Below are positions 1 through 64,000 of a DNA stretch of 64,000 bases, in pieces. Under the pieces are notes generated by a model that saw only the letters and a program-made list of their open reading frames with translations, did not search any database and was not told where the DNA came from. The DNA comes from Malacoraja senta (lineage: Eukaryota), in the NCBI GenBank assembly GCA_038087875.1, contig CM075991.1:11162001-11226000 (forward strand), given 5' to 3'. The position numbers and the translations under genes are program-made. Positions within the stretch are counted from its first letter, which is position 1, and each line of letters opens with the position of its first letter.

Positions 1-2057
1 GCACTCCTGACTGCACTGCTCCCTTGCCAGCGCGGTACGCCGTGTGCCTGAGGTTTTATGCTTCCATCTCTCAATCTCAATGCCCTGAAGATACGAGTTT
101 TATCTACAGCTGGCGTGTTTTTCCCCAACGGTTGAGAGGGATGTTGGCTTCAGAGAGTGGTGGTGTGCTCCCTCTTGTGCTCCCATCTCAATCTACACGG
201 CTGGAGTGTGTGTTGGGGTGGTCCCTCGTGTAGGTAGGATGTCCCATTTCTTACAGACCTCGCCGCTCTGAGATAAATGCTACATTACTGCGGGATGTTA
301 CACTGAGGCCTTATATGGAAAAGAATGTCGGTGTCTGAGCCAATATTCTTCCCTCAATCAGCACTATCCGAGGGTGTTGAGGCATCTGATCTAGCTGTGT
401 GCCAATTAGCTGGAATGTTTACTTACAATAGCAGCGACTGCAGTTGGAAAGTAACAATTTGGCCGTGAAGTGTTTGGCAACATTTCAAACATGTGATGCA
501 GCAGCGTTTTCACAACCTTGTCCTGTACCACAGGTTTGTTAGTGTAAGAAAGAACTACAGATGCTGGTTTAAATCGAAGCTAAGACACAAAAAATGCTGG
601 AGTAACTCAGCGGGACAGGCAGCATCTCCGGAGAGAGTTAGTTTAGTTTATTGTCACGCGTACCGAGGTACAGTGAAAAGCTTTTATCCAGTCAGCAGAA
701 AGACAATAGACAATAGGTGCAGGAGTAGGCCATTTGGCCCTTCGAGCCAGCACCGCCATTCAATGTGATCATGGCTGATCATCCCCCATCAGTACCCCGT
801 TCCTGCCTTCTCCCCATATCCCCTGACAATACATGATTACAATCGATCCATTCACACTGTATAGATACATGATGAGGGAATAACATTTAGTACAAGGTAA
901 ACCCAGCAAAGTCTGATCAAGGATAGTCTGTCTGAGTGTTTAAGAAGGAACTGCAGATGCTGGAAAAATAGAAGGTAGATAAAAATGCTGGAGAAACTCA
1001 GCGGGTGAGGCAGCATCCATAGAGCGAAGGAAAAGGTGATGTCACCAAAGAGGAAATTGGTAGTCAGCACTGCTCTCTGGTTGTGGGAGGATGATTCAGT
1101 TGTCTGATAACTGGGAAGAAATTGTCACTGAATCTGGAGGTGTGGGTTTTAACATTTCTACACCAGGTATCCTGGGACACAACAGATTTGAACGCAAGAA
1201 GCGAGTGAACTCCAGGTTTAGTGTCTCCAGTTGATTAGAACATCTGATAACGGGTGGGGTCACATATGTAACTGGAGACCATTTAATCATTCAAGCCCCA
1301 CATACACCCAGTCTGAATCAGTCAGACCTGAAGTCTGAAAATGGGTAGACACAAAATGCTCATGTAACTCAGCGGGACAGACAGCATAGTCATACAGCGT
1401 AGAAACAGGCCCTTCGGCTCAACTTTCCCACTCTGGCCAACTACATTAGTCCCACCCAAAGATACTAGAGGCTCCTATAGTATCTTTGGTCCCACCCGCC
1501 TGCGTTTGGCCCATATCCATCCAAACCTGTACTATCCATGTTTCTGTCGAACTGTTTCTGAAATGTTGAAATATTCCCTGCCTCAACTACCTCCTCCGGC
1601 AGTTCATTCTATTAACTCACCACCCTTTGTGTGAAAAAGTTACCCCTCGGTTTCCTATTAAATCCTTCCAACCACTGAAGCACATTCATTCTCAGGTCTC
1701 GGAGGTTAACACACTTGAATATGATGTCTGATGGAGTGGTGAAGGTAGACTCTCACAATCGGCAAGACATTGCAGGCTGTGCTGGTGAATTAGATTAGTA
1801 GGGATAGGTACTGTGGTCAGCATGGACATACTGAGCAAGGAGCATGTTTTTGCGTTGTGACTCCAAATGCATGACTCAAGTCACAAAGTCTTAATTTGAA
1901 AAATGCAAGGGAACAGAGATTTCTCAATGCACATTCACGCAGCCTGTCCATTTGTAGCCCGTGAAGTCCAAAATCTTCACCATTTCTGTCCGAACCAAGA
2001 CTGACGTTTATTTCACTGCTCTGGTTCCTCATGGTTTCAGCAAGGGCACGTGGCTCA

Positions 2058-2075
2058 GTGCTGCCACCTGTAGGG
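2058..2075 (-). promoter_or_regulatory. Candidate CTCF site (CCCTACAGGTGGCAGCAC) next to an E-box CACGTG (2047-2052)
   Basis: Close match to the CTCF core motif in non-repeat sequence downstream of GMCL1. Confidence 0.35.
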
Positions 2076-2164
2076 ACGCTGAGATCTTACAGTCGTTTTA
2101 AAAGTGCATTGCAGAATGGTCGAAGCAAGAACGACACTGAATGATTTGCTGCACTTATAGAAAC

Positions 2165-2460
2165 ATGGGGAAAAAGGCGCAGGAGTAGGCCATTCGAACT
2201 AGCACCGCCATTCAATATGACCATGGCTGATCATCCAAAATCAATACCCCGTTCCTGCTTTCCCCCCCATATCCCTTGATTCCATTAGCCCCAAGAGCTA
2301 AATCTAACTCTCTCTTGAAAATATCCAGTGCATTGGCCTCCAGTGCCTTCTGTGGTAGAGAATTCCACAGATTCACAACTCTCTGGGTGAAAAAGTTTTT
2401 CCTCATCTCAGTCCTAAATGGCCTACCCCTTATTCTTAAATTTCGACCCCTGGTTCTGGT
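2165..2460 (-). mobile_element. CR1-clade (HER1-like) LINE 3' end
   Basis: ORF 2212..2463 RTRG..LRIRGRPFRTEMRKNFFTQRVVNLWNSLP. Confidence 0.8.
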
Positions 2461-3874
2461 CACTTCACAGATACAGGCATAAAAATTCAGACTGAATCTC
2501 TAATATTGGGGGAGTGGCCCATTTCCTAAATCAGCAGACAATGCTTCACAAGTATGATGCAAGCTATCCAGAAACATGTCTGTTTGCTATCAGGAGGTTG
2601 TCTAGGAATCTCCTACAGGTTATGGATCACCTTACTCTCATAGGAAATGACACATGATAGGAGGCAAATTAAATTTAATGTTGAGTGATTTGAAGCGTTA
2701 TATTTGGTTGGAAGAATGAGAAAACACAATATAAACAAAAGACGCAATTTTAAAAAGAGTAGAAGAATAGAGATCTGAGAAAATACAGACAGTTTGCTCA
2801 AATAGGTAGGGTGTTGGATTTCCACTGTGTAAAAACATATGGGATGTTGGGTTTTACAAATACAGACAAACAGTACACGTACAATGAAGTTATAACGCAT
2901 CTTTTCAAAACACTGAAGTTGTTACGACATTAGGGAGAGGGCGGAAAATATTTACCAAAACATTTCTCGCAAAAGTGGAGCTATCATCTGGAACTGGAGA
3001 AGCTGGAGTTGTTCTCATCGGAATGACAATTGCAAGACGTTCTAATAGAAGTGCTTAAGATTATAAAAGGTGTAGACACAATAGACAATAGGTGCAGCAG
3101 TATGCCAATCGGCCCTTCGAGCCAGCACTGCCATTCAATGTGATCATGGCTGATCATCCCCAATCAGTACCCCGTTTCTGCCTTCTCCCCTGACTCCGCT
3201 ATCTTTAAGAGCCAGAGCTAATTGGAACACACATTGGGGTTAAACTAAAACTGTTTTCATTGGCAAAAGAAACAAAAATTACATGAAGAAAATCTTTATT
3301 ATACAATGAATGGTTAGGGCTGTTGGGTCTTTATAATGTCTTAGGTGGTTCAGTATAAATTTTATTTGAGAATCTTTCCTGGAAATAACTTGGGGTCTTT
3401 TTTTGCAATTAAACATGCAATATAAAAATGTAAGCTGCTGTAAATTTGGAGCTATGATGGTAAACATTTACAGGCTATGTCACTGAATCAAACATGGCTG
3501 TAAATGATTGAGAAGTGAGGACTTGGTGAGGACACCATGTTCCAGACAGTTGCTGTGAGTCGCAGATTGCAAATGCTGTTCCACACGGCAAAACTTTAAC
3601 TCCTTAAGTGCTGGTGCTCGCGTGATACTGACCTGGGATTATGACACTATGGCAATAGCAGTGGCCTCCCATATGCTAAACTCGCATATCTGTCCCTCAA
3701 GAAAAGTGAACTAAAATAAATCCCTTCTTCCTTGCCTCAAGCAGTAAACAGTGGGAATAAAACACAGAGAATGTTGGTCATCAAGGGAGGGATAAGGGAA
3801 TAGGAATAGTGATGCCGAGGGGAATAACGATTGGCATAATGTGAAAGGAATAGGGGAATAGCAGTTACTACAAG

Positions 3875-4188
3875 ATGCAGAGTCTCTTGCCCAGAGTAGG
3901 TGAATCGAGGACCAGAGGACATACGTTTAAGGTGAAGGGGAAAAGATTTAATAGGAATCTGAGGGGTAACGTTTTCACATAAAGGGTGGTGGAACAAGCT
4001 GCCAGAGGAGGTAGTTGAGGCAGGGACTATCCCAACGTTTAAGAATTAGTTAGATAGGTACATGGATCGGATAGGTTTGGAGAAATATGGACTAATCGCG
4101 AGCAGGTGGAACTAGTGTAGCTGGGGCATGTTGGCCGGTGTGGGCAAGTTAGGACTTGTTTCCACACTGTATCACTCTATTACTCTAT
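3875..4188 (+). mobile_element. CR1-clade LINE 3' end
   Basis: Same 3' region as copies at 1389-1665(-), 40753-40975(+) and 54163-54412(-); CTCTAT-type tail. Confidence 0.7.
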
Positions 4189-5113
4189 GGGTGGGCTGGA
4201 GTCCCACAAAGGGCTTAGGAAGAACAATTGTGGATGAGTGAGAATTTTATGTTTGAGTGTGAGAGGCTGCGTGAGTGAAATTTAAGCATGAATGGGGGGG
4301 GGAGAGTTGTCAAAGACTTGGCCCAGATCCATCAAGGGGACGCCAGTTGCTTATGACCAGAAAGTGAAAAGAAAATAGTAAAAATGGTCAAGAGTGGACA
4401 GAGGGAAAAAGGAAAGGAATTCCCCCCGGCAGAACATTTAACTGCGATTGAATAGTGTCTGCAGTAGGTTTGACGAGAGAAAGAGAAGTGTAGAAATTGT
4501 GACTGTGCTGCTCTCCTTATGCACGTAAATAAAGTATGTTTGGAAAAGAGTGCATGTGGTCAGAGTCCTATATTATTCGGCAACGCCATTCAAGAGCTGA
4601 GCTCACGTGATTCTGACATGGGGGGGGGGGTAAAAAAAACCCCATCAAAAAGCTACTAAAATAAATCCCGTCTACCTTGCCTCAATTAGTAAATAGTGGG
4701 GAAAAAACACAGAACATGGTGTACATACTCAGCAAGTCAGGCAGATCTTGTGAAGAAAGATGCATAGTCAATATTTCTGAAATGCTTCCACATATGTTGC
4801 CCGACCTGCTGAGTATTTCCAGCCCTCTCTGTATTTGTTTCAGATTTCCAGCATCTGTAGTTTTGTTTTTGTTTTTTAGTACATAAGGCTTGACATGTTT
4901 AATGATTATCAAATAGAGTGCATCACTCAGGTACAAAAGCAGGTAGGGCATTCCAACACTGTAAAACATGGCACAGTATCAAAGTAAAGAATGAAACATC
5001 TCGATCATTCCCTCTCTAATCTTCCATTTCTCATTCAAACATTCTAAACAGGAAAACTGTGGTAATGAGTGCAATAAGGTTATTAAACTTTTTTTAGATG
5101 TAGTTATAGGAAG

Positions 5114-5212
5114 GTAGTCAAAAGTGCTGGAGAAACTCAGCGGTTGCGGCAGCATCTATGGAGCGAAGGAAATAGGCAACGTTTCGGGCTGAAACCCTTC
5201 TTCAGACTGATA
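5114..5212 (-). mobile_element. Minimal PLE 3'-end insertion (hammerhead + terminal stem), 13-bp TSD
   Basis: TAGTTATAGGAAG at 5101-5113 and 5213-5225. Confidence 0.8.
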
Positions 5213-5512
5213 TAGTTATAGGAAGACTGTTGTGTTGTGACAACGCATTGTAAAATACAGATGTAATTACAGACACTGGCCTGCAGAGAGCACCATTGCC
5301 CTTGCAATCAGAAAGTCCAAAGTGAAAAGGCACAGTTGAAAAATATTTGTTCTTCCGACCCATTTGCTTTGGGATGGAGAAGAAGGAAAGCTGTTTGTTT
5401 CTTCCTTTCAGTCCTTGTTTTAAAGCTTCACCAGGAGCAATTCTGGCCTCCCCCTGCAGCTTAACGAAGAATCTTGAGCTAGAGGCATGGCTAAGGAACC
5501 AGATCTCACAAA

Positions 5513-5797
5513 GTGGCGGCGCAGTGGTGGAGTTGCAGCCTAACAGTGCCAGAGACCCGGGTTCGATCCCGACTAACGGGTGCTGTCTGTACGGAGTTTG
5601 TACGTTCTCCCTGTGATCGCGTGAGTTTTCTCCGGGTGCTCCGGTTTCCTCCCACATTCCAAAGGCGTGCGGGTTTGTCAGCTTCTGTAAATTGTCCTTT
5701 GTGTGGCAGGATAGAACTAGCTTACAGGTGATCGCTGGTCGGCGCATACTTAGTGGGGCCGAAGGACCTGTTTCCATGCTGTGTATCTAAACTAAAC
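5513..5797 (+). mobile_element. tRNA-derived HE1-type (V-SINE) element
   Basis: A/B box-like head (GGTTCGATCC), central GTACGTTCTCC core, (CTAAA)n tail. Confidence 0.8.
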
Positions 5798-6641
5798 ATA
5801 TTGATGTCCCAGGATGAGGTGAGAAAGATCAGATGGACCCATAATTTGCTGAATAATGCTGAAATTTCAGCTGCTGGTGAGTAATTGGAGCTAAGACTCT
5901 CAGAAAATAGTACTAAATTAGGGTCAGAGATAATGTGGATGGTCAGTCTTTTTCCCAGGCAAATGGCATCTAAAATAGAGGGTATATTTTTAAGGTGAGA
6001 AGGGAAAGATTTAAAGGAGATCGGAGGGACACTTTAATCACAGAGGGTGGTGGAAATGTGGAACAATTTGCAAGAGGAAGTGGTAGAGGAGGGTAATAAT
6101 TATAATGTTTAAAGGACATTTGAACAGATTCATGGATAGGAAAGGTATAGCGGGATATGAGACAAACGTGGGCAAACGGACCTAGTGTGTACATTGATCA
6201 GCTTGGACAAGTTGAGCTATAGGGCCGGTTTCTGTACTGTAATGGACAGTTGTAGCAACACTGCCTGAGGAAAACCTTGAGTAGGTCTCCTGGGACATAA
6301 ACATGGAAAAGGAGCAGGTAGAAGCAACGCTTCACATTTGCATTAATTAGGACCGTTGTCTTCCTAGATTGCAACTGAAGACCTGTTCTTATTAGACTGG
6401 TTACCTCCCTGATTGCTGTTCAAAATCATTCACACAGTACACAGCTTAGTCAGGGAGACAAGGACAGTTAGTTTGGAGCATGTTTATCCCATCTAACACA
6501 TTTCTAACTGGCATATCTCCATTTTACTGTTAAATTGTCCCAGAACACAATTGCTTTTCTAAAAAAATAACAATAAATTGCACAGCAAAAAAGTAGATGC
6601 ACTGTTTTCTGTCCCGTGTGACTCGTGGAGTGTATGATTTC

Positions 6642-6647
6642 TTTATT
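6642..6647 (-). promoter_or_regulatory. Candidate GMCL1 polyadenylation signal AATAAA
   Basis: AATAAA about 150 nt after the stop, with a U-rich stretch further downstream. Confidence 0.4.
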
Positions 6648-6793
6648 CCTTATGAGCAGTTCCTCAGACCGATGCACTGAACAAGCGCTCAACTGTCCCC
6701 TGAAATGGTTAAAATGATCGTGAGCTACTCGTGGAGAAGAGCGAGTCATCTGGACAGAGCACGTGGACAGAGACGCCACAGTGACATCCCATT

Positions 6794-6923
6794 TCAGTTC
6801 TCACTGTTTGGTGGCTGCTCGTCACTCTCAGCTTTTGTCTCTGGTGATGTGTAAAGGAAATTGCAGCAAATGTAGAGCGGGAACATCAGGAGCCTGCTGT
6901 CCAGATTCAGCAACAATCTGTTC
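6794..6923 (-). CDS. GMCL1: GMCL1 terminal coding exon 14 (EQIV / LNLDSRLLMFPLYICCNFLYTSPETKAESDEQPPNSEN*), with one extra base
   Basis: Acceptor cag at 6924-6926. EQIV is in one frame; the conserved NLDSRLLxFPLYICCNFLY is in the +1 frame (ORF 6794..6997). Confidence 0.88.
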
Positions 6924-6987
6924 CTGTGACCCAAACAAAAAGTGGTGTAAGAATATACAGGATGCCAGATAATGTGGAAGAGCGTAA

Positions 6988-7279
6988 AGGGCGGCACGGT
7001 GGCACTGTGATAGAGTTGCTGCCTTACTGTGCCAGAGACTCAGGTTCCGATCCTGACTACGGGTGCTGTCTGTATGGGGTTTTGTACGTTCTCCTGTGAC
7101 CGGCATTGATTTTCTCTGAGATTTCCGCTTTCCTCCCACATTCCAAAAACGTGCAGGTTTGTAGGTTAATTGGTTTGGTCAAATTGTAAATTGTCCCCAG
7201 TGTGTGTAGGGATGTCTGGTCGGCATGGACTCGCTGGGCCGAAGGACTGGTTCCACTCTGTATCTCTAAACTAAACTAA
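6988..7279 (+). mobile_element. HE1-type SINE ~65 nt from the GMCL1 last acceptor
   Basis: Same family as 5513-5797. Confidence 0.8.
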
Positions 7280-7572
7280 GGCAAGAGATCCAAACACGCA
7301 AGGTCGTCAGTCCAAAACTACAAGCTACTTCGCTAATGTAGGACTGTGCATTTGGCACTAAAGTAGAGTGTGCGAGGAGTCGTTGGTTTGGGATTAGTCA
7401 CATGTGCAGCAGATGCTCTGTGCAGTGTCCGAGTGGAATTTAACTCCCTAAACCTGACTTTCCCCCAAATATCTTAGCACTATAAGATGGCAAAAACCAT
7501 CAGTATCAGGCTTAAAGTTAACACATGGAAGCAACATTTAAGTGCTGCCTGCAGATAGGAGTTTAACAATTA

Positions 7573-7863
7573 CAGTAAACCCTTGTTTTAACAGACCCCA
7601 TCATAGCGGATTTTGGTTATAGTGGACGGACTTGCCTACGGCATTGCCTGGGTTGTTGAGTTACTCCATCTTTTGTCTTCTCTCTCTCCCCATGACATAA
7701 GATGTGGTGCTCTGAGCTACACTCTGGGCTCCAGTCCTGGTCTAACAATAGTTTTGTATAAATTGTATCCCCTTGTATTAAAATCCTCCATATTCAAGGT
7801 CAACATTCCTGGGGTTTTTTCCGACACCTGCCCATCGCTTGTTAATGATTTTAATATACACTG
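7573..7863. mobile_element. Tigger/pogo-like MITE with TA flanks
   Basis: TA|CAGTAAACCCTTGTTTTAAC ... CACTG|TA; related terminus at 50300-50324. Confidence 0.5.
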
Positions 7864-10448
7864 TATATACGCCGAGACGATTGTCTTAAAATGAGCTCAG
7901 GGCATTGTTCAAGTGCAGCCTGAATTATTTGCATATCGTAGAATATATTCTGCAACGAATAAGGCAATGATGGGATGTTTGGTGTTTGCTTTTCTGTCCC
8001 TTCCTATAATTATTACCTCTTCACATCATAATACTCATAAATGCCCATGTGCAAGTGATGAATAAAACTTGATTGATAGATTGAGGAAAAGTTCTAATAG
8101 AATGTAAAATAACAAATGTAACTCCTTCAAAAAGCAAACTGCTGGAGGAACTCAGTAGGTCAGGCAGCACCTGGGGAGGGAAATAGACAGATGACATTTC
8201 GGGTCGGGACTCTTTAGTCTGAGGAGCAGCGTGTGAAGGTGGCGACATAGAAAGCAGGAAATTACAGGCCACAGAACTGAACATTGTCACAATGAAACTG
8301 TTCGAAGCTATCTTTAAAGATGTTATTACAAGGAACTTAGAAAATGTAAAGGTAATCAGGCATAGTCAACATGGTTTTGTAAGCAGGATGTTGTTTGGCC
8401 AACTTAATGGAGTTCTTTAAAGAAATACTGTGCCATGAACCACACATGGAAGAGCTATATTTATATTCCCCAAAGGCATTTTGATGAAGAGGTAAATTCA
8501 ACAAATTAAAAACTCGTGATGTATGTAACATTCTGGCATGGACAAAATAACAGCTGGAATAAATGGGTCTTTACTCTGTTGGGCAAGATGCAGTGCAGTG
8601 TGCCACAGGGATCAATGCTGGAGCCTCAGTGCCACACATTCCTTAGTGTCCTATCATTTACTATTCATGTCCCTACCCCTATTCGATTTACCAAAATGTA
8701 ATATCTTGGCACTTGTGGGATTCATTCATCTGACAAAGATTCTGCCCAGATTTGATTTATATCCTGCTGTAGCCTTAGACAACATTCCCCCACCATCACC
8801 ACCACCACTTTCCATGTCACCTGCACAAGTTACTTTCATCTTCACTACCATGTCATCTTGCTGTCTTTGCCTTTCACCCGTACCAGAACACGCTGGGCCT
8901 GAACTCTTGCTAACCCTGCTTTAAAAGATTCACACATAATCAGATGTTGTTTAATCCACATTCACCTGATCCCAATCTACTTTGTGCTCGGTCATCTCTT
9001 TATCAAAATAGGTAGGGAAAGTAAGCTGCAAAGAGGCAAAAAGGAGGCTATAGAGGAATACAGACAGGTTAAATGATTGAATAAAGATCTAGCAAATAAG
9101 AGTATAATGTGGGAAAATGTGAAACCATCCACTCTGACAGGAACAAAAAGAGCAGATTATCATCCAAAGAATTAGAGATACAAAAGGATCTGGGTAAACT
9201 CCTGCATTTCGCAAAAGGACGGCATGCACATACGGGAACTAATTAGAGTTATGGTGCGATACAGTGCAGAAACACACTTTTTTTCGGCTCACTGAGTCCA
9301 AGCGATCATTAGCAACCATTTGCATCAATTCTACAGAAACAAGGAACTGCTGATGCTGGTTTACAAAAAAAAAGACACAAAGTGCTGGAGTAAATTAGCG
9401 GGTCAGGCAGCATCTCTGGAAAACATGGAATCAGTTTGCAGAAGGGTCCTGACCCAAATCATCACCGATCCATATTCTCCAGAGATGCTGCCTGACTCGC
9501 TGACTTACTTCAGCACTTTGTGCCTTTTATTGAATAATCTAAATAATTGGCAGAGCAGATGTGAGGGACTGAGTGGTTTACTCCTGATTCTAATTTGTAT
9601 TCAGGTACTGGCACAAATCTCCATAGTGTGTAGTTTAGCTCTTAATTTTCAACAGGGTTATTACACGCAATGTTTAATTGGTTTTCATATCCAGAGATCA
9701 AAAAGTTCCCGAATATGCAACGTGTCAAATTTTTTTCCATCAAAGGACCTTAAATCTCATTGAGCAAATTATCATGTGGATAATCATTGCTTTAATTACG
9801 TCTAAGGATCAAACCTATTTTCTTTACGAACACTAATAATGCCAGCTTTTTGCTTGGGTGTGAAATACAGGTTGAAAACAACATGCATTTCCTTGACTTC
9901 AGGTTAGCTAAGATGTTTGTCTGGAACTAAGTGTACCCTAGGGCAACATGTTTTACAGTCCAAACGTGAATATTTTCCTGGATACCAATGTGCTGCAGGT
10001 GCAATCACTAGCTATAAATGTTACGCCTTCCCCGTGAAGAATGAATGATAAGGAATCCAAGCAGTTTAATTAAGATTCTAATCAACCCTACTTGATGATG
10101 TTTCACAGCTTCACTGTTGCTTAGAATTGATTGAAGGCTATCCAGACAAGAAAAGAATGAAGCTGTTTAGATTATATATACACCAGGAGTTACATTCCTT
10201 CATCAACAATCTCAAGGATTATTCAAAGCAATAAACAAATAGAAGCTGTCAGTCTAATAACTTCTCAGGAATTTCACTGCTTTAGTTTTGCAGATTGTTA
10301 CTGGTAGCAATTCCAATGTTAACACAGACTGTCTCTGACATGCTGCTCCTTTAGAAAGTTGATGGATTTTAAAACGTCGGAAGGGTATTCCCTGGGAATT
10401 CAGTAAGGAATATTCCTATTATGTGTAAGTTGGTGCTTAGTAACATAC

Positions 10449-10536
10449 CTGGTCTTTGTCCAGTGATAGGACCTGATAACCAGCTGATCGACTACAGATC
10501 ACTTTCCCATTGCTGTCAAATGATGCCAGTCTTAAT
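10449..10536 (-). CDS. GMCL1: GMCL1 exon 13 (LRLASFDSNGKVICSRSAGYQVLSLDKDQ)
   Basis: Visible in ORF 10437..10772; cag/gtatg boundaries; 88 nt, ends in phase 0. Confidence 0.95.
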
Positions 10537-11079
10537 CTGCAACAGATAGGATTTACGTAAAATAAAACACGCAAAATATCAATTAATATCAAAAGTAATT
10601 TACTTTGGAGGGCAACTGAAAAATAACTACTTAATCTCATCCAAGCTCCCAGTTTGTAAGCACAGGTTGCTAAACCAATTGCTAATTGGAGTAATAATGT
10701 GTTGAATATTGTGATGAAAGGTAATGCCTCGTCTGTCTTTTCAGGCAATCGGTTCAGCCATTCTTTGGACAAAATCCTAATTCCTCAAGTTCTATTAAAC
10801 CTAGTAATTGACCCTCACGTAAGGGAAGAAGGCTGTTCCTACTCACGTGGTCCAGGGCTCTGATAATTTTCAATCGGTCAATTAAATCCCATCCCAGATT
10901 CCATTCTCCCCCCCCCCCCCCCCCAAGGCAAACAAGCACAACACATTGTTTAAGGAACTGCAGATGCTAGAAAATCGAAGGTAGACAAAAATGCTGGAGA
11001 AACTGCAGCATTTTTGTCTACCAAGCACAACACATACAATCTTCCTCGTAACTAAAATGTCTTAACTGAAATGTAGACA

Positions 11080-12060
11080 GAAAAGATATGTAGACAGATT
11101 TACAGAAAGATGCCAAAGCAACAAGGTTGGCTGAGTGGGTGACTTTAACTTCCCCAATATTGACTGGGACTTGCTCAGTGCCAAAGACATCGAAAAGGCA
11201 GAATTTGTGAATGTCTCCAGCAGGGTTTCTTGAACCAGTAAGCGGATAGTCCAACCCAAGAAGGGAACATACTGGAGCTTGGGTTGGGAAATGAGTGAGG
11301 AACAGAAGGATCTTGATGCTCAAGTTCCCTGACGGTGGTAACACAGGTAATTAGAGTGATTAAGAAGGCATACTGTATGCTTGCCTTCATAGGTCAGAGT
11401 ATAGCATATAAAAGTTGGGACATTATGCTTCAACTTTATAAAACACTGGCTACGCTGCACTTGGGAGTGTTGTGTGCAGTTATGGTCATCACATTATCGA
11501 AGTTAATGTACTGGAGGTAATGCAGAGAAGATTCACCAGGACGTTGCATGGCTTGGAAAGCTTTAGTTATGGGGTGGGGATTGAATAAACTGGGTTTGTT
11601 TTCCCTGGAGCGTAGGAGGCTGAAGAGATATATAAAACTATAATGAGCATAGGATAGATAGTCATGACAAGGATATCAAAACAAGAGGGCATAAGTTTAG
11701 AAAAGAGATTTAAAGGGGATTTGAGGAAAACTTCTTTTTTACATAGACAGTGGTTGATTTTTGGTGCAAAACACAATGTTGGAGTAACTCAGCGGGTCGG
11801 GCAGCATCTGTGGAGGGAGGGGATAGGCAATGTTTCAGGTCGGGATTCTTCTTCAGACCTTGATAACTGGAACTTGCTGCCACGGGTAGTGGAGTCAGAT
11901 ACAATCATTATATTTAATTATTATTTAGACAGATACTTAATAGCATTGAAGAATACAGGCCCAATGCGGTCAAATGGAATTTGTGTGGAAGGGTGAAAAG
12001 GTTAGCATGGACATGGTGGACGAACTGGCCGCTTTCCCTCCTGTACAACACTATGACTCT
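11080..12060 (+). mobile_element. CR1-clade LINE fragments with a nested PLE-derived piece
   Basis: GDFNFPNIDW endonuclease remnant and KKAYCMLAFI...YKS RT C-terminus. Confidence 0.65.
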
Positions 12061-12684
12061 GCAGGAGATATGAGAGTGTAAATATGTCTTTTGTCACCTG
12101 AGCTGAAAATATAACACAATGGCAAAAATATATTTGGAAACAGTGCAATGCACCACCACGACTAATTTTGTATTTTGCATGTGACCAAGGAATAATTTCG
12201 AACTCAGTTGTGAATTGTTTCAAGATACTGTAGATTTTGTTCACGAGCTGATTTTATCCGAGTTACATTATGAATTAGACTGCAGTTTGCGAACATATCC
12301 ATTCCCTGTGAAGTGATGTCCCAATAATACTTGGGGATTCATTGGGATTTTGGCTCCTAATTGAACTGAGATTTGTGAGAAGGTGCAGCTTTAGTGTCAG
12401 AAACCCTCCAAGGAATTACTTAAAACCCAATTTAGTGCTGCCCCAACATTTGCCATTCTATTCTGCAGCGCAATTGAATCATCATTCTTAACCTCTTTTA
12501 TTGAGACAATGAATTGGATTTTTTTTTAATTACAGCTACTCTATAATGATCCTATGCATCAGGTAAGAGATAGTGGAAGTCATTTAAAGTCCACAAAATT
12601 GATAGCATTTATCAAAATAAGAACCAATAAGTGTTTGTAGCTGGCATTTAAGGAGGGGATCGCATTACAGATTGCTTGATTGAA

Positions 12685-12974
12685 AGATTCAGCACAGAAG
12701 CAAGTTCTTCAGCCCACGCTGACCTTTGATCACCTGTTCACATTAGTTCTATTTTACCCTACTTTCGCATCCACTAGGGGCAATTTAAAGAGGCCAATTA
12801 ACCTACAAACCTGTGCGTCTTTCGGATTTGAGGGGAAAACGGAACGCCCGTAGGAAACCCACGCAGTCACAGGAACAATGTGCAAACTCATGCAAAAAGC
12901 ACCCAAAGTCAGGATCGAACCCAGGTCTGGCGCTGTGAGGCAGCAGCTCTACCGGCTATGCCACTGTGTCACCC
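12685..12974 (-). mobile_element. HE1-type SINE
   Basis: Reverse-complement match to the same family. Confidence 0.7.
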
Positions 12975-13716
12975 TCTAACTGTGATGTGACTATAGACAT
13001 GTAACTTCTCCATAAGTGAGGGAGAACTTGCTTGAAGCCTGATCTACAGTGAGACGATTACTAATTTATAGCTTAATTATGTTATGTTATTAAAAATGTT
13101 ATTGCTTTGCCAATTTGTGCCATGTTTTCAAAACCAGAGTTCCATTTCTGACTCCCTCCAATGAACATTTCTGATCGCCCCTCAGCACCAAAGTGGCTCG
13201 AATCAAACTCACTAATGATACCTGTTAATAATTTCATATAGGCAGCTGATCACTCATTGTTCTTCTCGACCTGCTTGCAGACTTTGACATGCCTCCTCAC
13301 TTCTATAATGTAACTGTACAGACTACTCTTGCCTTGTTCATTTCTGATTTACTCCAATCACAGCTTGAAAGACACCAGCAATACATTTTCTGCCTACCTT
13401 CACACAATATCCTCTGGTATTCCTCACCGATCTATCTACGACCCCTTTTTATTTGTCTTGCTATCAATCTGGCAACATGAGCCGAATTGAAAATACATTG
13501 GCATTTTCTACATGTGTACAGTGGATAATCAGCTCACTACCACTCTTGTAACCCCTTTCAAACTCTTTACATTGCAAGACTATTTCTCTGTGAATAGATA
13601 TTTTCTCCAATAACAAAAAATTGGGAGGCTGGAAGTCACAGATTTAGGCCACCATTCCCTATTCACTGACTCCATCACACTGTCTTGCAACTGCTGAAAC
13701 TGCACAAGCAGTTTGC

Positions 13717-14165
13717 AATCTTTCCTGCTGGACATATACAGGAAGAGATGTATCAGCAGAGCCATCTCCATCATCAAAGACCCCTACCACCCATCGCACC
13801 ACATATTCTCCATCCTGCCATCTGGGAAGAGGTACCGGAGCATTAGGTGCAAAACCAGCAGGATGCTCCTCAGCTTCTTCCCGCAGGTTATAAGACTGAT
13901 AAACGGACTTTGTCCCCTGCCAAAGTATCGTGCACCAACCACCAACCTGGACACACTGCAGCAGAGCCACTGTCGTGCCGCTGCCGATCGGAACGCCTGT
14001 TGATGTTTAGTAGAGTAGAGTGTTCATTTGTTCATGATATATGTATTTTTACTTCTATTTATTTTTTACTGCACACTGAAATGGACACTGGTTGAGGAAT
14101 GTTTTTTTGTTTCCTCTGGGTATGCGAATACTCAGGAAATGACAATAAAGATATACAATACAATC
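13717..14165 (+). mobile_element. Rex1/Babar-clade LINE 3' end with (CAATA)n tail
   Basis: IIKDPYHPSHHIFSILPSGKRYRSIRCKTSRMLLSFFPQVIRLIN C-terminal motif. Confidence 0.75.
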
Positions 14166-14984
14166 TAGGTATCAAATCCAACCTAAAGTGAAGCTTCCAA
14201 CCTAGGCTCTATGCCAAGTCTAACGCATTTCTATATTTGTACACGGTCAGATTCTGCCCCTGGCATAGCTCATCTGCTAACATCTGTGTTGATTTGTTGT
14301 TGTACACTTGACTTTCTATCGTCCATAAACAAAGTCATCTAAAATTCTGCTTTTGTGTTTTCTGATCTACATGGGCTCCTGGTTAAGTAGCACTTTATTT
14401 TTTAATCTCTTGCCTTTGTTTTCAATCTCATCCATAACTTCACTATCACACTTCTATATCATTCTCCAATCCTACAAGACCGCAAGATGTCTGCGCTCTT
14501 TCAATTTTGGCCTCTTTAAAGATCTGGAAATGGAACATACTTTTAAGTGCTTCGCAATGCTTTACAAGTACCAGGTAAAATCATGTTAAATAGAACAGTA
14601 CAGGAACAGAACCTGTGGCCCACAAAGTCTGTGCTGACCATGATGTCAATTTAAACTACCCATCAGTGTGAACATCATCCATATCCCTCCATTGCCTGCA
14701 TATTCACTAGCCTGTTTAAATACCTCAAATGTCACTATCATGTCTGCTTCCACCTCCTGTCAGCATGTTCCAGCATTTTACACTTACTGTGTAAAAAAAC
14801 TTGCCTTCCACATCCTTAATCTTTCCCCCTGACAAAAGTATTTTTAATTATGTGATTGAACGAACATAATTTAATGTTTGCCCTCTGATGAAAGTACTGA
14901 GAACTTGCAAATATTGCAAGATTGTTTCCTAAAATTTCCCTGAGTGGCAATGTGTGTTTTTGGAAGGTAAGAGGGTTAGAGAAA

Positions 14985-15075
14985 GGCAGAGAGAGAGAAA
15001 GTCCAAGGGGAGAGAAAGTCTGTGAGAAAGACTGATTGAGTGTGTGTGTGAGAGAGAGAGAGAGAGTATGTGTGT
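14985..15075. repeat. (GA)n/(GT)n microsatellite cluster
   Basis: Directly visible. Confidence 0.8.
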
Positions 15076-15741
15076 GGCAGATTCCTGTTGGTCTTGTGTT
15101 TGTGTTCTCATATCCTCTCTGAGGTTTTGGAGTATTGTTTAACTGGATATCGAATCCTCCCAACATTAATCATCCACTGTCAGTAAAAAACACAAATTCT
15201 AAATGTTACTTCAAATAGTACCATGGCACAAGGCAAAAAGAAATGTCATGGCAAATAGGTTGGAAATGTTGCATATTTCACAATGCTAATTCAATAAGTA
15301 ATCCTTTGCAATATTTACTGAGAGATACTTTAAGACGCTGACGAACAACGTTTCACTACAAATTTAATTGAGATGGCTTTTAGATACATAATCTTGTGTT
15401 CTCTTGCGTTCTCTTATAGCCATTCATAAACGAATTTGACTATTATTTTCTCTCAGCTTTCAATAAATCTTCCAAATAGGCTTTATTCAAACATAGGTTA
15501 CTTAATCTTCAAATCATATTGAGCAATTTGCAAACTGCTGTGACACAGGCTCCTTTCCTCGCTCCCTCCAGCAGCCCCGGGTGATTTCATTTCACTCTGA
15601 ATCAGATACTTAGCTGTGAATGTGAAAAGAGCATGACTTATGTTTCCCATGGTAACGGACTGGGAGATTAACTTATGAAGAAACTCAACCATCCCTGCCA
15701 AGTGTCCTGAATAAGACCTGGCTGTTAGGTCAAACCCTCAC

Positions 15742-15887
15742 CTGAAAGCAATGTTTCTGCGAGGCAGCAGACTCACAGCCCCATTGCATGGCTGGCTCAG
15801 AGTGTTCCTCTTGAATATGATGAATCGATTTGTATACGTCACCAGCAGGTCAAACCCAAAGCTGAAACCCGTCCACCGCCAGCAGTA
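15742..15887 (-). CDS. GMCL1: GMCL1 exon 12 (YCWRWTGFSFGFDLLVTYTNRFIIFKRNTLSQPCNGAVSLLPRRNIAF)
   Basis: WRWTGF signature; cag/gtgag boundaries; 146 nt. Confidence 0.96.
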
Positions 15888-16539
15888 CTGGGAGAAACAG
15901 GAGGAAGAAATGGATCAATGTGTTACCATAACAGAGAAGTTGTTCAAAACCACCACTGTTAAAGAACAGAAGTACAATTGCATGAAAATAGGGAAGACTG
16001 TAAGAAAGTAAGAGCAGGAGTAGGCCACTCAGCCCCTCGAGCCCGCCCCATTATTGATCACTGCTGATCTGCCACAAGCCTCAAACTTTTCTCTGCGCAT
16101 GTTCTCCAAAGCCCTCCATTCCCTGATCTTTCAAAGAAGTAGCTACTTTAAATACTCTCAATGACACAGCCTGCACAACACCCTGGGGTAGGGAATTCCA
16201 GAGATTCATCACCCTCTGTAAGAGGTAGTTCCTAAGTTTTAAATGATGACCTTGGTGCAACCAAAGACAGTCTATAGAAGTTCACAGTTGCTGAGATTAC
16301 TATTGTGTCGTGTTCCTAGATCCTGATGGCTGTTGGGAAGAAGCTATTCTTGCATCTGGAGGTCATGGTTTCCAGGCTCCTGTACTTTCTTCCCAATAGT
16401 AGGAGTGAAATGAGAACATGGCCAGAGGGGTGTGGGTCTTTGATTATATTAACTTTATTTTCGATGCATATCCTATAGATTGTATTGAATAGGGAAAGGT
16501 CTGGATGTTGGTAGAAGACACTTAATTGGGGAGATGTGT

Positions 16540-18060
16540 ATGTTTGGGTAGAGGCAGATTACAATGTCATTAGACAGGAGCTAGGGATGGTAGTTTGGGA
16601 GCAGTTGTTATTGGGTTATGGCATATGGGAACCATATGACCAAACTGATCAAAGTGCAGATCAGCATGTTCCAGCAAGGAGGGAGGGGCAAGGATGGCAA
16701 GGAATGGGATGGTGGATGCTCAACAAAGTTGTAAACCTGGTCAGGAAGAAAAAGGAAAGGTATGTCAGGTTTAAGAAGGAGGCATTATACAAGATATGAG
16801 GAATATAAAGCGAGTAGAAAAGAACACAAGCAGGCTATTAGATGGGCCATGAAATATCATTGGCTAGTTGGATTAAGGAAAATCCCGAGGCTTTATGTCA
16901 AAAACAAGAGGGTGGCTAGGAAGAAGATAGGAGCGCTCAAGGATGAAGAAAGGAATCTATGCTTGGAGTCAGGGCATGTAGGCAAGGAACGTTTTAGGTA
17001 TTTACATCTACATTCACTAAGGAGAAGTACTTGGAGGACAGCAAGATCAGTGTGGTGAATACAAATATGCTAGGACAGTTTGAGATTGAGAAGGATGTGG
17101 TGCTGAGGCTCTTGAAGAGCATTAAGATGGATGTTCCCAGGGCCTGATGGGATCTATCCAAAGTTATTGAGGAAGGCAAGAGGTGATTGCAGGAACCTTG
17201 ATAAGGATCTTTATTTTTTCCTCAAGCCACAGGCAAGGTCTCGGAGAAATGTAGAGTGGCCAATGTCGTTCCTTTGTTTAAGATAGAAAGTAGAGATAAA
17301 CCAGGGAACTAAAGTCCAGTGAACCTCTTGTCAGTGGTAGGGAAATTATTAAAGATAATTCTTTGACATGCTCCTATTTGGAAGAGAATGGGCTAATTGT
17401 GGATAGCCAGCATTGTTTTGTATGTGGTAGGTTGTTTCTTATTAACATGATTAATAGAGAATAGGTGCAGGAGTAGGCCATTAAGATGTTTGATTAGGTG
17501 ATGAAGGAGATTGATGAGGGTAGGACAGTGGATGTTGTATACGTGGACTTTAGGAAGGCTTTTGATAAAATCGTTCATGGTAAGCTGATCCAGAAGATTA
17601 AGATGCACACGATGACTTGGTGACATGGATTCAGAACTTGGTGACTTGGTGGCATGGATTCGTAGAAAATAGAGGGTTGCAGGAGAACAAAGATATTCTA
17701 GCTCATGGTCTGTGACCAGTGGAGTTCTGCAGGGATCTGTGCTGGGACCTCTGCTGTTTGTGAAATGGCTTGGATGTAATTGTAGATTGGTTGGTGAGTA
17801 AGTTTGCTGACAGCACTAAAGTTGGAGGAGTTGCAATCAGTGAGGAAGGCCATCAGAAGTTACAGTGGGATACAGATCAGCTGCAGAAATGGGCGGAGAA
17901 ATGACCGATGGAGTTTAACCCGAGCAAGTGTGAGGTGTCGCACATTGGGAGGTTGAATGTAAGGGAAAATATACAGTTGATGGCAAGACCCTTAATAGCA
18001 TTAATGTGTAGAGGGATCATGGAGTCCAAGTTCATAGCTCCTGGAAGGTGGCAGCACAAA
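16540..18060 (+). mobile_element. Degenerate CR1-clade LINE ORF2 fragment
   Basis: ANVVPLFK, VDVVYVDFRKAFDK, QGSVLGPLLF and SKFAD-like RT motifs with stops and frameshifts. Confidence 0.8.
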
Positions 18061-18446
18061 TACATTCCTTTAGGTTGATGATCAGATTTCAGAGTTAACA
18101 GTCAATGTTTATTCCTCAATCTATATTTCTGAAAATGGCAACCTGTTTATTAAAGTATCCCTGCTTGTAGGAGCTTTCTATGCAGATTAGGTTTCTGCTC
18201 TTCCTGCAGTGGCTACACTTCAAATTATTTTGATGGCTGTAAAGCACTTTGGGACCTCCTTAATGTGATGTGAACAATGCTACAGAAATATAAATTGTTC
18301 TCAAGAGAACTCGCTAAAGAGAACTCATGAATACAATAGTCCCCATCAGCATTAACCATGTATGAAACTCACAGCAACGTGAATAAATAAATAAATAAAT
18401 AAATACATAGTGTAGGACAATATTTCCCTTTGAATAGATCACCATA

Positions 18447-18731
18447 GAGTTTAGTTTAATTTAGAGATACAGCACAGGAACAGGCCCTTCAGCCCACACC
18501 GACCAGTGATACTAACGCTATCCTACACAAACTAGGGACAATCTAAACATACCAAGCCAATTAACCTGCAAACCTGTACGTCTTTGGAGTGTGGGAGGAA
18601 ACCGAAGATCTTGGAGAAAACCCAGGAGAGAACGTACAAACTCCGTACAGACAGCGCTCGTAGTCAGGATCAAAAATGAGGCTGCAAGCGCTGTAAGGCA
18701 GCAATTCTACTGCTGCGCCACCGTGCCACCC
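18447..18731 (-). mobile_element. HE1-type SINE
   Basis: Reverse-complement match to the same family, with TTTAG tail. Confidence 0.8.
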
Positions 18732-19519
18732 AGTTAATCTGTCAAAGACGCAATTTTCTTTAAATCAGCACAAACACTGTTTTTTTTTTAATCTACAGGG
18801 GACCTGGGTAATAAGATCGAATGTTGGTCATATTAATCAATAAATGAGCACCATTTAAGGCTGAATTTGAACATTGTGGACCTGGAGACAGCAATAAACA
18901 AGCACACGATATACTGCAGATGGGCAGAGTATTTTACACAATGCAACAGCAAATACACTTTTAAATGTTTTAATTGGCTGTAAAGCTCATTACAATATTA
19001 TTATATGATTAAACAAAGTGGACAAATTCAAATTCAAATCTTTCCTTAATGCCCGAGTATACATATCAATTTAAATTAGCAGCAAGTGTACCCAAATCAA
19101 CCATACCGGTTAAAGTTTGCACCGGCTGTCTGGAGCAATGTACATTGAACACAAATAACGGTATGACAGAAGAACAGACCCTTCAGCCCACAATGTCAGT
19201 ACTGACCATGATACTAAATTATCTGTCCGCACATGATCCACATCCCATGATCCATAAACACAATCTAACTTTATCAAATTCATACAGGTTAACAATACTG
19301 GCTGTGTATGTATCTCCACTGAGTCAATGGAAGAAAATTTCAGAATTGGAACACAAGGTGCACCCAGTGCAACGTAGTATGATTGCTTGATGCAACCAAC
19401 TTGTTAAATAAAACAGATCACGTTTGTGGAAATGCTCGATCAATTTTTCAGATGACAATTATCAGATTGTTAAAGAGAAAGTCTATTTGCCAATTAATCC
19501 CATACAGTAATAAAAGCAA

Positions 19520-20090
19520 TAATTGTGAGCAGTTTTAGGCCAAATATCTGACGAAGGATGTGCTGGTGTTGGAGAGGTTCCAGAGGAAGTTTACGAGAAT
19601 GATTCCGGGGTGATTGGGTTAATTAATGTATGAGGAGCGTTTGAAGGCTCTGGGCCTGTACCTGATGGAATGGAGTTGAATGATGAAGGATCTCAATGAA
19701 TGGAGTAGGATGATGGAGGATCTCATAGAAATCTACCGAATAATGAAAGGCCTAGATGGAGTGGATGTGGAAAGGATGTTTCCAGTAATGGGAGAGTCTA
19801 GAACTAGAGGGGACAGCCTCAGAATAAAAGGATGTACCTTTAGAATGGAGATAAGGAGGAATTTCTTTAGCTAGAGGGTGATGAATCTGTGCAATTCATG
19901 GCCACAGATGACTGTGGATGCCAAGACATTGGAAACATTTAAAGTGAAGGTTAATAGACTCTTGATTAGTAAGGGCGTCAAAGGTTATGGGGAGAAGGCA
20001 AGAGAATGGGGTAGAGATGAAAGATAGATCAGCCATGATTGAATGGCAGACTTGAAGGGCCGAATGACCATATTCTTCCCCCATGTCTAT
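19520..20090 (+). mobile_element. CR1-clade (HER1-like) LINE 3' end
   Basis: DLIEIYRIMKGLDGVDVERMFP..ESRTRG.SLRIKG..F.....NFFS. Confidence 0.8.
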
Positions 20091-20307
20091 CGTCTTAAAA
20101 CAAACCCGTCTGTAGATGCACACTTGTGCATTCTCAATAGTGTAATGGTGCACTTAAAAAGTAGTTATTTGCAGATAGTTCGCAAGTCGCCTCTTCAAAA
20201 AAACACACGAGTATTTTTAAATGCCAAAGTATCAGCAGCAAATTTTGTTTGATCATTTGCAAGGGTGACCATGAAGAATTATTTTTCTTCTCTGCAATTA
20301 TACGTAC

Positions 20308-20383
20308 ATCACCATCTTTAGCCAGTTTTCTTCCACACCGCATGCTGTGCATCTCAAACTCTTCCCTGTTTATTTCTTTTGGC
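20308..20383 (-). CDS. GMCL1: GMCL1 exon 11 (PKEINREEFEMHSMRCGRKLAKDGD)
   Basis: SMRCGRKLAKDG signature of the GCL domain; tag/gtacg boundaries; 76 nt. Confidence 0.95.
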
Positions 20384-21579
20384 CTAGAGGGATCAAATAA
20401 AACTCCATTTAAAGTTTGTTCACGATGCTAAATGTTACACACGATTAAAGTGCAAAGCAGCCAAAATTGGGTTGAAACAGGGCACCAGCAGGACTACATT
20501 GAACTACATTCTCTTTCATTCTCTATGAAATTTAATTAGTTTTTGGACCATATGTGAATTATCACTTTTTTACTAATCAATTATTTCAAGAAGGTTGGAG
20601 TAAGAAGGAAGCCTGGATGTACCTAAATAAGGCTGGGTGAGATTATATGTGGGCCTTGAATCTGTAATATGTGCCTCACAGTGGAGAGGCCGATGCCAAC
20701 TTTGTCCAAAGCTCTTAGTTCTGTGATGAGACCCAAGGCATGGCATGTGGTGAGAAAGACACATGATTTCTGAATGATTAAATCTGAATGATTAAATTAC
20801 ACAGACATCAACAGTCGTCTGTGATTATGGAGATTGGAGAAACCGGACAGTGTACTGGATGGAGGTGTGGAACGATGGAGATAATCAGTGGATGCAGAGA
20901 GGAATGCTAGACCAACCAGGCCAATGATCGAGTTCTGGGTAGATAGTCAGTATGACATGACACAAGTCTGAAGCCTTAGACAGGGAGGAAATAGTGAGGA
21001 GGGGGAATGCATGGGCTGTTGATCAGTTACGACTTGAAGGAATTTACTTAGAAGATGGAAAACAATCCTCTACTAACCACCCTCTGCTTCTAGCGTTAAT
21101 CCAGTTTTGTATCCTTTGATGCACGACACTGACTGCCATTAGGTTGGAAATGGTTGAAGCCTGTTTCATGGGGATCTGTGGAGCAGGTTTACAGACAGAG
21201 GATGGAAGGAGATGCCAATGTTACAATGTTTAAAAAATATTTGGACAAGTACATGATAAGGATGATTAAGAGGGATATGGGCCAAACACAGGGAAATGGG
21301 ACTATCTAAGGTTAGTATCTTGGTCGCATAGACGAGAAGGCCAAAGGACCTGCTTTACGTGCTGTCTAACTCTATGGCAAAGAACAATGATTTCCTTACT
21401 CAAAAGGGCCACTCCTGAAAGGTGGCTTTCTAGATGTTGGCAGTGACAACTTCAATTGGTTACGTTAAGGATGTCGCCTCCTCGTCAAACCCAAGCCAAG
21501 TGAAAATCCATGCCTTCACAGAAGTTGTGATTCAAAAGATAAGCAGCAATGTTACTTCATGTAAAGTCAGGCCACCTAC

Positions 21580-21649
21580 CCAAGGTCATTGTCCTGCTCA
21601 GTCCTCAGCATAGCAAACCATTGCTGTTTGTACATGGCCGCAAGCCAGC
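21580..21649 (-). CDS. GMCL1: GMCL1 exon 10 (WLAAMYKQQWFAMLRTEQDNDLG)
   Basis: Manual translation; cag/gtagg boundaries; 70 nt. Confidence 0.95.
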
Positions 21650-21694
21650 CTGAGAAGCAGAGCTCACTGTTAGATTTTTACAGTAGTGTGATCT

Positions 21695-23630
21695 CCACAT
21701 CTTTTAAAATTCCCCTTTTAAAATAGCTACAGAAAAATTTAAATACTTGGGAATCGAAATCACTAGAACATATCAAGGCATGTTTAAAGCAAACTTTGAT
21801 CCTTTACTTAATAAATTAAATACACTAATTAAATTTTGGAAAACGCTCCCAATGTCTTTAATAGGCCGAATAAATGCAATAAAAATGATCTTCTTACCAC
21901 AAATTTTATACCTATTTCAATCGATTCCTATATACCTACCAAAGAAGTTTTTTTTTAAACTGGATTCAGACATTACTAATTTTATATGGGACTATAAATC
22001 ACATAGATTACAAAGAACATACTTGAACAAAGCTAAAGTATTAGGGGGCTTAGCACTCCCTAACTTCATGTATTATTATTGGTCAGTAAATATTAAAAAT
22101 ATGATTCAACTGATGGACAACACTGCCCAGCAAGTGGACTGGATTGTAATGGAGAGAGAGGACTGCTGCTCTGGAAACATTGGAGCGATCCTCCTCTCAC
22201 CAATGAAACTGAATAACATAAATTATAACAAAAACCCAATTATACATAGTACAATCAGAACTTGCAAACAAATAAAACAAAATTTAAAATTAAGAAATTT
22301 ATCGCTTTTATCTCCCATAATTAATAACTCTTCATTTAATCCCTCTATTACAGACAAATCTTTCATACAATGGGATAGACTAGGAATTAAAACGTTCGGT
22401 GACTTGTACGAAACTGGAAAATTACTATCATTCCAACAATTACAAATAAAATATAAACTCGGAAATAATCAATATTTTAAATATTTTCAAATATGTGACT
22501 ATTTGAAAAAACATACAAAAGATCATCATAATACCTCAACAGATGTATTGGATGAAGCAATGCAGATAAAAGCTGAATCAGTAAACTTAATATAATATTT
22601 GTATAATATTATCTTAAATGTAGAAATACCATCTACGGAAGGTATTAGAAGAGACTGGGAACAAGAATTAGCTATTAAAATCTCAAAGGAAAGGTGGAAT
22701 GAACATTTATTAAACATGCATAAATGTTCGATTAATGTAAGACACACTTTAATACAATTTAAAATTTTACATAGATTATATTATTCCAAAACTAAAATCA
22801 ATAACATTTTCCCAAATGTATCATCAATTTGTGATAAATGTCAATCTCAAGAAGCTACTATAGCGCACTCATTTGTTTTCTGTACAAAAATTCAAAAATT
22901 TTGGATTGAAATTTTTGAAATCTTTACAAAATTATTTAAAATAAAACTGATACCCAAAGCAGAATGGATTATCTTCGGAACAACGGAAGATAGTCCAGAA
23001 CTAAATGTGTTCCAAAAGAAATTAATAGACTATGGGTTAATAACTGGAAAAAAGTTAATCCTAAAATTCTGGAAAAACGCTCCAATACCAACTATAAACA
23101 TGTGGATTCTAAATATGTTCGAAACATTACACCTAGAAGAGATAAGACTCCTCCTGGCAGGTAAACCAGATCACTTCCACCTGACGTGGTCTGCATTTAT
23201 AGAATTATTACAAGTATAGGGTGCAAATGTACTAAAAAAAACTGAGGTCAGGTAAGGGGGGATGAAAGCTGGAGAGTTGGTATGTCCCATTTGCGTGATG
23301 CTTACAAAAAAGTATTTGTTTTTCTCTTTTCCCTCTTTCTCTTTTTTCTTCTTTTTTAGGGTCTATTTCTTAACTCTTTTTGTTTTTAATTTATTTCTTA
23401 TAGGGTCTTTGTTTTTTGTTTTTTTGTTGTCACGTTTTTTACACTTTCACTTTTTTCCTTCACTTTCTTCTTTCTCTCAATCTCATCCTTTCCCTTTATT
23501 AGTGTAAAAAATAAACTGAGTACATTAATTGTAATAAGATATATGTGACGAGTACTAATGTAATTGGTTGTAATGTAATGTACTTCTAATAAATAAAATT
23601 AAAAAAAAATAATAAAAAAATAATTAAAAA
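21695..23630 (+). mobile_element. 5'-truncated L1-clade LINE with poly(A) tail and 15-bp TSD, antisense within GMCL1 intron 9
   Basis: ORF2 C-terminal half (KYLGIEIT...GRINAIKM..LP...LFQ; CDKC...H....C zinc knuckle); AATAAA and A-tail; ACAGTAGTGTGATCT at 21680-21694 and 23631-23645. Confidence 0.92.
21747..23219 (+). pseudogene. L1 ORF2 C-terminal fragment with a single in-frame stop (22593-22595)
   Basis: ORFs 21747..22595 and 22599..23219 are in the same frame. Confidence 0.85.
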
Positions 23631-23763
23631 ACAGTAGTGTGATCTTCAGGTATGACTGACAAGAAATATACTCAGATATTTCTATTCAGTCCAGTCAAGT
23701 GCCTTCAGATAGTAACATAAGAGAATCAATTTATGTAATCCTGTAGAATTGATTGCCACTCAC

Positions 23764-23904
23764 CCGAAGAGATAATCATGTCTCGCTCAATAATTTTGGC
23801 AGATGTCAGATCATTGATGACATACTGCAGGCGGATGTGACTAAAGACAACAGCAAACTTTTGTCCTTGTTCCGTGTCTAGGAAGCTGCTGTAATTGCAG
23901 GCTT
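23764..23904 (-). CDS. GMCL1: GMCL1 exon 9 (EACNYSSFLDTEQGQKFAVVFSHIRLQYVINDLTSAKIIERDMIISS)
   Basis: Visible in ORF 23726..23920; cag/gtgagt boundaries; 141 nt. Confidence 0.93.
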
Positions 23905-24514
23905 CTGTATGAAAGAACAAATAAATGAGTCAGTCATTCAAAGTGTAATGCTATATCTAAATAACAACGTGTTTCTATTTAGCCAATGCCTTTACTGTTT
24001 GAAGTTCCGAATCAACATGTTAGTATAAATCCAGTGTTACCACACAAAACCTCCATTGACCCAAACATACTTCCACTTATACAGCAAGTTTAACAAACAA
24101 AAATTGCCCCGAGGTACTTCATGGCGGTGCCATTAGACAAAAACAATGTTTAGCCACATATAATATACATATATGTGGAGATCGCAATGATCCAAGAAAG
24201 TGAATCCAAGCGCATCAGCTTCTCAACAATGCATTCATTTGTCCTAGCCTCCTACCCTCACTGATAAGTAGTACCAGAAGATTACAACTCTTGGATGCCC
24301 TGATTTTTAATCTTCTGCCAAACCCCTATATTCACTATGCAGGACCTCATCCCTTTGTCTTCCTATGTCTGTTGCCAATGTGTATAACAACGACTGGTTC
24401 CCCTTGAGAATGTCTGCATTCATTCCGAGGCATTTTTGATCATTGTTAATTCCTTGCGTTAACATCTCAGCTATTATTGGTGCCAAAGGGAATACCGCAA
24501 TAGGTACCACTTAC

Positions 24515-24605
24515 CTTTTCTGCGTTTGGAGAACCAGGCATCTGCATCTGTTAATAACTGTTTCAATGTTCCATTCCAGGAAGGCACCAGCTGGAGGAAC
24601 ATCCA
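24515..24605 (-). CDS. GMCL1: GMCL1 exon 8 (WMFLQLVPSWNGTLKQLLTDADAWFSKRRK)
   Basis: Manual translation; cag/gtaag boundaries; 91 nt. Confidence 0.95.
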
Positions 24606-25079
24606 CTGTAAAAAAAAGGGATTCAATTCCGTTCAGTTCAGTTTAGTTTACTGTCACGTGTGCTGAGGTACAGTGAAAGACTTTTGTTGCGTGCAAAAAA
24701 AAGTCAGTGGAAAGACAATACATGTACAGATGCATGATAAGGGAATAAAGTTTAGTGCAAGACAAAACCAGTAAAGTCCGGCCAAAGATAGTCCAAGGGT
24801 CACCAATAATGTAGACAGTAGTTCAGGACTGCTCTCTGGTTGTGGTAGGATGGTTCAGTTACCTGATAGCAGTTGGGAAGAAACTGTCCCTGAATCTGAT
24901 GACTTATAATTACCATGAGGACTTTGTAAATTTTTCATACTGTTTCCAAATTTGTCTATGCCATCTACATAGCTCTGGGACTCCTTGCACTCCTCTATTT
25001 CTGGCCTTGTTCATCTTAACTTTTGTTTCTCTGCCAGACAAGCATACCTTCACTGTCTGAGTCCCGTGATCTAGAATTA

Positions 25080-25585
25080 ACATAGAATAGTATAGCTCTT
25101 GTACCCACAATGTTTGCTTCGAACATGATGCCGTTAAATTTATCTCATCTACCTGTACATGATCCATATCCCTCCATTCCTTGCACTTCCAAGTGCCTAT
25201 CCAAAAGCCTCTTAAATGCCACTATCGTATCTGGCTCCACCATCACACCTGGCAGTAAGTTCCAGACCCCCACCACTCTCTGTAAAAAAACTTGCTCCGC
25301 ACATCTCCATTAAACTTTCTTCCTTTCACCTTATAACTCTGCCCTCTAGTGTTGGACCTTTCCATCCTAAGAAAAAGGTTCTGACCTACCTTATCTATGA
25401 CTCTCATAATGTTATATACTTCTATCATCTTCCCTCAATCTCTGACATTCCAGAGAAAACCATCCAAGTTTATCCAACCTCTCCTTGTAGCTGAAACCTC
25501 TAATCCAGCTAGGAATCTGGTACACCTCTTCTGCACCCTCCACATCTTTCCTGTAATGGGGCAACCAGAACTGCACAATATTCCA
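25080..25585 (-). mobile_element. CR1-clade LINE 3' end
   Basis: RVQKRCTRFLAGLE / MIEVYNIMR..D fragments. Confidence 0.7.
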
Positions 25586-25744
25586 AATTCTCCCCTTAAA
25601 TCATCCATTTCTCTCTGCTTGGCTAGTAAAATCTTTCTCTGGCTAACCATTTTGGTCATTTAATTAAAATCTCGACTTTCGCATGAAGTGCCTTGGGACA
25701 TTTGCCTGCGTTATAGACATAATAAAATGATGCTGTGCGAGTAC

Positions 25745-25829
25745 CTTCTTAAGTGCAGTATACACATCCATCTCTACCTGCATCACAAACAGGTCTGACG
25801 AGCACACCAGCTTCTCCATTAGACCTATG
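25745..25829 (-). CDS. GMCL1: GMCL1 exon 7 (IGLMEKLVCSSDLFVMQVEMDVYTALKK)
   Basis: Manual translation; cag/gtact boundaries; 85 nt. Confidence 0.95.
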
Positions 25830-27478
25830 CTGGGTGGGGAAAGAAAAATACATCATTACATGAGCTAGGGACATGCCATCAGCAGCACCACTAGTCTTGT
25901 TATTTTATGTGTGTATAGCAAACATGGAAAATCTGATTTCACCCTCAGCTGGACAAAATGCTGCATTGAACAAAAATGAGTTGGAAGCTGTGTCTCTTGA
26001 GAACAGCCTGAGACAAAAGCAGGAGAATGATTACCGGTAATTCTTGGCACAATTCCATTTTTATGGCTATAAACCTCAAGGAATAGCATGACTCAGCTCC
26101 ATGGTAACTATCATCGGTAGGACAATGGCATGTCACAGCCCTAATGTAACTACAGTCAGTTAAATGTCAAGATGAAGAGAAATTTCTCAGCTAGTCATAA
26201 TAGAAGTCTTTTCGAACTTATCGGTCCCAGTTTTGAGCCAACTTTCAAAAAGCTTCATGGTATTTTACGGCACAACTGGAAACCATTTGGCTCATATTGC
26301 CAGTTCCTCTAAAGAGCACTCCAAGTCATCCCACTCCCCTGGTCTTTTTTACTATGACTCAGAAAATGCTTCCTTTGCAAGTGTTTGGATAAGTGGGATT
26401 GGTATAGACAGGCATGATTGTTGGCACAGGCGTGATGGGCCATAAGGCTCGATAGTACGCTGGTCAATTCCAGATATCACGAAGGATCGATTTATCTAAT
26501 ATCCTTTTGAAAGTTGCTTTTGAATTTGCTTTCATCAGCCTTTCAGGCAACACAAACTGAATTGGACAAAAATTGCTGGAATAACTCAAGTGGGTCAGGC
26601 TGCATCTCTGGAGAACATGGGTAGGTGATGTTTCAGGTCGGGACCCTTCTTCAAACTTTATATCAGCATTTTGTGTTTTGTGTAAACTACCATCTGCAAT
26701 TCCTTGTTTCAACACATGCTGAATGTTATGTAAAACAAATACTCCCTATGCTTTTGTAATTAGCTTAAACCTGTATCCCTAGATTACATAACTTACTGCC
26801 AGTGGAAACAATTTCTCATTTAATTGTAAATACATGCAATAAAATTCCCCTTTGTCTTATCTGCTACACGGCAACGCCAAACTGTCCAGTCTTGCATAAA
26901 AGAGACACATAAGATCATAGATGTTGTAATCTGGAGTAGAAAACAAACTGCTGAAGGAACGCACCTGAAATGCCGATCATCCCTGTCTCCACAATTGCTG
27001 CCTGACTTGCTGAGTTCCTCCAGCAGTTTGTTTGTTATGTCCCTCAACACTGACACCATACTTTAAGTGTGGCTAAGTCAATTAGAGCATTTTCTACAAT
27101 GAAATATTCTGAAAGCATGTCATTGACCACAACATTTCACTGGAAATCTAAGAGCGAGCAATCTGTATTTGAATAAAGTTTTTGTTCTAAATTGGTATTG
27201 AGCAAATTCAGTGTGAAAGGGAGTTTATGTATTAAGTGAAAAAGGCCAATTATAACTTTGGGCAACAGATGAGTAAATATAGTGGGAACAAAATCTGATC
27301 TACGCTGAAGGCTTCATGGAAAGATGTGGTGATAAACCCAAATAACTACTCCCTGTAGACTTGTGCTATGAACTTTAAAGAGGAATATTGCCACCACTTA
27401 AATATTGAGTGACACACAATGTTTTGTGGATTTTCATCCCCAAGCCTGGAAGGTAGAAAGCCTGGAATATTAAATTAC

Positions 27479-27544
27479 CTCAGTTCCTTCAGGAGTTCAA
27501 CACTTTGATGCGTCATTAGGTTGTTTAAAAGCCACTCAAGACAC
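27479..27544 (-). CDS. GMCL1: GMCL1 exon 6 (CLEWLLNNLMTHQSVELLKEL), BACK domain
   Basis: Manual translation; cag/gtaat boundaries; 66 nt. Confidence 0.95.
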
Positions 27545-28703
27545 CTGTAATTAAAAATTATATGATTAAAAAGAAATAGGCTATGGATTCCAGTATATTT
27601 GTGTTTTATACTTATTCTAATAATTAAAAATAAGGTTTGTACTCAGGTTTAGTAATTGTAAACAGATTTAGAAATCAACGCAGATTGTCTGTAAAACCGG
27701 CCCTTTCTTGGGTTCTCTTGGCACCCAAGGGCCTCCTGCCATTAAGCACTCAATAGCAAGGAAATCTTAAGGGTGAACCTTCATCCAACACCTCACAGAT
27801 GCAACATTCCCCAACTAATTTTCACCTTTATAATGAACCAACATATTTAAAACGTTATTAATTCACCAGTTATCGCTATAGCTATATTGCTGTTATCCTA
27901 ACTGATCCACACACTTGAGATAGAATCATGGAAATGTACACCATAGAATTGGGCCCTTTTGGCTCCCCTCACCCTCGCTGACTGTAGTGCCTTTCTCCTT
28001 CAATTCCATTTACTTGCATTAGGCTTATATTCCTATCTAAGTAACTGTCCAGCTGCATTTTAAATATTGGATAGGTAGGTACATTGCACATCTTCTAACT
28101 TTCAATAAAATTGCTCATCCATCTTTGTATTCTTTGTTTTCTATGTATTCTTGCTGACCTTGTTTAATTTTTAGTCCATAAATGGCTCTTTTTAAAATGT
28201 TTGGTTTTCATATCCATCCTTTATGATTTTCCATACCTGAAAAGGTTTGTATGATTGAAACACGCTGCACAATTGAGAGTCTAAACACTAGAAATACATT
28301 TTCTACATTCAGTTCAACTCCTTGAACATAATGGAAGCAGAAAGTACATTGAGCAATAACAGGCCAGATCAGCCAGGGTTAGATGTACCTTCTCTTTGCT
28401 GCAGTAATAAAACTGAACAAGACAAGGGGATGTCTGATATCATAGCAAGTCCTTTCCTTGACATTGAAGAAACAAGCAGACCCATAAATAAGAGATAGAG
28501 GGAGCAAAATTCATCCTTGTTCTTGCTAAATGCAAACAAAAGTATTGCCGTATCTCTGCTGAAGTTAACATATGAATGCATGGAGTGCAATCAATGGGTT
28601 CACAAGACTGAAAGACAGATTTCTCACCTATAATGTTGAAGCAATGAGGCAAAAGTTATAATTTATAATAAAAGGAATATTTTCCCATGCTCAATTTAGC
28701 TTC

Positions 28704-28854
28704 GAAGATAGACACAAAATGCTGGAGAAACTCAGCGGGACAGGCAGCATCTCTGGATAGAAGGAATGGGTGATGTTTCGGGTCGAGACCATTCCTTTTA
28801 TCAAGAGATGCTGCCTGTCCCACTAAGTTACTCCAGCATTTTGTGTCTATCTTC
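28704..28854. repeat. Fold-back (inverted) PLE-derived short repeat
   Basis: GAAGATAGACACAAAATGCTGGAG... / ...CTCCAGCATTTTGTGTCTATCTTC arms of ~60 bp. Confidence 0.8.
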
Positions 28855-28890
28855 AGTGTAAACCAGCATCTGCAATTCCTTCCTACTCAC

Positions 28891-29003
28891 TTTTGCTTCA
28901 CTGAGTCCAAGCCGTAAGTTCCAGCAGCTGCATAGAAGCCACAAACAGTTTTGGAACTGATTGTTTCCTTCATAGTTTCACCACACTGTTGAATCAGACT
29001 GTC
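28891..29003 (-). CDS. GMCL1: GMCL1 exon 5 (DSLIQQCGETMKETISSKTVCGFYAAAGTYGLDSVKQ)
   Basis: Manual translation; aag/gtgagt boundaries; 113 nt. Confidence 0.93.
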
Positions 29004-29476
29004 CTTCAGCAAACAAAAAGAACAAAAGAATTATGAGCAAAGCAGCAAGAAAAGGCAGTAGGAGCTATAATGCTGTTTATGGATAATGAGTTTATGGTTG
29101 ATCTATGACCTAACAGTTTGCCCCAATCCTCTAAACCCTTTGATTAACAACAATATTTACGGAATCAACACTACAAATAAACTTTCTGTCTGATTAGGAG
29201 TGAATAGCAACTATCTCAGGCTGTGGGAGCAGTTTTGTGAGGTTCCGGATCGAGACCCTTCTTCAGAAGCGGCTGATGCTGCTCTGAGACCTGTCTGAAG
29301 AAGGGTCTCGACCTGAAACGTCGCCTATTCCTTCGCTCCATAGATGCTGCAGATTTAGAAATATTAAGACTTCCTTCCAAATCCATTTGACGAGAGGTGC
29401 ATGGATCAAAGTTATAAGTGTGATGAATGTTATGAAGGGCTCCCAATTCAAATGATTCGCTTGTTTTGACTCTTAC

Positions 29477-29574
29477 CAACTGTAGCATACAGGCTGCTGC
29501 CAGAATCGTTACCACCCGGCTGGGCTGGATTAAGACGTCGTCCCTGTACAATGAGCCAAATGCCACTTGCAGCG
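29477..29574 (-). CDS. GMCL1: GMCL1 exon 4 (ALQVAFGSLYRDDVLIQPSRVVTILAAACMLQL)
   Basis: Visible in ORF 29216..29590; tag/gtaag boundaries; 98 nt. Confidence 0.95.
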
Positions 29575-30189
29575 CTACAGGAGAGAACACATTAACATTG
29601 ACAACTCACAAATACATTTATTACGAGCTAAGCAGACTCTCACTCATCAGCAGTAACTTTCCGAAGTACGTTTGGATTCTATTTCCCTTAGCAAACTGCC
29701 CAAATGGGGCACAGAGTTGAGGTAATTGGCTGACAGATAGGGAGAGATGGAAGGGGGGGTTGTCGAACCAATATTTCACCCATTTAGTGCTCTGAAGCTT
29801 ACGAACTGAAATGCTGTAGAGGCAGAAACTCATAATAACTGAAATTATCAGGATAAGCAACTAATGCGCTACGAACTGAGAATGGTTTGATTAGTCCTTG
29901 GAAATGATACAGACATCATGGACTCAAATGCTAGTCTTCTGTTTTTGTAAATTTCAACAATTCTATTATTCTAGTCACAGTGCAGAACCTGGAATACTGC
30001 ATCACATGGTTACTATCAGGAACACCTTTTTCTCCGCTGTTACCACATGATTCAGGTACAGCTTCTTCCCCACTTTTATTAAACTACTGAATGGTCCTCC
30101 CATGAACTATGCGCCATACCTCATTGCAGCCCTTGGACTATTTCTTATCTGCAACTTCTCCATAACTGTAAATCTATAAACTCACACCT

Positions 30190-31575
30190 TTTGTCTCTTC
30201 ATCTCTAGCCTTTGTCCAAAAATCTGATTAGCAACCCCCCCCCCCCCCCCCCCCACACACACACATACCTATCACTCGCCTGGCTTTGTCCTGCCCCTCC
30301 TCTTTACTAGCTTTCTCCCCATCCCTCCCACCATAATCAGTCCAAAGGGTCCTGACCCAAAATGTCACCAATCCACATTCTCCAGAAATACTGCCTGATC
30401 TGTTGAGTTTCAGAGAGGACATGCTGGAGGGTTCATCCACAGCAAATATGGGCAGAGCTCAATAATAAGAAAGTGCAAGGACTACATGTTCATTGGTCAT
30501 AAGAAAGAAAGAGCTTTCATATCAAACGTCTTTCAAAATTTCCAAATGCTTTACAGTTCACAACAAACTTCTTGAAGTCATTGAGGGGGGTTCTAGGTGA
30601 ATTTGAGGCCAAGTAGAAAGTTAGTGGTGAAGTTAATGAAATCAACGAGTTCTGCACGGGTGCGGGAGGAAGCCATGATGTAGTCGTTGACGTAGCAGAG
30701 AAAGAGCTGGGGGATGGTGCCAGTGAAAACCTGGAACAAGGACTGTTCAACATAACTGGAAAAAGGCAGGTTTAGCTGGGGTTCATGCGTGTGCCAATGG
30801 CTACATTTTTTACTTGGAGAAAGTGAGAGGAGTCAAAAGAGAAGTTGTTGACGGTGAGGATAAGTTCCACCAGACAAAGGAGGGGTTAGCAGAGGAAAAG
30901 TGATTGGGTCTCCGTTAAGGAAGAACTGGAGGGCCTTGAGACCTTCCTGGTAGGGGATGGAGCGGTAATTTCCAGGTGAATTTGAGGGCAAGGTGGAAGT
31001 TAATGGTGAAGTTAATGACGTTGACGACACCAAGTGAACATTTGCACTCAGCCTGCCAAGGCCTGCTGGATCTCCCGGTTGTTGACCATTTGAACTCCCC
31101 TTCCCATTCCAATACTGACATTTCTGTCCTGAGCTTCCTCCATTGCCAGAATGAGGATGCACTCAAACCGGGGGAACAGCACCTCATATTCCGCTTGGGA
31201 AGCTTACAACCCAATGGTATGAACATTAAATTCTCCAATTTTAGGTAACCTCGAACGTCGCCCCCACTCCGCTTTCTCACACACACCCTTGCCTTCTTGC
31301 CCCCCGCCCCCCCTTTCCTTTACCCCACCTGGATTTACACCTATTTCTACCCTCCCGTATTCAATCCTCTGGCTTCACAGTTTGCAACTCTGGCCTCAGT
31401 TCTAAACATCTACCTATCAACCCCACCCCCCACCTGTGTTGGTCTATCACCTGCCTCTGCTCTCTCCAAGCTTTTGTCCCCCCTCTCCCTATAGTCTGAA
31501 AAAGGGTCCCAACCCAAAATGTCACCTATCCCATGTTCTCCAGAGATGCTGCCTGACCCGCTGAGTTACTCAGTT
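30190..31575. mobile_element. Rearranged older PLE remnants (RT minus strand, GIY-YIG C-terminus plus strand, degraded 3' ends)
   Basis: YRSIPYQEGLKALQFFL and EQHLIFRLGSLQPNGMNIKFSNFR resemble the PLE ORF. Confidence 0.7.
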
Positions 31576-34500
31576 TCATTTCTTGAAGTTACTGTTGCAT
31601 TTCAAGATTGCTGGAATCTCTCACATTAGGAATTCACCACTCAGTCATCTCTTCCTGCACACATTCAGTCAATTCCCTATGGTTACTCGCAAGGCAGAAG
31701 AGGAGAAAGGGGAAAGGAATAGGAGTGGTGCGACTTATTATGTGGTCTAGGAGCTATGGTGGAGAGGGGTGAGCACCGGCCAAATACTGATACTGCAAAA
31801 TAAACGCTGATCATTAAGATCAAAATCACAAACTTGGAAAAGAGGAAACAAAGAGCAGTCAATGTAAAGGGAAAATTAATAATGTGTTGTTCGAATCCTT
31901 GTGCAATCATAGAGCATTTTAAAATCAGTCAGTATATTGATATTGAAAGTAGTTTAAAATCGCTTAAATGGTCTGGTTAAAATGTTGCGTTAAAATGCAA
32001 CACACGTTGTATTTCAGTGCATAGCAGGTGCTTATTTAAAGCAGTATGCACACTGTTCCTTTGATGCGTGGGGACCTGGAATGGAACCCAGCCAGGGCTA
32101 ATAATGCAAGAGACTGACCTCTAGTAGAGATCAACAAGAAACAGGTTGGCGCATTCCTTTCGGTATAATTAAGCTCAGCACAATGCTGATCATAATTCAT
32201 CTTCCACAAAACATGAATGACACTGACTGCTGTGAAGGATGGATATGATAAAGCATAAAGGAAATAGGATGTGCTGTTGGGGTAGAGTCTGGATGAACCT
32301 AACTACGATGAATAGAAAACAGCAAGAAGAAACAATTTAACAACTCACTGCTCCCACTTATCCTGCCTTTGTGGAACAGTTCATCTGCTTAAGGAAATCC
32401 ATGTTTCTCACATCACAAGATATTGTGTTTCCAAGGTGTACACGACAGCTCTCAGAACTTCTGTTGGAGTTAAGTTCTCCCTCTGCATTTACCCCATATC
32501 ACCAAAACTCTGCTATTTATATTCTTATTCATGTCATTGTAATTAACACCATGCTGTAATTACTGATCTGCCTTTGCTGGAGTATAAAATACTTTTCAAA
32601 GTTCCTGTTCCCTATTTCTACAATCTTCCTTAGTCCTATCAGCCTCTGAGATTTCTGCACTTCACTGATTCTGCTCTCTTGCTCCCCAGTGCCAACTGTG
32701 TCACATAGTACAGATGCTTCATAAGTGTGAGTTGATGTTTCAGCTCCGTTACTTGAAAATAATGACTCCACATGCGTTTTTAATGAAAGTAGAGGAAATT
32801 ATGCATCGTGTGAGCTCGGGAACACCAGGTCACAAAGTGTGGGCATCTACATTCCATCTGCAAAAATGTTTTACATTTATGTTGCATTGACAAACTGATT
32901 GTCATGGTAGAGAATATTATCTTTCCCAATATTGATTGGGAATGCCATAACGCAAGAGGTTTAGATGGAGTGGAATTTGTCATATGTGTTCAGGAAAGTT
33001 TCCTCTGGCAATATGTAGAGGGCCCCACATGGGAGAGAACAAGGATTGATCTAGTCTTGGGAAATTGAGAGGGGCAAGTGGATGATGTATTTGTGGATGT
33101 GCCTTTTGGGATCAGCAACCACAGTTCTATTAGATACTAGTTATGGATAGGGACATAAAATTCGAAATTCAATGCCCATGTCTGCATAGCCAGACACAGT
33201 TCCAACTCCACCTTTAAATTTGCTGATGTACACCACCGTTGTTGGACGAATTTCAGATAATGTTGAATCAGTGTATAGGAAGATCAATCATTTGATTGAA
33301 CAGTGCCAAAACAACCCTGCTCTCAATGTCAGTAAAACAAGTTGATTTTAGAAGAGGAAGGTCAAGGATCCACAAACCAGTTTTGTAGGACTAAAAAAAA
33401 AGGCAAAGCTCAGCTAATGTGGTTTTGTGAAAAAGAAATGATACTTAACTAACATTGGAATTCTTTGACGAAATAATGTGAAGAGGAACCAAGATTTACA
33501 GATGCCATTAGGTTTAGCAGGCATCTGAGTTATAAATGAGTCATTTTCTGTTTGTCAGGGTGTAATGAGCTAGCAACACGTGGATCTATGCTGGAACCTC
33601 AACTTTGTGGAATTAACATAAATAGTTTGGACGCAGGCATTATTTAATCAAAATCTACATGAGATTATGCATTCTGGGATGTCAAATACCAACAGGACAT
33701 ATACAATAAATGGCAGAGACCTCAGTGGTGTGGATGTACAGAAGGACCTTGCGGTGCAAGTTCATAGCACCCTAAAAATGGGCTATATGTGAAGAAGGTT
33801 GAAGACTGGGGATTATGGAAGCTTAAGGTTCATAGATCCTTTACTGGTAGGGCTTGAGCCCTAGGGAGATGAAGGTTAGTTAACACTGTAGTGTTTACAA
33901 TGGCAACTGCATCTTCTATGCATTATGCAACATTCCTCTAGAAAGTGCATTCTGTCACAGAAACCAGCTGTTATTGACGTTGGTTTAATGTTGCTGATCG
34001 GCAACAGCCTGCAGCCGGTTTTCTAAACATAATAGGGATTCATAACCTCAATCTGGTGAGTTAAAGCCTGGCAGATGGAGTTGCTCTGTCTTTGTGCAGA
34101 GGCTCTTCTGCTATAGCTGACCTTTCTGTCATGTGGGAATGAATCAATATTTGCTGAAAGGGATGGAAATTAAAGTAAAAGGAAAGTCATTTTGGCACAT
34201 AATCGCTGAAATGCAAGCACAAAACGAAGGCTTTATTTATTTTACGAATCATCCAGACAGGTTACAATAGAGTTATATCAGATGAAGTGGCTCCATAAAT
34301 AGCCCCATTTAAATTGCTGCACTGCATTGCTTGTATTTTCCTTGTTAGTTCCTAAAGGAACTAAAGACTCATGGGAACTCAAGCTGATTATATTGTCAGC
34401 GGTATTTTGCAATGCAAATTCATGAGCAAAAGTGGTACACAAGTAACAAGTGTAATTTAGGACTCTGATTACTGCAACCAAACACTGCCTTCAGGTTTCA

Positions 34501-35137
34501 GATATGCAGCTTGCTCTTAACCCCTTTAAATGAATCAATGAACTTGAAGCATTAAACCTCAAGAAACAAAATGTTGGAAAGACCCAATTTAAATTATTAC
34601 ATTTAGATTGGTTGGCCTGACATGTGGAGGTTTATGGCATGTGAGGTTGACCCTCAAGGTCAACAAATCAAAGCAGCAAAGGCGTATTAACAGACTGCAG
34701 ATCTAAATCTCCGACCGTTCCGGTTAAGTCACAAAAACAATCAAAGACTATAAATCAATGATGCTCTACATGCTCCACGTTCCAGAGTGGAAAGATGCAT
34801 TCCTTACTTATTATGTCAAAATCATCACTGGGACAACATCTAAATTTTGAACGTGCGCTATACGGACCATAAATCAAATGCAATACACCCATCAAACCAT
34901 CTTTCAGCATTCTGAATTTATTAAGAGAGATCCCAAGTCCATATTTTATGCTTTTGTACAGAATTGGGGGAAATCTGAAAAGGATTCACGTCATTTTCTT
35001 GCTTCTCCCTCTCCCTCTCCCTCTCCCCCTCTCTACATTGCACAATGCCATATAAATCTCAAAGTAATATAAAAGGACAGATCAACTATCGGGCCTTCTA
35101 TATTAGGCCTTGTAATGAAAACTAAATTAAGACATAC

Positions 35138-35234
35138 CCTCAGTGTCGATGTTCTGATCTGGAATCTCGAGTTCTATATAGTTCATATTTGACTCCTTCC
35201 ATGATCCACTGAACATACTTGAAAAGTAACCGGA
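35138..35234 (-). CDS. GMCL1: GMCL1 exon 3 (SGYFSSMFSGSWKESNMNYIELEIPDQNIDTE)
   Basis: BTB motif SGYFSSMFSGSWKES; cag/gtatg boundaries; 97 nt. Confidence 0.95.
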
Positions 35235-35459
35235 CTGTAAAGCATAAATCAACAAAACATTTAAGTGGTGACAATTCAAATAAGGTCTGCACTAATCTGC
35301 AGCAGTCTTTAAGCAGACACTTTTCAATTGTAGGATATAATGACATTTCTTCATGGATGTTTGTCTGGTGCAGCAAGCTTACTGGAGTGTCACTGAGATT
35401 ATTAATTTTGTTCTCATGGCTGGTAGAGTAGAGCTGGTTGAAAGCTTATACACTGAAGA

Positions 35460-36160
35460 CGCTGAAGTGGTGATGGTCGAAAACTTCAGGTTCTGAGGAA
35501 TAAATAAATACCAACAGCAATTTGTCCTGGACTAGCCACATTGAAGCAATGGACAAGAAAGCAGCCAATGCTTCTACTTCCTTAGAAGGCTTAGGACGTT
35601 CTTCATGTCCCTAACAACCCTCACTAACTTTGACAGACGCGCTGTAGATAACATTTTCTTGGGATGCATAACAACATGGTTTGGGAATAACTCCATCCAA
35701 CACCGCAAGAAACTGCAGAGTTGTGGACGTATCCCAAAGTATCACACAAACCAACCTCCCTTCTATTGACTCCATCTACACTTCATGCTGCCTCGGCAAA
35801 ACCACCATCAGACTCAAAGACTAGTCTCATCCAGGTCACTTCCTCTTCTCCCCACTCCCATCAGGCAAGATGCACAGAAGTTTGAAAACATATTCCTTCA
35901 GATTCAGGGAAAGTTTCTTCCCAGCTGTTATCAGGCAACTGAACCATTTCAGGTAACTGCACCAAGTAGAGATCGGTCCTGACCTCCCATCTTTACTGGA
36001 CTTTACCTTGCACTAAACGTTATACCCTTTATCCTATATCTGTATACCGTGGACGACTTGATTGTAATCCTGAATAGTCTGTTCACTGACTGGAAAGCAC
36101 ACAATGAAAAGCTTTTCAATTTACCTCGGTACACGTGGCAATAATAAAAATAAACTAACT
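35460..36160 (+). mobile_element. Rex1/Babar-clade LINE 3' fragment
   Basis: GCITTWFGN-like and LPSG..SFFPAVIRQLN-like remnants; related pieces at 39560-39912(+) and 56320-56970(-). Confidence 0.65.
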
Positions 36161-37282
36161 AAACATCAACCTTCCAAAGTCCAACACTTCACACTTGTTC
36201 GGATTAAACTCTGCCATTTCAATGCCCATTTCTGATCTTGATCTACATCGCACTGTATACGTTGACAGCCTGTATTGTAGTGTGCAAGTCCAGCAATTAT
36301 GTGGTCGTCTGCAAACGTACTAGCCAAGACATCTACATTTACGTCCAGATCATTAATTAGCCAACCAACCAACTCACACCCTCTCTCACACACACACCCG
36401 GAATGTGCTGCCGGGGTTGATGGCTGAGGTAGATTGGATTGTGGCATTTAAGAGACTTTTGGATAGGCATATGGATATGTATGGAATGGAGGGATATGGA
36501 ATGTGCAGATGGATAACTGGGTCTTGGCATCATTGTGGGCCAAAGGTCCTGTCCTTGTGCTGTACTGTTCTGTGTTTAAGACTTGGGTCTATGCAGGAAT
36601 CTGCAAGACATGATACATCGCAAATTCCAAAAAGCCACTGATGTAATATCATATGGCAGATTTCTTCACAAATACGGAGGTGTAATTGATGGATTTATGG
36701 CTTTATAATTCTTGAAAGCACATTCAACTCAGCATTTACAATATTCTGCAAACATTCCATTCACTCTTTAAATCGTACAAAATTACACGGCGATTTTCCA
36801 ATAATTGGCCCCATTCCTGAATGGTAGTGCTCATTTCTACGTAATTGCTCATTTCTTTATTATAATGTTGTTTTTAAACTTCTTGATAATCACGTCTAAT
36901 TCTGTGAAATGCTGTGCAATTTGAAATAACAACTGATCTCTGAATAGCACCATACATTGTAAAATATAAATGCATTTATGTACTCATTCTTGAAGTTTAT
37001 GTTAATTTACAAGTCATGATTTTCCCCTCCAGAGAACACCCATCTTAACCTACAAAATAATTCTACGATTCAACAGGCCCTGAAGCACTCCAGGATTCTG
37101 GCAGTTGGGGATTTGCTACCAACGACAAATATATTGTTAAATATGACATGCATAAGGATTAGTATTGAGTCAATATAAACTCATAAACTGTTAGAAAGAA
37201 AGTTCAGTTCAGATTGAAAGATAAAAGATAGCCGGCAACAATGACCAAGGAAAGCTGGAGCCCATAATGGTCCATTGTTCGC

Positions 37283-37814
37283 TAATTCTTGAGTGGCCAA
37301 GTCAATCACCCGATCTGAACCCAATTGAACATGCCTTTTATATGCTGAAGAGAAAACTGAAGGGGACTAGCCCCCAAAACAAGCGTAAGCTAAAGTTGGC
37401 TACAATACATGCCTGGCAGAGCATCACCAGAGAAGACACCCAGCAACTGGTGATGTCCATGAATCGCAGACTTCAAGCAGTCATTGCATGCAAAGGATAT
37501 GCAACAAAATACTAAACATGACTACTTTCATTTACATTACAATGCTGTGTCCCAAACATTATGGTGCCCTAAAATGGGAGGGAGGGGGAGGGGGAGGGGG
37601 GGGGTGGGTACGGGACTGGGACGGGACATTATATATAAACACTGCTGTAATTTCTACATGGTGAAAGCAAAATGTATAAAAATAGCCTTTATTAAAATCT
37701 GACAATGTGCACTTTAACCACATGTAATATTTTCTATTACAAATCTCAAATTGTAGAGCACAGAGGCAAATAAGTAAATGATGGTCTTTGTCTCAAACAT
37801 TATGGAGGGCACTG
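37283..37814 (+). mobile_element. Tc1-family transposon 3' remnant (IR/DR type)
   Basis: LEWPSQSPDLNPIEH...GYATKY transposase C-terminus; inner and outer repeats CAAACATTATGG; terminus GGAGGGCACTG. Confidence 0.85.
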
Positions 37815-39313
37815 GATGTGTCTTATCTGCACTGATCTTCCCAAGTCCATCTCCTCAGTGAATACCAATTACCAATTACCAAGCACTTTATTTGTCCCCG
37901 AGGGGCAATTTAAACAAACAATACATTTAATCTGCACCGACCGGTCGACCGCATGAGCAGCGACCCGGCAATGGATTGGGTTGTCAGCAGCGATACAATA
38001 AAAAAGAACACACAAAAGGTAACACAAACATCCACCACAGCATTCATCACTGTGGTGGAAGGCACAGATGCAAAGTACTTGTTTAGCACCTCACCAACAT
38101 CCTCCGATCCCAAAGGATCCTTTATTCTTTATTATTCTTGACTCCTTTATTCTTGAGCTATCTTTGCCCTGGTCACCCTCTTGTTTTTAACGTATGTATA
38201 AAAAGCCTTGGGGTTTTCCTAATCCAACTCGCCAATGACATTTCATGGCCCCTTTTGGCCCTTCTAATTTCCCGCTTGAGTTCTTTCTTACTCGCTTTAT
38301 GTTCCTCATAAGTCCATCTAATGCCACTTTCTTAAACCTGACACACGCATCCTTTTTCTTCCAGACCACTTTTACAACCCCCTGGTCATCCACGGTTCCT
38401 TTACCTTGCCATCCTTACCCCTCCTCCCTACTGGAACATGCTAATCCTGCACTTTGAGCAGCTGGCCTAAAAACAACTCCACGTCAGCTGTAGATTTGCC
38501 CTAAAACAATTGCTGTTTTAGCAGTTACTAATCTACCGTCCTTAGCTCCTACCTATTGAGATTGTAATCTGCTTTAAGTACCTTTCCCTAACATCCAGAC
38601 CTATCCCTATTCAAAATAATCTTAAAACCTATGGAGCTGTGGTCTCTATCTCCAAAATGTTTTTCCAGTTACACCAGTCACCTGACCAGATTCGCTTCCG
38701 AATAAAAAGTCTAGCATGGTCCCTCCTCGAGTCGGACATTCCATGTAATGTTTAAGAAAACCCGTTTGGATACACTATTATAACATTTTGCAATTATTCA
38801 ATAGAGCTTTATAACAGTACATACTTGAGTTTACAAATCATTATTTAATGCAGTTAAGAATCTAAAGAAAGATAAACTGACAACGGCTATTTTGCCCTTG
38901 ACAATCCTTTGCCATTGGATTAGATCGAATCTAAACATCTATGCAACATGTTTCTGCATAATTCCCACATTTGTTGGTCACAAAATTTATCAATCTCTGT
39001 CTGCAATATATTGGTTACTAGGTATGCAGAATCACCTAGCTAGAAAATACTAAAGTTCCACATGCCTCTACAAAGAGTAATCTAAATCATAAATGTGCAA
39101 CCCCTTAATCCTCTAGTCCTAGTCCTTATTCATAAACTGGACATAACAGCCTCCCATGTTCTATCCTCTCAACTGAAATAATTACTTGAATCTGTTGAAC
39201 TGGAGAATCTGAATTATAAAAGGTGTTGGTATACGTAGATGGCTTGTGGAAAAATAGCAAACAACATTGCTACTTTTGCAAACACATGATAAACAAAGGG
39301 TTTAATGCCCTAC

Positions 39314-39437
39314 CTGACAGAGATATATTTTGTGTAAGTGCCATTCTTGTCCCAGAGCACAGATGGTGATATCACTGTTTTCTCCAGCGAGGAAGAGAGT
39401 CTGATAAATGTACTTGGAAGTGCTTTTTAGCTTCTTT
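39314..39437 (-). CDS. GMCL1: GMCL1 exon 2 (KKLKSTSKYIYQTLFLAGENSDITICALGQEWHLHKIYLCQ), start of BTB domain
   Basis: Manual translation matches GMCL1; cag/gtagg boundaries; 124 nt, phase consistent. Confidence 0.95.
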
Positions 39438-41165
39438 CTGTAAAGCCAACAGAGCCCAGCATTAAGATAAAAGCACGACAATTAAGCATGTTCTAATGCT
39501 GCAGCGGCACACAAGTGGTTAGCACAGCTTTCAATATGCTTTCTTTGAGTTAGCGATAGTCACTGCCTCAAAAAGACTGCCAATATCATCAAGGACCCAC
39601 ACCATCCTGGCCACACACTTATCTCTCCGCTGCCATCAGGTAGAAGGTACAGGAGCCTGAAATCTGCAACATCCAAGTTCAGGAACAGCTTCTTCCCCAC
39701 AGCCATCAGACTATTAAACACAACTTCAAACAAACTGCCTATTGCACTTTTTCTGTTTATTTATGTATATATATATATGGTCTGTGGTATATAGACATGC
39801 TGATCTGTTCTGTATTTATGCCTACAATATTCTGTTGTGCTGCAGCAAGCAAGAATTTCATTGTCCCATCTGGGACACATGACAATAAACTCTCTTGACT
39901 TGGTCTTGACTTGAGGTTTGAAGATTAAGAAATGTCAGAAGATCAAGGGCATCGATTCAGCAGTAAATCCTCCGAGAGGGATATGGACCTTACGTGGGCA
40001 GGTGGGACTATTGTAGCTGGGACATGGCCAGTGTGGGCAAATTGGGCTGAAGGGCCTGTTTCCTCACTGTATTACTCTATGACTCTTGTCAAATTCACAT
40101 AATGACTGGGATCAAGACCATAATTCAAACCATGCAGCCCTACTTGAGCGCTTTGTGTCTTTTTTTTATAAACAAGCACCTGTAGTTCCTCAATATTAGT
40201 CCCCATCCAAGGTTCCCAATATATTTGAGCCCTGAGTTTTACTCTTACAAGGACATGTAGGCCTCAAATTATTATTTCTCCTCTGCATGCATCCCACTGT
40301 GCAGATGTAGACTTAACTGCAAGTAAATGCACCCAATTTACTTTGACCAGGTCCTTCCTGTTAAGGAAATTAATTCATGTTAACCAAACAATTCCCCCTC
40401 TGGCACTCCCTCCACCTGAAGTTATACATAATTTTATAACAGTGCAATACCTCCTCCCCTTTTACTGACAATTGGTCTCACTTGAAAATTCTATGCCCTG
40501 GATATCAGGTTGCCTGTCCTGCCCATCCTTCAATCATATCTCTGTGATGGCAACAATATCATTGACCCTTGAGTGATGAGTTCATCTAGTCATACTCCTT
40601 GCATTAAAATAGATGCTTTTCACTCACTTGCTTGTTCTCCCTACTGGACTTCCAAGCTATTTTTCCTACAGGTGACTGTGTCTCTCCTACTACTCTCAGC
40701 ACATTTCCATTGCCATCTCTGTTTAAACCCTTCGCAACAGTGCAGCCAAATATTAAACGGGAATCTGAGGGGTAACTTTTTCACACAAAGGATGGTGAGT
40801 GTATGGAGCAAGCTGCCAGAGGAGGTAGTTGAGGCTGGGACTATCCCAACGTTTAAGAAACAGGTAGACTTGGATAGGGCAGGTTTGGAGGGATATGGAC
40901 CAAACGCGGGAAGGTGAGACTAGTGTAGCTGGGACAAGTTGGGCTGAAGGGCTGGTTTCCACACTCTATGACTCAGTAAGGAGTTGGGAGGAACTGCAGA
41001 TGCTGGTTTACACCAAAGATAGACACAGTGTTGGGGTCACTCAGCTGGTCAGGCAGTATGCCTGGAGAGAAGTAATGAGTTCAAGTTCAAGTGAGTTTAT
41101 TGTCATGTGTCCCTGATAGGACAATTAAATACTTGCTTTGCTTCAGCACAACAGAACATAGTAGG

Positions 41166-41256
41166 TACACAAAAATGCTGGAGAAACTCAGCGGGTGCAG
41201 CAGCATCTATGGAGCGAAGGAAATAGGCAACGTTTCGGGCCGAAACCCTTCTTCAG
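41166..41256 (-). mobile_element. Minimal PLE 3'-end insertion, 10-bp TSD
   Basis: ACATAGTAGG at 41156-41165 and 41257-41266. Confidence 0.8.
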
Positions 41257-41329
41257 ACATAGTAGGCATTTACTACAAAACAGGTTTCAGGGTCGAGCCC
41301 TTTCTTCCGGGGGGGGGGGGGGGGGAGGA

Positions 41330-41770
41330 GGGGGCAGGCCTGAGCTGCTGACCTTCGCGGGGCTTCGCTCTCGGAACAGTCGCAGTCGTCGGGCGGCCGC
41401 GCTCGTTTCCTCCGCTGGCAATCGCACTCGCAGTCGGTGGCGGAGGCCCGGCCTCCGGACAGGCGGCTGCCCAGGCCCCCCATTTGTCCACCGCCGCCAA
41501 CAGGTCACTCCCTCTCCTGCCGCTGTCGGTGGGTGGGTGGATGGGTGGAGTAGCCGCCTTTCCCGCCCCCCCACTTTCCTCCCTGACGACCGCTCTCAGC
41601 TGCCGTCTCTCCCGCGTCTCTTCAAGTTGCCGGTCGGGCGGTTGACGCTTCCAGCGGCCGCCATTTTGGGAAGGCGGGCATTTTGCGGGGAGGGGCTGGT
41701 CCCTTGACCAATCAGAGGCGCGCTAGAGGCCGTCCGCCGGCCCGCCCCGGTTCCCGCCTTCACTGAAGCT
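41330..41770 (-). promoter_or_regulatory. GMCL1: GMCL1 CpG island / promoter with YY1 (GCCGCCATTTT 41657-41667), NF-Y CCAAT (GACCAATCAG, core 41708-41712) and GC box (41741-41748)
   Basis: GC- and CpG-rich block around the first coding exon, with canonical motifs of a TATA-less promoter. Confidence 0.75.
41353..41483 (-). CDS. GMCL1: GMCL1 coding exon 1 (MGGLGSRL...RRKR...EAPR)
   Basis: ATG in the CpG island; MGxxxS start and a basic RRKR motif resemble the vertebrate GMCL1 N-terminus; ends AG|GTCAG and joins in phase to exon 2 (PR-R-KKLKSTSKYIYQ). Confidence 0.85.
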
Positions 41771-42183
41771 CCAGGCACCAACACAGACATGAGTGAAGCC
41801 GTCCACACCAACATGCTGGAGTAACTCAGTCCTGTCCAAAGTTCCTATATCTTTGGTCCTGTCCAAGGCAGCATCTCAGGAGAAAAGGTGTAGGAAGTGA
41901 ACTGCAGTTGCTGGTTTACACTGAAGATGTCAGACACAAAATGTGAAGGGAGGAACTGCAGACAACGGTTTAAACAGAAGATAGACACAAAATGCTGGAG
42001 TAACTCAGCGGGACAGGCAACATCTCAGGAGAAAAGGTGTAGGAAGGAACTGCAGTTGCTGGTTTACACTTCTTCCGTGTGGTGTTCACAGCTTAAAGTT
42101 GTTGGACAACTTGTTCTATTTGATGGTAGACAAAAATGCTGGAGAAACTCAGCTGGGTGCAGCAGCATCTATGGAGCGAAGGA

Positions 42184-42267
42184 GATAGGCAACGTTTCGG
42201 GCCGAATCCCTTCTTCAGACGGGATAGGCAACGTTTCGGGCCGAAACCCTTCTTCAGACCTGTCCCG
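42184..42267 (-). ncRNA. Two tandem minimal type I hammerhead motifs (39-nt period), PLE-derived
   Basis: CUGAAGA-A-GGG(UUUCGG/AUUCGG)CCC-GAAA-CGUU occurs twice; the first is closed by stem I CGGGACAGGU/GCCUAUCCCG. Confidence 0.65.
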
Positions 42268-42284
42268 TTTGTGCACGTCGAGTT

Positions 42285-42338
42285 GATTGCATTAGTCGAA
42301 ACAGGGCGGACCACGTGAAGGTTGCAATCTTCCACCCC
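42285..42338 (-). ncRNA. Minimal HDV-like self-cleaving ribozyme fold (54 nt)
   Basis: GGGGUGG-AA-GAUUGCA-ACC-UUCACGU-GGU-CCGCCCU-GUUUCGA-CUAA-UGCAAUC: P1 7 bp with a G1-U wobble, P2 7 bp, P3 3 bp, 7-nt L3, UUCG mini-P4, J4/2 CUAA. Confidence 0.8.
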
Positions 42339-42782
42339 CTGGTTTACACTGAAGATATCAGACACAAAATATGTAGGAAGGAACTGCAGGCGACGGTTTA
42401 AACAGAAGATAAGACACAAAATGCTGGAGTAACTCAGTGGGACAGGCAGCATCTCTGGAGAGAAGGAATGGGTGTCGTTTCGGGTCGAGACCCTTCAGAC
42501 ACAAAATGCTAGAGTAACTTCAACGGAACATGCAGCATCTCTGGAGAAAAGATGTGTGTAGCAAGGAACAGCAGATGCTGGTTTACACTGAAGATACACA
42601 AAATGCTGGAGTAACTCAGCGGGACAGGCAACGTCTCTGGAGAAAAGATGTAGCAAGGAACAGCAGATGCTGGTTTTCACCGAAGATGGACAAAATGCTG
42701 GAGTAACAGCAGGACAGAAAGCATCTCTGGAGAAAAGGAATGGGTGACGTTTTGGGTCGAAACCAGACAGAAACAAGGGAGA

Positions 42783-43620
42783 AGGTACACAAAAATGCTG
42801 GAGAAACTCAGCGGGTGCAGCAGCATCTATGGAGCGAAGGAAACAGGCAACGTTTCGGGCCGAAACCCTTCTTCAGACTGATAGGGGGTGGGGAGAAGAA
42901 AGGAAAAAAGGCGGAGGAGGAGCCCGAGGGCTGGGGGATGGGAGGAGACAACCAGAGGGCTGATGAAGGGGAGGGGACAGCAAGGGCTAGCAGAATTGGG
43001 AGAATTCAATGTTCAAGCCCCCAGGATGTAGACTGCCCAAGCGGAATATGAGGTGCATTTCCTCCAATTTCCGGTGTTGCTCGCTGTGGCCATGGAGGAG
43101 ACCCAGGACAGAGAGGTCAGATACGGAATGGGAAGGGGAGTTGAAGTGCTGAGCCACCGGGAGGTCAGGTTGGTTATTGCGGACCGACCGGAGGTGTTCG
43201 GCGAAACGATCACCAAGCCTCCGCTTGGTCTCACCGACGTAGATCAGCTGGCATCTAGAGCAGCGGATGCAATAGATGAGGTTGGAGGAGATGCAGGTGA
43301 ACCTCTGACGCACCTGGAACGACTGCTTAGGTCCTTGAATGGAGTCGAGGGGGGAGGTGAAGGGACAAGTGTTGCATCTCTTGCGGTTGCAAGGGAAAGT
43401 ACCCGGGGAGGGGGTGGTACGGGAGGGAAGGGAAGAATTGACAAGGGAGTTACGGATGGAGCGGTCTTTGCGGAAGGCAGACATGGGGGGAGATGGGAAG
43501 ATGTGGCGAGTGGTGGGGTCACGTTGGAGGTGGCGAAACTGACGGAGGATCACTTGTTGTATGTGACGGCTGGTGGGGTGAAAGGTGAGGACTAGGGGGA
43601 CTCTGCCCTATCATAATGAT
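42783..43620 (-). mobile_element. Second, shorter copy of the same PLE (GIY-YIG + 3' end), 14-bp TSD
   Basis: ORF 42987..43553 is nearly identical to the C-terminus of 61554..63326; AGAAACAAGGGAGA at 42769-42782 and 43621-43634. Confidence 0.9.
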
Positions 43621-43634
43621 AGAAACAAGGGAGA

Positions 43635-45490
43635 GGGAGTCTAGAAATATGGAAGGGTAAGGTGTGAAAACGACAGATCAAGGCAGATAACGATAAGGAA
43701 ATGTAGAATGGTTCATTGTTGGCTGAGGAGAAGGTGACAAGGCGGCATACAATCAGTAAAATTCTTCAGGACAGTGAAACTAGTCGGAGAACTATGGTCA
43801 GGGAGCGATGGAGAGAGGGAAAGCAAGAGTTACTTGAAATTAGATAAATCAAAATTCATGCTGCTAGGTTGTAAGCTGCCCAAGCGAAATTCAAGGTGCT
43901 GTTCCTCCTATTTGTGTTTGACCTCACTCTGACAGTATGGGACTGGATGGAGGAGTTACGCAACTGGGAGATCACGTAGGTCGAGGCGGACTGAGTGGAG
44001 GTGTTCAGCGAAGCAATCGCAGAGCTTGCGTTTGGTCCCAACGATATAGAGTATAGGGAGGTTGCACGGCAGTCGGGTCATGACCCGTGACCCGTACTGT
44101 TGCCACGCAACGCCAACTGGAGTACAAGCGATGAACTGCAGGTAAGCACTTACCATTGTTTCCAGTGTAGCGGGCCCGTTACAAACTGCCGAAATGATCA
44201 ATTTTTGTGCTGTAAATGATTATGGAAATTGGGGTAAGCGTGAGAGACATTTATCCTACTTCAGAATTCCAAAAGTGAGGAGAAATGACGGTAGAGAGAA
44301 GCGGCAGCTGAAGGGACAACAACAGCTCAAGTGGTTGGCGAACATTGGCCGTGCAGATAACAAGATTGAAAATATTGGCAATTATCGCCTTTGCTCACTG
44401 CATTTCATCAACAGTAAGGCATTATTTGTGTTTTTTCTTGATTCCTTTGGTATCTAAAAAGTTTCAGAAGTGATAAATCTGGCTGTAAAATTTTAAAATG
44501 GCCCATGGTTCTCAAGTGGGTTTTTACATACAAAAAGAAAACGCTTCTGAAGCAAAATTTATCATCGCAAACCATACGTGGGTTTTGAATTACATTTTAC
44601 TCAGATGCAAGCCAAGGAATGGCATAATTGTTAGCTGTTAATTGGACATAATCAACCTCAGCAAATTGACAATATCTTTGAAAGGGAGTAGTGGGTGTTT
44701 AAGCTGTCAGGACATTTTATTATTTGCCAAAATATACATCTCAATAGCATAATGATAGAAATCTTACTTTTCCACACACCACTCGTAAGTCTAGAGATTT
44801 TTTAAAATAATAATAAATTTAGATTCAGAGGCGTTTTCTTTTTGCATGTAAAAACCCACTTCGGAACTTAGATTTGCGATGTAAAAATTTTACATCCAGA
44901 TTTATCACTTCTGAAACTTTTTAGATACCAAAGGAATCAAGAAAAAACACAAATAATGCCTTACTGTTGATGAAATGCAGTCAGCAAATGCGATAATTCC
45001 AAACATTTTCAATCTTGATATCTGTACGGCCAATGTTCGCCAACCACTTTAGCTGTTGTTGTTCCTTCAGCTCTCGCTTCTCTCTACCATAATTTCTCCT
45101 CACTTTTGAAATTCTGAAGTAGGATAAATGTCTCTCGTGCTTACCCCGATTTCCATAATTATGTACAGCGCAAAAAAATGACCATCTCGGCGTTTTTTAA
45201 TGGGTAAGAAAGAACGCGTTTCGTGTATCAACAGTATATGCCGAAAACTGCCATGTACTTCACATGGATTGAGCTGGTCCGTGCGTCATGCCCTTTGACC
45301 TTATGTGCAACCCCCCTATTGGAGTCCAGACCTGGAAAAGCAGATGCAGTTGGAGAAGGTGCAAGCGAACCTTTGTCTCACCTCAAAGGACTGTCGGGGT
45401 CCTTGGACAAAGTCGAGGGAGGAGGTATAGGGACAGGTGTTGCATCTCTTGCGGTTGCAGAGGAAAGTACCTGGGAGGGGGGCAAGGAGG
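43635..45490 (-). mobile_element. Older degenerate PLE fragment, interrupted by the THAP element at 44055-45317
   Basis: Frameshifted GIY-YIG remnants (IVGTKRKLCDCFAEHLHSVR) on one side of the insertion and further PLE-like sequence on the other. Confidence 0.7.
44055..45317. mobile_element. Non-autonomous DNA transposon, AT TSD, THAP exon in each inverted arm (ISL2EU/Harbinger-related)
   Basis: Termini AGGGAGGTTGCAC / GTGCAACCCCCCT flanked by AT; ORF 44194..44457 is THAP-like (C..FRIPK..W..I.R..CSLHF), mirrored at ~44960-45185. Confidence 0.8.
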
Positions 45491-46211
45491 GACAAATTTG
45501 GGGGTAATTAGTACTAAAAGGGGCCACAAAATGGCTTGGCGAGTCAGAAAATTCCGAAGCTTTTTATACCTATATTTAAAACACAAGTGTAACCAAAGAA
45601 AAGGTAGTACAACTCAAGGATAAAGGGGGAAATTTGTGCTTGGAATCTGAGGATGTAGGCGAGATACTAAACAAGTACTTTGCATTTGTTTTAACCAAGG
45701 AGCAAGACATGGAAGACAGTGTGGAGAAAACTAATATGCAAGGATAGTTTGAGATTAGGAAAGGGATGGTGTGGAGCTCCATCGCCAAGAGATGGTGTGA
45801 AGAGCATTAAGGTGGATGAATCCCCCAGACCGGATGAGATTTATCCCAGGTTATTGAGAAAGGCAAGTGTGCTGTTGCACTAGGGGGGAGGGTTGAATGT
45901 AACAGGAGAATACACAGATAATGGCATAATCCTTTACTGCATTGATGTGCAGAAGGATCATGGAGTCCAAGTTTATAGCTCACTGAAAGTGGCAGCACCA
46001 GTAGATGGTGTAATGAGAAGGCATATGGTATGCTTGTCTTCATTGCGAGAGGCATTGTGCATAAGAGTCAGGAAGTCATGATGCAGCTTTATAAGACTTG
46101 GATTGCAGCACCTTGCAGCCTGAACACTCAGGCTGGCATAAGAAGTTTAAGTGTTTCTCTTGGAATAAGATTGCAATGTGTCACAGCATCAGTATAGATA
46201 AAATGGAATGT

Positions 46212-46217
46212 TTTATT
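46212..46217 (-). promoter_or_regulatory. Candidate ANXA4 polyadenylation signal AATAAA
   Basis: AATAAA at the end of a ~900-nt AT-rich, repeat-free stretch after the stop, just before the TE cluster begins. Confidence 0.5.
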
Positions 46218-47121
46218 TAAATGTTAACAGCCTTGAATTACAACATTGCTGCAATGGTTCATTGCTTCCAGTTTTCAAAGTGGTACTCTTGCAAAATGTA
46301 AATATTTACAGGTGACATTAACAAATTACACAGCAAGAGATGCTCATCCAAGTGAATACAACTGATTTGTGTATAATCTATTTGACAAATGTTGTTACAT
46401 GCATCTTGTACACTTTCATTACTCAATCGTACATTCTTAGCAATTTGCAATTGTTCCCAATCAACAACATTACAGCTGAGGAAATTCCTGACTGCAGTCA
46501 TAGTTAAGGGGCAAACAGCTCATTTGCTGTATGAAACTATTTTAAGTCTACAGATCAGGGTAAAAAATACAGCAGGGCTGTCGTTGTAACCCCTTCACTA
46601 TTTCTTGCATGACATTGAATGATGTATTATTTCCTTGGACATTAAGTACAGGATGCACTTAATTTATCTTTAAGTTTATAGTTTCAAATCACACTTTACA
46701 ATTGTTCTTCATCTTTAATTCACATTGTAGTACAGTACACATATTACTTTATCCCTTCTTGGATTGAGTCCCACATTGGAAGGTCATTACAAACCAGAAA
46801 TGGCAAGCCCCAGATTTCAAAGTTCAGATCTGCACTGAAACTTTAAGGAATAGCAATTTACTAACTATTGTCAAGTGTATGTTCAATTTTACAGTAAGAT
46901 CTTGGAATTGATTTGTGCATTGTGCTTCTGCTTAGCATTTTATATTAGCTTTGCATCTTTAAAGGCATTGATTAGAATAATGTATTTCAAGATCATAGCG
47001 AAGGCAAAAAAGTTAAGGCTTCATTGAGCGTATAATTAAAGCATGTCACTAAGTGAGCACCGCACTCATTTTACAGGATCTTCAATTCATTCCATCTTGA
47101 AATGACACGGAGCTATTACAT

Positions 47122-47178
47122 TTATTCACTGCCACACAGTTGGAGGAGGATCTTCTTGTAATCTCCAGAACAATCGCC
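47122..47178 (-). CDS. ANXA4: ANXA4 last coding exon (GDCSGDYKKILLQLCGSE*)
   Basis: GDxSGDYxKxLLxLCG annexin C-terminus; cag acceptor; TAA stop. Confidence 0.94.
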   Translation of the reverse strand, partial: GDCSGDYKKILLQLCGSE

Positions 47179-48829
47179 CTGGAATCAAAATTATTACATG
47201 TTAAATTATACAAGTTTTAAAAGAGAATGTCATAGCACATCTAACCATAATTGAAGCATTTATGATTCGATTACTGTAATTATTTTTTGAACCCAACCCA
47301 TTTAGCAGTCTGCCCACTAGTCTATAACAAAATATTAACTTGAAAGATATGTAATTTTTTCCAGTACCATTCCAACTAACAGTCTTCCAAAATACTTCAG
47401 AATTTTTTTAGTGTAGTATTTGTTGTAAAAGGACATGTGGCAGCCAATATATGTAAAGCCAGCTATAACAACCAGATACATAATTATCAACGCCCTGGGT
47501 TAGGGATGTTGATTTAGAATTACATATTGGCTGGAAACCAGCAATATTACCATGATTGTTAAAATAGAACTTGAAATTGAATTAGCTGTGCTTTGAATAT
47601 AACAGATTTCACTTCTCATATGTAAATTAAATGTCTTAAAGGGAGTGCGATCTTACTTGATATCACTAGCTACAAGGTCAAAGTTATCGGGTAATAGAAT
47701 GAAAGTTTATTGAAAATCTCATCTAGAATTTGGCCCAGGACTGCGTAGTCCAGTTTCTGGCACTTGGTGGCACAAGCATACTGCAGACCAGCCATAGTAG
47801 CAGGCCATATTACACAGAGCACACCCACATTGCACTGTACCAAATTCGGTGGGTGGGTTTGGTGTATGGTCTGGGTGCAGGGGGGGGGGGGGGGGGTAAA
47901 GTATTAAACAAAATCTGCTCTTTAAAAATAATAATTTTCTCAAACAAGCTTACTAGTGATTGTGATTAGGCAAACGTGAAATCTAATAGTTTATTGTATG
48001 CTTTTGTGTCTGAATCATACCAGATGAGATTTTAAACAAGATCTTGCACTTTGAATTACTCAGATGGAATTCATGGCCTAGGGCTCAATTTTAATGAGAA
48101 CAGCAAAACAGAAAAGTGTGGTTCCCAGGGTTATTAGAGACGCTCAAACAAACATGATCCTAGTTGCTATGTTGTGAAGTCCTACTGCAGGTAACAAGAA
48201 TAAATGGCATATTAATACTTGGAAGGAAATGTGGAGTTTAGCTAAAAAATGCATTTAATTTAACACCTGCACTAGAAGTGTCAGTATAGATTATGTGCTC
48301 CAAAATGTGGTTTCAATCACAAGGCTATAATTAAAACAGCTTTTTTCAAACATTGTACGTATTGTTAACATGGCAGAGAATGTAATAACTCGAAAACAAT
48401 CATCTATAACACCCAGCATGATTATAAGGTGTTAGTGCTTAACTGGAAACTACTTTAAGATCCTGAGCACACAGTGGCTGAAATAGCAATATCTCCAAGT
48501 CTGTGCAGCATGAAAGGAATAAATACCAAGCTATTTAAACAATGCATCTCAAGAGATGTGCAGTGGACTGAACAAAAAATGTACTTTTGATCGAGTAGAC
48601 AACTCAAGCACTTGCAATATTAAAGTGAAATGTTCTTTACAACAACTTGAATTATGATAGGGTCCATTTTTACAACTGAAACATCATAAGCTGTAAAATT
48701 TTACCTGTTAACATGGTAAAGCAAATGTATTGGAACTGCTGATTCAACCTTGGACAAATATCTATCACAGGTCATCTCTTGAAGGTAAATGGAATTTAGC
48801 CCATTATGGCACGAGGGATGGAGTGCATC

Positions 48830-49435
48830 ACTAAAGTGTCAACACAAGTAGATAGAGTGGTAAAGAAGGTTTATAGTCAGCTTGCTTTCATAGGTCAGGG
48901 CATTTAGAGTTAGGAAGTCACAATGTAGCTGTATAGGTTAGGCTGCATTTGGAGTATTGTGTACAGTTCTGGTAGCCCCATTACAGGAAGGACATGAAGG
49001 CTTTAGAGGGGTGCAGAGGAGGTTTACCAGAATTATGCCTGGATTTGGTGATATTAGCTCCAGGGAGAGGTCGGGCAGACTTGGATTGTTTTCTCTAGAA
49101 TGCCATAGGATATGAGGAGACCTGATAGAAGTATAGAAATTCTGAGAGGCGTAGAAAGGTTAGACACAAAATCTTTTTCAGAGGGGCAAAGTTTAAAGCA
49201 GGGCAAGTTTTCTTTTTAAACGGAGGGTAGGTGGCGAGTGCACAGCTGAATGTTGTGGTTGAAGCAGATACATTAGTGGCATTTAAAAGACTTTTGGATA
49301 GGCATTTGGATATGTAAGGAATGGAGGGATATGGGTTATGTGCAGGTAGATAAGTGATGGTCTTGGTATCATGTTCACCATATACATTATGAGTTAAAGG
49401 GCCTGTTATTGGGCTGTACTGTTCCATGTTCTCTA
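48830..49435 (+). mobile_element. CR1-clade LINE 3' end
   Basis: LEYCVQFW.PHYRKD..ALEGVQRRFTR motif. Confidence 0.7.
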
Positions 49436-49829
49436 TTTGAAGATAAACTTGCATCTTTTACTCCAACCTGCTTCCTAAACATTTCAATATCCTGACAAAA
49501 CAGCAGAAACTATTCTACAAAGTAATTACATTTGCTGTATTGGTGTTTTCTATAAAACCTATTTAGTAAATTCAACCTTACTAGCCACATAATATTTTAT
49601 TCTGCCTCCATTTTAAAGCAAGACAATGAGAGCTAATTCCCATTGTATGAATGAACTATAGTCACGTGTATCTACAAGATATAAAATAACCAAGTCATAG
49701 GGAATAAAAAGGCACACTCAAAATATCCAGTCATGCCATCAAAAAAGTATATTTCTTAAAATCGATCAATAATTAAGATTGTCACCAATCCTTTCATGCT
49801 TCAATCTCCAATTATCATTGTGCTCTTAC

Positions 49830-49952
49830 CTTGATAAAGGAATGCAATGACTTTCCATACATTCTTTGAAACTCATCTTTAATGTCCAGCATGTCAATTT
49901 CACACCGAGATACCATGACCCTAATCAAGGCATCATCATCTGTACCAGCTCC
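49830..49952 (-). CDS. ANXA4: ANXA4 exon ([41 protein letters not shown]), repeat 4
   Basis: Canonical annexin repeat 4; tag/gtaag boundaries; 123 nt. Confidence 0.94.
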
Positions 49953-50039
49953 CTATTACCAAGAGAACATAATGATTAGGCATTTACTTTCAATCCCTAT
50001 GGAGAAAAAATTATTTTAGACCATCTTATTTTAGACCAT

Positions 50040-50324
50040 GTCCCCCAACACTTCATCCAATACTAGCACCACCTAGCGTGCTTCCGGTTGTGGGAACGGA
50101 GAGAGGGAGCAGCGTGAAAGTGGCGCGAGTAGTGGGCCCGTCCCTGGTGCGCTGTGTGGGGCCGGGGGCTCCACAGCTTGTGAAAACCCGCTTGTTTAAT
50201 CCACCCAACACAGCATTTCTTCCCTCCCGGGCTTGCGTTGTACCCCCATCACTCGGTTATAGTGGACTATCGGCAATGACGGCCACTACCCCCTCCAGTG
50301 ATCTGTTATAGCGAGGGTTTGCTG
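50040..50324. mobile_element. Tigger/pogo-like DNA transposon end fragment
   Basis: Ends GTTATAGCGAGGGTTTGCTG|TA, similar to the reverse complement of the 7573 terminus. Confidence 0.45.
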
Positions 50325-52046
50325 TAGAGTCTTTTCTTTGACTGGATAGCAAGCAACAAAAAGCTTTTAACTGTGACAATATAATAAACTAAACCTTATT
50401 GTACTTTGGTATCATTGATGCTGATTGGAGCAGGTACTGAACCTCATTTTCTGAAGATAGACAGAATGCTGGAGTAACTCTGGAGCATCTCTGGAGAGAA
50501 GGAATGGGTGGCGTTTTGGGTCAAGACCCTTCTTCAAACTAGTTTCCTGAAGTCAGTAACAAGTTTGCAGTTTACACCATTGTGTGCCAGATCATGAACA
50601 ATCCCATACATCTTAACCCTATGGATCAACCTACCATGGGGGACTTTATCAAACACACTACTACACTCCACGTATGCAACATCTACTATTCTACCCTCAT
50701 TGATTACCATTGGCAGCTCAAAAAACTCACATCTTTAAATAATGCAATGTGCAAACCTCTGATACAAAGTGATTGGAAATCACAGTCTATAAAGTACTTT
50801 AAGAATATAAATATGTCTATATAAATGTGTCTAACTCCACACTGCAGCAGTTAATTAAATCAACTATTATTGCTGAAATTATGATGTTCCAACAAGACAA
50901 AAAAAGCTTGGCAAAAAGTGTTACCATAATGCCTCATTTCTTATTGTAAATCATTTAAAGTTGAATAGATAGTTTAGGTCAAGCGGTGTAAAATTATTTC
51001 TCAAGGAAGTAGCAACTAATTATTTTTGTGGATCAGCACTGGCTCATAGTTCTCATTCCAGAGAAAACACCAGCCGACCCGTTGCAAATTATGCCCTATT
51101 TTGTGAAAAGTATTGCCGTCAGCTACAACAGACAAAACGTTGCGACTACCAGATAGTTGATTGCCTTTTCATTTACATCTCATTACATGCAATTCCTGAT
51201 CTGGGGCATATATGATCCTCACACCAGCAAAAAATCTACTGAGTTTTTTTATTTAATTGCTCGGTCCTCTGAATACAACAAAAAATGTATTAAAATTTAG
51301 TGCTGCACTGCCAACTTGAAGAGGAGTTTGCTAGCTTTCATCTAACTGAATGAAGATCATTTAAGTGTTGTAAATTGAACAAAACCAAACCAAGTTAACA
51401 ATTTATGCAAACAACCATGATAGTTTAATGCTTCGCAGGCCGGGTAGCATCTGTGGAGAGGGAACAAATTAATTTTGCAGTTTGGTTACCTTTCATTGGA
51501 ATTGGGGAAAAAGGTTAAATAAAACAGATGCAGTAAAAGTGCTGGTGGTGAGATGTGGTTACTCATTGGAAGAGACGATCAGTGTAAGGTGGCTATGAAC
51601 CAAAGGGGAAATGATAGAAGGCAAAATGTTGCTGGGAATGGGACAAGAAAATTACATACGATACAATAAAACTCAAGATAAATGAAACATGAAATTAAAG
51701 TGACGAGTGGAAAGTCCAGGATTGGGGATGTTCAGGTTGGGGGGGGGGGGGGGGGGGGGGAAGGAAGGAAGAGGGCAACAGAAGAGAAAATAAAAGAAAC
51801 AACCTAAAATTATTGAAGTCGGTGTTGAGTCAAAATTTGATTTTGATTTGAGCACTCGATGACAAACTATGTGTGGTCTCAGAACTGGATTGAGGTAGAG
51901 ATTTAATCTAAAAATCACCCGAGATCACCCGAATGCAGCACTTGCTCAGCCACCTACACCGGTTATGAGGAATACATCATAAAACCTCTACAGGTGTTAT
52001 TAGGACAGGCAGCGTAGAATAGGATTTGCATTTTAAGTTAATTTAC

Positions 52047-52105
52047 CTTCATGGACTTGTACAGCCTCTCAGCAAAGTAAGCAGGTTGGTTGTTCATGTT
52101 CTTAA
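52047..52105 (-). CDS. ANXA4: ANXA4 exon (VKNMNNQPAYFAERLYKSMK)
   Basis: AYFAERLYKSMK motif; cag/gtaaa boundaries; 59 nt, after an 81-nt intron. Confidence 0.93.
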
Positions 52106-52186
52106 CTGGAAGAGAGGATTAGAAGTTAAATATTCAGGAGGAAAGTTAGTGTTGGAAAGTGGATACAAAGATAGGACAGAGCTCAC

Positions 52187-52282
52187 CAATTGCCAATAAA
52201 GCATCTTCAAAGCTGCCAGACATCTCTCCCTTAATGCTGGCCTCAATGTCCTTCTTAGAAATCTTCTTATACTCTTCAAATA
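52187..52282 (-). CDS. ANXA4: ANXA4 exon (VFEEYKKISKKDIEASIKGEMSGSFEDALLAI)
   Basis: SGSFEDALLAI matches ANXA4; cag/gtgag boundaries; 96 nt. Confidence 0.93.
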
Positions 52283-53404
52283 CTGTTTGGGGGATTAAAA
52301 AAAAGTTGATAATGTGAGCAAAATTAATAGAATATTCCTAAAAGCCAAGCTTTGTCCTGTCCCCACCTCACTTCTTGCTTTCACTACAATCAATCTGAAG
52401 GGTCCCGACCCAAAAGATCACCTACCCATGTTCTCCAGAGATGCTGCCTGATCCGCTGAGTTACTCAGCAGTGTCATTTTTTATTTAGTTTATTATTATT
52501 GTCATGTGTACTGAGACAACTATGAGACGCTTGAACACTACACAACATAACCTCAATACCTGTGAACTTTTATGGACCGAAAGTAGACACAAAATGCCAG
52601 AGTAGCTCAGCGGGTCAGGCAGCATCTCCGGAGAGAAGGAATGGGTGATGTTTTGGGTAGAGACCCTTCTTCAGACTGATTGTAGTGAAAGCTAGAAGGG
52701 AGGTGGGAACAGGACAAATGCTTGGCATTTCGGACCGTTCTCTATGGACCGAATTCAGGTTGCCTTATGGATTTTGTTTTTTGCATTCTTATAGTTATAA
52801 AATTATTAGATTTTTAAAAAAAACCAACATATTATCTGTGTGTATGTGTTTCCAGGCCTGTTATGGTGCAGCAAGGAACAATTTCATTGTGTAGGAAGGA
52901 ATTGCAGATGCTGGTTTACACCAAAGATGGACACAAAATGCTGGAGGTCTGGCAGCATCTCTGGAGAAAAGGAATAGGTGATGTTTTGTGTCGAGACCCT
53001 TCTCCAGACTGGGAGTCAGGGGATAGGGAAACTAGTGGTATGAAAAGGTTCCGAATGAATCAGAGCCGGCACTGACCTTCACCAATTTCATTGTACAAAA
53101 CACAATTAAACACCGTTAACTTTAACTCTTAATATACTATTTGCTGTGAGCCTAGACATATATATACTCCATTCCAACTCATTAAGTTGTAATAGTTAGA
53201 CCATCAATTTTGTTGCCCATTTATACACTTTATTTTAAATGTTTCCAGCCATCATTTCATCTTATATATACACTTAAGTATCCAAAAGAAACTAGAAGTA
53301 TAAAAAAAAGTTACAAATGTACAAGGTGAAGTAGTGTGGGATACGCCTCGAGCACAAATGCCAGCATATGTTGGCTACTGTTGCTGCTTCAGCATTGAGT
53401 GTAA

Positions 53405-53926
53405 AGGCTCTGTCCCACGGGTTTGCGGTCATTGGCGGTGAAGCGCGGCGTCGCCGGAAGAGGGGACCGCACGTCAACCACGAGAGCGCTGCACGGATGT
53501 TGCGCGGGGGCCGAGTGATCTCCGTACGGCCGGTTCCACGAGCTTGCGGCGTCGGGTGATGACGACATCACGCAACGCGACGCGGGGGCTGTGGCGGCGG
53601 TAGTGGTGATCGCGGCGCTGTGGCGGCGGCCATGCCGCACACGTGCCTCACTGGCGGCGGCTGTGGCGGTGAAAGTTCGACTCACGGCGCTTGTGCCGCA
53701 CTGGCGGCGGCTGTGGCGGTGCCCGTGTCGCACTCGTGCCTCACTGGTGGCGGCTGTGCAGTAGGAAAATATTTTTCGACATTGTTGTTTTTTTGTGAGC
53801 ACCGTGCAGTGTTGGGACCAACGCCGCACGGCCCCGGCAGTGTGCGTTTGACCGAACCCGCGGTCCACGAGCGGTAGATACTTCCCGTTTCACAGCCAAT
53901 GACCGCAAACACGCGAGACAGGCCTT
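53405..53926. mobile_element. GC-rich PIF/Harbinger-like MITE with TAA TSD
   Basis: Imperfect ~32-40 bp TIRs (AGGCTCTGTCCCACGGGTTTGCGGTCATTGGC / GCCAATGACCGCAAACACGCGAGACAGGCCTT) flanked by TAA; internal GGCGGCGGCTGTGGCGG repeats. Confidence 0.75.
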
Positions 53927-54613
53927 TAAGTAGTTTTATTGTTATTCATTGTATTTGAAGTGCTGAACAGTCACTTAAAGATGTGAAAGTCAGCCTTTCA
54001 GCAGAAGGCATAGAAAATGATACATTTCCTTCTGACAGCACAGACATTATCTAAACAAAAGATCAAATCAGTATTGCTGGGGATGCCAAGGTTAACTTAC
54101 AGCAGTTCATTTCACACCAGCCTAACTGGTTGCTCCATTGGATGACGAGGTCTATGCACTAGTTATACAGCGTGGAAACGGGCCCTTCGGCCCAACTTGC
54201 CCACACTGACCAACACGTCCCATCTACATTAGTCCCACCTGCCTGCGTTTGGTCCATATCCCTCTAAACCTATCCTATCCATGTACCTGTCTGAATGTTT
54301 TGTAAACATTGCGATAGAACCTGCCTCAACTACCTATTCCAGATGCTTGCTCCATACACCCACCGCCTTGTGTAAAAAAAGTTACCCCTCATTTTCTATT
54401 GAATCTTATCCATGGGGTGTTGACCCCAATTTGTGATCATTTGTCTGGAGTGGGTTGACTGTATAACTCGTCTTTTTGATGCACACAGCAAGTATCTAGT
54501 TTTCTGAATTGCAGAATTGACTGTGAAGCTTAAAAAGTGATATTCTCTCGACAAAATACCCAAATGGAAGGCGAAACTGCCAGTGTTCATTGCTTGGATC
54601 AGAGAACTCTTAC

Positions 54614-54707
54614 CTCTCTTCAAATGCTGTCGGTTCCTGATACAGAGAATGCCCAAGAATGCAACTTCATCTGTCCCCCATTGTTTCTCGCCAGCATCAT
54701 ACAATGT
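54614..54707 (-). CDS. ANXA4: ANXA4 exon (TLYDAGEKQWGTDEVAFLGILCIRNRQHLKR), repeat 3
   Basis: AGEKxWGTDE motif; tag/gtaag boundaries; 94 nt. Confidence 0.93.
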
Positions 54708-55086
54708 CTAGAACACAAGAGTAAGACAGAACATGATAGTTAAAAACATTTGGAAATAGTTTTCAGCAGATACCGACTGACTGCGGACAACATCCAAAGT
54801 CAGAAAGCAACAGATTGGACCCTTGCGAATCAGTTCAAAATTTGTGCATGATAATCACACTGAATCCCCTACTTTCAGATGTCTGAATTAACAATACAGC
54901 CCGACTGTCTCAGCCTGTAGCTGGCAAGATACTTTGCATATTAAAAATTTGACAGCATGATTTAGTGAAACTGCTGCAGTGCAAGGAACATGCCCGAATG
55001 ATAATGGCAATTGCCTGCACTGGAAAACTGTATTAAAGCTTCTAAAGGAGCAAGAGGAAATAATGAAGGATCTGACCATTTTCCAA

Positions 55087-56206
55087 GGTACACAAAAGTG
55101 CCGGAGAAACTCAGCGGGTGCAGCAGCATCTATAGGGGGGTTGCACGCAAGGTCACCGGGTCATAGGGCTTGACGCACGGAGCCGCTCAATCCATCTGGA
55201 AGACATCCGTCACTTCCGGTATATGTTATTAATACAAGAAACGCGTACTTTCCTACCTGTTAAAAACCGCCAAAATGTTGAATTTTTTCGCTGTAAAAGA
55301 TTGTGGAAGTCGGGGTAAGTGTGAGAGACATGTACCCAACTTCAGAATTCCAAAAGTGAAGCGAAATGAAGGTAAAGAGAAGCGAGAGCTGAAGGGACAA
55401 CAACAGCTAAAGTGCTTGGTGAACATTGGCCGTGCAGATATCGGAATTGAAAATATCGGGATTTATCGCGTTTGTTCGCTGCATTTCATTAACGGTATGG
55501 CATTATTTGTTTTTGTTTTTATTTCTTTGGTATCTAAAAAGTCTCAGAAGTGGTAAATCTGGTTGTAAATTTTGTATGTAAAAACCCACGAGAACCAGGG
55601 GCGATTTTAAAATTTTACAGCCAGATTTATCCCTTCTGAAACATTTTAGATGCCAAAGGAATCAAGAAAAAACACAAATAATGCCTTGGTTGATGAAATG
55701 CAGTGAGCAAACGGCCAATGTTCGCCAAGCACTCTGGCTGTTGTTGTTCCTTTCAGCTCTCGCTTCAATCTACCTTCATTTCTCCTCACTTTTTGAATTC
55801 TGAAGTTGGCTAAATGTCTCTCACGCTTATCCCGATTTCCATAATTATTTACAGCGCAAAAATTGACCATTTCGGCGGGTTTTAACGGGCCCGCTACGCA
55901 GGAAACAATGGTAAGTGCCTGCCTGCAGTTCATCGCGTGTAATCCATTTGGCGTAGCGTAGCAACAGTACGGGTCATGGGGTCGTGACCCGACTGCCGTG
56001 AAACCTCCCCATGGAGCGAAGGAGATAGGCAACGTTTTGGGCCGAAACCCTTCTTCAGACTGATAGGGGGTGGGGGGAGGCGGGGAGAAGAAAGGAAAAA
56101 GGAGGAGGAGCCCGAGGGCCGAGTGAGAGGTAGGAAGGGGAGGAGACAGCAAGAGTTAACGGAATTGTGAGAATTCAATGTTCATGCCACCAAAATTCAA
56201 TGTTCA
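55087..56206 (-). mobile_element. PLE 3' fragment with 14-bp TSD, split by the THAP element 55134-56010
   Basis: TGACCATTTTCCAA at 55073-55086 and 56207-56220; sequence matches the 3' end of the 61315 element. Confidence 0.8.
55134..56010. mobile_element. Second copy of the THAP double-arm element, opposite orientation, AT TSD
   Basis: Inserted into CATCT-AT-GGAGCG, duplicating AT; THAP ORFs at 55275..55556(+) and within 55646..56152(-). Confidence 0.8.
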
Positions 56207-58109
56207 TGACCATTTTCCAATCCACTTTGGCAAGGTATCAGGTTAGGAAGACAGCAGATATATTATTGCTGTTTAGAAACAAATTGATAGCACTGGAACA
56301 TCGGTGCTGGGGAAAAAATATTTTTAGTTTAGTTTATTATTGTTATGTGTCACAAGGTACAGTAAAAAGCTTTGTTGTGTGTTATTCAGTCAGCGAAAAG
56401 ATTACAATCAATTGTGATTACAATCAGACCGTCCACAGTGTACAAATACAGGATAAAGGGAATAATGTTTAAATCAAGATAAAGTCCAATAAAGTTTGAT
56501 TAAAGATAGAAAGTGTGTCTCCATTGAGGTAGATGACAGGTAAGGACCGCTCTCTAGTTGGTGAAAAAAAGCGTTCAGTTGCTCGATAACAGTTGGGAAG
56601 GAACTGTCCCTCAATCTGTATACGCATTTTTACACTTCTGTACCTCTTGCCTTATGGAAGAGGGGAGAAGAGCGAGTGACCAGTGAGACTCGTCCTTGAT
56701 TATGCTGGTGGCCTTGCAAAGGCAGCGTGAAGTGTAGATGCAGCCAGAAGAAGAGAGGTTGGTTTGTGTCTGGGCTATGTCTACAACTCTGCAATTTCTT
56801 GAGTCTTGGATGGAGCTGTTCACAAACCATGCTGTGATGCATCCCAATAAAATGCATGCCAAATAGAAAGTAGAGACATTGGTGTGCTTCCTTGGCCAAT
56901 GCTTCGATATGACTGGTCCAGGACAAGTTGCTGGTGATATTTACTCCTAAGAACTTGAACCTTTCAACCTCTGTGAATTTGTAAATGGATTTGAATTTGT
57001 ATTTGGCTACAGTCGTGGGTGTATAAGGATCAAAGAAGGGGGCTGAGACTGCATCCTTGCGGGACACCATTATTCTAGGATTATAGCGGAGGAGAAAATT
57101 CAAATGAATACAATTCAAACAACGATGGTCATTATTCATTTGGCATGGAATGGTTCGATAAAATTGACATTGAGGGCAATGAAGATAGCATTTAACACAC
57201 TCTGCACAAATATTATCAATGCATTTAACAAAATATTCAATATGGCAAACTTCTCAGTGAAATTAACTTCCCCAGAATTGAAAGGAAAGTGGCTACACCC
57301 CTGCATATGTGACAATAAACTAATCTGTACTCGGTCTTTATTTATTTTCCTAGTCTTGCACTGCAGCTAAATCTTCAGTGAGCAGCTGTTTCTCACACCC
57401 AAGGGAGTTTAGTGGAGTAGTTGAAATTTCTCCTGTACGCTGATTAAATCTGGAGCAGGGAGGGGTCACAGCAAATGGAAAACAGGAGATCTATGTGGGA
57501 CCGGAATCATTGAATCCTCACATGACTGGTGTAACAGGAAGAGGGTTCGACCATGTGAAGAAAGAACAATGCTCAGTCAAAACGTTTGCTGAAATGAGTG
57601 AAACAGAGGCAGCAGCGTCAGTCTCTTGCGTTTCCAGAGTCACATTTATTGGACTCAAAATTAACAGGATTTAAACCAGTGAGTGCCATGTATCTGATAC
57701 AAGCAGAAATTAAATCTCCTACCTTTAGAACTTATGACTGAGCAGTCATACAACATGGAACAGGCCATTCACCCCATGTCAATGCCGACCGGTGAGGACA
57801 CATCCATATTAAGCATGTCATCTAGCACGTGGCACATTGTCTTCTATGCTTAGGCAATTCAAGTGGTCGACTAAACATTTCTTAAACGCTGTCAATGACT
57901 TTGCTTCTCCCACCTTCTCAGGTGGTGTATTCGAAGTACTCGCCACTCTCTGGGTCGAAAAAGTCCCCCTCATATACACTCAACCTTGAATGTTGACCAA
58001 ATCAGTGGCCGGGAAGTGCACTGAAAGCTCTAGATACTCCAGACTCTTGCATGAGTTCTGGACCTATGTGAGGGGTACCAATGACTAACTCATTATCAAT
58101 TAGTCTGAC

Positions 58110-58166
58110 CTGAGCATCCTTCTTGGCTTGCTGCTCATCTACGTGATTTCCTTCATCTCTGTTTCC
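58110..58166 (-). CDS. ANXA4: ANXA4 exon (GNRDEGNHVDEQQAKKDAQ)
   Basis: Visible in ORF 58002..58190; cag/gtcag boundaries; 57 nt. Confidence 0.92.
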
Positions 58167-59450
58167 CTGTAAGAATAAGCAAACATACATTTAAAGGAAA
58201 TATTTTGTTAAAACAAGGAAGACCCATTTGAGGAAAGAGACATATGGGTGACACACAGCTGAGTTTGAGGGTAGTAGATGTTCCTGGTTCTATTCATGTG
58301 CCAATCCTTAACTGAGTATAGCAAAGCTTGAACATAACCCAAGAACATCACTCTGCTGCAGTAACAAAGGTCACGACAAGCAAGGGGATGCCATGGTGTC
58401 ACTGTTTCCAAAATGAATAAACTAGAGTACCACTCAAGTCAGCAATCTATAAAGGGGAGATTTGCAAGTTAGAGGCAATGGAAGACTCACCAAACCTCAG
58501 TAGTTTCAGGACAGACTGGTTCTCAAACCAGAGTTTGACACAATGAGCATTGATTAATGAAGCTGTTGGTCAAATCCCCCCTCCCCAAAATAGATGGGAA
58601 GCATGTTTAACCAAGTCAGAAAGTTTGGAAGATCTGGCCTTGTATTGTTTAACTTCCCCCTCAGCAGCCGCTAGATGCAACTGGGCTAGATGCAACTGGG
58701 TTTTATGCACCCTCAATGTCCATCTAAAATGGAAGAAAAACAAGTACTGGAAATCAGATATAAAATGCTAATGACACAGTGGGTCAGATTCTGTGAAAAG
58801 AGAAATAGTTAATTTTGATCTAAAAAGGCAACTCTGCTCGTTCCACAGATGATGTCTAATTTATAAAGCATTTCTAGCTATTCTCCTGTTTCTACCCCAT
58901 GTTTAATCACCAGGGAGATTTAAAACCTGCAAGGAGATAATCAAATAGAAGAAATATAAATGAGATGGGAATCAAGAATTTAGAAAATAATTAACTTCTT
59001 TGATTGGGCAAACAATGCAGATTCTAAATGTGAAAAGGGAGATTTTCAACCCAGATCAGAGTGTTGAGGATGGTCTGAAAAAGTATCTTGATGCGAAACA
59101 TCACCTATTCATGTTCTCCAGAGATGCGGAGTTACTCCAGCACTTACTTCATTATTCCAGTACCTGCCGAGTTACTCCAACACTCAGAGATGTTGAGGTG
59201 AATGAGAGAAAAAAATTGCAATCTCTCATACGCTGATATGAACCTTCAATCATGCTTTCTTGACAACTTGTTAAAATCAGAGTTGACAGATTTAAGCCTT
59301 CACTGGATACTGAAAGTATTCTTTGTCACATTGTCAACAATTTCTGATTGTTGTATTCAACCCCACAGTGAGAACAGAAGCAGCTATCCTGTCCCAGCAG
59401 GGAGATGTGCTGGTAATGGTCACAGCTAAGCCAGAGGGCCTCTTCCTTAC

Positions 59451-59530
59451 CGTAGCTAGAGACACGAGCACTCTTTGGAACATGTTAGAAGTGTCTCCGC
59501 AGATATCATCCTCCAGACTCTTGCCAAACT
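59451..59530 (-). CDS. ANXA4: ANXA4 exon (EFGKSLEDDICGDTSNMFQRVLVSLAT)
   Basis: SLEDDI..DTS.MFQRVLVSL matches ANXA4; tag/gtaag boundaries; 80 nt. Confidence 0.92.
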
Positions 59531-61412
59531 CTAAAAATAAGATTCAAATCATTAACTAATTAAAAATAGACACCAAAGAAAGCAAAGCCCAAAGACTCGA
59601 TATCTCAAGAGAGATAGAACCATTGTTCAGGCCAATCTAACACATACTGAATCAAGCCTTTAAATTTTTTAATTCAAGTATTCAAATTCTTCTATGGCCC
59701 TCTTTAAGGTCACTAGGATTCTTTGGAAAAGGTGCATAAGAGGTTTACCAAAAAATGCCTGAATTAGAGGGTGTTAACTACAGAGAGATGGTGGACATAC
59801 ATCTCCCTGTAACATTTTCTCTGAAATGCCAGATGTCATGGGGAGACCTGGTAGAAGTATATAAAATGAGGCATTGATAGGGTAGACAGTCACAACCTTT
59901 TTCCCAGGATGTAAATGCTTAAATTCTAGTGGGCATATCATCAAGGCGAGAGGGCCAAACTTTAAAGGAGACGTGCGGGTCAAGTTCTAAACATTTATAC
60001 AGAGGGTGGCGAGTGCCTGGAAAGTGCTGCCAAATATCATAGTGGCATTTAAGAGACTTTTGGAAGGAAAATGGATTGGACGGAAATGCTTGTACATGGA
60101 AGGAAGTGCTCCCAGATACGAGTTGGTATTGGCACAGTGTTCGGCACAGACATGGAATGAAGGGCCCGTTCTTGTGCTGCACTGTTCTATGTTCCAAGAT
60201 TAGGTTTATACTGCTAACCACCAGCTCTCAATACGACTTCTTGCGAAAATGGAGGGAGAACATAATACAGTCAGATATTCAAGCACCCAAAACTGAAAGT
60301 GATGGCCCCTGCTGTAACGCCTACTGCAAGGCAGGAGAGGCAACTGAGAGAGAATAGGTAGGTGGTGGAATGGGAAAGGAAAAGCAGATATAGTGATAGC
60401 CTAGTGTTTTCCAGGCAGAGAATATAGACGTGTTTCCTTTGATTGGTGGCTGGGACCCTGACCTGCTGTAAACCTGTCAACTTGGAGAGGCATTTCCTTT
60501 GTGAACTTGCTCTTTCTCTATTCTTGTCTCTGCCCTTTTCAAAGGCATGTTCTGTTTGCATTATTAAACAAGTATTGATATAATTTGTTTCCTAATGCAA
60601 TTAAAAAAACTCTAATTCTTCTGTTAACTATCAGTCTGAAGGAGGATCTGTCTAAAACGTAACATATTCCTTTTCTCCAGAGATGCTGCCTGACCCCTGC
60701 AGAACATCAAACAATATGGAGATTGTTCTACCAAAGAAGGGGCTTTGTTTCACCGTATCAAGTTTCAGCCGAGAACGCAGAGCAGAAAGGAGGAGGAATG
60801 CGGGCAATTTGTAAACCAGCTGTCAAAGCAAAGGCGAATTTGTCTCAACAGAGACTGGAGCTGAATGGATGAGGAGTGTGGGAGAGATGAAAAACAGCAA
60901 TTAGTTTTCATAAAAGTATATATACCCTGCATGATACATGTCCTACATGATGTGAAGTGCTCGACTGAAGGCAAGTGCCGAGGCATGGGCTATGGAGGCT
61001 TTGGTGAAGAAACTGAACAAAGTGTGACAGAAAGAGAGGGCAAGGTCTTTTTAAACTTTCATCTTGGTGCAGTCGGGATTGCAGTTAGGGCAGTGGTGTG
61101 CCCCTCATACAGCATGTGGGAGACCCAGGAATTTTCCAGTGTTACTGGTGACTATATGACTTGGAAACATGTCCACCTGCAGCTCCTGACGGACCACTCA
61201 AAGGACCACTCTGGGATGATTGAACATCATAGATAGGGTTTTAGCGTGGATCACACCTTAAGTGCAGGCAGAAAGTAGATGTAATTAGGGCCATAGGGAA
61301 ATCTTTAATGTTAAAGAAGGAACTGCAGATGCTGGAAAATCGAAGGTACACAAAAATGCTGGAGAAACTCAGCGGGTGCAGCAGCATCTATGGAGCGAAG
61401 GAAATAGGTAAC

Positions 61413-61440
61413 GTTTCGGGCCGAAACCCTTCTTCAGACT
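61413..61440 (-). ncRNA. Hammerhead core in the PLE 3' pseudo-LTR
   Basis: CUGAAGAAGGGUUUCGGCCCGAAAC followed by GUUACC; PLEs are known to carry minimal hammerheads with a palindromic stem III. Confidence 0.55.
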
Positions 61441-61553
61441 GATAGGGGGTGGGGAGAAGAAAGGAAAAAAGGAAAAGGAGGAGGAGGAGCCCGAGGGTTG
61501 GGGGAGGGGAGGAGACAACCAGATGGCTGATGAAGGGGAGGGGACAGCCAGGG

Positions 61554-63326
61554 CTAGCAGAATTGGGAGAATTCAACGTTCAGGCCACCAGGGTGTAGAC
61601 TGCCCAAGCGGAATATGAGGTGCATTTCCTCCAATTTACGGTGTTGCTCGCTGTGGCCATGGAGGAGACCCAGGACAGAGAGGTCAGATACGGAATGGGA
61701 GGGGGAGTTGAAGTGCTGAGCCACCGGGAGTTCAGGTTGGTTATTGCGGACCGACCGGAGGTGTTCGGCGAAACGATCGCCAAGCCTCCGCTTGGTCTCA
61801 CCGATGTAGATCAGCTGGCATCTAGAGCAGCGAATGCAATAGATGAGGTTGGAGGAGATGCAGGTGAACCTCTGTCGCACCTGGAACGACTGCTTGGGTC
61901 CTGGAATGGAGTGGAGGGGGGAAGTGAAGGGACAAGTGTTGCATCTCTTGCGGTTGCAAGGGAAAGTACCAGGGGAGGGGGTGGTATGGGAGGGAAGGGA
62001 AGAATTGACAAGGGAGTTACGGAGGGAGCGGTCTTTGCGGAAGGCAGACATAGGGGGAGATGGGAAGATGTGGCGAGTGGTGGGGTCACGTTGGAGGTGG
62101 CGAAACTGACGGAGGATCACTTGTTGTATGTGACGGCTGGTGGGGTGAAAGGTGAGGACTAGGGGGACTCTGCCTTTGTTGTGAGTGGGGGGATGGGGAG
62201 AGAGAGCAGTGTTGCGGGGTATGGCAGAGACCCTGGTGCGAGCCTCATCTATGGTGGAGGAGGGGAACCCCCGTTCCCTGAAGAATGAGGACATTTCAGA
62301 TGCCCTGGTGTGGAACGCCTCATCCTGGGAGCAGATGCGGCGTAGACGGAGGAATTGGGAGTGGGGGATGGAGTCCTTACAGGAAGCAGGGTGGGAAGAA
62401 GTGTAGTCCAGATAGCCATGGGAGTCGGTAGGTTTGTAGTGGATGTCGGTAAGGAGTCTATCACCTGCGATGGAGATAGTGAGGTCAAGGAATGGTAGGG
62501 AAGTGTCGGAAATGGTCCAGGTGTATTTAAGTGCCGGATGGAAGTTGGTGGTGAAGCGGATGAAGTCAGTCAGTTGTGTGTGGGTGCAGGATGTGGCACC
62601 AAAACAATCATCGATGTAGCGGAGGTAGAGGTCGGGGATGGGGCCCTGGTACGCATTGAACAGGGATTGTTCTACGTACCCGACAAAGAGGCAGGCGTAG
62701 CTGGGGCCCATGCGTGTGCCCATAGCTACGCCTTGTATTTGGAGGAAATGGGAGGAGTCGAATGAAAAGTTATTAAGTGTAAGTACCAGCTCCGCTAGGC
62801 GGAGGAGGGTGTCAGTGGCCGGGTATAGATTGCTTCTCCGGTCGAGGAAAAAACGGAGGGCTTTGAGACCATCCTGGTGGGGGATGGAGGTGTACAGTGA
62901 CTGGACGTCCATGGTGAAGATGAGGGGGTGAGGGCCTAGAGAGTGGAATGCGCGGAGATGACGGAGAGTGTCTGAGGTGTCTTGAACATAGGTGGGGAGG
63001 GATTTAACCAAGGGGGATAGTATGGAGTCGAGGTAGGTGGAGATGAGTTCGGTGGGGCAAGAACAGGCAGAGACAATGGGTCTACCGGGACAGTCAGGTT
63101 TGTGGATTTTGGGGAGAAGGTAAAAGCGGGCTGTGCGGGGCTGGGGAACGATGAGGTTGGAGGCTCGTTCGGGCAGGGCGTGGGAGTGGATGAAGTTGGT
63201 GATGGTGCTGGAGATGGTGGCCTGGTGCTCGTCAGTGGGGTCATGGTCCAGGGGTAAGTAGGAAGAGGTGTCCGAGAGTTGGCGCGTGGCCTCAGCTTTG
63301 TAGAGGTCGACGCGCCAGACTACCAC
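61554..63326 (-). CDS. PLE reverse transcriptase + GIY-YIG endonuclease (N-terminally truncated)
   Basis: 590 open codons with DVQSLYTSI, GVAMGTRMGPSYA, RYIDD, a CNRKRCNTC Zn-linker and LIY...YIGETKR..RFAEH; the frame continues upstream to KPADKGGAV (DKG motif). Confidence 0.92.
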   Translation of the reverse strand: MVVWRVDLYKAEATRQLSDTSSYLPLDHDPTDEHQATISSTITNFIHSHALPERASNLIVPQPRTARFYLLPKIHKPDCPGRPIVSACSCPTELISTYLDSILSPLVKSLPTYVQDTSDTLRHLRAFHSLGPHPLIFTMDVQSLYTSIPHQDGLKALRFFLDRRSNLYPATDTLLRLAELVLTLNNFSFDSSHFLQIQGVAMGTRMGPSYACLFVGYVEQSLFNAYQGPIPDLYLRYIDDCFGATSCTHTQLTDFIRFTTNFHPALKYTWTISDTSLPFLDLTISIAGDRLLTDIHYKPTDSHGYLDYTSSHPASCKDSIPHSQFLRLRRICSQDEAFHTRASEMSSFFRERGFPSSTIDEARTRVSAIPRNTALSPHPPTHNKGRVPLVLTFHPTSRHIQQVILRQFRHLQRDPTTRHIFPSPPMSAFRKDRSLRNSLVNSSLPSHTTPSPGTFPCNRKRCNTCPFTSPLHSIPGPKQSFQVRQRFTCISSNLIYCIRCSRCQLIYIGETKRRLGDRFAEHLRSVRNNQPELPVAQHFNSPSHSVSDLSVLGLLHGHSEQHRKLEEMHLIFRLGSLHPGGLNVEFSQFC

Positions 63327-63667
63327 GGCACCTCCCTTGTCGGCGGGTTTGATGTCGGCGGGAAATCTTTAATGTTAAGAATGAACATTTGTCACAGATT
63401 TCTGTTAATAGATAAATATTATACTGTGATTTTCCATTAATTTTGAGATTTGTTCCTTCCCTAAAAACTCGTGCATCAGTTGCAATACATTTTCTTTGCA
63501 TCGTTGTTGTACTTGTGTGAAAGAGTGGTATAAAAATGTAAGTTGTCCATCAATTAAATTCAGTGTGGATATGCCTTTAATTACAGCTCAACCCCAATTG
63601 TGTGGTTTTAACAGGAGACCGTTTAAAATGACATTTTAGGAGCATTTTTACATGGAAATTGTAGTAC

Positions 63668-63758
63668 CTTTCTTATAAGTGGCAACAATCTGCTGGATTT
63701 CACAATTATTCCGCGAAGCCAAAATTTCAATTATACAACCTTCATCAGTACCAGCACC
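63668..63758 (-). CDS. ANXA4: ANXA4 internal exon (GAGTDEGCIIEILASRNNCEIQQIVATYKK), annexin repeat 2
   Basis: GAGTDE..IEILASR annexin motif; tag/gtact boundaries; 91 nt. ANXA4 assigned from sequence similarity and position next to GMCL1. Confidence 0.9.
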
Positions 63759-64000
63759 CTATGGATAAACACAGTAAGCCACGTCGATTATATTCAAAAT
63801 ATTGATAGCGCAACAGTTATATTAAATGAATTAATCAAATCCTATAATAATTTCCACATTGAAATATGGAAGCAATTAAATAAGCATCTGTAAAACTAAA
63901 TTGTTGCATTGTCATTTAACATTCCTTGCACAATTAATAATTTCTGGAATATGCCAACTGTTGTTTGATTGATTGTAGCAGTCATTCAGTCCCCGTAATA

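Follow-up and report, generated by a model that had tools for sequence, protein, structure and literature searches.

The window, that is, the whole 64-kb stretch of DNA that was analysed, is vertebrate DNA, probably of a skate or ray to judge by its repeats, and contains exons of two genes on the minus strand, an annexin gene (exons 63758-47125) and GMCL1. The exon at 35130-35291 has GMCL1 as its sole PDB match. For one annexin exon ANXA4 was the best single-repeat-set match, for another it ranked second, slightly behind ANXA3, and a doubled ANXA6 outscored ANXA4 for both annexin exons tested. The annexin that adjoins GMCL1 is presumably ANXA4 by synteny, and the PDB matches together with the place beside GMCL1 make ANXA4 the best name for this gene. 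Its stop codon lies near 47125. The likely GMCL1 start codon is at 41483, with a CCAAT box (41708) and two GC boxes (41636, 41742) nearby.

Thirty-six PLE-end pieces were found in the 64 kb, grouped in 23 clusters, and 27 of them lie on the minus (gene-sense) strand, a count in which the array pieces are not independent. Nine form an array at 41809-42878 (minus strand), directly upstream of the GMCL1 promoter, where a ~144-bp unit of a second PLE subfamily is repeated; this array looks like a hot spot of repeated insertion and is the target of the insertion described below. A 5'-truncated PLE with a GIY-YIG remnant (42781-43607, minus strand) is 96% identical to the copy at 61342-63368 (minus strand), a young-looking element in an annexin intron with an open 604-aa RT and GIY-YIG frame (Pfam matches to RVT_1 and GIY-YIG just below the cut-off, Atlas score 0.97). 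Solo PLE ends (5205, 41256, 42257, 42876 and 61437, all on the minus strand) start 2-6 bases before the hammerhead CUGA, and those at 5205 and 41256 are flanked by short direct repeats. GMCL1 intron 1 has, just within its boundary and in sense orientation, the solo end at 41164-41258 (minus strand), whose hammerhead core is intact and which is flanked by a direct repeat of ~10 bp. In longer PLE copies the same start point is preceded by a pyrimidine tract with a terminal CAG, resembling a splice acceptor, and hundreds of contigs in the comparison below break at 42259 (among the loose ends listed). In Drosophila virilis Penelope the intron ends at helix I, according to the available part of PMC4209133. 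A splice- or ribozyme-linked truncation point of PLEs is possible. Elsewhere in the window, two consecutive frames of 295 and 207 aa (21708-23219, plus strand) resemble the C-terminal part of an L1/Tx1-type LINE; the first of them had no Pfam match.

Inside the array, the unit at 42071-42338 consists, in minus-strand order, of an HDV-like fold, two hammerhead cores, a PLE 3' end and a tail with two hairpins, and it is flanked by a perfect 12-bp target-site duplication (TSD), with identical 12-mers at 42059-42070 (plus strand; the last two bases also extend the GAA-type tail) and at 42339-42350 (plus strand). This is the anatomy given in the preliminary description, which our analysis confirmed. 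The 12-mer is also present at 41911 and 42578 in the surrounding array. Removal of the insert and one TSD copy rebuilt an empty site that aligns almost without gaps to the neighbouring ~144-bp array unit, and 42071-42338 is therefore a true insertion with a TSD. The possibility that the repeated 12-mers reflect mere array periodicity was rejected, because the empty site restores an intact array unit. Two ORFs that cross the unit (41894-42286, plus strand; 42093-42494, minus strand) were rejected as genes and are probably read-throughs of repeat pieces. The unit as a whole folds unremarkably compared with shuffles (z -0.32, in a model without pseudoknots).

The head of the unit (42338-42285, minus strand, 54 nt) matches a complete HDV-like nested double pseudoknot without P4. 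With positions and helices numbered by what we take to be the HDV ribozyme scheme, P1 has 7/7 pairs (with a G1-U wobble), P2 7/7, P3 3/3 and P1.1 a single pair (G), connected by J1/2 (AA), a 7-nt L3, a short loop where P4 would be and J4/2 (CUAA, 42295-42292). The predicted cut lies directly 5' of G42338, with C42295 in J4/2 as the putative catalytic base. A descriptor of this fold, composed after the motif had been seen, matched 42285-42338 as its sole locus in the window and had one match in 40 dinucleotide shuffles. The Rfam match of the motif is weak (RF02682, 16 bits, E 2.9, gathering score 44), and there were no Rfam matches at gathering level across the 64-kb window. Folding of the head alone gave a z of -0.04 in a model that does not include pseudoknots, which makes the low pairing probabilities obtained for P2 uninformative. 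Among the per-site contig variants listed, C>T at 42307 (16-24% of depth) changes a P1 U-G pair to U-A and is also a CpG transition. Judged by its structure and the sharp 5' boundary of the family, the HDV-like motif probably cleaves every transcript that runs into it.

The middle of the unit is derived from a PLE. Positions 42125-42220 (minus strand) are a PLE 3' end, a pLTR piece with a minimal hammerhead core (42218-42191), and match the PLE ends at 41164, 42781 and 61342 with 92.5-95.8% identity; against 61342-61446, the end of the RT and GIY-YIG element, identity is 92.5% over 107 nt. Positions 42221-42259 (minus strand) are a 39-nt tandem duplicate with a second core (42257-42230), identical to 42182-42220 at 37/39 positions. 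The CUGAAGA..GAAAC-GUU cores, which start at 42257 and 42218, are intact in both units, with helix II of core 42218-42191 weakened by an A-G mismatch. They predict cuts after 42230 and 42191, as had been proposed before. The earlier delimitation of the hammerhead block as 42125-42267 holds for its start, whereas its end has to be moved: the PLE block is 42125-42259, positions 42260-42264 are junction bases between the PLE piece and the surrounding element, and 42265-42284 (minus strand) are the remainder of that element's 5' part downstream of the ribozyme, as indicated by contig joints from 42124 to 42265, 42267 or 42268. A minority G is present at 42184 and 42223, that is, in both tandem units, which points to local duplication of the hammerhead core. 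Where the tandem units meet, contig depth falls by a factor of more than 100, and there are hints of further short duplications. Among the joints listed for other PLE copies, some lead from 42258-42259 back into 42224-42227 and one connects opposite strands at 42206/42259, hinting at recurrent short duplications and inversions of the core in the PLE family.

At the other side of the duplicate, the junction bases 42260-42264 with their flanks are an inverted copy of 42219-42229, within which 42260-42268 is an inverted near-copy of 42219-42227. This junction provides the first hammerhead with a helix I of 10/11 pairs, whereas the window's five other hammerhead cores have two consecutive helix I pairs only. 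The fold of the first hammerhead with the long helix I (z -1.95, 12/200 shuffles as good) is suggestive only. Partial tandems, inverted 5' pieces and TSD-less microhomology junctions are known from PLE insertions, as described in the available parts of PMC8557442 and PMC3846280, and fold-back synthesis is thus a sufficient explanation of 42260-42268. Alternatively, the junction may be a length variant of the surrounding element. The monomeric hammerheads lack a stable helix III. A dimeric fold is possible, with a 4-bp shared helix III and an 8-pair outer helix I, at -13.7 to -15.0 kcal/mol in a model without tertiary contacts, compared with -30.0 kcal/mol for the best fold, and with a probability of 0.02 for its helix III pairs. 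PLE minimal hammerheads were previously reported not to cleave in vitro as monomers and to cleave at a low level as dimers (PMC4209133, in its available part). The hammerhead pair modelled here probably cuts poorly.

For comparison with other copies, contigs from four of 23 sequencing runs, representing four organisms (X2, X3, X4 and X6), were aligned to 42040-42370 at 85% likeness. About 45,000-56,000 contigs were aligned per run, and they show presence but neither absence nor copy number; the RNA runs X15-X20 (word shares 0.10-0.31) were left out. The best share of words is 0.62, so the four runs probably come from species or individuals other than the source of the window. A word share of 0.62 is the value expected of separate parts with a chance overlap of 4 bases, the expectation for separate parts being 0.49-0.75 for overlaps of 0-8 bases. 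Eleven of the 15 joints listed (303 others) skip 138-147 nt, from 42121-42124 to 42263-42272. Such block-skipping joints occur in at least 51, 32, 71 and 19 contigs of X2, X3, X4 and X6, respectively, at least 173 in total. Three of the four runs have as their deepest joint one in which 42124 and 42265 are separated by three letters, so that the element measures ~131 bp, and the commonest uninterrupted form carries three other letters where 42260-42264 stand in the window. Among the loose ends listed (1297 others besides), those behind 42124 (75, 70, 71 and 71 contigs) and those before 42265 (25, 50 and 61 contigs in three runs) lead on into this element's other half. Behind 42338, 289, 256, 479 and 435 contigs (among those listed) enter unrelated flanks (agreement 0.34-0.35), and the summed depth falls about 300-fold across 42339/42340. 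The family thus begins at the first G of the ribozyme.

The head and the tail (42071-42124, minus strand; two predicted hairpins and a GAAGA end) therefore belong to one retroposon, hereafter the host element, since in contigs of all four organisms the tail is high-copy and joined to the head. The tail hairpins alone do not fold significantly (z -1.09). The host is a non-coding retroposon of ~131 bp with a ribozyme head and a hairpin tail, multi-copy with defined ends and a TSD, and is built like a bipartite non-autonomous LINE. No second copy of head or tail was found within the 64-kb window, and no promoter of its own was seen in the sequence. An autonomous partner LINE was found neither in the window nor by scans for the head pattern in metagenome and viral contigs. 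A Pol III or tRNA-derived SINE was rejected, as there is no tRNA head and no tRNA-, 5S- or 7SL-type Rfam match; the label of an HDV-headed SINE used in the preliminary description is thus apt for an HDV-headed short element but loose with respect to SINE.

We consider it highly probable that the host retroposon inserted into the PLE-end array and that a PLE fragment subsequently inserted into this host copy, once. The host element would probably be transcribed inside read-through or intronic RNA of a gene, and its HDV-like ribozyme would free the element RNA at its first base. The RT and endonuclease of an autonomous LINE (RTE, Ingi or Vingi type) may then bind the tail, and target-primed reverse transcription would insert the element, leaving the 12-bp TSD. 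By analogy with NARTc, SIDER1 and the R2 SIDEs, as described in the available parts of PMC4035085, PMC6765202 and PMC5786205, such a mobilisation route is plausible. The guest would be a 5'-truncated PLE end starting at the hammerhead, like the other solo PLE ends in the window, which entered the middle of the host copy without a TSD and whose hammerhead core was then duplicated locally. With 36 PLE-end pieces in 23 clusters per 64 kb, the probability that a 131-bp target is struck would be at most about 5%. The two nested mobile elements would be unrelated, and no function for the organism is needed to explain the locus. Two features count against nesting: the PLE piece lacks a TSD, unlike the solo PLE ends at 5205 and 41256, and the junction provides a long helix I that gives the impression of a tailored feature, even if PLEs often have inverted 5' junctions.

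Of the two origins offered in the preliminary description, a PLE fragment within an HDV-headed short element is borne out by the copies in which head joins tail without the block, present in all four runs (probably not the window's own genome). The other, a chimeric multi-ribozyme retroelement that moves as a unit, either as a small lineage-private family or after nesting elsewhere and a single copying to this place, appears improbable. Both of its mobilisation ends, the ribozyme head and the tail, are intact, all parts have the same orientation and the TSD encloses everything, and the four organisms compared are probably not the source of the window, which leaves room for a private family. 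However, with block-skipping contigs in every run, neither the tail/PLE nor the PLE/head junction is bridged by any of the 32 pieces listed (207,008 others) and none spans 42040-42370; these are the longest pieces, among which short junction-crossing contigs would not appear, so other composites may exist. Moreover, hammerheads active inside the element would sever its head from its tail at the RNA level, which would oppose its own copying. That the composite is mobile in this lineage and that the junction-made helix I renders the double hammerhead active seems very improbable to us; if so, cleavage of its transcript would yield a set of defined fragments able to circularise or to trim read-through RNA.

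A role in gene expression was also weighed. The unit has the same sense as ANXA4 and GMCL1 and lies 360-630 bp upstream of the CCAAT box, in agreement with the placement first proposed for it, and it is consequently outside mRNA started at the GMCL1 promoter. Cutting of ANXA4-GMCL1 read-through RNA by the cassette is possible but unsupported. It would be most surprising if the organism kept the three ribozymes to destroy ANXA4 read-through before the GMCL1 promoter. The strand shared with both genes, the short distance to the CCAAT box and the intact HDV core would suit such a role, but the orientation says little when 27 of the 36 PLE-end pieces are on that strand, and five AATAAA/ATTAAA hexamers already lie 2.4-4.8 kb upstream on it (44716-47121). 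The unfavourable energy and helix III probability of the dimeric hammerhead fold and the poor in vitro cleavage reported for PLE minimal hammerheads (available part of PMC4209133) also argue against co-option, and nothing indicates that the four organisms compared have the insertion.

The host resembles NARTc/RIME, SIDER1 (L1Tc/ingi), the R2 SIDEs and the RTE and Vingi derivatives in being short and non-coding with an HDV-like 5' end, a structured tail that ends in short repeats, a TSD, many copies and differing upstream flanks, as far as these are described in the available parts of the sources (PMC5786205, PMC4035085, PMC6765202). In contrast, it has only ~131 bp and a 54-nt P4-less ribozyme, compared with at least 77 nt in trypanosomatids (same sources). 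The available part of PMC5786205 gives bipartite elements as known only from RTE, Ingi, Vingi and R2. Unlike these bipartite systems, the host occurs in a vertebrate and is known here without a parent LINE. Its head is similar to the minimal HDV-like and theta ribozymes, with a P4-less nested double pseudoknot and a catalytic C in J4/2 (PMC10879173). According to the available part of that paper, nearly 99% of minimal and theta sequences are from Caudoviricetes phages, the eukaryotes sampled being human, mouse and protists. Unlike those ribozymes, as described there, the host motif heads an abundant vertebrate retroposon and has no tRNA link.

The hammerhead cores resemble the PLE pLTR type I minimal hammerheads of PMC4209133 (available part) in the extra base between 9 and 10.1, the G10.1-C11.1 pair, the palindromic 15.2-16.2, the absence of loop 3 and the location at the end of an RT and GIY-YIG element. 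They differ from them in the doubling of the core at 39-nt spacing and in the long helix I from the insertion junction. With its tandem PLE pLTR-derived hammerheads the block also resembles animal non-LTR retrozymes (bioRxiv 10.64898/2026.07.22.740005, available part), but its two 39-nt units are below the range of 51-972 bp given there for retrozymes. Unlike the free-standing retrozymes of that source, the block is embedded in another element and shows no sign of independent spread.

The literature searched, with Repbase/Dfam and subscription papers outside its scope, contained no description of the host family or of an HDV-plus-hammerhead retroposon. As far as this literature goes, the host family is of a known kind but new, and its notable part is the P4-less ribozyme. 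Repbase or Dfam may already list the family. We regard the chances as evenly balanced that the host, in its form without the block, is an abundant vertebrate retroposon not described before and that the P4-less HDV-like ribozyme at its head is active. PLE ends occur every few kilobases, so nesting is to be expected and the composite is of little importance in itself. Of greater importance is the host family, since minimal P4-less HDV-like ribozymes have so far been reported almost only from phages, at least in the available parts of the sources. It would give these ribozymes a clear eukaryotic role, the setting of the 5' end of a mobile RNA, and would provide a large number of natural variants on which covariation and activity could be tested. 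It would also place many potential cut sites in introns and read-through RNA.
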